Origin: Nanobdellota archaeon
Lineage (GTDB): Archaea; Nanobdellota; Nanobdellia; Nanobdellales; Nanobdellaceae
Length of the DNA: 32,000 nucleotides
Reading direction: 5' to 3'
Assembly (NCBI GenBank): GCA_042850255.1
Contig: AP031373.1
Location: 1-32,000 of the forward strand
Shown: positions 1 through 32,000 of the stretch, in pieces
Layout: every line of letters begins with the position of its first letter
Position numbering within the stretch: position 1 is the first letter of the stretch
Position numbers and translations under genes: made by a program
The notes under the pieces: generated by a model
What the model saw: the letters and a program-made list of their open reading frames with translations, nothing else
Told to the model about the DNA's origin: nothing
The model's database searches: none

Positions 1-206
1 TGAATATATAAAGATTATCATATAAGAAAATAAGAAAGTCAAAATAAGAAGCTTATTTTTAACATATTTGAAAAGGTAAATTATCATAATATATAATAAT
101 AATAATTTTTTAGTATTAGATATATTTTTATTGTCCTTTCTGGATACTATTTTCAAATATTTATCAAACTTTTCTATTATTTTATTATTAAATTCTAATA
201 AGAACC

Positions 207-280
207 CGGGCCCGGGGGGATTTGAACCCCCGACCTTCGGGTTAAAAGCCCGACGCTCTACCATACTGAGCTACGGGCCC
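207..280 (-). tRNA. tRNA-Lys (anticodon UUU), contiguous, no intron, no encoded CCA
   Basis: The reverse complement reads GGGCCCGTAGCTCAGTATGGTAGAGCGTCGGGCTTTTAACCCGAAGGTCGGGGGTTCAAATCCCCCCGGGCCCG. It has a 7-bp acceptor stem GGGCCCG/CGGGCCC, an anticodon stem TCGGG/CCCGA with loop CTTTTAA, and a T-arm GGGGG-TTCAAAT-CCCCC. It is a GC-rich island in AT-rich DNA. Confidence 0.93.
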
Positions 281-318
281 TTAATATTTTCATTAAATAA
301 AATATTAAAATATAAATC

Positions 319-1113
319 TTATGGCCACATCCATCTTCTATATAAACCTTGTTGTATTATATTCTCCTCTGCCTTGGCATATGTTTCTGGAGTTCCTATA
401 TCATACCAAAATCCATCTTCATATGTATAAGTTAATATTTTCTCTTTCTTTTCTTTAATCATCCATTCAAATAATTTACCTATAGAATCTTTACTATTTG
501 GAGATTTTATATATTCATTAATTAAATTTATTTTTTCCTTTGGTATAAAATATATTCCAGTAGATATTATTGTACTTCTTGGATTTTCAGGTTTTTCTTC
601 AAATTCTTTTATATAATTATCTTCCAAATTTAATACTCCAAATTTTTTAGCTTCAGATATATCTTTTACATCATAAGATGCTATAACAATCTTTCTTTCT
701 CTTTTTCCCAACGAAACTATTTTTAATAAACTAAAATTATATAAATTATCGCCTAATACAACTAAAATATCGGAATTTACATTATATTCTCTTATTACAT
801 AATCTAATCCTCCTATTGCTCCCAATTTGTTTTCCTCAGATGTAGAAGGTTCAACAGATAAATGTATTTTACTAATATAATTATCTGGATAAAATGATCT
901 TAATGTAGATAACCAATATCTAAAATCATTTTCAAACCTTTTATTTATAGAAACTATTATAGAAGATATTTCCAATTCAAATACTTTCTCTAAATTATAA
1001 TTTATTACTGGAACTCCTCCTACTGGAAATAATGGCTTTGGTATATAATCAGATAAAGGTCTGAACCTTCTAGCAAAACCACCTGCAAGTATTATTGCTA
1101 TTAATTCATCCAT
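319..1113 (-). CDS. NDP-sugar pyrophosphorylase (sugar-1-phosphate nucleotidyltransferase, NTP_transferase family)
   Basis: The N-terminus AIILAGGFARRFRPLSDYIPKPLFPVGG matches the G-x-G-x-R-L/F...PK nucleotidyltransferase signature. The ORF is 264 aa with an ATG start. Confidence 0.8.
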   Translation of the reverse strand: MDELIAIILAGGFARRFRPLSDYIPKPLFPVGGVPVINYNLEKVFELEISSIIVSINKRFENDFRYWLSTLRSFYPDNYISKIHLSVEPSTSEENKLGAIGGLDYVIREYNVNSDILVVLGDNLYNFSLLKIVSLGKRERKIVIASYDVKDISEAKKFGVLNLEDNYIKEFEEKPENPRSTIISTGIYFIPKEKINLINEYIKSPNSKDSIGKLFEWMIKEKKEKILTYTYEDGFWYDIGTPETYAKAEENIIQQGLYRRWMWP

Positions 1114-1143
1114 AATCTTTATTTTTGTGTATACTTTATAAAA

Positions 1144-1833
1144 TTATATATAAAGGTAAACATCCTCTATAGAATTATTAAAAAATAAAACATATTGCAA
1201 AGAAGTTACTGATGAAGGTTGTAGATTTAATAACTTTGGTTCTGATATAATTTTATTACCATTATACATTTTTAATATTGATATATAATTAGTTATAAAT
1301 AATATATTTTCATTAGTTGTTATATTTATTGTAGAATTTCCATATAGATAAGAATTACAATATACCAAACTTCTATAATATATATCATATACAGATACAT
1401 TATAATAATTATTACAATTTATTGAAGAATCTGATGATGAAACTGATAAAGAATAATTATTATCAAATACAAAAAATGATAAATAAGTTGTTAAATTAAC
1501 ATTAGAATTTTGAATAATATTTATTTGATTATTATAAATATTATAGTACACTTCTACACAATTATTACATATATATGGATTATTGGATACGAATATGACT
1601 GAAGGATAATAATATGCAGAAAATGATATTCCTATATAATTATAAACTTCTACAGGATTTAAATATTTAGAATAATAATAAGAAGCCAAATATAATTTTT
1701 GATATGATATAAATTGGCTCATACCATTGGAATATGTTACAAGACCTTCTACTAAAGTATGATAGATATAGATAAATATATATATAAAAACTGCCAATGT
1801 TATTAATACTTCTATCCAGCTCTGACTCTTCAT
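1144..1833 (-). CDS. Putative type IV pilin-like / class III signal peptide protein (Asn/Tyr/Ser-rich extracellular domain)
   Basis: The N-terminus is MKSQS-WIEVLITLAVFIYIFIYIY: a short charged leader followed by a hydrophobic helix. The K-S-Q motif parallels the K-G-Q and R-A-Q motifs of the archaellin genes in this window. Its start overlaps the stop of the upstream FlaJ/TadC-like gene (ATGA at 1830-1833). I recognise no homology in the rest of the protein. Confidence 0.45.
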   Translation of the reverse strand: MKSQSWIEVLITLAVFIYIFIYIYHTLVEGLVTYSNGMSQFISYQKLYLASYYYSKYLNPVEVYNYIGISFSAYYYPSVIFVSNNPYICNNCVEVYYNIYNNQINIIQNSNVNLTTYLSFFVFDNNYSLSVSSSDSSINCNNYYNVSVYDIYYRSLVYCNSYLYGNSTINITTNENILFITNYISILKMYNGNKIISEPKLLNLQPSSVTSLQYVLFFNNSIEDVYLYI

Positions 1834-3095
1834 ATTGATACATTTAACTCTTCTTGCTTAACATATTCTTTTCCATCATATTTTAACATAGCAGTTACTA
1901 TATATTGTCCTGTAGTATTGAATGTTATTGAAGTAGAATAATATCCATTTTGTATTATCTGATATATTTGATTATGATATCCATTACCTAAAATTGTTAT
2001 AGTTAATGGTGCATTGCTTATTGGTTGTGCATCTGCAGATGCATATACTTGGATATTTACTGGAGTATATATGTAAGCATTTTGAGGATATATATTTAAG
2101 GTAAAACTAACAGTAACAGGTAAAATAAATATTATGATAGTAAGTAATCCAATAAAAGAATTTACAGCAACATGTTTTACTGAAGAAATTATTTTTCCAG
2201 ATTCTGATATACCCATTATTATTGCAGTAGAAATCCCTATTAATATTATAGAGAGCGCAGTAACAAATTTTAACCAACCATAATCTATAGAATATGAGAA
2301 AAAGTTGAATGAGGACTTTATAGTAGAAGCCATTAGTTGGCTAGTTATCAAAGGTTGTAAAGTAGATAAGATAGATATTGATAATCCTATAAATACTATA
2401 TATATAACATATAAGACCATTATTTGTTCAGATACGTAAGATCTTTTCAACTGTTCTAATTCTCTCATACCTTCTAAATCATCATATAATCTTTTCAATA
2501 CTCTTGATATATCTCCTCCACCCATGTATGTTTCTAATATGACATAATTTATCATCTTTATTTCTGAAATATCTTCAAAATATTTATTAAACAATGAAAA
2601 AGCTTTTTCGAATGGTATTCCCCACTTTATCCAATTATATAATTTCCTAATAAATATATTTAAATATCCTAAATTTATTGATGAAACATAATTTAGAGCA
2701 TCTAACAATGTCATACCAGAGCTTAAACTTTCTGATAAATAAGATAAAAAGTATGGATAATTATTTAATATGCTCTCTTCTATTTTTCCTTCCATATACT
2801 TATAAAAAATATATGGTAGCCCTCCAATAATGTATAAAACAATAATTAAAACAGATAAAGTTAAATAATTCATATATAATTTAAATATTAGACCAAAAAA
2901 TCCAATTATTGCAGATAATAATATAGAAATATATAAAACTAATCTATCTTCTTTTATATAACTTCCAAAAAAATATACTTCTTTATAATGATTAGGATCT
3001 GAAACATTTGATAATGGTCCTATAAATTTTTCTACGAAGGAAATATTATTCTTTTTACTTACTTTATTTACCTGTACTTGTATGTTATTCAACAT
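1830..3095 (-). CDS. FlaJ/TadC-like polytopic membrane protein with a single T2SSF domain (resembles the C-terminal half of FlaJ) and an extra C-terminal beta-rich extracytoplasmic extension
   Basis: Two N-terminal TM helices are followed by NNYPYFLSYLSESLSSGMTLLDALNYVSS...GIPFEKAF...YMGGGDISRVLKRL. This is the typical LPxFL..L...aG.sl..AL / GGd pattern of T2SSF (GspF/PilC/FlaJ) cytoplasmic domains. More TM helices follow. The last ~90 aa (NIYPQNAYIYTPVNIQVYASADAQ...) are beta-rich. Confidence 0.65.
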   Translation of the reverse strand: MLNNIQVQVNKVSKKNNISFVEKFIGPLSNVSDPNHYKEVYFFGSYIKEDRLVLYISILLSAIIGFFGLIFKLYMNYLTLSVLIIVLYIIGGLPYIFYKYMEGKIEESILNNYPYFLSYLSESLSSGMTLLDALNYVSSINLGYLNIFIRKLYNWIKWGIPFEKAFSLFNKYFEDISEIKMINYVILETYMGGGDISRVLKRLYDDLEGMRELEQLKRSYVSEQIMVLYVIYIVFIGLSISILSTLQPLITSQLMASTIKSSFNFFSYSIDYGWLKFVTALSIILIGISTAIIMGISESGKIISSVKHVAVNSFIGLLTIIIFILPVTVSFTLNIYPQNAYIYTPVNIQVYASADAQPISNAPLTITILGNGYHNQIYQIIQNGYYSTSITFNTTGQYIVTAMLKYDGKEYVKQEELNVSI

Positions 3096-3130
3096 TATAC
3101 TTTTATTTTACTACCTCAATATTTAAATAT
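3096..3130. promoter_or_regulatory. Back-to-back divergent promoter region for the two FlaJ/TadC-like halves
   Basis: A 35-bp gap separates the divergent ATGs. TTTAAATA (3121-3128; the same on the opposite strand) lies about 25-32 nt upstream of the minus-strand ATG. CTTTTATTTTA (about 3100-3110) lies about 21-31 nt upstream of the plus-strand ATG. This fits leaderless archaeal promoters, but AT-richness makes TATA calls weak. Confidence 0.3.
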
Positions 3131-3979
3131 ATGGCGGGATTTATCGATAGCTTTTTTGAAGGGATAGAAAAAGATATTCTAACTGCAAGAATTAATAAAA
3201 GTATTACTGATTATATAGAGAATGCTAAGAAATATTCTATAATTATAGCTGCATTTTTATCAATATTTATATTTATTATACTTCTTATAGTATCTATAAA
3301 AATATTACATAACTTAATTATAATCTTTCCAATAATTTTTTCTATATTATTTGGAATAGTTGGATTTTTTATTGGATTATATTTCTTTAAAATTTATCCA
3401 AAATTTATTATTGGAGATAGACAAAGAAAAATAGATAATTCTTTATATTATGCAACATTATTTATGGCCTCTTTAGCATCATCCGGAGTAAATCCAAAGG
3501 CTATGTTTGAACTATTAGCAAAATATGATGAGTTCTCAGAAATAAAGAAGGAAGCTCAGGATATAATATACTTTATAGATACTTTAGGATTATCTTTACC
3601 TCTGGCATTAAAAAGAAAAGCTGAATATTCTCCTTCTAAGGAATGGGCGTCTATACTAGAAGGTATAAGATCAATTATAATGGAAGGAGGGGATTTAGAG
3701 ACATATTTATATGAACAAGCTAGAAAATTAGCAGATGAATATAAAAGAAAGATAATAGAATATTCTAATAATTTACAAATATTTTTAGAAATATATATAA
3801 CATTAATTGTAGTAGGTGTAATATTCCTTATTATTTTAACAACATTAATGGGATCTATTGCTGGAACAAGCGAACAATATATACAAAGTTTACAGTTATT
3901 GAGTATATTAATAATATTGCCATTAGGTACTGCTTTATTTGTAATATTATTAAAAGCTATAAATCCTTTCCAAACGTAA
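3131..3979 (+). CDS. flaJ: FlaJ/TadC-like membrane protein with a single T2SSF domain (resembles the N-terminal half of archaellum/pilus platform protein FlaJ)
   Basis: The ORF is 282 aa. It contains RKIDNSLYYATLFMASLASSGVNPKAMFELLAKYDEFSEIKKEAQDI...LSLPLALKRKAEYSPSKEWASILEGIRSIIMEGGDLETYL. The id..LP.a..ym..la.aG..p and PS...GGDL..yL motifs are characteristic of FlaJ/TadC, with flanking TM helices. Confidence 0.75.
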   Translation: MAGFIDSFFEGIEKDILTARINKSITDYIENAKKYSIIIAAFLSIFIFIILLIVSIKILHNLIIIFPIIFSILFGIVGFFIGLYFFKIYPKFIIGDRQRKIDNSLYYATLFMASLASSGVNPKAMFELLAKYDEFSEIKKEAQDIIYFIDTLGLSLPLALKRKAEYSPSKEWASILEGIRSIIMEGGDLETYLYEQARKLADEYKRKIIEYSNNLQIFLEIYITLIVVGVIFLIILTTLMGSIAGTSEQYIQSLQLLSILIILPLGTALFVILLKAINPFQT

Positions 3980-3982
3980 TTA

Positions 3983-4642
3983 CTAACTTTTTGTAGAATA
4001 TAAATATAGTATATTGCTTACTACTTGTTGAGTATTATATACCTTTATTTCTCCATTTTCTAATGCATTTTTAAATATTTTTATTATATTAATACTTTTG
4101 TTTTCTTCCAGATCATTTTTTATTTCATAATATACTGGATAACTTATATATATTTCTAAAGTAGAATTAATATCTGGTAAATAACTATATGGTACATTTA
4201 CTAATCCTGATGGTGCTAGGGTATATGATGCACAAGAATTTTCTATGCATAAAATAAAATAATATTGGGGATATATTTTACTAAACTGATTATAATACAA
4301 ATTATAATTGGCTTTAGCTAATGAATTATTAGATATATAGTTATCAACAAGATGTATAAAATTTATAGATTCATTGGGATTAGAAAAATTTAGATTATTA
4401 TTTTTTATTATTCCGTTTAAAGAAATTCTTAACAGATCATAACCAGTAATATTTAATTGATAATAATTTATTATTTCTGTTCCATTTGGCAATATCTTTT
4501 CTACATATGGAAAATTGAGTATATATAGAGGGTAAAATAAATATCTATATATTATAGAAGCTATTATAAGAGAAAATACAAATATAATTAAAAAAACAAT
4601 AAGTTTATCTTTAATAGATGACTTCTTCAATGTTTCTTTCAT
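3983..4642 (-). CDS. Hypothetical membrane-anchored extracytoplasmic protein
   Basis: The ORF is 219 aa. It has an N-terminal signal-anchor (KLIVFLIIFVFSLIIASIIY) followed by an Asn/Tyr-rich domain with several N-x-S/T sequons. I recognise no family. Its start overlaps the 3' end of ndk by 32 nt. Confidence 0.4.
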   Translation of the reverse strand: MKETLKKSSIKDKLIVFLIIFVFSLIIASIIYRYLFYPLYILNFPYVEKILPNGTEIINYYQLNITGYDLLRISLNGIIKNNNLNFSNPNESINFIHLVDNYISNNSLAKANYNLYYNQFSKIYPQYYFILCIENSCASYTLAPSGLVNVPYSYLPDINSTLEIYISYPVYYEIKNDLEENKSINIIKIFKNALENGEIKVYNTQQVVSNILYLYSTKS

Positions 4643-5204
4643 AATTATATATTTCCTCTAATTTAAACAATATAAATATCTCTCTCATAGCATCTTTTTC
4701 AGTTTCAGAAGCATGTACAACATTCCTTAATACAATTTTATTCCAATTGGCATAAGCAATAGATACATGAGCATAATCACCTCTAATTGTACCTGGAGGA
4801 GCTTTTAAAGGTTCCGTTGGACCTACTATTTTTCTTACAACTTCTACTGCATTTACACCTTCCAATACTATTGCAACTACCGGACTAGAAGTTATAAAAT
4901 CTATTAGCCATTGTCTTATTGTTTTTCCTATCTCTTTTGGATCTTCAGTTCCAAATTCTTTTACAGGATCCAATCCCATCTCCTTATATCTAGTTAAAGT
5001 CTTATTTCCAACACTTTCTAACCATTTATCATCTGCATAGTAAAATTCTTCTGCTTGTTTTTTAGATAATTTCATCATTTTTAATCCTACAATTTTTAAA
5101 CCTGCTCTTTCAAATCTACTTATTATTTCTCCAATAATTCCTCTTTTTACACTATCTGGTTTTATTACAACCAAAGTCTTTTGTATTAAATGCTTTCCAT
5201 TCAT
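4611..5204 (-). CDS. ndk: Nucleoside diphosphate kinase (with internal insertions)
   Basis: [45 protein letters not shown] and NVVHASET match NDK motifs, including the catalytic His. About 35 extra residues ([43 protein letters not shown]) sit where the canonical enzyme is contiguous. Confidence 0.88.
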
Positions 5205-5380
5205 TTTTTATTATAATGTATTGTCCACTTTAATTCCCTATTATCTCTCCCCATTTCCCAATTTTTATAACATTTTCTACTACAGAAATATAAGATTCTT
5301 CCATCATTCAATGAATATATTAATCCTGTACCAGGTTCTATTTCATTTCCACAATATGTACATTTATTCTTTACTACCAT
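5201..5380 (-). CDS. rpl24e: 50S ribosomal protein L24e (59 aa; absent from the supplied ORF track)
   Basis: My hand translation of the minus strand gives [59 protein letters not shown]. It carries the C-x2-C...FCS-x-KC zinc-ribbon and the ...WT signature of L24e. Its TGA overlaps the ndk ATG (ATGA). It sits in the conserved archaeal rps28e-rpl24e-ndk order. Confidence 0.88.
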
Positions 5381-5381
5381 T

Positions 5382-5675
5382 TTAATCTTTCTTTTCTATT
5401 GGCATAGCAGATATTTCCGTTTCCCTTAGCAATATTAAATCTCCCTTTCTGACAGGTCCTATAACATTTCTCCTTAATATTTTTCCTGCATCTGGTCCAT
5501 CTATTACTCTAACAATTACATGAGTAGCTTCTCCCCTCATACCTGTTCTTCCAACAACATCAATTACCTCTGCCCTAAAAGCCTTACTCCAAGTTACTAT
5601 ATTTTCTTTTATAACATTATCTTCAGCATGTTTAATTCCTTCTTCAGATGTCTTAGCTACAACTTTCCTTGGCAT
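5382..5675 (-). CDS. rps28e: 30S ribosomal protein S28e (with an N-terminal extension of about 30 aa)
   Basis: [53 protein letters not shown] matches the S28e core (GRTG..GE...V.V......R.l.RNV.GPVR.GD...L.E.E). The stop lies 1 nt from the rpl24e start. Confidence 0.9.
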
Positions 5676-5727
5676 TTATGTAAATGTTATAAAATATTTT
5701 TTAAACTTTTTATTTAATTATTTACAA

Positions 5728-8700
5728 ATGAACTTGTTCGGTAAAGATAAGAAATATTTAATAGAGATACTAATAATATTGTTTATATTTTTATTTACAT
5801 TTAGTACCAAAGGTTTGTTAATGAATGCCTTAGGTAACTATGATTTAGTAGGACCAGATGCTTATCTATTTTTTACATACTTCGAATCATTGGTATATAA
5901 TCATATAGTACCATATGTAACATATCATCTAGATTATCCATTACCATTTATATTTGATAACAAAGATTTGGTGTCATACTTTGCTTATCTATCATATTTA
6001 ATAATTACTTTTATGATAGATCATTTCTCATCAGGTTTCTTTGGATTCTTATCCCTTTTAGGAATACATCCAGCAGCTACTATAATTACTTGGCTATCTG
6101 CAGATTTTACAAACGCATTAACACCAGCAATAGCAGGAATAGTATTTTATTTCTTGGCAAAAGATATATTTAAAGATAAATATTTAGCATTATTTTCTGC
6201 AATAATATTTGCCATAAATCCTTTCTTGACATCTAGATTGGTATTATTTGATACAGAACTTGGGGCAGTCATATTTGTAGTACTATCTTTCTACTTAATA
6301 ATAAAATATATAGATGCAAAGCCAGAAAATAATAATTACAAAAGATTATCATTAATCTTATATTCATTAATTGCATTAATTATCTTCTATAAAACATTTT
6401 TGCTTCCAAATTATGATACATATTTAACAATAGAATTATTTATATTCTTCTTTTTACTTTTATTTTTATATCCAGTATTCAAAGGAACAAGAGAATATTA
6501 TTTAACATTATTAGTATTTACAACCACTTTAGCTAGAAAAGGATGGGGTGGATGGATAATTATACCTATGATATTTGGACTATTTTTATTAATAAGATTC
6601 TTTTATAATAGAGATTACAAAGAAGCATATTTCTACTTACCATATATGGGATTTACTGGAATATTAGAAAATGACTTAAGTTATCATCTATTTTTAGCAG
6701 ATCATAATATATTGTTTGAATTATCTCTAGGTATACTATATTTATATGATTTAATAAAGAATACAAAGATATTTGAAAAACTAAATAGTTTAAGTATAGG
6801 AAAAATAATAAAAGATAATGAATTATCTAAGAAAATATTATTATTTTTAATAATAGTACTAATAGGCTCTCCAATAATTATTGAAAAGGTTATATCTAAT
6901 TTCTTAATAAATCCATTTACTGCTAGTAGGATGGGATCTACAATTGCAGAATTCCAACCCACTCCAGCATCTTATTACTTTAGTTTATTTGGTTCTGTTG
7001 GAGTATTATTTACTTATTTAGGATTGTCTTATTTAATATTCAATAAAGATAAACCAAAAAAGTATCTATTTTCCCAATATATTTTTATATTTCTACTTTC
7101 TGGATCAGAAATAGTATTTGGATCTTCAATAGCTTTAATAATAATATATTTGTTAATATATAGTATAGCAATATTTTCTATTAGTAAAGGAGAAAAGAAA
7201 TACGCAATACAATCTGTCTTTGAAGTATTAACATTATCTGTTGCTATGTACTTTATTGTATTCTCAGATATAGTAATAAATGGTAATTATATTAGTATCG
7301 CAGCATCTTGGATGATATTCTTTATATTAATATTACCATATATAATATTAATTAATAGAAATATGAATGATAAAGAAATCTTTTCTCTTTCTTTAAGTTT
7401 CTTAACTATAATAGTAGGAAAATATATATTTGAATTAGTATATTATGCAGGATTTGCATTACCTTTATTATATAGTTATGGAATACAAACATTAGAAATA
7501 TTTAAAGATTATTATGAGAAAATAAAAAATACTGTAAAAGAATATTTAAATTTAATATTGCTAGTAATATCTTCCATATCTTCAATTTCCTTAATATTAT
7601 ACACAACATCTTTATATAAATCTTTTGGTTTATCCACTCCAGGATTAGTATTAATTTTCTTTGCTTTACCATTATTCTTCCTAATTTATTATATAATAAA
7701 CGAATATATATTAGAAAAAGAGACTAATAATTTAAATATATTAAAATATGGAATAATATTATTATCTCTATTTGGTGTATTTACAATATATAATACAAAT
7801 ATATATGGAGCTCCAGGATATATATTAAATTACTTTATTCCATTATATACTCAAGGAACTCCAAATTATGAAATACAAGCATTTACATGGATAAATCAAA
7901 ATACTCCTCCAAATGCTATAATAAATTCATGGTGGGATTATGGATATTATATATATTCTATAGGAAATAGAACTGCATGGATAAATGGAGCAAATTCATA
8001 TCCATATTGGAATCATTTAATGGGAAGATACGGATTATCTGCAGATAATATAACAAAAACATTACAATTATTCTACGTACATGCAGATTATAATTATCAA
8101 ACATTTAAAACATTAGAGTTATTTAATGAAAATTCTGTATTTTACGATTATTTATATAAAAATTTAGGATTTACTAAAGAACAAGTTGAAGAAATAGAAA
8201 AATTGAAGGAACAATTAGGATATAATAATTGGATAAAATTATTATATTCATTTAATGGCTCTCCAGAATCAATAGAAGAATTTAATCTATCACAACAAGA
8301 TATACAACTATTAGAAAAATTATATAATATGAATTATCTAAAACCTGCATACTTATATATAGATCCAACAGATGTTGGAAAATCATTTGCTTTCCAATTC
8401 TTAGGATCTAATGAAAGTTTTAATAAAGAATCTTGGGTATCTCAATTTTATTCCGGATCAACACAAAGTCCAGGAATTCAAATTCCTACAGTATATTATA
8501 ATGGATATTATATATTTGCACAAAATAATACATTATTTTACTTTGGTGAAGAACCATTAGACCAAAATCTAAATATAAATGGTACTGAAATAGAAAGATG
8601 TATATATGTACAAGATTTAGGAATAATAAACCAAAACTCTTGTGGTTTAATTATTGGAGCATCTTTAGTATTTAATCAATCTATTGTAAGCCAAAGCGGA

Positions 8701-9222
8701 ATATATGAAACATTAAATGTAAATAATATAAATCCAAATAATTTAGTCAGAGCATATGTATATATATTAGATCCATTAACAAATCAAGAATATGCATTAA
8801 CATTGAAATATGTAGATTTAGATGGAGAACTAGTAACATTTAATAATGCAACATATGGAGGACTATTATATGTAACGCCAGTAGTATCATTATTACAACA
8901 AAATAATCCAGTAGGAGAATTCTTATATGCATATTTTATTTCACAAAAGGCAACAAAATATGATTGGGTACAGTTATATTTCTTAGATAATAGTTATAAT
9001 GGAACATTCCAATTAGTATATTATACAAATGAACAATATGGATTACCTCCAATAATTTATGAAGATATTGCACCAGCAAAAGTATGGAAAATAAACTTCC
9101 CAGAAAACTTTACAGTACCTGATTATTTATATTGTTTATACTTAGCAACTAATTTACAACAGATAAATGAATGTGCAGAGATATATCACTTTAAACCTTA
9201 TACAAATTACTACAATGTATGA
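5728..9222 (+). CDS. aglB: Dolichyl-phosphooligosaccharide-protein glycosyltransferase AglB (STT3 family oligosaccharyltransferase), unusually large at 1164 aa
   Basis: The catalytic WWDYGYYI (WWDYG) motif is at about aa 735 (nt about 7931-7945). An acidic GPDAYLFF motif lies in the first external loop region. There is a very long polytopic N-terminal region and a soluble C-terminal domain of about 430 aa. Confidence 0.9.
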   Translation: MNLFGKDKKYLIEILIILFIFLFTFSTKGLLMNALGNYDLVGPDAYLFFTYFESLVYNHIVPYVTYHLDYPLPFIFDNKDLVSYFAYLSYLIITFMIDHFSSGFFGFLSLLGIHPAATIITWLSADFTNALTPAIAGIVFYFLAKDIFKDKYLALFSAIIFAINPFLTSRLVLFDTELGAVIFVVLSFYLIIKYIDAKPENNNYKRLSLILYSLIALIIFYKTFLLPNYDTYLTIELFIFFFLLLFLYPVFKGTREYYLTLLVFTTTLARKGWGGWIIIPMIFGLFLLIRFFYNRDYKEAYFYLPYMGFTGILENDLSYHLFLADHNILFELSLGILYLYDLIKNTKIFEKLNSLSIGKIIKDNELSKKILLFLIIVLIGSPIIIEKVISNFLINPFTASRMGSTIAEFQPTPASYYFSLFGSVGVLFTYLGLSYLIFNKDKPKKYLFSQYIFIFLLSGSEIVFGSSIALIIIYLLIYSIAIFSISKGEKKYAIQSVFEVLTLSVAMYFIVFSDIVINGNYISIAASWMIFFILILPYIILINRNMNDKEIFSLSLSFLTIIVGKYIFELVYYAGFALPLLYSYGIQTLEIFKDYYEKIKNTVKEYLNLILLVISSISSISLILYTTSLYKSFGLSTPGLVLIFFALPLFFLIYYIINEYILEKETNNLNILKYGIILLSLFGVFTIYNTNIYGAPGYILNYFIPLYTQGTPNYEIQAFTWINQNTPPNAIINSWWDYGYYIYSIGNRTAWINGANSYPYWNHLMGRYGLSADNITKTLQLFYVHADYNYQTFKTLELFNENSVFYDYLYKNLGFTKEQVEEIEKLKEQLGYNNWIKLLYSFNGSPESIEEFNLSQQDIQLLEKLYNMNYLKPAYLYIDPTDVGKSFAFQFLGSNESFNKESWVSQFYSGSTQSPGIQIPTVYYNGYYIFAQNNTLFYFGEEPLDQNLNINGTEIERCIYVQDLGIINQNSCGLIIGASLVFNQSIVSQSGIYETLNVNNINPNNLVRAYVYILDPLTNQEYALTLKYVDLDGELVTFNNATYGGLLYVTPVVSLLQQNNPVGEFLYAYFISQKATKYDWVQLYFLDNSYNGTFQLVYYTNEQYGLPPIIYEDIAPAKVWKINFPENFTVPDYLYCLYLATNLQQINECAEIYHFKPYTNYYNV

Positions 9223-10222
9223 AGATTATATAATTGCTTTATTGCCACCGATTATTTCTTTTTTAATAACATATTTTCTAGTAAAAAAATGGATACCAAT
9301 AGCACATAAATATGAATATGTAGGAAAAGATATGAACAAATATGAAAAACCAAAAGTTGCAGAAATAGGTGGTTTATATTCTATAATTGGAATAATATTT
9401 GGTATTTTAATATATATAGGATTAAAAGTATATATTTTTCATACTACAGAAGATCTTGTGCAAGTATTTGCTATATTAACTACACTATCCTTAGTTACAA
9501 TATTAGGATTATTTGATGATATACTTGGATGGAAAGAAGGATTAAAGCCTTGGGAGAAACCTTTACTAACATTAATATTAGCATTACCATTAATGATAAT
9601 ATCTGCAGGAGTCCCATATTTAAATTTTCCATTTATAGGCACAATTTACTTTGGGATCTTATATCCATTAATAATTGTTCCAATAATTATAATGGGTACT
9701 TCAAATGGTTTTAATATGCTAGCAGGATATAATGGATTGGAAGCTTCAATGGGAATATTATTAATTGGTGCTTCAGGATTAGAATTATATCTATTAGGCC
9801 AATATTATTTAGCAGAAATAGCATTAATTTCTATATTTTCTATTTTTGCATTTTTAATATTTAATTGGTATCCTGCAAAAGTTTTTCCGGGAAATTCATT
9901 TACATATGGAATAGGAACTTTATTTGGTACATTAGTAATATTGGGAAATATTGAACAATTTGGACTGATAATATTTTTATTATATATACTGGAATTATTA
10001 TTATTTGTAAGAGGATTATTAAATCATGTGTACAAAGAGAATTTTGGAATACCAAATGAGAAAAATGAATTAAAAGAACCTTATAATAAAATATATAGTG
10101 TAACTCACTTATCTATAAAATTAAACAGAAAGTTATTTAAAAAGGCGACAGAAAAGAGTGTTGTTTTAACTATATTGTTCTTCCAAATAATATTAACAAT
10201 AATAGCATTTATGTATGGTTAA
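9215..10222 (+). CDS. UDP-GlcNAc:dolichyl-phosphate GlcNAc-1-phosphate transferase-like (glycosyltransferase family 4, AglH/MraY-WecA type)
   Basis: It is a polytopic membrane protein with LGLFDDILGWK and TSNGFNMLAGYNGLEAS motifs (DD...; N.xN.laG.NGLe of GT4 phosphotransferases). I chose the ATG at 9215 (MYEDYIIALLPP...), which overlaps the aglB stop by 8 nt. The ORF-track start at 9167 lies inside aglB. Confidence 0.78.
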   Translation: MYEDYIIALLPPIISFLITYFLVKKWIPIAHKYEYVGKDMNKYEKPKVAEIGGLYSIIGIIFGILIYIGLKVYIFHTTEDLVQVFAILTTLSLVTILGLFDDILGWKEGLKPWEKPLLTLILALPLMIISAGVPYLNFPFIGTIYFGILYPLIIVPIIIMGTSNGFNMLAGYNGLEASMGILLIGASGLELYLLGQYYLAEIALISIFSIFAFLIFNWYPAKVFPGNSFTYGIGTLFGTLVILGNIEQFGLIIFLLYILELLLFVRGLLNHVYKENFGIPNEKNELKEPYNKIYSVTHLSIKLNRKLFKKATEKSVVLTILFFQIILTIIAFMYG

Positions 10223-11993
10223 AGTTATTTTAATATACTTTAATAAAAATGAAGAAAAATTATTATATAATTTATCTATATTAAATAGTTTTTGTAAAAA
10301 AAATAATTATGAATTAATATGTATAACTAAAAAAAGTTTAAGAGAATATGCTATAAAATTAAAAAACAAGTTTAATAATGTAAAATTTTACTTAATAAAT
10401 AATAAAAAAGATATTAGAAAATTAAAATTTAACGATACAACAATATTAATATATAATAATACAAATATTAACTTAAAAGAAGTAAAAAAAGGAATAGAAG
10501 ATTTAGAAGATAATAAAATAATAGTATTTAAAAATAAAATATATAAAATTAATATAATAAATCCGTATATAGTAATAGGAAGAAACATAGATATATATGA
10601 AGATTTTATTTTAACATATTTATCAAATAATAGAAAATATATAGAAAGTAAATATAATATAAACATTAATTTTTATATATTATTTACCAATTTATTAATA
10701 TTTATAAAAAAATCTATTGATTTATTTAATAAATTATTAAATATAAAATATATTAGGGATTATATAAATGAGAAAATAGGTTTAATATCTTATAAAGTAA
10801 TTACTTTTTTCTTAGTAATTATATTAGCAAGAATATTAACTCCAGAATTTTATGGAAGTTATGTTACTATATACAATTTTATTTTAATTTTATCTACCTT
10901 GATAGGTTCTTCAAATATTATATTGCAAAAAGTTTTATCAGAAAATATAAATAATATAGAAAATCAAAAAAAATATTTAAAATTAGATATTTATACAAAA
11001 ATACTTTTTTCATTAATAGCTATAATTATTATATCTTCAATTATTCCTTTCTTATTGAAAAGTATATTTTATTCTTATAATATTTTTATAATTTATATAA
11101 CATTTTTAACATCTATTTTATTAGCATTTGATGGCCTAGGATTTTCAATATTTTATTCATATTTAAAAATAAAGGAAGCAAGAAATTTATATATACTAGA
11201 AGCAATTTTTAAATTTATATTTGTAGTTTCTTTATCATTAGTATTAAAATCTTCTGGATTTATTTTTGGATTGTTATTAGCTTTTTTATCTATGGATATA
11301 GTAGAATTATATTTAATATTAAGACAATATCCAGAATTATTTGGATTTATTAAAGAAAAAATAAACAAGGATATATTTAAAAATTATCTTAGTTTAATAT
11401 TAAAAATAAGTTTGCCTCCATTATTGTTTAATCTATATTCTTCCATAGATATACAAATACTAAGAATATTTACATCTTTTCAAGATGTAGGATTATTTTA
11501 TAATGCAATGATAATAGTAGGAACAATATCTACAGTATTTTCAGTTTCTGGTATAACGCTACCAAGAATATTAAGATGGGAAAAAGAAAAAATAAAAGAA
11601 AGATTAAGCAAAATAATTGGATTACAATTATTGATTAATTTAATATTATATGGTTTGTTAATATTAATTGCTCCATATTTAATATTAATATTTTTTGGAC
11701 CTTCATATTTATTATCTGCAGAATTATTAAAATATTTAGGGATAATATTAATTATTCAATCATTTAATATATTTCCATTAATATTATATAAAAAAGGATT
11801 AGAAAAATATTATACAATATATTCTATAACTTCTTCTATTTTATCAATAATCTTAGATTTAATATTAATTCCTAGATTTAAATTAGAAGGAGCAGTCGCA
11901 TCTGCAATATTGGGAAATTTATTTAATGTTTTAATAGGATATATAATTTATGAAAAAGAATTTGATAATATCTATTCCAGATCTCTTTCTTGA
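10215..11993 (+). CDS. Wzx/RfbX-type (MOP superfamily) oligosaccharide flippase with an unrecognised N-terminal cytoplasmic extension of about 185 aa
   Basis: From about aa 185 it reads KVITFFLVIILARILTPEFYGSYV..., followed by about 12 TM segments, typical of polysaccharide biosynthesis/flippase proteins. The N-terminal 185 aa are soluble, Lys/Asn-rich and unassigned. It overlaps the upstream gene by 8 nt. Confidence 0.65.
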   Translation: MVKVILIYFNKNEEKLLYNLSILNSFCKKNNYELICITKKSLREYAIKLKNKFNNVKFYLINNKKDIRKLKFNDTTILIYNNTNINLKEVKKGIEDLEDNKIIVFKNKIYKINIINPYIVIGRNIDIYEDFILTYLSNNRKYIESKYNININFYILFTNLLIFIKKSIDLFNKLLNIKYIRDYINEKIGLISYKVITFFLVIILARILTPEFYGSYVTIYNFILILSTLIGSSNIILQKVLSENINNIENQKKYLKLDIYTKILFSLIAIIIISSIIPFLLKSIFYSYNIFIIYITFLTSILLAFDGLGFSIFYSYLKIKEARNLYILEAIFKFIFVVSLSLVLKSSGFIFGLLLAFLSMDIVELYLILRQYPELFGFIKEKINKDIFKNYLSLILKISLPPLLFNLYSSIDIQILRIFTSFQDVGLFYNAMIIVGTISTVFSVSGITLPRILRWEKEKIKERLSKIIGLQLLINLILYGLLILIAPYLILIFFGPSYLLSAELLKYLGIILIIQSFNIFPLILYKKGLEKYYTIYSITSSILSIILDLILIPRFKLEGAVASAILGNLFNVLIGYIIYEKEFDNIYSRSLS

Positions 11994-12819
11994 TATAATA
12001 ACTAAAAAAATTGATATAAATAAAAATACTGGTAATATAAATCAAGATATAAAAATAAAAATTGGAGGGAATGCTGCAAATTTTTCTATTGCTTTATCTA
12101 AATTAAATATTGAAAATACATTAATTGCTGGATGTAATAAAATTTCTGAATATATAATAAAAAATTATATAAAAGAAAATAACTTGAAATTAAAATTTTT
12201 ACCAATATATAAGGATATATCTATAACAATAAGTTTAGAAGGAGAAGATAGAATAATGATAACAGATCCAAAAGGTATACAAATTGGAAAAGATGATATG
12301 AAAAAATATGAAAAAATAATTAAAAAAGCTAAATATATATTTTTTGGAAATTGGAACAATAATAAAAAATCTAATGAATTATTAAAATATATATTAGAAA
12401 TTAGTAAAGCAAAAATATATATTGATATAGGAGATCCTTCTGTAAATGTTGAAAATTTAAATGAATTAATAGAAATATTAAAAGAAAATAAAATATGGGT
12501 TTTAAGTTTAAATGATTATGAAACAAAATTTTTAGGAGATTATTTAAAAATAGATTATAAAGATGTAATAGATTTATCTGAAAAATTATATTCTTTACTA
12601 AATTTAGAGCATTTAGATATACATTCCCCAGATTTTGTATATTCTTTACCATCAAAAAAATATGTTAAAATTAGTAAAGTGAGTCCTTTAATAATAACTG
12701 GTGCTGGAGATAACTGGAATGCTGGAAATTTTTATGGATATATAAATAATTTCAATGATTATGATAGATTAATTTTCGCAAACGAATTCGCAAAGAAATA
12801 TATACTAAACAAGTTATAG
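11950..12819 (+). CDS. PfkB-family carbohydrate/nucleoside kinase (ribokinase-like)
   Basis: GGNAANFSIALSKLN (PfkB signature 1 region) and ITGAGDNWNAGNFYGY (the GAGD anion-hole/catalytic motif near the C-terminus). It overlaps the flippase gene by 44 nt. Confidence 0.72.
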   Translation: MKKNLIISIPDLFLDIITKKIDINKNTGNINQDIKIKIGGNAANFSIALSKLNIENTLIAGCNKISEYIIKNYIKENNLKLKFLPIYKDISITISLEGEDRIMITDPKGIQIGKDDMKKYEKIIKKAKYIFFGNWNNNKKSNELLKYILEISKAKIYIDIGDPSVNVENLNELIEILKENKIWVLSLNDYETKFLGDYLKIDYKDVIDLSEKLYSLLNLEHLDIHSPDFVYSLPSKKYVKISKVSPLIITGAGDNWNAGNFYGYINNFNDYDRLIFANEFAKKYILNKL

Positions 12820-12820
12820 A

Positions 12821-12894
12821 CGCCCCCGCCGGGACTTGAACCCGGGATCACGGGATCGACAGTCCCGTATGCTACCGAACTACACCACGGGGGC
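12821..12894 (-). tRNA. tRNA-Asp (anticodon GUC), contiguous, no intron, no encoded CCA
   Basis: The reverse complement is GCCCCCGTGGTGTAGTTCGGTAGCATACGGGACTGTCGATCCCGTGATCCCGGGTTCAAGTCCCGGCGGGGGCG. It has acceptor GCCCCCG/CGGGGGC, anticodon stem CGGGA/TCCCG with loop CTGTCGA, T-arm CCGGG-TTCAAGT-CCCGG and discriminator G. Its 5' end directly abuts the stop codon of the upstream CDS (12895-12897). Confidence 0.93.
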
Positions 12895-13449
12895 TTACAT
12901 ATTATTATATATATAACCTTTTAATTTTTTCTTTATCTTATTAAATATTTCTTCAGAATAATTTCTCTTATATTCTTTTAATAATTCTATAATTTCTTTA
13001 TTAAATGGAATTATTTTATCCTTTATTAAATATTGTATAAATTGAGTTAAATTCGAAGGATTATTTTTTATTTTAGATCTTTCCCAATCTATTAGATATA
13101 TTTTATCATCTTTAATAATTATATGTTTATAAGGTCTTTGCATTTCTTCCTTTTGTATTTTCAATTTATCTAATAAAAATAATATATCTAAAATTTTCTC
13201 TATATATTTTATTTTTTCATCTTTAGCTAATTCTTCAAAACTTTTTCCATTTATATATTCCATTTCTATTTCTAATTTATTATCATTATAATTTATAATT
13301 TTAGGAACAAATCCATAATCCTTTAGTATTGTTAAAAAATATTTTTCTTTTTCATAATTTTTAACTAAATTATCCTTAAACTTTTTTATTATTGTATTAT
13401 TTTCTGTTAAAAAAATTTCAGAATGCCAGCCTTCATTTATTTTCTTCAT
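12895..13449 (-). CDS. Small protein-kinase-fold protein (Bud32/RIO-like), with a divergent catalytic loop
   Basis: The ORF is 184 aa. EGWHSEIFLTENNTIIKKF resembles a glycine-loop plus VAIK-type Lys. It also has a MEYINGKSF hinge-like segment and a KIYLIDWERS DFG-like segment. No canonical HxD...N catalytic loop is visible (KEEMQRPYKHIIIKDD). Its ATG overlaps the thrS stop (ATGA). Confidence 0.35.
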   Translation of the reverse strand: MKKINEGWHSEIFLTENNTIIKKFKDNLVKNYEKEKYFLTILKDYGFVPKIINYNDNKLEIEMEYINGKSFEELAKDEKIKYIEKILDILFLLDKLKIQKEEMQRPYKHIIIKDDKIYLIDWERSKIKNNPSNLTQFIQYLIKDKIIPFNKEIIELLKEYKRNYSEEIFNKIKKKLKGYIYNNM

Positions 13450-14816
13450 TCAAATATAAAGTTAAAATCTTCAAATATTCTATATTTTTTATTATTTAAT
13501 TCTACCAATGGTCTTTCCATTTCTTCTATTAAATTATTTAGCTGATCTAAATTCAATTTTTTATCTTCAATATTTCTATTCTCCAGATTATAATATCTTA
13601 CTGAATATATATTATCCTTTACTTCTTTTTCCCCTATGTATATTATTATAGATGGTTTATATATAGATTCTAATATTCTAGTAATATTACTTAACTCTAC
13701 CTTTGTAGAATCTATTTTTACAACTCTTATTTCTTTATTTTTTAATTCTTCATATAATTTATCTCCATATTCGTTTATTTCTTTATCTTTTTCTTTATCT
13801 CCAGTATTTATTTTTATTATTGCAACTTGTATTGGGTTTAATACAAATGGTAATCTACCTTTAAATGATTCTAAATATGCACCCAAAAATCTTTCTATTG
13901 ATCCTAAATATGCTCTATGAATTATATATAAATTATCTATTCCAAAGTAATCTTTTACTAGATCTATTAATTTAAAGTTTCTTGGTAAATTAAAATCTAA
14001 CTGTATAGTACCTAACTGCCATTCTTTTTCTCCAATCTTTAATGTAAAATCATATTTAGGACCATAAAATGCAGCTTCTCCAATACCTTCATATGTGGAA
14101 AATCCATATTTACTTGCTAATTTATTCATAACATTTCTCATTATATTTTCTACATATTCCCAATCTTCTTTACTTCCAGAATATTCATTCATTTTATTTG
14201 GATCATGTAAACTTAATCTTACCTTAAATTCTGATTTCCTTAGATTAATTCCAAATACTTTATCATATAATAATATCATTTCATCCAACAATTTTTCTAT
14301 TTCCTTTTCCAATAAATCTGGAGTTATAAATATATGAGAATCATCTTGAGTAAAAGATCTTACCCTTAATAATCCATAAACACTTCCAGAAGCTTCATAT
14401 CTATGTACAGTTCCTAATTCAAAAAATCTCATTGGAAATTTAACTTTTCTATATTTTTCTAATATATTAATAAATATTAAAATATGATGAGGACAATTCA
14501 TTGGTTTTATTGCAAATTCTTCCTCTTCTATATTAAATATATACATATTCTGTTTATAATAAGATAAATGACCTGAAATTTTATATAATTCTGTATTTGT
14601 AACTAGAGGAGATCTAACTAAATAATATCCTCTTTTAACATGAAAATCTGTAATTATTTGTGTTAATATATTATATGTTAAACCTCCACCTAAAGAAAAT
14701 AATTGTAAACCTTTACCTAATAGATCTCCAAAATTTCTATTTAACTTTTCTAATCTCCTATCGTGTCTTACTAAAATATCTAATTCGTCTCCTATATCTA
14801 CATGGTCTTTTTCCAT
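13446..14816 (-). CDS. thrS: Threonyl-tRNA synthetase, catalytic core plus anticodon-binding domain only (no N-terminal editing/TGS region)
   Basis: FAIKPMNCPHHILIF, MRFFELGTVHRYEASGSVYGLLRVRSFTQDDSHIF and QLGTIQLDFNLP are class II ThrRS motifs, including the Zn-binding C/H residues. The protein is only 456 aa and starts about 17 aa before the HDRRL(E)K(L) segment that opens the catalytic domain. Confidence 0.9.
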   Translation of the reverse strand: MEKDHVDIGDELDILVRHDRRLEKLNRNFGDLLGKGLQLFSLGGGLTYNILTQIITDFHVKRGYYLVRSPLVTNTELYKISGHLSYYKQNMYIFNIEEEEFAIKPMNCPHHILIFINILEKYRKVKFPMRFFELGTVHRYEASGSVYGLLRVRSFTQDDSHIFITPDLLEKEIEKLLDEMILLYDKVFGINLRKSEFKVRLSLHDPNKMNEYSGSKEDWEYVENIMRNVMNKLASKYGFSTYEGIGEAAFYGPKYDFTLKIGEKEWQLGTIQLDFNLPRNFKLIDLVKDYFGIDNLYIIHRAYLGSIERFLGAYLESFKGRLPFVLNPIQVAIIKINTGDKEKDKEINEYGDKLYEELKNKEIRVVKIDSTKVELSNITRILESIYKPSIIIYIGEKEVKDNIYSVRYYNLENRNIEDKKLNLDQLNNLIEEMERPLVELNNKKYRIFEDFNFIFE

Positions 14817-14838
14817 TAAATATAAAAATAAAATATCT

Positions 14839-15309
14839 TTATAAATATATTTTATTTACTTCATAATAAACAATATCTCTTTCTATATCAATTATTCCTA
14901 ATAAAATGGTATTAATATTTTTTTCTTCCATAATTTTTAATATTTCAATGAAATCTAGAAATTCATTTTCAAATATCGGATATATATAATATTTAATTTT
15001 TTCTTTTTTCTCATCTTCATATAAAATTATTAAATTTTTATCTATTCCAACATAATATCCTTTATTTCTTAAGTCTTCAAATATATAATATTTTTTCATA
15101 TCTATTTTTTCTTTATATTTTCTAATAAAATCTATAAAATTATTTATATTTTCTAATTTTATCCAACCTTTTTTTAATCCATATAAAATTTCTTCAGGTT
15201 CTAATAATATATAATTATCTTCTAATTTACCTAATCTACCAATTTTATCATAATATTCTTTATTTACATAGAATTTATTATTTATTTCTCTAACTATAAC
15301 TTTTTCCAT
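14839..15309 (-). CDS. tRNA splicing endonuclease, structural (beta-type) subunit
   Basis: The ORF is 156 aa. YILLEPEEILYGLKKGWIKLE and YYIFEDLRNKGYYVG match the EndA N-domain and linker. The following GxKFGxDFxVY / His / Lys catalytic segment is absent. It overlaps the upstream catalytic subunit gene by 16 nt. Confidence 0.6.
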   Translation of the reverse strand: MEKVIVREINNKFYVNKEYYDKIGRLGKLEDNYILLEPEEILYGLKKGWIKLENINNFIDFIRKYKEKIDMKKYYIFEDLRNKGYYVGIDKNLIILYEDEKKEKIKYYIYPIFENEFLDFIEILKIMEEKNINTILLGIIDIERDIVYYEVNKIYL

Positions 15310-15713
15310 TTTATTTCCAAGAATATATTATCCTTTATACAATATAATATATTTTTTCTAGTACTATGAGCAACTCTATTTTTTGCTAAGAAATCATACA
15401 CATCTATTTTTTCTCCATAATTTATTGGTATTGCAATCCATTTAGAGTGTTCTCCTTTTTTTTCATATATTCTAAATACTCCTCCAAATTTTAACCCTGT
15501 TCCAACAATATATCCCTTTTTCCTAAAATATTTATAAAAATAATAGTATAATTTTATCCTTTCATTATTTAAAAAATAACTTATATCTAATTTTTCTCCT
15601 TTATCATTATAAACTTCTATTTCTCCTTTTTCTAATAAATATAAAGCATCATAAAAATAAATTATTTTATCTTGATCTAAAAATATCCCATCTTTATATA
15701 ATATTCTTCTCAT
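15294..15713 (-). CDS. endA: tRNA splicing endonuclease, catalytic (alpha-type) subunit
   Basis: FRKKGYIVGTGLKFGGVFRIYEKKGEHSKWIAIPI and RVAHSTRKNILYC carry the Tyr/His/Lys catalytic-triad context of EndA. I set the start at MRRILYKDG (ATG 15711-15713). The ORF-track N-terminus (MVERRTCNPQVRGSSPRGG) is a read-through of the tRNA-Thr gene. Confidence 0.75.
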   Translation of the reverse strand: MRRILYKDGIFLDQDKIIYFYDALYLLEKGEIEVYNDKGEKLDISYFLNNERIKLYYYFYKYFRKKGYIVGTGLKFGGVFRIYEKKGEHSKWIAIPINYGEKIDVYDFLAKNRVAHSTRKNILYCIKDNIFLEIKWKKL

Positions 15714-15742
15714 AAATTGATAATATAAGACTTTTTTATAAA

Positions 15743-15815
15743 TGCCGCCGCGGGGACTTGAACCCCGGACCTGCGGATTACAAGTCCGCCGCTCTACCAA
15801 CTGAGCTACGGCGGC
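15743..15815 (-). tRNA. tRNA-Thr (anticodon UGU), contiguous, no intron, no encoded CCA
   Basis: The reverse complement is GCCGCCGTAGCTCAGTTGGTAGAGCGGCGGACTTGTAATCCGCAGGTCCGGGGTTCAAGTCCCCGCGGCGGCA. It has acceptor GCCGCCG/CGGCGGC, anticodon stem GCGGA/TCCGC with loop CTTGTAA, and T-arm CGGGG-TTCAAGT-CCCCG. Confidence 0.93.
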
Positions 15816-15850
15816 ATAAAATAAAATTTCAAAAAATAAAATTTAAAACT

Positions 15851-16702
15851 TTAGCTTCCTCCTAGAGAAACAACTGATTGAGCTAAAACAGTTGGTATAG
15901 CCCCTCCATATTGCGCAGTATAACCATTTACTGGAGTTATTTGTAAGTTATAATTTTCATTTGTAACCAATGGTTTTGGTAAATATAGCATTATTTCATA
16001 TTCTTCTCCTGTAGTTAAATATACACTTTCTTGATTTACTGCCAATCCTATCATTGCATATGGATCACTTATTCCTACTTCATTCATATCCTGTAATATT
16101 TGGAATAATTGATTTAATGATATTGGAAATCCTATTATTGAAGAATTTAATCCTATAGTACATGAAGATATTGTACCATTTGTATATGTAAAGTTAACAT
16201 ATACATATTGAGTTGTTACATTATTCAATGTTTGACATATCTGCGTATTATCTATTGTTACATTTTGTACATTTACTTGATTATCAAACATAAATCCTGT
16301 TATAATTATATTTCCTCCTTGTAATACTCCATATATTGCTGTAGGTTCATATGATGATGGAGAATATGAAAATACATCTCCATTACTATCTGTTAATAAT
16401 ATATCCACATCTTCAAGATTTATTGGACCAGACCCTGGCATTAGAGATACTACTGGGGAGAATACTGTTATTTCCTGTAAATAATTATTTAAACTTTGTG
16501 TAGATGGATCATATTGATATCCAAATACTTGTGTTATTTGCATTCCTGTTGTAATTCTTTGTTGTGCTTGTGCACCAGTTTGTAATGCTTTAGATTGCAA
16601 AGCACTAGTTGTATATATTATTACTCCAGCTGCTACTGCTGCTGTTACTATTATTGCTATCAGTATTATTAATGTTGATAAACCAAACTGAGCCCTTACC
16701 AT
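15851..16702 (-). CDS. flaB: Archaellin (archaeal flagellin FlaB/ArlB family)
   Basis: The N-terminus is MVRAQ-FGLSTLIILIAIIVTAAVAAGVIIYTTSALQSKALQTGAQAQQRITTGMQITQVFG. This is the archaellin class III signal peptide plus the conserved AAVAAGV.I.T...LQ.KA..TG core. I prefer the ATG at 16700-16702 because the track start at 16717 is a GTG. A TTTATAA-like element lies about 30 nt upstream. Confidence 0.85.
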   Translation of the reverse strand: MVRAQFGLSTLIILIAIIVTAAVAAGVIIYTTSALQSKALQTGAQAQQRITTGMQITQVFGYQYDPSTQSLNNYLQEITVFSPVVSLMPGSGPINLEDVDILLTDSNGDVFSYSPSSYEPTAIYGVLQGGNIIITGFMFDNQVNVQNVTIDNTQICQTLNNVTTQYVYVNFTYTNGTISSCTIGLNSSIIGFPISLNQLFQILQDMNEVGISDPYAMIGLAVNQESVYLTTGEEYEIMLYLPKPLVTNENYNLQITPVNGYTAQYGGAIPTVLAQSVVSLGGS

Positions 16703-16749
16703 ACTATAATTTAGCACGTTCGGTAATTATAAATTTTACCAGCTGGTAG

Positions 16750-17859
16750 TTATTTATTTAATAATGCTATTGTTTCCATATGATATGTATGAGGGAATTG
16801 ATCTATTAAAATAATTTTATCTAATTTATATCCACCTTTATTTATTAAAATATCTATATCTCTTTTTTGAGTTTCTGGATAACATGAAACATAAACTATT
16901 CTTTTTGCATTAGATTCTATTATCTTTTTCATTGCTTTTTTATGTATTCCTGGTCTTGGAGGATCAATTATTATTTTATCTGCAGATATTTTTTCCATAT
17001 CTTCTACATTTTTTAATAAAAATTTTACTCCTTTTACATTATTTATTCCTTTATTTAATTTAAACATCTCTTCATTTTCTTTATTATTATCTATTGCATA
17101 TACATAATTAGAATATTTTACAACTTCTATTGAATAAAATCCAGATCCTGAATATAAATCATATATTATTTCATTTTCCTTTGGTTCTATAAAATCTCCA
17201 ACATATTTTAATAATATTTCTGCAGTATAACTATTTGGTTGATAGAAACTATTTGTAGATATATAATAGTAGTTATCTAATGCTTTTTCTTTAATATATT
17301 TATCTCCGGCTAAATTATAATTTATGTCTCCATAAGATACATCTGCAATTTTATCATTTATTGTCCAATAAAATGAATTAGCATAATTTTTTATTTCATC
17401 ATAAAATTCTAAAAATAGATTTTTATAGTATTCCAAATTTTCTGTTTTATATGTAATTATATTAACCATTCTTTCATTTGTAAATTTTCCTTCTCTAATT
17501 ACAATATATCTTACAAATCCTTTATGATTTACAGTATCCCACGGATCTAGTTTTTTATTTATTATAAATTCTCTAAATTTATTTCTAATAATATTTGATT
17601 CTTCTGATTGTAATAAACATTCATCAATATTTACATATGCATACCACTTTCCATACTCCTTTAATCCGACTTCATAATTCTTTCCTACTGCATAATCCAT
17701 TCTATTTCTATAATAAAATATTTTTGGAGATTTAATTATTTCGTCGGGTTCTCTTTTAAATATTTCAATAAATTTATTTACTTTAAATTCTATTTGTTTA
17801 TCATAAGATAAATTTTGTATTTGACATCCTCCACATTTGCCAAAGTATTTACATAACAT
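16750..17859 (-). CDS. RNA (uracil-5-)-methyltransferase, TrmA/RlmD (RumA) family, SAM-dependent with a Fe-S cysteine cluster
   Basis: The N-terminus MLCKYFGKCGGCQIQNLSYDKQ, together with a later DECLL Cys, gives the RumA-type 4-Cys pattern. FYQPN, DLYSGSGFYS (SAM motif I), IIDPPRPG and VYVSCYPET (catalytic Cys) are also present. There is no TRAM domain. Confidence 0.82.
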   Translation of the reverse strand: MLCKYFGKCGGCQIQNLSYDKQIEFKVNKFIEIFKREPDEIIKSPKIFYYRNRMDYAVGKNYEVGLKEYGKWYAYVNIDECLLQSEESNIIRNKFREFIINKKLDPWDTVNHKGFVRYIVIREGKFTNERMVNIITYKTENLEYYKNLFLEFYDEIKNYANSFYWTINDKIADVSYGDINYNLAGDKYIKEKALDNYYYISTNSFYQPNSYTAEILLKYVGDFIEPKENEIIYDLYSGSGFYSIEVVKYSNYVYAIDNNKENEEMFKLNKGINNVKGVKFLLKNVEDMEKISADKIIIDPPRPGIHKKAMKKIIESNAKRIVYVSCYPETQKRDIDILINKGGYKLDKIILIDQFPHTYHMETIALLNK

Positions 17860-18098
17860 AATATAAAAAATTATGAAAGATCTTAAATAATGAGGGACTC
17901 CTATCTTAAAATATTTAAATGGTATAAAAAATTAGAAAATTATATAAAATATTTTAAAATAAATATTATACTATATTTAATCCTTTTATTAAATAATTTA
18001 AAAATAATCGTAAGATATTTGAGAAAAAATATATTTGTACATAGATTATTTACGAATTAAAAATTTAAAATAATGGAAAATATACAGTATTCAAAAAA

Positions 18099-21000
18099 TT
18101 ATGAATAATATAGCGCATATACACCAAATCCTGATGGACTAAATGTTGTGTTAGTAGATATTACATTACCAACTCCACTAATTATTTTTTCTACTATATA
18201 ATTACCTGAAGGAATATCAATAAATGTTATATTTGCAATAGGAGATCCTATTAATAATATTCCCGAAGCAAAATTATATTGTATACTATTATTGGTTATT
18301 GTACTAGAAAATCCTGATGCATAATTAATAAATGCATTACCATTATATAATATATCAATACTCCCTGTGGATACTGTTAAATTATCTATATATCCTTGTC
18401 CATTTATTGATACTCCCAATTGTGAATTATATGAAGATATATTTGTAGCATTTCCTACAATATTTAATCCAAATACTCCTCCATATGTTATTACATTACT
18501 TATATTATTTGGTGCAGATTCGTATAATCCAAATACTGATCCTACATTTATTGTATCATTATTTACATTATTTCCTGATGATCCTAGATCTATGCCAAAT
18601 ATATTTGCAGTTATATAATTATTTAATATATTATTGTTATATCCATTATTGATTTTTATTCCAAATATATTTGCTATTACATTATTATTTTCTACATAAT
18701 TATTTATCGCATTTCCATCGAAATCTACTCCAAATATATTTGCATTAATTGTATCGTTATTTATTATCACATTTTCAGGATTTAAATCATATATTCCCCA
18801 TACACTTGCAGTAATATATGAATTTTCTATTGTAGAATTTTGGAATGTACCTGTTCCATATATTGCTCCAATATTTCCATTTATATTTGAATTATATATA
18901 TTTAATACTGATGGATTTTCTACTTGTATTGCAAATAATCCAGAATTTATATTTGAATTGTATATATTCAATGTTCCATTATCTAATCTTACTGCAAATA
19001 GATTAGTTTGTACATTTATATTATTTAATGTTACATTTGAAGATTCTACATCTATTACTGGTAATCCTGGATTTGCAGGTTCAAATAGTACATTACCTGT
19101 TCCTAATAATGTAATGTTTTTACCTTGTGGATTTATTAATAAATTGACTAAATATACTCCTGGAGTAAATACTACAACTGGAGTATTATTATTTATTGCT
19201 CCTTGGATTACTCCATTTATTTGTGTTGAAGATTCTGTAGGGGTTACATTATATACATCTACAGCATTTGATTGATAGTATATTACTTGTGGACTAGTTA
19301 TATATGTTAATCCATAGTTATTATTTGCATATATTCTATACCATAATTGATAATATTTTCCATTAAATGTTGCATATTGCTGTAATATTCCATCAAAAAA
19401 TACATCACTACATTGTGTAGAGTTTGAAACAGTTATCCATTGATTATTAGATTGATTTAAGAATTGTATTGCACAATAATCTGTTCCTAATGTATTATCA
19501 TATACATTTCCATATACTTGTAATAACCAATAATCTAACACTGTTCCATTTGATGGAGTTGGAGAAATATAGGATACATTAAATTCTGGAGGAGGTAATT
19601 GATAAATATATATTCCAGTACTATTTGTTAATCCAGTAGGAGATTGTATTGTTAATTCTATTGAAATATTTCCTCCATTTGGTATTATACTATATAGTCC
19701 TGGTAATCCGTTTGATGAATTATTATACCTTAGATATACAGTATTCGTTCCTGGATTTACATTTATTGTATATGTATTTCCATTTATTGTTACATTTACT
19801 GTTGGATAATTTGTATAAAATGTTATATTTAATGCATAATAATTACTTATTGTATTATTTGCTGGAGAAGAAATATATATTATTGGATTTGGATATACAT
19901 TTAATGTGAATATTGTTGAATTCTCTAATCCAGTTACAGTGTCTTTTCCTATAAATGTGATATTATATTGTTGATAGCTATTTACATTTGGTGCAGTAAT
20001 TGAAAATATATAACTTTCCCCTGAAGAAATATTTACTTCTGTTGGAGAACAAATTACTCCTGAAGGAGCTAGACATTCTATTGTTATATTATCTCCCAGA
20101 TTATCTGTTCCATTTACTTGTACATATATTGTTTGTCCTGAATTAACACTTGCAGATGTTTGATTTAATGTTAATGTTAAAGTTTCAACTACCACTGTTA
20201 CAGATGTAGTATTATAAGTACTTGTAACAGTATCTGTTGCTGTAATATTTACTAAATATGTTCCTGGAGATGTGTTAGATGATGCAGTTATAGTTAATGT
20301 AGAACTACTTCCAGATGATATTATATTAGAAGAAAATTTACAAGACCAACTAGAAGGTACACTACATGACAAATTTAAATTATCTTCATAGTTATCCGAT
20401 GCTGTTACTGTTATTGAAGTAGAACCACCTGGTGTTATTCCAGTATAAGGAGGATTAGTTGATACAGTTATTACTTCTTGTGGAACTGTTACTGTTATTG
20501 AAGTAGTATTATAATTACCTGTATCTACATCTTTTGCAGTAATATTTACTATATAATTGCCAGGAGTAACAGTTGTTGATGCTGATATATTTAAAGTAGT
20601 AGATCCTTCCGATGGTATTGGATTAGGAGATATTGTACATGTAAAACCTGTTGGACATGATACAGATATGTTTAAACCATATCCATAATTATCTGAAGCA
20701 GTAATTGTAGTCGTATTATACTTACCAGGTATAACTTGCACATTTGAAGAAGATACAGAAATGGTTTCTGGTGGGATATTTACAGTAATAATTGTATAGT
20801 TTGTTGCATTATTTGGAGCTGTACCAGTTACATTTACTAAATATGTACCTGGAGCAATATTATATGTAGAAGTTATTGTTAATGTTGCTGTTCCATTTGG
20901 AGTTACTGTAGATGGTGATAATGAACAACTTAAATCTGGATTATTTGTTGTACAAGATAAATTAACTGGTAAAGGATTTGCATTTGTTATTTCATTTACA

Positions 21001-21758
21001 TATATTGTTGTAGTATTTGATTGTCCTGGAATTTGAGTAATTGTTGAAGGTGAAGAAGACATGTTAAATAAAAATATTGGAAATATAAATACTGTTGAAG
21101 CTCCATACATATTTGTTGGTGTTCTCTTATTTACTCTTGCATTAACAGTTATAGCAGCATCAACTGTATAAGTACCTGGAGATAAGTCTTGACAATATGC
21201 AGCATAGACTGATGTTGCAATTCCAGAACTTGTTAAAAATATTTGAGAACATCCTGCAGGTAATGTTACACTAGAAATATATGCACCATTTCCTGTACTT
21301 CCAACAGAAATTAATATATAAACTGAAGAAGGTTCTGTCAATGTAAATGATATTGGCCAACCATAGTTAACTTGAGCATTAACACCATTAGAATAGCTAC
21401 TTGTATTTGTAACATACGTATATGAAGTAAAGTTATTTACCGTAATACCCCCAACTGTATAAAATCCAGCATTAGTAGTAATAGAACAAGAATTTGTACT
21501 AGAATAACCAACTACTGCATAATTTGAACTATTAGCTAAAACTGTAAAACTAGAAGTTAATGTAGCTCCATTTGCACTAGCTTCACATAGATATAAACTA
21601 CCTGAAGGAAGAGTTATAGATGTTGAAGCAGATGTATTACTATATCCTACTGTATATGCTCCTTCTTGAGAATGTATTGGCTTCAACAATACTAAAGTAA
21701 ACAATATTATAAATATTACAAGTATTCTTTTTATAATAGTTTTATAATTAAATTCCAT
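18099..21758 (-). CDS. Large secreted surface protein: Sec signal peptide, N-terminal beta-rich domain, 4 tandem Ig-like repeats, middle domains and a C-terminal right-handed parallel beta-helix; candidate S-layer protein or adhesin
   Basis: The ORF is 1219 aa. The signal peptide is MEFNYKTIIKRILVIFIILFTLVLLKPIHS|QEG. There are four repeats of about 97 aa with a paired-Cys pattern (...LS/VSC...xSC...PGxYxVNxT...). The PbH1-like repeats are (N)N.I..N.FGI... I counted about 52 N-x-S/T sequons by hand. There is no C-terminal TM anchor. Confidence 0.7.
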   Translation of the reverse strand: MEFNYKTIIKRILVIFIILFTLVLLKPIHSQEGAYTVGYSNTSASTSITLPSGSLYLCEASANGATLTSSFTVLANSSNYAVVGYSSTNSCSITTNAGFYTVGGITVNNFTSYTYVTNTSSYSNGVNAQVNYGWPISFTLTEPSSVYILISVGSTGNGAYISSVTLPAGCSQIFLTSSGIATSVYAAYCQDLSPGTYTVDAAITVNARVNKRTPTNMYGASTVFIFPIFLFNMSSSPSTITQIPGQSNTTTIYVNEITNANPLPVNLSCTTNNPDLSCSLSPSTVTPNGTATLTITSTYNIAPGTYLVNVTGTAPNNATNYTIITVNIPPETISVSSSNVQVIPGKYNTTTITASDNYGYGLNISVSCPTGFTCTISPNPIPSEGSTTLNISASTTVTPGNYIVNITAKDVDTGNYNTTSITVTVPQEVITVSTNPPYTGITPGGSTSITVTASDNYEDNLNLSCSVPSSWSCKFSSNIISSGSSSTLTITASSNTSPGTYLVNITATDTVTSTYNTTSVTVVVETLTLTLNQTSASVNSGQTIYVQVNGTDNLGDNITIECLAPSGVICSPTEVNISSGESYIFSITAPNVNSYQQYNITFIGKDTVTGLENSTIFTLNVYPNPIIYISSPANNTISNYYALNITFYTNYPTVNVTINGNTYTINVNPGTNTVYLRYNNSSNGLPGLYSIIPNGGNISIELTIQSPTGLTNSTGIYIYQLPPPEFNVSYISPTPSNGTVLDYWLLQVYGNVYDNTLGTDYCAIQFLNQSNNQWITVSNSTQCSDVFFDGILQQYATFNGKYYQLWYRIYANNNYGLTYITSPQVIYYQSNAVDVYNVTPTESSTQINGVIQGAINNNTPVVVFTPGVYLVNLLINPQGKNITLLGTGNVLFEPANPGLPVIDVESSNVTLNNINVQTNLFAVRLDNGTLNIYNSNINSGLFAIQVENPSVLNIYNSNINGNIGAIYGTGTFQNSTIENSYITASVWGIYDLNPENVIINNDTINANIFGVDFDGNAINNYVENNNVIANIFGIKINNGYNNNILNNYITANIFGIDLGSSGNNVNNDTINVGSVFGLYESAPNNISNVITYGGVFGLNIVGNATNISSYNSQLGVSINGQGYIDNLTVSTGSIDILYNGNAFINYASGFSSTITNNSIQYNFASGILLIGSPIANITFIDIPSGNYIVEKIISGVGNVISTNTTFSPSGFGVYALYYS
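18309..19226 (-). repeat. Coding region for parallel beta-helix (PbH1-type) repeats within the surface protein gene
   Basis: About aa 845-1150 contain iterated ~20-24-aa units such as NNDTINANIFGVDFDGNAINNYVENNNVIANIFGIKINNGYNNNILNNYITANIFGIDLG. Coordinates are derived from my manual residue counting. Confidence 0.6.
19884..21056 (-). repeat. Four diverged tandem repeats of about 290 bp (about 97 aa) encoding Ig-like domains within the surface protein gene
   Basis: The repeat units start near aa 235, 331, 429 and 526. They share the pattern xPGxxxTTTITASDNYxxxLNxSxSCPxxxxCxxSPxxxxxxGSxTLxIxAxxxxxPGxYxVNITAxDxxTxxYNTTSxTVxV. Confidence 0.65.
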
Positions 21759-21817
21759 AGAATATATAAAAACATTGGTATTAAAAGAAGTATGCTTAAT
21801 ATTAAGAATTAATCACA

Positions 21818-21834
21818 TTGATTATCAATATTGA
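21818..21834. promoter_or_regulatory. Composite palindromic motif TTGATTATCAATATTGA upstream of the surface protein gene (candidate operator)
   Basis: The motif lies about 60-76 nt upstream of the ATG at 21758 on the minus strand. It contains the perfect 10-bp palindrome TCAATATTGA and matches a site at 23115-23131 at 16 of 17 positions. Confidence 0.4.
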
Positions 21835-21858
21835 AACAAAAATAAATTAATTAAAAAA

Positions 21859-22476
21859 CTATTGTAATGATTGGTAACCTAAAGAACTACAAGATGCATA
21901 TCCTGTTGCAGGATTTACAGCACAGTTCATTAAATCTAAATATTGTGTTGGACTTATTATTAATCTAACACCCATTGTTTCATGAGTAGTTGACCAATTT
22001 ATTGTTTCATTTAAACAATTACCTCCTAATATTGTTACATTTACTTCAGCAACAGTATGAGCAGGTATTGCTTGTCCATATGATAATGTTTGATTTGTAT
22101 TTACATCATATACTGATGCAGATACAATACTAGCTAATGAAGGATTAGTTGCTAAATTTGCAAACAATGTTGGTATTGAACAGAATACATCTCCGTTTTT
22201 ATCAGTAAAGTCTAATGTCCATCCAACTAATGGTATACTTGTTGATCCTAAATTATATAAAGTAAATGATACTGTTGCTACAGTTCCAAATTCTGAATAT
22301 TCTACATCATGAATTGCAAATTGTGGTACTTGAGATTGTTGTTGTATTAATGAAACTCTTGCTAAAGCAGCTCCAGATGTTTTTAAGTAAATATTAAGTA
22401 TTACATAACTTGCTATTGTTGCAATTGCAACTAGAAATATAAAAAGAAAAAGAGTTTGAAAAGCTTGCCCTTTCAT
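21859..22476 (-). CDS. Archaellin-like / class III signal peptide protein (divergent; could be a minor archaellin or a FlaF/FlaG-like protein)
   Basis: The N-terminus is MKGQA-FQTLFLFIFLVAIATIASYVILNIYLKTSGAALARVS, with a prepilin-type KG|Q motif and a hydrophobic helix. The ORF is 205 aa and starts 1 nt downstream of the preceding archaellin gene. Confidence 0.55.
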   Translation of the reverse strand: MKGQAFQTLFLFIFLVAIATIASYVILNIYLKTSGAALARVSLIQQQSQVPQFAIHDVEYSEFGTVATVSFTLYNLGSTSIPLVGWTLDFTDKNGDVFCSIPTLFANLATNPSLASIVSASVYDVNTNQTLSYGQAIPAHTVAEVNVTILGGNCLNETINWSTTHETMGVRLIISPTQYLDLMNCAVNPATGYASCSSLGYQSLQ

Positions 22477-22477
22477 T

Positions 22478-23068
22478 TTATCCGTATAGTATTACTGTTG
22501 GATATATCATTGCAGCCGGTGTTACTCCAGATAGATCATATGGTTGTCCATTTGGTGGTATTATTGAAATTTCCCATGTTTGTGATGTTCCTAATGTTAC
22601 ATTTGCATATACTAATAATGCAGCTAAATCATTTGGTCCTAATACTCCATTATATAATAGTCCAGAATTATCTACTGAGTCATGTTCATCTAAATAGTAA
22701 TATCCTGTATAACCTGTTACTAACGATGAATTTGCTACAGCACCTCCATATGCGAATACTTCTCTTCCAGCTGGTGTATATAATAGCAATGTTGTTTCAT
22801 TTAACAATATTGGCTGTGATCCTGGTGCTAATCTTGTATATACTAAGAATTCTTGTACTGTTTGTGTTGATGTATTTACATTCAACCCTTCTACTCTAAC
22901 TATTTCTACAGTTGTACCTGATGTTTGTACAGTTTGTTGTGCCGCTGCTGCTGCATGACCTTGTGCACTAGTTGTTGCACCTATTATTACAAAAGCTGCT
23001 ATTGCTGCTGTCAATGCTGCTGCTATAAATAAGACCATCGAAGAAAAACCTGTACCTTGTCCCTTCAT
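22478..23068 (-). CDS. Archaellin-type protein (short, 196 aa)
   Basis: The N-terminus is MKGQG-TGFSSMVLFIAAALTAAIAAFVIIGATTSAQGHAAAAAQQTVQTSGTTVEIVRVEG, which follows the archaellin pattern (hydrophobic helix, then T.G..V.....G). A TTTAAAT-like element lies about 25-35 nt upstream. Confidence 0.68.
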   Translation of the reverse strand: MKGQGTGFSSMVLFIAAALTAAIAAFVIIGATTSAQGHAAAAAQQTVQTSGTTVEIVRVEGLNVNTSTQTVQEFLVYTRLAPGSQPILLNETTLLLYTPAGREVFAYGGAVANSSLVTGYTGYYYLDEHDSVDNSGLLYNGVLGPNDLAALLVYANVTLGTSQTWEISIIPPNGQPYDLSGVTPAAMIYPTVILYG

Positions 23069-23114
23069 TTTAAAATTAACATTTTCGTAATTTAAATGGA
23101 TTTGTTAATTATTT

Positions 23115-23131
23115 TTGATAATCAATATTGA
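23115..23131. promoter_or_regulatory. Composite palindromic motif TTGATAATCAATATTGA upstream of the archaellin gene pair (candidate operator)
   Basis: The motif lies about 47-63 nt upstream of the ATG at 23068 on the minus strand, immediately 3' of tRNA-Glu. It matches the site at 21818-21834 at 16 of 17 positions and contains the same perfect palindrome TCAATATTGA. Confidence 0.4.
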
Positions 23132-23206
23132 TGCCCCCGCCGGGATTTGAACCCGGGTCACAGGGACGAAAACCCTGTATCCTAGACCGGACTAGACGAC
23201 GGGGGC
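23132..23206 (-). tRNA. tRNA-Glu (anticodon UUC), contiguous, no intron, no encoded CCA
   Basis: The reverse complement is GCCCCCGTCGTCTAGTCCGGTCTAGGATACAGGGTTTTCGTCCCTGTGACCCGGGTTCAAATCCCGGCGGGGGCA. It has acceptor GCCCCCG/CGGGGGC, anticodon stem CAGGG/CCCTG with loop TTTTCGT, T-arm CCGGG-TTCAAAT-CCCGG and discriminator A. Confidence 0.92.
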
Positions 23207-23240
23207 TATTAAAAAATTAAATAAATTAAATTTAAAAAAT

Positions 23241-23480
23241 TTAACTTTCTATAATTTTAGCTACCTTTTCAACTTCTTCAATATTAAAATTTATTAATAA
23301 AACTTCTCCATAAGAAAATCCTATAACATTCTTATCTTCTTTCTTTAATGTTACTGCTTCCTCATTTTCATCAATTACTTCATAATCTTTAAAGTAATCC
23401 TTCAATTTTTTTACATCTATTTTTTTATCAAACTTTATACTATAATCACTTTTTCCACAGAGTTCATATATTCTATACAT
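23241..23480 (-). CDS. Hypothetical small protein (79 aa)
   Basis: It is an ATG-initiated ORF transcribed divergently from sufB. It is acidic/Lys-rich, and I recognise no motif. Confidence 0.35.
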   Translation of the reverse strand: MYRIYELCGKSDYSIKFDKKIDVKKLKDYFKDYEVIDENEEAVTLKKEDKNVIGFSYGEVLLINFNIEEVEKVAKIIES

Positions 23481-23485
23481 ATATA

Positions 23486-23501
23486 ATATCTATATAGATA
23501 T
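23486..23501. promoter_or_regulatory. Perfect 16-bp palindrome ATATCTATATAGATAT in the divergent promoter region between the 79-aa ORF and sufB
   Basis: The sequence equals its own reverse complement. It sits 6 nt from the ATG of the 79-aa ORF and about 31 nt upstream of the sufB ATG (23532). Confidence 0.35.
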
Positions 23502-23531
23502 ATTTTTAAAGAGGAATAACAATGTTATATT

Positions 23532-24911
23532 ATGGAATTACAGAAAAAAGAAATAAATATTGAAAAAAAGAATGTAAACTATAATATAATTATTAAAGGA
23601 CCTTTAGATGAAGAAAAAATTAAAAAAATATCTGAAATAAAAGGAGAACCTGAATGGATGTTAAATATTAGATTAGGAGGATATAAAAGATTTAAAGAAT
23701 TACCTTTACCGAATTTTGGACCAGATTTATCAAATATCAATTTTGACAATATAATATATTATGGAGCAATAACAAAATATCCAAAACCAAAAAGATGGGA
23801 AGAATTACCAGAATATATGAGAGAAACGATAGAAAAATTAGGATTGAAAAATGAATTTGAATATCTATCTGGATTAAATATACAATATGATTCAATGCCA
23901 ATATATAAAGAAGTTAAAAAATATTTAGATCAGGAAGGGGTTGTATTTTTATCCTTAGATGAAGGAATAAGAGAATATCCAGAAATAGTTAAAAAATACT
24001 TTGGAAAAGTTGTTCCTCCTGGAGATAATAAATTCGCAGCATTAAATACTGCAGTATGGTCTGGTGGTGTATTTATTTATGTACCAGAAAATGTTAAAGT
24101 TGATTTTCCTTTACATGCATACTTTTTAATTAATTTAGATTCTTTAGGTCAATTTGAAAGAACATTAATAATTGCAGAAAAAAATTCAAAAGTTACTTAT
24201 ATAGAAGGTTGTACTGCTCCAGTATATTCCTCTACTCAATTACATGCTGCAGTTGTTGAAGTATTTGCTGGAGAAAATTCAGAAGTAACTTATGGTACTA
24301 TACAAAACTGGTCAAAAAATGTATATAATCTAGTAACTAAAAGAGCAAGAGTTGGAAAAAATGCAAAAGTTAAATGGATATCTGCAGAACTTGGAAGTAA
24401 AGTTACAATGCTATATCCTGGATTAATATTAGATGATAATTCTATAGGTGAAATATATACTGTAGGATTTGCTACAGATAAACAAATAATAGATACTGGA
24501 GGAAGAATATTTGCATTAGGAAAAAATTCAAAAGGATATATAATTTCTAAATCTATATCTATAGGAAAAAATGAAAAAGCTATATCTGTAAATAGAGTTG
24601 ATATAAAAGTAAAAGATGGAGAAGCTTTATCTAAATGTGATTCTTTAATTGAAAACAAAGGAGAAACTATTTCAATACCTAGAGTTGAAAAATTTGGAAA
24701 TGGGTATTATAATCATGAAGCAAAAATGGAAAAAATAAATGATGAAAAAATATATTATCTAAAATCATTAGGATTATCAGAAAAAGAAGCTAGAAGATTA
24801 TTCTTATTAGGATTTATAGATGATATATTATATAATTTTCCAGAATCTTATAAGTTGGAAGTTAAAAGATTAATAGATTTAGAATTAGAAGAAATAGGAG
24901 GATTTGGATGA
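23532..24911 (+). CDS. sufB: Fe-S cluster assembly scaffold protein SufB
   Basis: FERTLIIAEKNSKVTYIEGCTAPVYSSTQLHAAVVEVFAGENSEVTYGTIQNWSKNVYNLVTKRA...LGSKVTMLYPGLIL...DTGGRIFALGKNSKGYIISKSIS matches the SufB beta-helix core, including the EGCTAP motif. Confidence 0.9.
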   Translation: MELQKKEINIEKKNVNYNIIIKGPLDEEKIKKISEIKGEPEWMLNIRLGGYKRFKELPLPNFGPDLSNINFDNIIYYGAITKYPKPKRWEELPEYMRETIEKLGLKNEFEYLSGLNIQYDSMPIYKEVKKYLDQEGVVFLSLDEGIREYPEIVKKYFGKVVPPGDNKFAALNTAVWSGGVFIYVPENVKVDFPLHAYFLINLDSLGQFERTLIIAEKNSKVTYIEGCTAPVYSSTQLHAAVVEVFAGENSEVTYGTIQNWSKNVYNLVTKRARVGKNAKVKWISAELGSKVTMLYPGLILDDNSIGEIYTVGFATDKQIIDTGGRIFALGKNSKGYIISKSISIGKNEKAISVNRVDIKVKDGEALSKCDSLIENKGETISIPRVEKFGNGYYNHEAKMEKINDEKIYYLKSLGLSEKEARRLFLLGFIDDILYNFPESYKLEVKRLIDLELEEIGGFG

Positions 24912-26155
24912 TGATGGACCCATATAAAATTAGAGAAGATTTTCCAATATTAAAAAGGAAAATAAATGGAAAGAATTTAGTATATTTTGATAATGCAGCA
25001 ACAACACAAAAACCATTGAGAGTAATAAATAAGTTTGTAGAAGTATATACACAATATTATGCAAATATACATAGGGGAGTTCATACATTGTCACAAGAAG
25101 CTTCTGATAAATATGAAGAAGCGCATAAATTAGTTGCGGAATTTCTAAATGCAAAAGATTGGAGAGAAATAATATTTACTAGAAATGCTACAGAATCAAT
25201 AAATTTATTTGCATATTCTTATGGATTAAATAATTTAAAGAGAGATGATAAAATTGTATTGACAAAGATGGAACATCATGCAAATTTAGTACCTTGGCAA
25301 TATGTTTCACAAAAAACAGGAGCAAGAATTGAATATATAGATTTTGATAAAGATTATAGATTAGATTTAAATCAAGCAGAAAAAATAATTGATGAAAAAA
25401 CAAAAATAGTTGCAATAACTCATGCTTCAAATGTACTAGGTACTGTAAATCCAATAAAAGATATAATAAAAATTGCACATGAAAAAGGAGCAATTGTATT
25501 AATAGACGGAGCACAAAGTATTCCACATACAAAAATAGATGTTAAAAAATATGATATAGATTTTTTAGCATTTAGTGCACATAAAATGATGGGACCAGAT
25601 GGAATTGGAGTATTATATGGAAAAGAAGAAATATTAGAAAAAATGGATCCATTCTTAAGAGGAGGAGATATGATAAAAGATGTAGATTTATATAATGCAG
25701 AATGGAATGATCTACCATGGAAATTTGAAGCAGGGACTCCAAATATTGCGGGAGGAATTGTATTTGGTGAAACAATAAGATATATAAATGAAATTGGAAT
25801 GGAAAATATAGAAGAATATGATAAATATATTACAAAATATTTTATTGAAAAATATAATGAATATAATATAAATGATTTAATATTAATAGGACCAAACGAT
25901 TATAAAGATAGAACTCCTACATTTTCTTTCTACACCAAAAAATATAATTCACATCAAATCGCAAAGTTATTAGATTTGAATGGAATAGAAGTAAGATCAG
26001 GATTCCATTGTGCTCATCCATTATTAAAGAATATTAAAATATTTAATAATAACCTATTTAATTTGGGAGGAACATTTAGAGCAAGTTTGTATATATATAA
26101 TACTAAAGAAGAAATAGACTATTTCTTTGAAGTATTAAAAAATTTACTTAAATAG
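24908..26155 (+). CDS. sufS: Cysteine desulfurase SufS/CsdA (class V aminotransferase, PLP-dependent)
   Basis: YFDNAATTQKP, HRGVHTLS, FSAHKMMGPDGIGVLYG (PLP Lys) and RSGFHCAHPL (catalytic Cys loop). Its ATG overlaps the sufB stop (ATGA). Confidence 0.9.
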   Translation: MMMDPYKIREDFPILKRKINGKNLVYFDNAATTQKPLRVINKFVEVYTQYYANIHRGVHTLSQEASDKYEEAHKLVAEFLNAKDWREIIFTRNATESINLFAYSYGLNNLKRDDKIVLTKMEHHANLVPWQYVSQKTGARIEYIDFDKDYRLDLNQAEKIIDEKTKIVAITHASNVLGTVNPIKDIIKIAHEKGAIVLIDGAQSIPHTKIDVKKYDIDFLAFSAHKMMGPDGIGVLYGKEEILEKMDPFLRGGDMIKDVDLYNAEWNDLPWKFEAGTPNIAGGIVFGETIRYINEIGMENIEEYDKYITKYFIEKYNEYNINDLILIGPNDYKDRTPTFSFYTKKYNSHQIAKLLDLNGIEVRSGFHCAHPLLKNIKIFNNNLFNLGGTFRASLYIYNTKEEIDYFFEVLKNLLK

Positions 26156-28456
26156 CCAATTATATATTATTTTTATACTTTTCTTTATTTTTCTTCTAGC
26201 TTCAAATTTTTTTAAACCAAAATAATCTGATATTTTATTAAAACTCCATGATAATAAAAATTTTCCTATTAATACCTCTTCATCCTCTATCTTTGGTTTA
26301 TCCTTATCTGTATATAATAAATAATATATATATAGTAATTTTGCAACATCTGCAGCAGCTTCATATGTCATAGGTGATTCTAAGTATCCTTTTAACCTTT
26401 CTATTTGATTATCAGTTAGCAATAATTTAAAGTGAGGTTTAAAGCTATAAGGAGTTTCTAACATTTTTAATATTAATTTTGGTTCTAAATCGAAATATAC
26501 GTCTGATATTTGATTAATTAATCTCCATCTAAATTCATAATTTAATTTTTTCACCATTTTTTCTGTTTCTTCATTTAAAGGTTTTAATACTATTCCAGAA
26601 TATTCTCCAGATACTTTATTCTTTTCCGGAGATAAATGAACTAAAACAAATCCATTTTTTTGCCAAAAGTTTAATAATTCATAAGTAATACCAAAACTAG
26701 ATCCTATCCAATCATAATTATTTTCTTTTCCCCATTTAGCTAATCCTTCCAAAGATATAGATCCCAAACCCAATCCTTGTATTTCTGGTATTGTTGCTAT
26801 TCTAACAACCCTTAACCCCTTTAATTTTGCAAATTCTTTTAATCTATAATGTTTTACAATTATATCGGGTATTATATTTCCTTTTGGTTTAAAGTCTTTT
26901 AACATTCTTTCTATTGTTTCTTCGTCAATATTTCCTTCATAAGCAATTTGTATTCCATTAACAATTTTTCCATTATTTAATTCTAATACAAAAGCATCAT
27001 GATGAGGAGCATCTGCAAGCATTGCTACATCATTCGGTTTATTTTGGTAATGAGCAAGAATATATATCCCAACAAAACTTTTTAATTTTGGATTATCATT
27101 ATAAAACCAATCTTTTAATGGTATTTTATAAAATCTAACTTTTCTATTTTTTATTAATTCTATATCTTCATTATTTATTTCATCAGGTTCAGAATCTAAT
27201 AATAATGTATCATATAACCATTTTTCAATTGGATCTCCTTCTCCATATCTTATTGGCTCTACCATATTATACTTATATATTTTAACACCAGTTAAATTAT
27301 TCAAATATTTCAGAAATCTTACAGAAAATGATCTTCCAGCTCCTTCATATCCATGAATGGTAGAAGAGAATACTATCTTTTTATATTTTTCCACAAACCT
27401 ATATAAAAATAGAATACCAATTCCTGCTGCTTCATCAACAAACAAAATATCATAATTTTTCTTTAGAATATCAGAGGGTTTTCTATATTCTATATATATT
27501 TTATTTTTTATAGCTATTTTATCTTTTCTTATTTCTTTATATTCTATATTATTTTTATTTAATCCCAATTTTAAAAATTCAAACAATGTTTCTACATTAT
27601 CAAATTCTGGAGCAGTAATCCCTATATCATATATTTTATTTTTTTCTAATAATATTTCAACCAAACCTGCTATAGATAATCCTAAAGAAGCACTCTTGCC
27701 TCTGCCTCTATCAGCTATAATTAAAAATATTGATTTTTCATTTTTTAATATATTTTCTAACATATTTAACACATTAACCTGATCTTGCGTTAAACATAAC
27801 TTATATATTCTATCTGAAAATATTTTATTTTCATTTATTATTAATTTTTTTCTTCCAGGAGGAACTGCTTTATTTATATCACAATCATAATTTACTCCTT
27901 TTATTAACCCTTTTTCGATATCATATATTATTATATTATCATATTGCAATAACTTTTGTTTAAATCTATATTCAAAATATTTTCTTACATCTTCTATTTT
28001 ATATGGAGGAGTTAAAAGATGTTCATGAAATGTAGTTATAATTTCTTCAAAATTTTCAAAATCTTTTATTAAGAAAAAGGCAATTCCAGAACCTGATAAT
28101 GTTTCTACAATCCTTCCTATATGATCAGGAGTTAAAGATTTATACATATCCAATATTAATATATCAAATGTTTTACCTAATATATCTTTAGAATCTTTAT
28201 ATTTTATTTTCTTTATATTAAATTCTTTTAATTTTTCTTCTATTTTTTCATATCTATATAGAAAATCTCCATAATAATCTTCTGTAGCATATAAAATATT
28301 TATGTCTTGTTTAAAGTTTTTTATTACTTCATAATATCTATTAATTAATTGATATAATAATTCAAAATAATTATTTCCAGATATAACCACAATCCCTCTA
28401 TAATTGTTACTTATTATATTGCATAATAATTTATCATAATTTTCCATAAGGTCCAT
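26144..28456 (-). CDS. tmcA: tRNA(Met) cytidine acetyltransferase TmcA / Nat10-type RNA acetyltransferase (DUF1726-helicase-GNAT)
   Basis: IIADRGRGKSASLGLSIAG (Walker A), FVDEAAGI (Walker B), SSTIHGYEGAGRSFSVRF, and a GNAT region RIATIPEIQGLGLGS. The ORF is 770 aa. Its 3' end overlaps sufS convergently by 12 nt. Confidence 0.88.
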   Translation of the reverse strand: MDLMENYDKLLCNIISNNYRGIVVISGNNYFELLYQLINRYYEVIKNFKQDINILYATEDYYGDFLYRYEKIEEKLKEFNIKKIKYKDSKDILGKTFDILILDMYKSLTPDHIGRIVETLSGSGIAFFLIKDFENFEEIITTFHEHLLTPPYKIEDVRKYFEYRFKQKLLQYDNIIIYDIEKGLIKGVNYDCDINKAVPPGRKKLIINENKIFSDRIYKLCLTQDQVNVLNMLENILKNEKSIFLIIADRGRGKSASLGLSIAGLVEILLEKNKIYDIGITAPEFDNVETLFEFLKLGLNKNNIEYKEIRKDKIAIKNKIYIEYRKPSDILKKNYDILFVDEAAGIGILFLYRFVEKYKKIVFSSTIHGYEGAGRSFSVRFLKYLNNLTGVKIYKYNMVEPIRYGEGDPIEKWLYDTLLLDSEPDEINNEDIELIKNRKVRFYKIPLKDWFYNDNPKLKSFVGIYILAHYQNKPNDVAMLADAPHHDAFVLELNNGKIVNGIQIAYEGNIDEETIERMLKDFKPKGNIIPDIIVKHYRLKEFAKLKGLRVVRIATIPEIQGLGLGSISLEGLAKWGKENNYDWIGSSFGITYELLNFWQKNGFVLVHLSPEKNKVSGEYSGIVLKPLNEETEKMVKKLNYEFRWRLINQISDVYFDLEPKLILKMLETPYSFKPHFKLLLTDNQIERLKGYLESPMTYEAAADVAKLLYIYYLLYTDKDKPKIEDEEVLIGKFLLSWSFNKISDYFGLKKFEARRKIKKSIKIIYNWLFK

Positions 28457-28509
28457 AAATATTATCTTAAGAAATGATTTAAGAACCTATTTTATAATTA
28501 TTAAAATAA

Positions 28510-28750
28510 CGTTAAGAAAATGTTAAGTTCCATTAAATGGTTAAATCACTAAATTAATTATATGTTAAACTGATAAAACTTTCATATTAAATTATGTTAA
28601 AATGTTAATTAACTTTATTAATATATTGTTAAACAATATTAAGATGTTAAATAAATCTGTTAATTATATGTTAAATTGATAAAAAATTTTAATTAAATTA
28701 AGTTAAAATGTTAAATTATTATATTAATTATGTGTTAAATTAATGTTAAA
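28510..28750 (+). repeat. Iteron-like array of about 14 direct copies of (A)TGTTAA(A), including an ~81-nt segment duplicated with 106-bp period (28554-28634 and 28660-28740)
   Basis: GTTAA starts at about 28511, 28522, 28540, 28564, 28596, 28603, 28628, 28646, 28659, 28670, 28702, 28710, 28734 and 28744, all on the plus strand. My manual ungapped alignment of the two 81-nt copies gives about 65/81 identities. A perfect palindrome GTTAATTAAC lies at about 28603-28612. No ORF is present. This is the longest non-coding gap in the window (307 bp). Confidence 0.7.
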
Positions 28751-28763
28751 TTTAAATTAAAAA

Positions 28764-30527
28764 TCATAATAAATAATATCTTAATTTTGTATCTAATGAC
28801 TTTAACAATTTTTCATCATCTACTATAACTATAGATAATCCTTTAGTAATACCTCCAGCATATAATCTAGATGTTCTTCCAGATGCTTGTATATAAGATT
28901 TTAAATCAACAATTTTAATATATATATCATTATTTACAATTTCTGTAGAAACATCAGGATTTTCTTTTATTTTTTCTATTATCTCTTTATCTTTTATATA
29001 TTCGGATATCTTATTATATAACCATAAAATATCTTCAGCTATTTTTTTATTATATCCTTCCAAATTTACATTATTTCCTTTAATATATTCATTTATTAAT
29101 CTTAAAGCCTCTGAAGATAATTTTTTTAGATTTTTTCTAATATTATCAACTTTCCTATTAAGATTAATTTTTTCTAATTCTGGTAAAGTAGAAGAAATAA
29201 TAGAAGATAAAATTAAAATATTGTTTATATTTTTATCTAATTTGGTCAAATTTATTTTTATTTTTGGAATCCCAACAAATATAGCATATTTTATTCTTTC
29301 AGGAATATCTAATCCCCTAACTAATATACCATAAGGATCAGATATCCCTATTAATACATTGATCTTTCCATCACTAAAATTTTTAATTATTTCATCTACA
29401 TTTTTAACTTCTGAAGATACATATTCTATATTTACATTATTTTTCTTTAAGAATTCGTATAATTCTTTCATATATTCTACCCCTTTATCTTTAGGTACAA
29501 ATATTAATATTCCATCATTTAGTATTTTTATTAATTTTAAAACTTCATTTTCAATACTTTCAGTTGGATAATAATAAATATCTGTTATATTTCTTATTTT
29601 AGAACTTCCGGTACCTACTGTAAAATTTGCCAATTCTTTATATAATAATACTCTTTTCCCTCTTAAACTTCCAGTAGCAGATGATAATACTATAATACCA
29701 ACATTCTTTTTCTTAATTTCCAAAAATTTTTTGTATATATCACTATTAAAATCTAATCTTCCAGATAATTTTAAATCTATTATTCTTTTAGCTAAACTAA
29801 TTTCTTCTTCATCATATCCTATTAAATTAAAAATTCTTTCTATATTTTTAGATCCTTTAAAGAATGAATCTACATCATCTATAAATACTATATCGAATTT
29901 TTTATCTTTTATTAGATCAAAATTTTTTGATAAAAATTGATTAGAAATAATTAATATTTTATAATTCCCTTCTTTTATTTTTTCTTTTAATTCTTTTTTG
30001 TTATTCCCATAATAATATGCTATATCCAGATTTAAATTTAATTTTGATAAAAATTCATTAAATTTATCTAAAGCTTGTTTTACCAATAATCTTGTAGGTA
30101 AAACAATTAATACCCTTTTATTATATTTCCAGGAGAAATATATAGATGCTACAGTTATGAATGTTGATTTTCCTATTCCAGTTGGAGCAATCATAGAAAA
30201 ACTAGAATTTTTATATAATCTTTTAAACCACATTAATTGTATCTTCCAAGGATAATTATTAATTAAACTATTAAAGAATTCTTTAAATTGCTTTGTTTCT
30301 TTATATAATTTATATATCTCCTCAAAATTTTTTAATCTATTTTTTTCTTTTAATTTTTTGTATAAAATTTCCATAAATTCATTTTCATCTTTTATATTAA
30401 TTAGATCTAATATTTCATTCTCATTTAAATCTTCTTCACATGGTAATGCATTTGATAATCTATATGATGATATTAAATTACCACAATTGAAGCATAAATT
30501 TTTTATATATAAAGGTATATAATCCAT
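28764..30527 (-). CDS. rgy: Reverse gyrase, N-terminal zinc-finger plus helicase-like module only (stand-alone split subunit; no topoisomerase IA domain)
   Basis: There is an N-terminal Cys motif (NLCFNCGN...PCEE). The SF2 helicase motifs are MIAPTGIGKSTF (I), FIDDVDSF (II), SSATG (III) and QASGRTSRLYAGGITKGLS (VI). The ORF terminates about 35 aa after motif VI. The next downstream gene is tmcA, not a topoisomerase domain. Confidence 0.85.
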   Translation of the reverse strand: MDYIPLYIKNLCFNCGNLISSYRLSNALPCEEDLNENEILDLINIKDENEFMEILYKKLKEKNRLKNFEEIYKLYKETKQFKEFFNSLINNYPWKIQLMWFKRLYKNSSFSMIAPTGIGKSTFITVASIYFSWKYNKRVLIVLPTRLLVKQALDKFNEFLSKLNLNLDIAYYYGNNKKELKEKIKEGNYKILIISNQFLSKNFDLIKDKKFDIVFIDDVDSFFKGSKNIERIFNLIGYDEEEISLAKRIIDLKLSGRLDFNSDIYKKFLEIKKKNVGIIVLSSATGSLRGKRVLLYKELANFTVGTGSSKIRNITDIYYYPTESIENEVLKLIKILNDGILIFVPKDKGVEYMKELYEFLKKNNVNIEYVSSEVKNVDEIIKNFSDGKINVLIGISDPYGILVRGLDIPERIKYAIFVGIPKIKINLTKLDKNINNILILSSIISSTLPELEKINLNRKVDNIRKNLKKLSSEALRLINEYIKGNNVNLEGYNKKIAEDILWLYNKISEYIKDKEIIEKIKENPDVSTEIVNNDIYIKIVDLKSYIQASGRTSRLYAGGITKGLSIVIVDDEKLLKSLDTKLRYYLL

Positions 30528-30565
30528 ATCTTCTAATTTTAAAATTTAATTTATAAATTATTTTT

Positions 30566-31165
30566 ATGGATATTTCTGATATATTTACTCAATTACAAAG
30601 AGAAAAAGAAAGAAAAAATCTTGAAAAATTACAAAAAGACTTTTATATTAAAATTTCTGAGATGATAAAAAGATATAAAAAACAATTAGAATTATATAAA
30701 GTAGATAGTAAAGAATATAGAGACCTAAATTCCACTATATATAAAATAAAAGAATCTGTTTATGAATTAATTAATATAAGAATAGAAAAAATAGTAAAAA
30801 TGACATTATTAGAAGTAAAAGAAAATTTAAATGCAATTCCTGAAGAAAATTTAGAAGAAGAAGAAAAATTATTATATAAAATATTAAAAAATTTACTGGT
30901 TTCTTTTAAAAATAATATAACAGATAAGATAGTAGAAGGTGAAGAAATAGATGTAAATAATTTCTTTAATAGTATTGGAAAAGAAGTAATTATATCACAA
31001 GATAAAGTTGATAAAGAAATATTGATAATAAAAAATGATCTTCCAAAGATAGTAGGACCAAATGGTAAGATATATGGACCCTTTAAAGTAGGAGATATAT
31101 TATTTATAGAGAAAAGTTTAGCAGAAAAGATGGAAAATGTAAAGATTGGAAAAAGAATTTCTTAA
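30566..31165 (+). CDS. Putative GINS complex subunit (Gins51/Gins15-like)
   Basis: The ORF is 199 aa. The N-terminal helical region (DIFTQLQREKERKNLEKLQKDFY...) and the C-terminal segment (DLPKIVGPNGKIYGPFKVGDILFIEKSLAEKM) resemble the archaeal Gins51 A and B domains (L..E....L..l..dFY; YGPFK.GD) as I remember the family pattern. This is not search-verified. Confidence 0.5.
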   Translation: MDISDIFTQLQREKERKNLEKLQKDFYIKISEMIKRYKKQLELYKVDSKEYRDLNSTIYKIKESVYELINIRIEKIVKMTLLEVKENLNAIPEENLEEEEKLLYKILKNLLVSFKNNITDKIVEGEEIDVNNFFNSIGKEVIISQDKVDKEILIIKNDLPKIVGPNGKIYGPFKVGDILFIEKSLAEKMENVKIGKRIS

Positions 31166-31198
31166 AACTTATAAAAGTATTTATCTATCTTATAATTA

Positions 31199-31513
31199 AT
31201 GAAAATTCCAAAAAGTATAAACAAGTATTGTCCATATTGTAGAAAGGTTACTCAACATAAGGTTATCATAGTAAAATCTGTAAAAGCTAGAACTGGTTTA
31301 GTATGGGGAGCTAGAAGAGCAAGAGAAGGAAAGAAAGGAATAGGAAATAAAGGAAAATATAGTAAAAGACCATTATCTCAAAGAAAAAGAGGGATTATAA
31401 AAACATCAAAGGGAGTAGATATAAGAATAGAATGTCAAGTATGTAAAAAACAAAGTATATGGAACATAACTGGAAGGTATAAAAAAGTTGAATATTCTAC
31501 AGCAATAAGATGA
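31199..31513 (+). CDS. rpl44e: 50S ribosomal protein L44e (eL42)
   Basis: KYCPYCRKVTQHKV...GARRAREGKKGIGNKGKYSKRP...IECQVCKK shows the C-x2-C...C-x2-C zinc ribbon and the basic core typical of L44e. Confidence 0.9.
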   Translation: MKIPKSINKYCPYCRKVTQHKVIIVKSVKARTGLVWGARRAREGKKGIGNKGKYSKRPLSQRKRGIIKTSKGVDIRIECQVCKKQSIWNITGRYKKVEYSTAIR

Positions 31514-31983
31514 AGGCTAAATTATATTTCGAAGCCTTTAGTAATGATAAAGATAAACTCATAGAAGTATTAGATAAAACGTTATATAATAATATTTCCC
31601 AATTTAAGAATTTTCAAATAATAGAGAAAAAAGTTGCAGATCCAATAGAAAAAGAAATAAAAACACCTGACGGTAAAAATATTAAAGGATGGTCTTCCTA
31701 TTTAGAAGTTTATGCTGATTTTAGAGATTTTGATTCATTACTAGATTTTATATTATTTTATACACCTTCCAGAATAGATGTTGAAGATATAAAAGAAATA
31801 AAGATAACAGCAAAGGATGAAGAAGTTAAACTAAATAGAGAAAAAATTAATTTATTATTAAATCAGATATCTCAAGCAATATTTACTAAGGTTACTGCAT
31901 TAGCAAATGCATATATAGCACAAATTAAAAACCCACAATCTCAACAAAAACCTCCAACAGATTTAAAAGTTCCAAAAAGCTAG
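31510..31983 (+). CDS. Hypothetical protein (157 aa), translationally coupled to rpl44e
   Basis: Its ATG overlaps the rpl44e TGA (ATGA). I recognise no motif. It has no Zn-ribbon, so it is not S27e. Confidence 0.4.
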   Translation: MKAKLYFEAFSNDKDKLIEVLDKTLYNNISQFKNFQIIEKKVADPIEKEIKTPDGKNIKGWSSYLEVYADFRDFDSLLDFILFYTPSRIDVEDIKEIKITAKDEEVKLNREKINLLLNQISQAIFTKVTALANAYIAQIKNPQSQQKPPTDLKVPKS

Positions 31984-32000
31984 CCAAAATAATATTCTCT

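Follow-up and report, generated by a model that had tools for sequence, protein, structure and literature searches.

Two-gene T2SSF platforms have already been described for the Tad and Epd systems (PMC6668835) and for Thermoproteales and other archaeal pili (PMC4858521). TadB/TadC and EpdJ/EpdK (Methanococcus maripaludis) are each two homologous genes with one T2SSF domain apiece, which Denise et al. (2019, PMC6668835) take to be a two-domain gene that underwent fission. In both systems, one gene corresponds to the N domain and the other to the C domain, and the genes are contiguous and share a locus with the motor ATPase. In Epd, the two platform genes stand before the ATPase, and a secondary ATPase, TadZ/FlaH, is found beside the Tad/Epd motor (PMC6668835). 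ArlJ/FlaJ, the archaellum platform, belongs to the same superfamily and is one two-domain protein of ~550 aa. PilC3 of Haloferax volcanii is also a single two-domain protein, unlike the pair described here.

We analysed a 32,000-nucleotide stretch (hereafter the window) of a Nanobdellota archaeon, in which an earlier note had recognized a platform encoded as two halves on opposite strands and had read it as a split archaellum FlaJ/ArlJ. The note took this split to be out of the ordinary; two-gene, single-domain platforms being known for Tad, Epd and other archaeal pili, that appraisal does not hold. The features of the locus are as follows (ORF coordinates of the platform and prepilin-like genes as first read):

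1144-1833, minus strand: prepilin-like (class-III-signal) protein, 229 aa
1830-3095, minus strand: C-half platform gene, 421 aa
1836-2111, minus strand: Ig-like beta-sandwich domain (aa 329-420) at the C-terminal end of the C-half (AlphaFold and Foldseek)
3096-3130, strandless: divergent intergenic region of 35 bp between N-half and C-half
3131-3979, plus strand: N-half platform gene, 282 aa
3983-4642, minus strand: N-terminally anchored membrane protein, 219 aa (ORF and synteny)

As first proposed, each platform ORF carries a single T2SSF domain. Exactly one Pfam match (PF00482) is found in each, far over the gathering score of 25.2 bits: 52.6 bits at aa 111-236 of the N-half (nt 3461-3838) and 55.9 bits at aa 116-242 of the C-half (nt 2370-2750). 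The N-half has about four transmembrane helices and a cytoplasmic T2SSF domain, and its hydropathy scan fits a T2SSF bundle flanked by transmembrane helices, as in a polytopic membrane protein. For the C-half, the AlphaFold model (pLDDT 79) and hydropathy give five transmembrane helices flanking the T2SSF helical bundle. The Nanopusillus acidilobi orthologues, Nps_01920 (N-half) and Nps_01915 (C-half), have four and five transmembrane helices, respectively, in the published table. Gathering score and polytopic layout assign both halves, at the sequence level, to the T2SSF superfamily. Their N/C correspondence agrees with the first reading. On the NCBIfam ArlJ models, the N-half aligns to positions 13-235 of 555, i.e. 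the N part, and the C-half to positions 190-453 of 465, i.e. the C part. When run on true two-domain relatives, our N-profile scores 136-161 bits on the N domain versus at most 35 on the C domain, and our C-profile 55-120 bits on the C domain versus at most 5 on the N domain. These comparisons match the N-half with the N-terminal domain of two-domain PilC/FlaJ-type platforms and the C-half with the C-terminal domain.

The C-half ends in a tail (aa 329-420) modelled by AlphaFold as eight beta strands with pLDDT 83-90. Foldseek relates this tail to the alpha2-macroglobulin MG domain (TM-score 0.72-0.78, rmsd 2.3-2.6) and to PKD and CARDB domains. Because it is placed after the fifth transmembrane helix, the Ig-like tail is predicted to be extracellular. 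The C-halves of Woesearchaeota and Nanoarchaeia (377-396 aa) have a homologous tail, and those of Aenigmatarchaeota and Undinarchaeota (290-325 aa) lack one. The beta-rich extension noticed at first is real, but the C-half of this genome cannot be said to have gained it: the domain is common to Woesearchaeota and Nanoarchaeia and is therefore older than Nanopusillaceae/Nanoclepta. On a more speculative view, the domain would give the platform a direct role outside the membrane, e.g. filament guidance through the S-layer or host contact.

A head-to-head arrangement of two half-genes could in principle come from a mis-join, or the ORFs could be decaying remnants of a former full-length gene, nanoarchaeal genomes being reduced and rich in split genes. 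The junction between C-half and N-half recurs, however, in a 9.6-kb Logan contig of independent origin, and other assemblies add 13 further distinct loci with it, two of them in complete, closed genomes (loci L005 and L019 lie on one contig and were counted once). The platform ORFs are intact in all loci bearing the junction. At dS ~0.22-0.28, dN/dS is 0.11-0.20 for the N-half and 0.09-0.20 for the C-half. The 229-aa (0.08-0.17) and 219-aa (0.21-0.36) genes are under purifying selection as well, the overall range being 0.08-0.36. Decay would be in keeping with the N. acidilobi proteome, in which the orthologues went undetected; the table gives no values for any of the four (Nps_01910-01925). 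Membrane proteins are often missed in proteome tables of this kind. In N. aerobiophila, 735 of 736 CDSs are transcribed. In addition, the two-gene state is kept across several phyla. The earlier statement that neither a frameshift nor an artefact is involved is borne out, and recurrent junction, intact ORFs and low dN/dS effectively refute a mis-join or remnant, whose likelihood we regard as negligible.

The relatives of the pair are also split. All 46 N-half homologues retrieved from a word index are half-size (~280 aa), and so are the first ~65 representatives in an exhaustive search, where fused proteins appear only below E~1e-27. Among DPANN loci outside Nanopusillaceae, all 67 have the tandem order ATPase(+) N(+) C(+) and none is fused; linkage to the ATPase was assessed where the contig reaches far enough upstream and is present in all such cases. 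These tandem operons occur in Aenigmatarchaeota, Woesearchaeota, Undinarchaeota and Nanohaloarchaeota. Their halves resemble those of the window in size, transmembrane layout and N/C correspondence, with 26-40% identity for the N-half (tblastn E 1e-28 to 1e-50) and ~24% for the C-half. By similarity ranking and synteny, the window pair, and not a second two-gene platform of N. acidilobi, appears to be the true orthologue of the pair in this operon. The operon genes are co-directional and nearly abutting, with pilin genes and often a thermosome gene upstream. In ~20 of 37 tandem loci, spread over four DPANN phyla, the thermosome gene precedes the ATPase by 2-4.5 kb. Whereas the Epd platform genes precede the ATPase, the DPANN order is ATPase, N-like, C-like. 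A single stop codon arising within a pilB-pilC operon would produce just this order, N then C directly after the ATPase.

By contrast, all 14 distinct loci of the hot-spring nanoarchaeal family (Nanopusillaceae/Nanoclepta), the window included, have the C(-)/N(+) head-to-head pair. No secretion ATPase is found within 10 kb in any of them, nor in the window, and no locus with one half alone was found where the contig allowed the check. Hence, the two possibilities raised at first, an inversion or an ancestrally two-gene system, both apply. Gene order and taxonomic distribution indicate that the two-gene state is ancestral across DPANN and not local, and that the head-to-head orientation is a later rearrangement common to Nanopusillaceae and Nanoclepta. 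Compared with the DPANN operon, the window pair is orthologous and has an Ig-like tail in common with Woesearchaeota, but it stands apart from the ATPase in head-to-head orientation, with a different and longer pilin-like gene attached to it. The DPANN operons resemble Tad/Epd in that the platform genes are contiguous and share a locus with the motor ATPase. In the window, the platform genes diverge, no ATPase is present at the locus and the C-half has a predicted extracellular Ig-like domain. TadZ/FlaH, which accompanies the Tad/Epd motor, is not among the adjacent genes in loci L001 and L003; L001 has one ParA/MinD-type gene ~5.6 kb off, on the opposite strand.

The tandem operons encode proteins with genuine archaeal type IV pilin N-termini, which score 31.6 bits on TIGR02537 (cut-off 20), together with DUF7266- and DUF7289-like minor pilins whose matches are below the Pfam gathering scores. 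Their ATPase scores 395 bits against the FlaI equivalog, under the cut-off of 550, and has a weak PilB3_C match, below the Pfam gathering score. A PilB3_C-like ATPase and DUF7266/DUF7289-like minor pilins are features in common with PilB3/PilC3 of H. volcanii and the 'clade 2' euryarchaeal pili (PMC4858521), with which a role in adhesion is likely shared. We consider it likely that the two ORFs are subunits of a two-gene inner-membrane platform of the PilC/TadC superfamily, serving a DPANN-type type IV pilus and not an archaellum. The filament is most likely an adhesion pilus.

Assignment to the archaellum has its attractions. The pair would then be a split ArlJ/FlaJ that works with ArlI and ArlH from elsewhere in the genome to assemble the archaellins whose genes lie 12-19 kb away. 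ArlJ models are the best NCBIfam matches, and the best named models, for both halves; the window itself has three archaellin or archaellin-like genes; orthologues are called FlaJ in public annotations, as for the C-half orthologue in the NCBI record of N. aerobiophila; and the MK[GS]Q leader is common to the pilin-like protein and the archaellins. The scores against the ArlJ equivalogs are nevertheless 85.1 bits versus 550 and 59.4 versus 400, neither cut-off being reached. A single ArlJ polypeptide (~470-560 aa) contains two T2SSF domains, whereas here there is one domain per ORF, on opposite strands. Moreover, in the 67 orthologous DPANN loci the halves stand with type IV pilins and an ATPase that is not ArlI, a different operon context, and no archaellum-specific gene is annotated among the called neighbours in the L001 and L003 gene tables, where several neighbours have no annotation. 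Finally, relatives whose N-half is 63-75% identical to that of the window have the same pair plus a separate FlaJ. In N. acidilobi, the archaellum set is apart from the pair (FlaI Nps_00925, FlaH Nps_00930 and the 10-TM FlaJ Nps_02340); Nst1 has the head-to-head pair and a separate FlaJ of 549 aa. The separate FlaJ belongs to arCOG01809 and the orthologues of the halves to arCOG01808, 'TadC'; these orthologous genes were annotated as two TadC genes already in 2016. We therefore abandon the first reading as a split FlaJ/ArlJ, which is very unlikely to be right. In DPANN genome papers, this pilus system is usually entered merely as 'FlaI/FlaJ'.

Family searches found neither a T2SSE ATPase nor an A24 peptidase among the window ORFs, in line with the earlier note, which had seen no FlaI/PilB ATPase or prepilin peptidase. 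A prepilin peptidase was not identifiable in two nanoarchaea (Makarova et al. 2016, PMC4858521). The idea of a minimal, non-canonical machine is contradicted by the published N. acidilobi gene table, which contains five secretion ATPases and seven T2SSF-domain genes. A second two-gene platform, Nps_03250/03255, adjoins the ATPase Nps_03260 in the normal tandem order, and a lone 6-TM TadC adjoins the ATPase Nps_03100. Four of the five ATPases have their own platform; the only orphan is Nps_01175, preceded by a thermosome gene and by three small genes, of which two are annotated with one transmembrane helix. Since Nps_01175 is the sole orphan and keeps the ancestral thermosome-pilins-ATPase context, its orthologue (Nst1_088 in Nst1) is probably the motor partner of the pair. 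When we matched gene numbers to GI numbers, Nst1_088, the orphan ATPase, corresponded to a 'clade 2' entry.

With so many paralogues in relatives, the halves might also work apart, each as a single-domain platform or accessory for a different paralogous ATPase. Single-platform Tad systems exist, such as the actinobacterial ones keeping only TadB; the lone TadC beside Nps_03100 offers a parallel in the relatives with five ATPases and seven T2SSF genes, and the two genes are separate transcription units on opposite strands. Against this, the halves are adjacent in 14/14 family loci and 67/67 tandem loci, no single half occurs where the contig allowed the check, and both halves evolve at similar rates. 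The shared 35-bp control region is conserved, which suggests co-regulation of the two halves. We consider separate functions quite improbable, if somewhat less so than the archaellum assignment.

The 35-bp gap is present at 3096-3130, as first described. It contains two TATA-like elements standing back-to-back: TTTTATTT at 3101-3108, with its centre ~26 nt upstream of the N-half ATG, and the palindrome ATATTTAAATAT at 3119-3130, with its centre ~28-29 nt upstream of the C-half ATG. Among the 14 distinct loci compared, the gap is 35 bp long in 12 and 36-38 bp in the others; both outer blocks are kept and the central part varies, which holds even for genomes at ~50% protein identity. Because the TATA-like boxes sit at the known archaeal TATA-to-start spacing, we infer that the gap holds putative promoters driving two leaderless divergent transcripts.

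The stop/start overlap ATGA (1830-1833) between the C-half and the 229-aa gene is also confirmed, and points to translational coupling. The 229-aa protein (N. acidilobi orthologue Nps_01910) has a leader predicted as MKS|QSWIEVLITLAV..., which places Glu at +5. Its N-terminus, M[KR][SG][QI]SWIE[VF]L, is kept in 14 loci, with Gly instead of Ser in L008 and L020. A class III signal, MK[S/G]|QSWIEVLITLAVFIYIFIYIY, in which a short basic leader ending in [KR]-[G/A/S] precedes a hydrophobic helix of ~20 residues, is found in the 14 loci, the conserved leader of the family being [KR][GS]|Q..WIE. The leader resembles that of the window archaellins (MKGQ), and the prepilin-like N-terminus described at first is thus upheld; the leader may be processed. 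The protein has four invariant Cys and many N-glycosylation sequons. It matches neither the pilin profiles PF07790 and TIGR02537 nor other Pfam/NCBIfam pilin families, hhalign of the family with DUF7266-like minor pilins of tandem operons aligns the first 33 residues only (P 0.009), and a single-sequence structure model is poor past the N-terminal helix. We regard it as probably either a minor pilin or a subunit associated with the platform.

On the other side, the 219-aa gene is convergent with the N-half (3 bp between stop codons) and overlaps the NDK gene upstream of it. Synteny holds in 14/14 loci, with position and N-terminus conserved. The protein has no class III motif in the 14 loci, no Pfam/NCBIfam family match and a negative hhalign result. 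Its tie to the putative pilus system may be one of synteny only, because the gene appears co-oriented with S28e-L24e-NDK.

For the two-subunit pilus platform, we propose the following history and mode of action. The halves are colinear with a single two-domain platform of ~600-700 aa and would therefore have arisen by gene fission, in an ancestral operon ordered as pilin genes, FlaI-like secretion ATPase, N-half and C-half. Before Nanopusillaceae and Nanoclepta separated, in their common ancestor, the pair would have been detached from the ATPase and pilin genes and one of the two platform genes inverted, placing both under divergent transcription from the 35-bp region, as leaderless mRNAs from the two TATA-like boxes. 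The C-half, its extracellular Ig-like domain presumably inherited from wider Nanoarchaeota, would be co-translated with the class-III-signal pilin-like protein. The two halves would form a heteromer mimicking the two-domain protein, their cytoplasmic T2SSF bundles docking a hexameric ATPase encoded elsewhere in the genome and their transmembrane helices handling pilin subunits in the membrane. A combined scenario, in which the DPANN fission was independent of Epd/Tad, the Nanoarchaeota C-half acquired an Ig-like domain with an outside role, and the Nanopusillaceae pair, with its own bidirectional promoter, became a platform shared by more than one paralogous ATPase, is doubtful as a whole, albeit less so than the alternatives weighed above.

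Overall, the locus represents a genuine rearrangement, though an unremarkable one, of a type of split platform that was known before, and current understanding is not overturned. Its main value lies in a corrected reading: a conserved two-subunit pilus platform, and not a broken or exotic archaellum gene, belonging to a pilus system carried by most DPANN archaea. The 35-bp bidirectional, leaderless putative promoter is compact enough for direct testing, and the Ig-like domain on a platform subunit provides a handle for localisation and interaction work. With Nps_01175/Nst1_088 as the likely motor of the orphan platform pair, the system is relevant to the attachment of nanoarchaea to their hosts.

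The two ORFs that an earlier note described as a platform protein split into single-domain halves are present in the window, and both the divergent gap between them and the ATGA overlap of the C-half with a 229-aa ORF are confirmed. The locus reads as follows:

1144..1833, minus strand: 229-aa prepilin-like gene
1830..3095, minus strand: C-half, 421 aa, T2SSF platform protein
3096..3130: 35-bp intergenic gap
3131..3979, plus strand: N-half, 282 aa, T2SSF platform protein
3983..4642, minus strand: 219-aa gene, convergent with the N-half

Each half contains one Pfam T2SSF domain, scoring more than twice the gathering score. In alignments to NCBIfam ArlJ models, the plus-strand ORF falls on the N part and the minus-strand ORF on the C part. 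As had also been noticed, the window encodes neither a secretion ATPase nor an A24 prepilin peptidase. Overall, the observation stands and its interpretation holds in part only. A PDB sequence search gave no match for the N-half and a weak PilC match with the C-half profile (E 0.007). The only match in an exact-protein look-up was a 9.6-kb Logan contig.

The nearest public relatives of the two genes are found in Nanopusillaceae. The N-half is 75% identical to its counterpart in MAG KM4331-08, 66% in Ca. Nanopusillus acidilobi, 65% in the related nanoarchaeon Nst1, 63% in Nanobdella aerobiophila and 47% in Nanoclepta. The window, with a G+C of about 24%, also encodes archaellins, SufB/SufS, TmcA, GINS and a split tRNA endonuclease, and its gene complement is typical for hot-spring Nanoarchaeota. 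Two adjoining tRNA-splicing endonuclease subunit genes (14839-15309 (-) and 15294-15800 (-)) resemble the adjoining 'tRNA splicing endonuclease' entries Nps_01980 and Nps_01985 of the N. acidilobi gene table; the 168-aa ORF, read from a TTG, overlaps tRNA-Thr (15742-15816 (-)), and its true start therefore lies further downstream. A reverse gyrase gene (28764-30527 (-)) encodes the helicase half only (587 aa, TIGR01054 positions 3-555 of 1172), whose domains are zf_Rg, DEAD and Helicase_C; it lacks a topoisomerase domain, and no topoisomerase half adjoins it. We take it to be a split reverse gyrase as reported for Nanoarchaeum equitans.

The locus was then scanned in one genome per GTDB species, which gave 80 loci, and all their ORFs were scored with N-half, C-half and operon ATPase profiles.

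Arrangement of the two platform genes across DPANN archaea
Tandem, N(+) then C(+), a few bases apart, never fused: 67 loci, non-Nanopusillaceae DPANN (Aenigmatarchaeota, Woesearchaeota/Nanoarchaeia, Undinarchaeota, Nanohaloarchaeota, Naiadarchaeum, Micrarchaeota)
Head-to-head, C(-)/N(+), no ATPase within 10 kb: 14 distinct Nanopusillaceae and Nanoclepta loci, including the window

The split is old and no local oddity: all 67 tandem loci have two genes and none is fused, which makes the two-gene state ancestral. Wherever the contig extends far enough, a same-strand ATPase lies directly upstream of the tandem pair, L034 excepted. Nanopusillaceae and Nanoclepta, a hyperthermophilic clade, share the head-to-head pair detached from the ATPase as a derived character. 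In L034 (a Nanobdellati archaeon from groundwater), the only non-Nanopusillaceae locus without an ATPase directly upstream of the N-half, the ATPase lies on the other strand at a distance of about 5 kb, beside a thermosome gene, so the junction between ATPase and platform genes was broken on more than one occasion.

Comparison with fused platforms addresses the origin of the two genes. All 46 N-half homologues in the word index are about 280 aa long with one domain. When 1.84 billion representatives were searched exhaustively with HMMER, the N-half gave 1,532 matches, the best ~65 of which all measure 260-320 aa. Among the long matches, five are true two-domain platforms. On these five proteins, the N-profile reaches 136-161 bits against the N domain and at most 35 against the C domain; the C-profile reaches 55-120 bits against the C domain and at most 5 against the N domain. 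The halves are therefore colinear with one protein of ~600-700 aa, the hallmark of gene fission.

Matches of 570-740 aa were considered as fused forms and set aside, being mostly single-domain proteins whose N-terminus is extended by a long Lys-rich stretch. In this family (P0240, P0245, P0253, P0257, P0262, P0263, P0281, P0282, P0299, P0300, P0306-P0308, P0312), a single C-terminal T2SSF domain resembling the N-half stands behind a 300-470-aa Lys/Glu-rich, probably cytoplasmic extension, which opens with a conserved Y-x-x-Y/K coiled-coil-like segment. It is another single-domain platform variant.

The DPANN tandem operon is a type IV pilus operon and not an archaellum operon. Genes upstream of its ATPase carry canonical class III signals (MRKG↓ITPVI... 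and ..KGQ↓SLVFEQVLLF..) and match TIGR02537 above cut-off, with weak matches to Pilin_N, DUF7289 and DUF7266. The ATPase itself is FlaI-like (395 bits, against a cut-off of 550) with a weak PilB3_C match. No archaellum-specific Pfam family was found on the neighbours in the L001 and L003 gene tables, in which several neighbours are unannotated. In addition, relatives encode their archaellum platform separately. Nst1 possesses the full set of archaellum components, among them a 549-aa FlaJ (arCOG01809), and the N. acidilobi gene table (Wurch 2016 supplement) lists FlaI/FlaH/FlaD-E as Nps_00925-00940 and a 10-TM FlaJ as Nps_02340. The orthologues of the window genes in that table, Nps_01910 (1 TM), Nps_01915 ('TadC', 5 TM, arCOG01808), Nps_01920 ('TadC', 4 TM, arCOG01808) and Nps_01925 (1 TM), followed by NDK, stand in the gene order of the window. 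Nanoarchaeota with several FlaJ/TadC homologues, two pilus systems plus an archaellum, have been described (Jarett et al. 2018).

The window also carries archaellin or archaellin-like genes at 15851-16717 (-), 21859-22476 (-) and 22478-23068 (-). Two are clear PF01917 matches, and the 205-aa one, with 26.1 bits, falls short of the 29.5 cut-off; the leaders of these proteins are very short (MKGQ / MVRAQ). They flank a tRNA methyltransferase gene and that of a 1219-aa beta-helix surface protein (18099-21758 (-)). As described for N. acidilobi, the arl genes are dispersed and not clustered. A 1164-aa polytopic membrane protein without Pfam or NCBIfam match (5728-9222 (+)) is followed by a GT4 glycosyltransferase (9167-10222 (+)) and a Polysacc_synt flippase-like gene (10215-11993 (+)), an order kept in L005, where the first protein has 1082 aa. 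From its context, the 1164-aa protein could be a very divergent oligosaccharyltransferase of an N-glycosylation cluster located between the pilus and archaellin genes.

In tandem loci, a thermosome (Cpn60/TCP1) gene is found on the same strand 2-4.5 kb upstream of the pilus ATPase, with pilin genes in between, in ~20 of the 37 loci with enough upstream sequence (L001-L004, L021, L022, L024, L029, L033, L035, L036, L040, L044, L049, L056, L079, L082, L083, L085, L087). The positives come from four DPANN phyla, and this linkage between chaperonin and pilus operon is unexpectedly conserved. The N. acidilobi gene table lists five secretion ATPases.

Secretion ATPases of N. acidilobi and their platform genes
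FlaI (Nps_00925): FlaJ (Nps_02340), encoded elsewhere
Nps_02250: Nps_02245, 10 TM, adjoining
Nps_03100: Nps_03105, TadC, 6 TM, adjoining
Nps_03260: Nps_03255 (4 TM) and Nps_03250 (5 TM), second two-gene platform, in tandem
Nps_01175 (Nst1_088): none

In this table, Nps_01175 is the only ATPase without a platform, and Nps_01915/01920 the only platform without an ATPase. Nps_01175 has a thermosome gene upstream, along with three small genes, of which two carry a 1-TM annotation. From this orphan status and thermosome synteny, we infer that the ancestral operon was severed just 3' of the ATPase; the ATPase and pilin genes would have kept their place while the platform pair was relocated. The published gene table and synteny thus point to the Nps_01175-type ATPase as the probable motor. 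A profile search with two operon ATPases gave more than 7,840 matches; the 120 listed all come from other DPANN, none from the 773-kb source contig. The second two-gene platform of N. acidilobi (TadC 5 TM and TadC 4 TM) has the normal tandem order beside its own ATPase, and a ParA/MinD-type gene (Nps_03280, arCOG00589, TadZ-like) stands three table entries beyond. Judging from the gene table, this system looks more Tad/Epd-like than the window pair.

The AlphaFold model of the C-half (15-sequence alignment, pLDDT 79) comprises a T2SSF bundle, five TM helices and, after TM5, an eight-strand beta domain (aa 329-420). Since the T2SSF bundle is cytoplasmic, the beta domain is predicted to lie outside the membrane. 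Foldseek returned only generic Ig-like sandwiches for it (alpha2-macroglobulin MG, PKD, CARDB, Fn3-like). A homologous tail is recognisable in the 377-396-aa C-halves of Woesearchaeota/Nanoarchaeia, with ..TF..EV.PQ.., DAQP and GQY motifs in common. In Aenigmatarchaeota, Undinarchaeota and Nanohaloarchaeota, the C-halves (290-325 aa) end after TM5. The Ig-like domain characterises the wider Nanoarchaeota and is no recent gain.

The 229-aa family starts with M-[KR]-[SG]-[QI]-S-W-I-E-[VF]-L in 14/14 loci, Ser being replaced by Gly only (MKGQ.., MRGI..). This corresponds to a class III motif ([KR]-G/S↓) in which residue +5 of the predicted mature protein is Glu, and the MKGQ start is common to variants of this family and the archaellins of the window. 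The proteins have four invariant cysteines and many N-glycosylation sequons. Past the N-terminal 33 residues, no similarity to operon minor pilins or to any profile was detected, and the single-sequence model (pLDDT 49) is unreliable apart from the N-terminal helix. Motif and context support the putative designation 'pilin-like'. Class III leaders in the window measure just 3 residues (MKG↓Q, MKS↓Q), and two nanoarchaea have been reported to have no identifiable prepilin peptidase (Makarova et al. 2016, PMC4858521). The 219-aa protein has an N-terminal anchor and no class III motif; it was not counted as part of the pilus system, profile comparison of its family with pilin-like families being negative. 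Its gene appears to be part of an S28e-L24e-NDK gene string.

In comparisons of close Nanopusillus genomes (dS 0.22-0.28), the platform genes have dN/dS ratios of 0.11-0.20 (N-half) and 0.09-0.20 (C-half); the 229-aa gene comes to 0.08-0.17 and the 219-aa gene to 0.21-0.36. None of the four genes is a remnant. The gap measures 35 bp in 12/14 loci and 36-38 bp in the rest; its outer parts form two conserved blocks, and the sequence between them varies. Centred ~26 nt ahead of the N-half ATG is the element TTTTATTT, which reads TTTATAA in the deepest branches; the palindrome ATATTTAAATAT has its centre ~28-29 nt upstream of the C-half ATG. Archaeal promoters have a TATA box ~26-27 nt upstream of the start site. 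Given this spacing, the gap would fit two back-to-back promoters yielding leaderless mRNAs. A sigma-70 promoter scan (43 sites, 41.6 expected) uses a bacterial model and is uninformative for an archaeal gap. As for expression, 735 of the 736 CDSs of N. aerobiophila are reported expressed, and the four orthologues Nps_01910-01925 have no values in the N. acidilobi proteome table.

In Tad (TadB/TadC) and Epd-like archaeal pili, the platform is encoded by two genes, each with a single T2SSF domain; this state is attributed to fission, with one gene resembling the N domain and its partner the C domain (Denise et al. 2019, PMC6668835); the window pair is alike in all these respects of gene number and domain correspondence. 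Two TadC-like genes also occur in Thermoproteales clade 4B loci (Makarova et al. 2016), and the orthologues of the window genes were annotated as two TadC genes in 2016. The two-gene kind of platform was therefore already known. In the literature searched, we saw no mention that the ATPase-N-C operon is conserved across DPANN, that it has been broken up and inverted in Nanopusillaceae/Nanoclepta, or that the C-half carries an Ig-like domain; these three points are our additions to knowledge, and they are modest. The head-to-head pair is a real, functional and conserved feature.

Follow-up and report, generated by a model that had tools for sequence, protein, structure and literature searches.

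The locus analyzed here raises the question of what role a 1219-aa protein, encoded among archaellin genes of the Nanobdellota archaeon YN1, may play. YN1 is a nanoarchaeon of a hot spring. The gene was taken from the list of open reading frames with its ATG start and occupies positions 18099 to 21758, minus strand, of a 32,000-nt stretch of contig AP031373.1 (hereafter, the window). An initial annotation of the window regarded the product as a candidate S-layer protein or host-attachment adhesin. The domain order is a signal peptide, a novel beta-sandwich head, one to four Ig-like stalk repeats across the family, two beta-sandwiches, a PbH1 beta-helix of about 13 rungs, and a conserved C-terminal tail. 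The architecture given in the initial annotation (a 1219-aa ORF with a signal peptide, an N-domain, four Cys-paired repeats, two beta regions, and a PbH1 helix) was borne out.

Synteny and 64% identity over 934 aa paired the YN1 ORF with a gene (P0065, locus L004) that corresponds to MJ1_0451 of Nanobdella aerobiophila, with identical flanking genes on both sides. The gene order Hel-TmcA-SufS-SufB-h79-tRNA-Arl196-Arl205-gene-(RlmD)-Arl288 is common to YN1, MJ1 (L004), and loci L001, L015, and L016. On the basis of gene order and sequence identity, the 1219-aa ORF is the syntenic orthologue of MJ1_0451 in YN1. MJ1_0451 has the same domain order and likewise sits between archaellin genes (the ArlB genes MJ1_0449 and MJ1_0453), but it carries three Ig repeats rather than four and 47 sequons rather than 52, and its head is merely 38% identical. 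The orthologues are 909, 1008, 1109, 1132, 1209, and 1219 aa long. The family is restricted to thermoacidophilic Nanobdellota, namely, Nanobdella, YN1, Nanopusillus, Nanobsidianus, and Nanoclepta. Its copy number differs, with YN1 appearing to be single copy and MJ1 reported to have 3, and the copy in one metagenome-assembled genome is possibly frameshifted. The earlier statement that there is no characterized orthologue is true in the strict sense, yet MJ1_0451, MJ1_0701, and MJ1_0776 have already been described, from predictions only, as three "pectin lyase-like" extracellular proteins of 908 to 1320 aa with 36 to 52 sequons, 1 to 8 Ig folds, and a beta-helix (Kato et al., bioRxiv 10.1101/2023.10.27.564410). 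The YN1 ORF fits the MJ1_0451-type description, having a signal peptide, 1219 aa, 52 sequons, four Ig repeats, and a beta-helix. As far as can be told, what is new here is the linkage to filament genes in three contexts, the conserved palindrome, the fast-evolving head on a conserved base, and the helix that lacks a catalytic set.

A Sec-type signal peptide (residues 1 to 30; positions 21669 to 21758, minus strand) was predicted from its hydrophobic segment and from the alignment of orthologues. It features K6, K10, and R11, a hydrophobic core at residues 12 to 25, and the sequence IHS|Q; cleavage is predicted near IHS|QEG, the orthologues having YSQ|VGA at the aligned position. Residues 5 to 31 constitute the sole hydrophobic segment of the 1219-aa protein, which has no C-terminal transmembrane segment, in agreement with the earlier claim that a membrane anchor is absent. 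Neither a PGF-CTERM-like C terminus nor another cell-surface anchor was seen in the ORF, which ends in a conserved aromatic tail. Also absent is a class III signal peptide with a hydrophobic N-terminal helix, the Sec-like N terminus being followed by a beta domain. The exact count of N-x-S/T sequons (x not P) is 52, confirming the hand count of about 52. Composition alone predicts 38 +/- 5 (maximum in 1000 shuffles, 54; z of about 2.9). Because N, S, and T make up 37.7% of the residues and z is about 2.9, the sequon density is mostly compositional, with a modest extra enrichment. Nevertheless, the ORF has 4.3 sequons per 100 aa versus about 2 in the archaellins and 0 to 1 in cytoplasmic neighbors, and 21 of the 52 are kept in every aligned orthologue. 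The 14 Cys residues form 7 intradomain pairs. The earlier view of a secreted surface protein that can be heavily N-glycosylated is supported.

The N-terminal head domain (residues 32 to 231; positions 21066 to 21665, minus strand) was modeled by AlphaFold2 with a pLDDT of about 85 to 93. It is all beta, contains two Cys pairs (58/91 and 170/189), and has no sequence match in Pfam or the PDB; its sequon density is the lowest of the protein (2.0 per 100 aa versus 5.6 in the stalk). The stalk that follows (residues 232 to 622; positions 19893 to 21065, minus strand) consists of four tandem Ig-like (NEW3/CARDB-like) repeats of about 97 aa, identified by repeat alignment, AlphaFold2, and Foldseek. 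The repeats (residues 232 to 330, 331 to 427, 428 to 524, and 525 to 622) align with one another, each retains the Cys pair, and they were modeled as beta-sandwiches with a pLDDT of about 90; in Foldseek the stalk matches tandem-Ig strings, among them the extender repeats of RTX adhesins. The middle region (residues 623 to 830; positions 19269 to 19892, minus strand) comprises two beta-rich domains according to AlphaFold2 and conservation. The first is a confident beta-sandwich, and the second is of low confidence, with conserved D754, D760, R808, and Cys 762/783.

Residues from about 831 to 1130 (positions 18369 to 19268, minus strand) form a right-handed parallel beta-helix with PbH1-type rungs of about 22 aa, as indicated by Pfam, profile search, AlphaFold2, and Foldseek. 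The AlphaFold2 model shows regular short strands over residues 842 to 1122, approximately, at a pLDDT of 75 to 92. The structure predictions thus contain both the Ig-type beta-sandwiches and the beta-helix that the initial annotation had proposed. The YN1 sequence alone scored just below threshold for PF13229 in Pfam (23.1 bits versus a cutoff of 25.9), several orthologues have precomputed PF13229 matches, and a search with the family profile matched NosD/Beta_helix proteins at 1e-9 to 1e-13. Outside the lineage, the helix has its closest relatives in sequence among the NosD/PF13229 (PbH1) proteins, but this likeness is confined to the helix, the middle, C-terminal, stalk, and head domains being lineage specific. 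The C-terminal segment of about 90 aa (positions 18102 to 18368, minus strand) is defined by conservation, ends in GFGxYxL[FY]YS, and was modeled with a pLDDT below 50.

Two archaellin genes (196 aa and 205 aa) lie upstream of the ORF at positions 21859 to 23068, minus strand (individually, 22478 to 23068 and 21859 to 22476), with Pfam Arch_flagellin matches of 1.1e-19 and 1.3e-5. Their N termini resemble class III signal peptides (MKGQ...), neighboring genes being of the MKGQ/MKSQ type. Downstream, an RlmD-type methyltransferase gene (16750 to 17859, minus strand) is followed by a gene for a 288-aa archaellin (15851 to 16717, minus strand; Arch_flagellin, 7.3e-22). The coordinates and Pfam matches agree with the arrangement reported initially, that is, an archaellin pair upstream and a methyltransferase and then an archaellin downstream on the same strand. 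Family genes occur in three filament contexts: between archaellins, after two T2SSF genes and a pilin-like gene (Nanopusillus and Nanobsidianus), and, for MJ1_0776, after three pilin-like genes. One paralogue context (L009, L011, and L012) has no filament genes near the family gene. In a 773-kb genome, gene proximity counts less as evidence than it does in large genomes. A plausible AglB gene (5728 to 9222) has a WWDYG motif, about 16 transmembrane segments, and a weak match to the STT3 core, and it is adjoined by GT4 and flippase genes. AglB-pathway genes had been claimed nearby, and these were found, but at 6 to 12 kb from the ORF rather than 9 to 16 kb.

The sequence TCAATATTGATWATCAA occurs at positions 21818 to 21834 and 23115 to 23131 of the window. 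The first site (minus strand, TCAATATTGATAATCAA) is a palindromic motif and candidate operator 60 to 76 nt upstream of the ATG of the ORF; the second copy (minus strand, TCAATATTGATTATCAA) lies 47 to 63 nt upstream of the archaellin pair and abuts tRNA-Glu. The 11-nt core has 3 matches versus 0.12 expected. In about 260 kb, comprising the window and the loci, the exact core TTGATWATCAA occurs 8 times, each time in an archaellin-context locus, and 7 of the 8 copies are intergenic and just upstream of an archaellin gene or a family gene; the remaining 11 loci, which amount to about 160 kb, have none. The core precedes the orthologous family gene in L004, L015, and L016; ahead of the orthologous archaellin gene it is present in L001 and, with a single mismatch, in L004. 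The family gene of L001 has only 53 nt of intergenic sequence before it, and the motif is absent there. In five genomes, conserved copies of the palindrome stand in front of archaellin and family genes. The family gene has its own promoter region, with the conserved palindrome as at the adjacent archaellin operon. The shared palindrome, pointed out in the initial annotation for the ORF and the archaellin pair, was thus correct and extends across species.

Evolutionary rates along the protein are uneven. Between YN1 and MJ1_0451, identity is 38% in the N-domain, 48 to 69% in the Ig repeats, and 72 to 76% in the middle region, helix, and C terminus; the neighboring genes of YN1 and MJ1 are 75 to 92% identical, with archaellin Arl196 at 92%. 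Ig repeat number ranges from 1 to 4 among orthologues and close relatives. The fastest change is in the head. In the paralogues MJ1_0451 and MJ1_0776, the last 601 aa match at 97% identity, but the heads at only 26%. These comparisons show the head evolving fast and the C-terminal 600 aa evolving as slowly as housekeeping neighbors and remaining nearly identical between paralogues. Some paralogues have different heads (DUF2341) on the same base. The head of MJ1_0776 recurs, identical, on a 655-aa pilin-like protein, and the head is for this reason taken to be a displayed module. The polarity, with a C-terminal base and an N-terminal head, was deduced from evolutionary rates and domain swapping only.

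Comparison with known systems placed these features in context. Searched with Foldseek, the C-module gave weak matches to PfbA, GH87, and tailspikes (best E value, 5.8e-4; TM score, 0.2 to 0.35). The top match was PfbA of Streptococcus pneumoniae (PDB 4mr0), whose right-handed beta-helix serves adhesion and not catalysis; the match is weak (E, 5.8e-4; TM, 0.33 to 0.42; 13% identity), with no sign of homology, and PfbA differs from the ORF product in being LPXTG anchored and in lacking both an Ig stalk and an N-terminal head. Phage tailspikes and tail fibers of the pectate-lyase superfamily also combine beta-sandwiches with a parallel beta-helix, and they share with the family a conserved attachment module joined to a swappable recognition module. 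Their polarity, however, is reversed, since the ORF has a conserved helix and a variable N terminus, and the ORF is without conserved catalytic residues. No PHROG matches and no relatives in IMG/VR contigs linked the ORF to phages. Bacterial fibrillar adhesins (RTX adhesins, PDB 6xi1; SiiE) resemble the protein in having an Ig-like stalk of variable repeat number and a distinct terminal domain, but share with it neither the repeat family nor the secretion route nor the mode of anchoring. Judging from the Cys pairs and sequons, the YN1 stalk would be stabilized by disulfides and N-glycans rather than by Ca2+. With respect to the features of fibrillar adhesins, the family has the variable stalk (1 to 4 repeats), and no cell-surface anchor was seen in the ORF product; as for a terminal domain, the N-domain has a confident all-beta fold with no Pfam or PDB match, and paralogues have DUF2341-type heads.

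We infer, with about an even chance of being right, that the ORF product is a secreted, heavily N-glycosylated fibrillar adhesin coregulated with archaella. Sec would export the protein, the AglB pathway encoded nearby would glycosylate it, the conserved beta-helix and C-terminal base would keep it on the cell surface or attached to a filament, and the Ig stalk would project the sparsely glycosylated head to bind a ligand on the host surface. Retention at the surface is assumed because an anchor was not found. Expression together with archaella in a free, host-seeking stage would allow swimming cells to capture a host, and the helix would be a module for scaffolding, docking, or carbohydrate binding and not a lyase or hydrolase. 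The host-attachment role suggested by the initial annotation is thus plausible and strengthened by the head, stalk, and base anatomy, while the function is still a matter of deduction. Against an adhesin, the N-domain has no recognizable adhesive fold (no sequence match in Pfam or the PDB) and the beta-helix fold is shared with many glycan-degrading enzymes. The main glycoproteins named in YN4 glycoproteomics, YN4_326, YN4_730, and ArlB, also count against it. The other role suggested initially, that of the S-layer lattice protein of YN1, is extremely improbable. The protein is large, secreted, sequon dense, Ig rich, and anchorless and so superficially resembles SlaA-type proteins, but this reading is unsupported because the YN1 paper names the products of two other genes as putative S-layer proteins: YN1_5000, a homologue of MJ1_0160, which is top expressed, and YN1_2560, a homologue of MJ1_0707. 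The top YN4 transcript encodes yet another S-layer-like protein, YN4_391, and family copy number and stalk length vary, with one copy possibly frameshifted. Orthology to MJ1_0451 led us to reject membership in the MJ1_0160/YN1_5000 and MJ1_0707/YN1_2560 groups. The lack of an anchor, together with the spider-web-like extracellular material reported for the related strain YN4, would also suit a released, nonadhesive glycoprotein of a matrix, biofilm, or protective coat with no specific host ligand; this is improbable, as a head that evolves fast, is poorly glycosylated, and sits on a conserved base, together with the swapping of heads among paralogues, points to specific recognition and not to bulk matrix.

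The adhesin reading must also be weighed against enzymatic and filament-associated roles. Kato et al. (bioRxiv 10.1101/2023.10.27.564410) proposed that such proteins degrade or trim host glycans; a pectin-lyase/tailspike-like depolymerase would then cut or trim the host's glycosylated S-layer where the cells touch, targeted by the Ig stalk and head. The fold is common to GH87, GH110, GH49, AlgG, and phage tailspikes (Foldseek), and in coculture host N-glycans lose a terminal deoxyhexose (host of YN4) or pentose (host of Nanobdella), so some trimming activity exists. Catalysis relies on several Asp residues in GH28 and on Ca-binding Asp residues with a catalytic Arg or Lys in PL1, PL3, and PL9. 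Among 22 homologues, the helix has no conserved acidic pair or triad, no Arg/Lys and Ca-site set, and no invariant Arg, Lys, or His; E893 is found in 18, D1068 in 16, and K1035 in 15. The acidic residue D/E1014, which is invariant in 22/22 and belongs to a ladder of charged residues that come after the FG[IV] motif in one rung after another (as judged from sequence spacing), might favor an enzyme, but it is the only always-acidic position. Neither Pfam nor NCBIfam scans matched the ORF to a PL or GH family. Membership in the pectate/pectin lyases or GH28-type enzymes was rejected on these two grounds. With remote sequence relatives of the NosD/Beta_helix type and a nonenzymatic adhesin as the top weak structural match, an enzyme is unlikely. 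Finally, the C-module might attach to the archaellum or to a type IV pilus as an accessory, so that the protein would make up the thorn-like densities or serve as an adhesin at the tip or side of the filament. Consistent with this, family genes have archaellin or pilin-like neighbors in each of three independent contexts, the candidate operator is common to the family gene and the archaellin promoter, one identical head is found on MJ1_0776 and a pilin-like protein, and Arl196 (92%) and the C-module (72 to 76%) are conserved between YN1 and MJ1. The published description of N. aerobiophila archaella includes thorn-like densities, so far without explanation, as well as a proximal segment that is corrugated; a second, rough, 15-nm appendage is also described. 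However, the signal peptide is Sec type and not class III, one paralogue context has no filament genes, and the thorns are described as sporadic. We consider it quite unlikely that the base docks on the archaellum or the 15-nm appendage and that the protein forms the thorn-like decorations of Nanobdella archaella. If true, such docking would mean that the filament used for swimming also serves to capture hosts, with swappable heads setting the specificity.

The ORF list placed an open reading frame of 1219 aa on the minus strand at 18099-21758, as the initial annotation had it, in a window with a G+C content of about 24%. The genome belongs to strain YN1 ("Ca. Nanofervidus parviconus"; 23.4% G+C), which lives on Sulfurisphaera ohwakuensis as an ectosymbiont and comes from a hot spring of pH 2-3. 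Residues 5-31 formed the sole hydrophobic segment of the protein, with a basic n-region and a hydrophobic core followed by an IHS/Q junction that aligned with the YSQ/VGA junction of orthologues. No further TM-like segment was found in the 1219 residues, in keeping with the lack of an anchor noted earlier, and the N-terminal segment probably represents the Sec-type signal peptide that had been assigned to it. The 14 cysteines fell into seven intradomain pairs. A recount of N-x-S/T sequons again gave exactly 52, compared to 38 ± 5 (maximum, 54) in 1,000 sequence shuffles; since N, S and T together made up 37.7% of the protein, the sequon density was mainly an effect of composition, with modest extra enrichment. 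Per 100 aa, there were 4.3 sequons in this protein versus about 2 in the archaellins and 0 to 1 in cytoplasmic neighbors. The share of K, R, D and E was only 5.9%, as expected of an extracellular protein of an acidophile.

Relatives were detected by genome scan in Nanobdella aerobiophila MJ1, Nanopusillus acidilobi, Nanobsidianus stetteri and several MAGs, and a full HMMER search added one from Nanoclepta; word-index searches had missed MJ1 and N. acidilobi, the closest named relatives, which the genome scan and full HMMER recovered. At the corresponding MJ1 locus (L004), gene order was the same on both flanks as in YN1, and the orthologue there (P0065, 1132 aa) is MJ1_0451. Kato et al. (bioRxiv 10.1101/2023.10.27.564410) grouped MJ1_0451, MJ1_0701 and MJ1_0776 together as extracellular proteins of a "pectin lyase-like" type (908 to 1320 aa, 36 to 52 sequons, a beta-helix and 1 to 8 Ig folds), suggested for them a role in degrading the glycosylated wall of the host, and identified MJ1_0449 and MJ1_0453 as ArlB genes. 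Therefore, the YN1 protein is a new member of a described family, albeit one described from predictions alone; the earlier statement that no characterized orthologue exists holds to that extent and must be amended to acknowledge MJ1_0451. One family copy was detectable in YN1 versus three reported in MJ1. YN1_2360 (P0006) first appeared to be a paralogue, which a pairwise E value of 0.18 ruled out. In the Nanopusillus sp. RSNP5 MAG (L014, 7750-10493), two frameshifts break the family member into three ORFs, with no N runs in the sequence; this copy is a pseudogene unless the breaks stem from an assembly or sequencing error.

The architecture proposed from the sequence was borne out by alignment and structure prediction. 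Four Ig repeats (residues 232-330, 331-427, 428-524 and 525-622) could be aligned and shared a conserved Cys pair as well as a PGxY-VNIT signature. Residues 30-625 were modeled with AlphaFold2 from 13 sequences; the model had a mean pLDDT of 88.5 and was all beta, with an N-domain of about 200 aa preceding four predicted sandwiches. Foldseek searches of the PDB with this model returned strings of tandem Ig-like domains, including the extender repeats of RTX adhesins, and these matches dominated the output and masked the N-domain's own fold comparison. The model of the C-module (residues 623-1219) was weaker overall (mean pLDDT, 68), with a confident beta-sandwich at residues ~642-722 and a confident parallel beta-helix at residues ~842-1122 (pLDDT, 75 to 92); no resolved fold was obtained for the second middle domain or the last ~80 residues. 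With the single sequence, the Pfam beta-helix match reached 23.1 bits, just below the threshold of 25.9. When a profile of the family was run against 1.84 billion representatives, the entire C-module was recovered in only about nine clusters; outside these, the hits were to NosD/Beta_helix proteins of a generic kind (1e-9 to 1e-13). Whole-protein matches were absent from NCBIfam, PHROGs and the PDB sequence search, and no C-module relatives were found in IMG/VR viral contigs. The extreme C terminus (window 18102-18170; residues ~1197-1219; ...TF.P.GFG.Y.L[FY]YS) was conserved from YN1 to Nanoclepta, although that region lacked a confident model, and might serve in docking or sorting.

Comparison among related genomes, a check proposed at the outset, revealed that the parts of the protein have diverged to very different degrees. 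Between YN1 and MJ1_0451, identity was 38% in the N-domain, 48 to 69% in the Ig repeats, 72% in the middle region, 76% in the beta-helix and 73% in the C-terminal tail; flanking housekeeping genes and archaellins were 75 to 92% identical. Orthologues of 909, 1008, 1109, 1209 and 1219 aa differed in length by whole Ig repeats, and in paralogues the same C-module bore other N-terminal modules (DUF2341). Within MJ1, the last 601 aa of MJ1_0451 and MJ1_0776 were 97% identical (the final ~480 aa being identical), and their heads were only 26% identical. MJ1_0776 comes after three consecutive pilin/archaellin-like ORFs of 159, 152 and 655 aa (L007, 1759-9806), and a stretch of ~180 aa in its head was identical to part of the 655-aa protein, which is encoded 1.2 kb upstream and has a pilin-like N terminus. 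This shared stretch and the 97% identical C-modules suggest that distant loci have recently undergone gene conversion. Sequons were sparse in the head (2.0 per 100 aa) versus dense in the stalk (5.6). From these data we infer that an exposed recognition head, which can be swapped, is carried by an adjustable glycosylated stalk on a conserved base, in that polarity. An N-domain profile search returned only two proteins; the sole match outside the Nanobdellota, P0228 (275 aa, from a bin labeled Marsarchaeota), resembled the MJ1_0776-type head (...CGWFECSGVSLPSGC...); its contig may be mis-binned, or the N-domain may be used more widely.

The placement of the gene between archaellin genes was likewise upheld: archaellin genes flank it on both sides on the same strand (upstream pair, 21859-23068; downstream gene, 15851-16717), and this arrangement recurred in MJ1 and at loci L001, L015 and L016. 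Elsewhere, the closest homologue in Nanopusillus/Nanobsidianus lies behind two T2SSF (PilC/ArlJ-type) genes, the gene of a 229-aa protein with a pilin-like N terminus (MKSQSWIEVLITLAVF...) and a tRNA. The counterpart T2SSF locus of YN1 (319-5204) has no family gene, with only 30 bp at the insertion position; its type-IV-filament-like part (1144-5204) has a divergent pair of T2SSF genes (421 and 282 aa) and genes for a 229-aa protein with a pilin-like N terminus (MKSQSWIEVLITLAVF...; 7.9% charged residues) and a 219-aa membrane-anchored protein. In a fourth context of the family (L009, L011 and L012), no filament genes were found.

The palindrome claimed to be common to the gene and the archaellin pair was found upstream of both, as a 17-nt motif, TCAATATTGATWATCAA, at a distance of 60-76 nt for the ORF and 47-63 nt for the pair. 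Its 11-nt palindromic core occurred 3 times in the window versus 0.12 expected. Across the window and 16 loci (~260 kb), all eight exact cores fell in archaellin-context loci, seven of them intergenic and directly upstream of an archaellin gene or a family gene; the other 11 loci (~160 kb) contained no exact core. On this distribution, the palindrome is read as a conserved candidate operator that would place the gene in an archaellin regulon. The third exact copy in the window (TTGATTATCAA, 16277-16287) falls within the coding region of the archaellin gene downstream and could be a chance occurrence or an internal site. In each of the two contexts, the promoter has a tRNA gene immediately upstream: tRNA-Glu (23132-23206) abuts the archaellin-operon motif, and at ~7830-7930 of L002, L005, L006, L010 and L013 the homologue comes after a tRNA, behind which there is a related GATTATCA...TGATTA sequence. 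A bacterial promoter/terminator scan was uninformative for this archaeal sequence.

A putative N-glycosylation cluster is located on the plus strand at 5728-11993, with an STT3/AglB-like gene first, followed by GT4 (AglH-like) and Polysacc_synt flippase-like genes; its 1164-aa polytopic protein has ~16 TM segments and WWDYG at residue 735, and the Pfam STT3/AglB match was marginal (13 bits; E = 0.12). An NTP-transferase gene is found at 319-1113. No convincing ORF was present in the 240-nt gap after the studied ORF or in the ~970-nt gap in MJ1, and Rfam returned four tRNAs only. Two paralogues of the tRNA-intron endonuclease (156 and 168 aa) lie side by side at 14839-15816 (minus strand), suggesting a heteromeric enzyme; the second call, from a TTG at 15800, overlaps tRNA-Thr (15742-15816), so this gene probably starts further downstream. 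A 587-aa helicase (28764-30527, minus strand) with a zf_Rg reverse-gyrase zinc finger and no topoisomerase domain resembles one half, the helicase, of a reverse gyrase encoded in two pieces; such a split enzyme occurs in Nanoarchaeum equitans.

That the protein is a surface glycoprotein was sustained, and the suggested role as a host adhesin is plausible. The reading we favor, at roughly even odds, is a fibrillar adhesin that would be exported via Sec and glycosylated via AglB, would bind the host surface through its variable head, and would be expressed together with archaella during a host-seeking stage, with the beta-helix as a scaffold or docking module. In published imaging, free Nanobdella cells were motile and attached cells were mostly without archaella, and the archaella bore unexplained thorn-like densities. 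That the protein might itself be a filament-bound accessory we consider improbable, and that it is a matrix glycoprotein released from the cell slightly more so.

A glycan-trimming enzyme would fit the loss of a terminal sugar from host N-glycans in co-cultures of two Nanobdellales systems. However, no GH or PL family HMM matched, and in an alignment of 22 homologues only helix position 1014 was always acidic (next were E893 in 18, D1068 in 16 and K1035 in 15), with no invariant Arg, Lys or His in the helix. Foldseek matches of the C-module to solved structures were weak (best E, 5.8e-4; TM, 0.33), with PfbA, a non-enzymatic adhesin, ahead of GH87, GH110 and GH49, and those to viral models were weak and tailspike-like. 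The fold is "pectin-lyase-like," yet the data do not support placing the protein in a lyase or hydrolase family, and the enzymatic reading is unlikely, though it ranks ahead of the other alternatives. The S-layer role initially put forward was not supported: the YN1 paper's putative S-layer proteins are YN1_5000 and YN1_2560, homologues of MJ1_0160 (the top transcript) and MJ1_0707; the top transcript of the related strain YN4 is another S-layer-like protein; and copy number and stalk length vary, one MAG copy even carrying two frameshifts, maybe from sequencing error. We regard this role as very improbable. Apart from this copy-number behavior, which is not S-layer-like, nothing was found that speaks for or against the protein as the repeating unit of the attachment-organelle cone, a role with only a slim chance.

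Should the protein prove to be just another surface protein known from prediction, it would be an ordinary find, because the family had already been flagged in N. aerobiophila; the filament and operator linkage appears to be new. For the means by which ultra-small DPANN/Nanobdellota archaea recognize and hold one specific host species, this family is one of few concrete candidates, being lineage specific, surface directed and, by prediction, heavily glycosylated, with a variable head on a conserved base, an archaellin promoter element and repeated linkage to filament genes. The palindrome may provide a handle toward the regulator of the motile, host-seeking stage, and the pattern of head and base evolution makes host recognition experimentally approachable.

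Follow-up and report, generated by a model that had tools for sequence, protein, structure and literature searches.

In plasmid centromeres such as R1 parC, pSK41 parC and tubC, the sites are arranged one per helical turn of the DNA. Helically phased direct repeats also make up plasmid iterons and the low-affinity DnaA-box arrays of Escherichia coli oriC, bacterial and plasmid systems in which they guide the cooperative oligomerisation of an initiator. In archaea, regulators of the Lrp/AsnC family are common. The genomes of Nanoarchaeota, which contain almost no non-coding DNA, are among the smallest and most compact of cellular life. Our literature searches found no origin, centromere or regulator-operator pair described for the Nanopusillaceae and Nanobdellaceae, and no element or motif of the kind analysed below described in Nanoarchaeota.

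Here we report the analysis of a short-repeat array located between rgyN, encoding the helicase half of a split reverse gyrase, and tmcA, encoding an RNA acetylation enzyme, in a 32,000-nucleotide stretch of nanoarchaeal DNA (hereafter the window), together with its counterparts in syntenic loci of related genomes. The gap between the two genes is a cis-acting DNA element, not a gene, and very probably constitutes a ladder of protein-binding sites at the DNA level, displayed on one face of the double helix.

The rgyN-tmcA gap and its repeat array

The window is coding dense, has a GC content of about 23% and is assigned by protein matches to thermophilic Nanoarchaeota, its rgyN product being 100% identical to a nanoarchaeal database protein. 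Its longest gap, 307 bp at positions 28457-28763 with 12% GC, separates two co-directional genes, rgyN and tmcA, and is among the most AT-rich intergenic regions of this very compact genome. An earlier reading of the window from its letters (the sequence-only reading) had described it as the sole long non-coding gap, which does not hold, as two further long gaps are present, of 239 bp (17860-18098) and 177 bp (5205-5381). The same reading had named tmcA, the reverse gyrase helicase half and a GINS gene as the neighbours, and Pfam and NCBIfam matches agree with it. The features of the locus, in the order of their coordinates, are the following.

26144-28456, minus strand: tmcA, tRNA/RNA cytidine acetyltransferase, the first gene downstream of the array (Pfam TmcA_N, NAT10_TcmA_helicase and GNAT_acetyltr_2; NCBIfam match)
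28457-28510, minus strand: the tmcA-proximal 54 bp, probably the core promoter of tmcA, as read from the sequence
about 28491-28509, minus strand: TATA-like TTTAATAATTATAAAA within the tmcA-proximal 54 bp, likewise read from the sequence
28511-28749, plus strand: 14 GTTAA, all oriented alike, as part of the ladder of 30 TTAA cores (counts, phasing and syntenic conservation)
28512-28617, plus strand: first copy of a 106-bp internal duplication (repeat search, 75% identity over 106 nt)
28604-28613, no strand assigned: perfect palindrome GTTAATTAAC, which contains the sole inverted (minus-strand) GTTAA of the window array
28618-28723, plus strand: second copy of the 106-bp internal duplication (repeat search, self-similarity offset 106)
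28750-28763, minus strand: T run (TTTTT) right after the rgyN stop, probably an archaeal oligo-T terminator of rgyN
28764-30527, minus strand: rgyN, the N-terminal helicase half of a split reverse gyrase, whose stop codon abuts the array (TIGR01054 rgy, model positions 3-555 of 1172, and a zf_Rg zinc finger)
30566-31165, plus strand: GINS subunit gene, Gins51-like (Pfam Gins51_C and Sld5)

The GTTAA copies, put at approximately 14 by the sequence-only reading, number exactly 14 on the plus strand and share the consensus a-T-G-T-T-A-A-a. They start at positions 28511, 28522, 28540, 28564, 28596, 28604, 28628, 28646, 28659, 28670, 28702, 28710, 28734 and 28745, with start-to-start spacings of 11, 18, 24, 32, 8, 24, 18, 13, 11, 32, 8, 24 and 11 bp; the recurring pattern is thus 32, 8, 24 in place of the 32, 7, 25 given before. 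Exact ATGTTAAA occurs six times in the gap, and six more copies have one mismatch. The palindrome noted earlier is indeed perfect, and the supposed enrichment of GTTAA beyond chance was confirmed by counting: outside the gap, window GTTAA counts never rise above 3 per strand in any 250 bp, the remaining intergenic DNA contains, when pooled, 1 GTTAA per strand, and the 239-bp gap, with 13% GC, contains none. Since the GTTAA count across the whole window (109) matches the number expected by shuffling (113), the cluster is a local feature and not a compositional one. The TTAA cores are enriched as well, with 30 in the gap against about 11 expected from its own composition.

The array has an internal repeat structure. 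Its best self-similarity offset is 106 bp (60% against a mean of 39%), and the 106-bp duplication consists of a 53-bp (five-turn) module present twice, whose sites lie at 0, 8, 21 and 32. The 81-nt blocks at 28554-28634 and 28660-28740, for which an identity of about 80% had been proposed, are identical at 65 of 81 positions (80%), with 106 as the best offset. At the tmcA end of the gap, TTAA cores at 28467, 28479 and 28501 carry the ladder in register up to the tmcA ATG.

The spacing of the sites follows the helical turn. Using the Rayleigh statistic over periods of 6-20 bp, we obtained a best period of 10.6 bp for GTTAA (R = 0.73, p = 0.0003 versus random placement), and the same period for the TTAA cores of the gap, for which none of 4000 random placements was as good. 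The AT-rich gap at 17860-18098, taken as a control, has 9 TTAA versus 7.8 expected and shows no phasing (p = 0.28). Because the sites occur one per helical turn, all of them lie on one face of the duplex. The thermal unwinding of DNA amounts to approximately 0.011 degrees per bp per °C, and a helical repeat of 10.6-10.9 bp is expected for relaxed DNA at 65-85 °C, so that all sites would face one way at growth temperature.

Conservation of the array in Nanoarchaeota

The order GINS - rgyN - gap - tmcA was kept in every fetched nanoarchaeal locus extending past rgyN (two fetched contigs stop before tmcA), with the GINS gene as a neighbour in every syntenic locus. Comparison with related genomes, suggested as a check by the sequence-only reading, demonstrated that the repeats are conserved while the spacers have diverged. 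A ladder was found in all of the 26 distinct syntenic array sequences, representing Nanopusillus, Nanobsidianus, Nanobdella, Nanoclepta-like and further lineages; a metagenome scan with a TmcA alignment contributed 13 arrays to this collection. The rgyN proteins of the Nanobdella, Nanopusillus and Nanobsidianus relatives are 58-77% identical to that of the window, and the array is still present in lineages at 45-50% rgyN protein identity. These lineages keep a gap length of 170-340 bp, with an array proper of about 120 bp in Nanopusillus. The retention of a phase-locked ladder of this size in such compact genomes implies an important cis-acting function.

At the level of individual sites, the syntenic gaps contain 14 GTTAA in a close JGI relative (L001), 7 in Nanobdella aerobiophila (L002), 6 in Nanopusillus (L005) and 9 in a Nanobsidianus-like contig (L008), all in the same orientation as in the window. 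In an alignment of five gaps, the columns without variation are the (G/A)TTAA motifs, the spacers vary, and the four-site module (0, 8, 21 and 32 in a 53-bp unit) is common to the alignment. The close relative L001 is without the extra 106-bp copy, and ten site positions, 74 to 233 as counted from the tmcA ATG, are common to it and the window. The module pattern was also detected in at least eight GTDB Nanopusillaceae genomes, as two modules 64 bp apart and always at the rgyN-tmcA gap, with one locus each among the matches listed; these matches include Nanopusillus acidilobi and Nanobdella aerobiophila, both with complete genomes. Scans of viral sequences for the array pattern were swamped by chance matches.

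The helical phasing is a common property of these arrays. Over the 6-20 bp range, five arrays have best periods of 10.5-10.7 bp, and the phasing in the window, L264, L129, L007 and L452 was not reached by any of 4000 random placements; in all 26 distinct arrays the best period is 10.5-10.95 bp, with R of 0.54-0.96. The spacings are 10-11 bp and multiples thereof, the ladder keeps its phase for as many as 30 turns, and this phase relative to the tmcA ATG is approximately 0 in most arrays. Wherever a fetched locus has the complete rgyN-tmcA gap, phased TTAA is strongest in that gap, with a power of 8.3-12.1 versus at most 5.8 elsewhere.

A neutral minisatellite, formed without any function by slippage expansion of an 11-bp unit in AT-rich DNA, would be in line with the internal duplications confined to single lineages (of 106 bp in the window and of 73 bp in L454) and with the differences in copy number between lineages. 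However, the motifs are conserved among randomised spacers, the site positions are common to the species with 58-77% rgyN identity, the array persists down to 45-50% identity, and the control AT-rich gap is without such a signal, which makes neutral expansion a very unlikely origin of the array.

Orientation and the exact form of the motif differ between lineages. In L264, the 340-bp gap contains 23 TTAA, of which 15 are TTTAAC (GTTAAA inverted), mostly at 11-bp spacing, as well as four GTTAAA, three of them at the rgyN end. Nanoclepta-like lineages do not keep the G but have a nearly perfect TTAA ladder, as in L129, with sites at 0, 11, 22, 32, 55, 66, 76, 86, 107, 131, 142, 153, 164, 175 and 186 (R = 0.92). 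Both L264 and L129 are composed of two oppositely oriented sub-arrays, and in L452 TGTTAACA palindromes occur at 10-11 bp. The orientation of the motif relative to tmcA therefore flips between lineages, and the putative recognised unit is TGTTAAA in either orientation.

These observations bear on the nature of the element, for which the sequence-only reading had offered several options, including a non-coding RNA. The gap is co-directional with its flanking genes and may for this reason be transcribed as a read-through product or a leader. However, a search for Rfam families returned none at the gathering threshold and noise alone at E up to 10, the minimum free energy was no better than that of shuffles (z = +0.64 and +1.13, both strands), and a GC content of 12% in a thermophile and the location of the motif on opposite strands in different lineages speak against a structured RNA, which was rejected; a 10.6-bp phasing is, moreover, meaningless for RNA. 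We regard it as extremely improbable that the gap encodes a non-coding RNA or a repeat-bearing transcript. The option that stands is a direct-repeat array bound by protein at the DNA level, which is supported by the 26 conserved and phased arrays.

Phasing of this kind could also reflect DNA mechanics, with the flexible TpA steps making the DNA anisotropically bendable in the service of a structural or chromatin element that has no dedicated sequence-specific binder. The conservation of the TTAA core alone in Nanoclepta-like arrays, the coherence over as many as 30 turns and a period equal to the repeat generally given for relaxed DNA at 65-85 °C (10.6-10.9 bp) favour such an element. The flanks of the core argue against it: in 12 arrays, TTAA is preceded by G 110 times versus 3 times by C, and GTTAA occurs 110 times versus 15 for TTAAC, a polarity that would not come from a strand-symmetric bendability signal. 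Curvature calculated by a wedge model, with parameters as generally given, appears unremarkable, at about the 90th percentile (12.3 degrees per 30 bp for the array versus a window mean of 10.8), and under the same parameters the end-to-end ratio of the array is in the lowest 6-10%. The period also exceeds that expected for left-handed histone wrapping. We consider a purely structural element improbable, and the same applies to its variants, namely histone positioning and a temperature- or supercoil-sensitive bend upstream of tmcA.

Candidate roles of the ladder

For the ladder as a protein-binding array, we tentatively place an operator or architectural role at tmcA first, followed by a replication origin, which appears unlikely, a centromere-like site, which appears more doubtful, and the structural or chromatin element described above, the least probable of the four. 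A sequence-specific DNA-binding protein probably binds cooperatively along the ladder face or wraps the DNA, in which case a single nucleoprotein complex would take up all of the DNA between rgyN and tmcA. In the role ranked first, such an operator or architectural array would switch tmcA transcription and insulate tmcA from rgyN read-through, and the tmcA core promoter would be occluded or remodelled once the ladder is occupied. This role is the most likely one because the ladder occupies the entire space between the rgyN terminator and the ATG, with its register unbroken across the TATA region. It is further favoured by the lineage L131 (34% GC), in which tmcA is located 4 bp after rgyN, within the same transcription unit, and both the gap and the array are gone; the joint loss is simply explained if the array serves tmcA expression alone.

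Several observations weigh against an operator function at tmcA. The conserved neighbourhood, covering the ORFs of the window and of its relatives, contains no candidate regulator gene, and the small conserved neighbours (a 79-aa protein and an MJ0538-like protein) do not have the look of DNA-binding proteins. A number of 10-30 sites per promoter is unusually large for an archaeal regulator. No second target was seen in the 32 kb, as would be expected of a unique chromosomal site more than of a regulon. The orientation of the motif relative to tmcA is not conserved. Finally, more than 60 tmcA loci of other archaea have no such array, so the array is not a general feature of tmcA control; the loci sought for a separation of rgyN from tmcA were all found to be either intact or unrelated archaeal tmcA loci without the array. 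We thus regard the action of the ladder on tmcA as a possible role, ahead of the others and short of an even chance.

The ladder may instead be a chromosome-maintenance site of thermophilic Nanoarchaeota, either an origin or a site of the centromere or terminus type, that is unlinked to orc1; taken as a whole, this reading is a less likely one. A divergent Orc1 or another protein would in that case read a non-ORB TGTTAAA code, one site per helical turn.

As a chromosomal replication origin, the region would be an iteron-like array on which Orc1/Cdc6 or another initiator oligomerises and opens the adjoining AT-rich DNA. An origin is suggested by the length and AT-richness of the gap in a very compact genome, by the many phased sites, which resemble arrays of low-affinity initiator sites, and by the opposed sub-arrays of L264 and L129, which recall inverted ORBs on either side of an unwinding element. 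The conserved neighbours include replication genes, with GINS adjacent and PolB approximately 10 kb away, and there is no second such array in any fetched locus. However, of the two origin checks proposed in the sequence-only reading, proximity to orc1/cdc6 and a change in skew, the first turned out negative. Pfam and NCBIfam searches covered every ORF of the window and the unannotated ORFs of relatives, and they detected no orc1/cdc6 from -28 kb (window) to +12 kb (relatives) around the array. Over approximately 10-28 kb per side, no third-codon-position composition step is apparent at the array, tmcA and rgyN are equal in skew, and the pooled third-position AT-skew difference between the two sides was traced to a block of probable membrane genes. 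Neither ORB nor mini-ORB motifs are present in the gap: allowing up to 2 mismatches to the ORB motif (TTCCA-N-TGGAAA core), 20 matches were found in the window versus 16 expected, and none of them in the gap. The Nanopusillus array proper, of only about 120 bp, and the complete loss of the gap in L131 also speak against an origin, which we therefore consider an unlikely function of the ladder.

The position of the array in complete genomes is relevant to both chromosomal roles. It is located at about 394.4 kb, or fraction 0.590, of the Nanobdella genome and at about 358.7 kb, or fraction 0.592, of the N. acidilobi genome, and the similarity of the two values suggests a deliberately chosen common start point of the records. 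If base 1 corresponds to orc1, this fraction would put the array far from orc1, nearly antipodal to it, which would argue further against an origin.

The shared fraction of 0.59 is compatible with a centromere-like or other chromosome-organising site, involved in segregation or acting as a fork barrier or terminus, where the ladder, coated by a partner protein, would form a superhelical complex. The arrangement of the ladder, with one site in each of 10 to 30 helical turns, is also that generally attributed to type II and III plasmid centromeres; the array is apparently unique per locus in the fetched loci and among the GTDB matches listed; and its copy number and orientation vary between lineages, which likewise favours a centromere. 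The neighbourhood does not: there is no ParA/SegA, ParM, TubZ-like or small DNA-binding gene beside the array, and ParM, ParA and TubZ-like genes are absent within 10 kb of it. Given, in addition, the loss of the array in L131 and the lack of a known archaeal chromosomal precedent with a TGTTAAA motif, a centromere-like function is rather improbable.

The ladder is a concrete bait for protein identification, and N. acidilobi and N. aerobiophila have been cultivated and have complete genomes. A regulatory ladder would tie a heat-relevant RNA-acetylation enzyme to an unusual nucleoprotein switch beside reverse gyrase. An origin or centromere would define a new recognition code, and a chromosome-maintenance site would, among DPANN archaea, be the first defined cis-acting element for replication or segregation.

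Comparison with known systems

In each of the families compared below, at least one defining feature is missing from the nanoarchaeal ladder. The ParR-parC centromeres of R1 and pSK41 resemble it in having short repeats, one per helical turn (10-11 bp), over approximately 100-160 bp, located directly upstream of a promoter and overlapping it; one face of parC is, as generally described, coated by ParR, forming a superhelical nucleoprotein complex. Unlike the ladder, which is followed by tmcA and has no partition genes nearby, parC precedes the parMR operon, which encodes its own binder. The ladder is, moreover, chromosomal and archaeal, with an unrelated motif.

The archaeal oriC regions with ORB and mini-ORB motifs are similar to the ladder as long AT-rich intergenic regions with multiple copies of a short motif and with replication genes nearby, and the opposed sub-arrays seen in some ladder lineages add to this likeness. 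The ladder differs from them in being without the ORB dyad motif, an adjacent orc1/cdc6 gene and a recognisable separate unwinding element, and its site density of one per turn is much above that of ORBs. With plasmid iterons and the DnaA-box arrays of E. coli oriC, the ladder shares helically phased repeats, which in those systems direct initiator assembly, and the possibility of oppositely oriented arrays. Iterons, however, are 17-22 bp long and located beside a rep gene, whereas the unit of the ladder is 5-8 bp and no rep-like gene is found nearby.

Among transcription factors, the wrapped promoters of Lrp/AsnC (FFRP) regulators also have multiple phased sites upstream of a promoter, and the strongest sites of the window (28564, 28596 and 28628) have a comparable spacing of about 32 bp, or three turns. 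The Lrp sites are palindromes of 13-15 bp, whereas those of the ladder are short and polar, and there is no adjacent Lrp gene. The operators of E. coli ArcA, as generally described, have a TGTTAA half-site with an 11-bp head-to-tail spacing, in 2 to 5 repeats against 9 to 30 in the ladder. To our knowledge, OmpR-PhoB-type response regulators are not known in Nanoarchaeota. The likeness to ArcA is a coincidence, which implies no homology and illustrates how a winged-helix protein could read the ladder. By analogy, the closest functional counterparts of the nanoarchaeal ladder are the ParR-parC centromeres, the phased initiator arrays and iterons, and the direct-repeat operators of winged-helix proteins.

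Evolution and genomic position of the array

The array of phased TTAA-core (TGTTAAA) motifs between rgyN, the gene for the helicase half of reverse gyrase, and tmcA was compared among syntenic loci of relatives. A GC-rich island, TATGCGACGTTAA, is found within the arrays of two distinct lineages, represented by the rgyN-tmcA gap of the JGI relative (L001) and by positions 7768-8085 of locus L454, and the latter array also carries an internal duplication of its own, of 73 bp. The arrays therefore evolve through local duplication, with the helical phase kept. At locus L131 (GCA_053994055.1), which represents a nanoarchaeal lineage of 34% GC, rgyN is followed by tmcA after a gap of only 4 bp (11755-11760), and the array is absent from this junction; therefore, the intergenic element is dispensable or relocated in that lineage.

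In the complete genomes of Nanobdella aerobiophila (AP019769.1) and Nanopusillus acidilobi (CP010514.1), the array is located at ~394.4 kb and ~358.7 kb, respectively. These coordinates correspond to matching fractions of the genome, 0.590 and 0.592, which suggests that the two records begin at a homologous landmark, for which orc1/cdc6 is a candidate. In Nanobdella, a TnpB/Cas12f-like (IS605 OrfB) gene (L002, positions 1-482) is located at a distance of ~10 kb from the array, and no such gene was found near the array in the other relatives examined.

Other non-coding gaps of the window

17860-18098, second of the long AT-rich gaps, 239 bp, 13% GC
5205-5381, non-coding gap between NDK and S28e, 177 bp, 27% GC

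The AT-rich gap is located upstream of the gene for a 1219-aa beta-helix protein, a probable surface protein, and includes a 10/20-bp tandem repeat, TAAAATATTA, at 17907-17961. The motif count over this gap returned no GTTAA, and the phasing test applied to it detected no TTAA phasing. The GC content of the NDK-S28e gap is unusually high for the non-coding DNA of the window, and this gap may mask an incorrectly called start or harbour a small gene or RNA that escaped annotation.

Protein-coding genes and the split reverse gyrase

15742-15816, tRNA-Thr

Adjoining, overlapping genes at 14839-15800 encode two paralogues of the tRNA-splicing endonuclease, of 156 and 168 aa, and their pairing suggests a heteromeric enzyme. 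The TTG start listed for the second of these ORFs was probably mis-called, because it creates an overlap of ~59 nt with the tRNA-Thr gene. The minimum coding GC content of the window, ~15%, occurs at 10001-11500, within a polysaccharide-biosynthesis (flippase-like) gene.

The gene at 28764-30527 (- strand) encodes the helicase half of reverse gyrase only, zinc finger included; since the match to the reverse gyrase model is confined to positions 3-555 of 1172, the topoisomerase half must be encoded elsewhere. Reverse gyrase is split likewise in all of the relatives compared.
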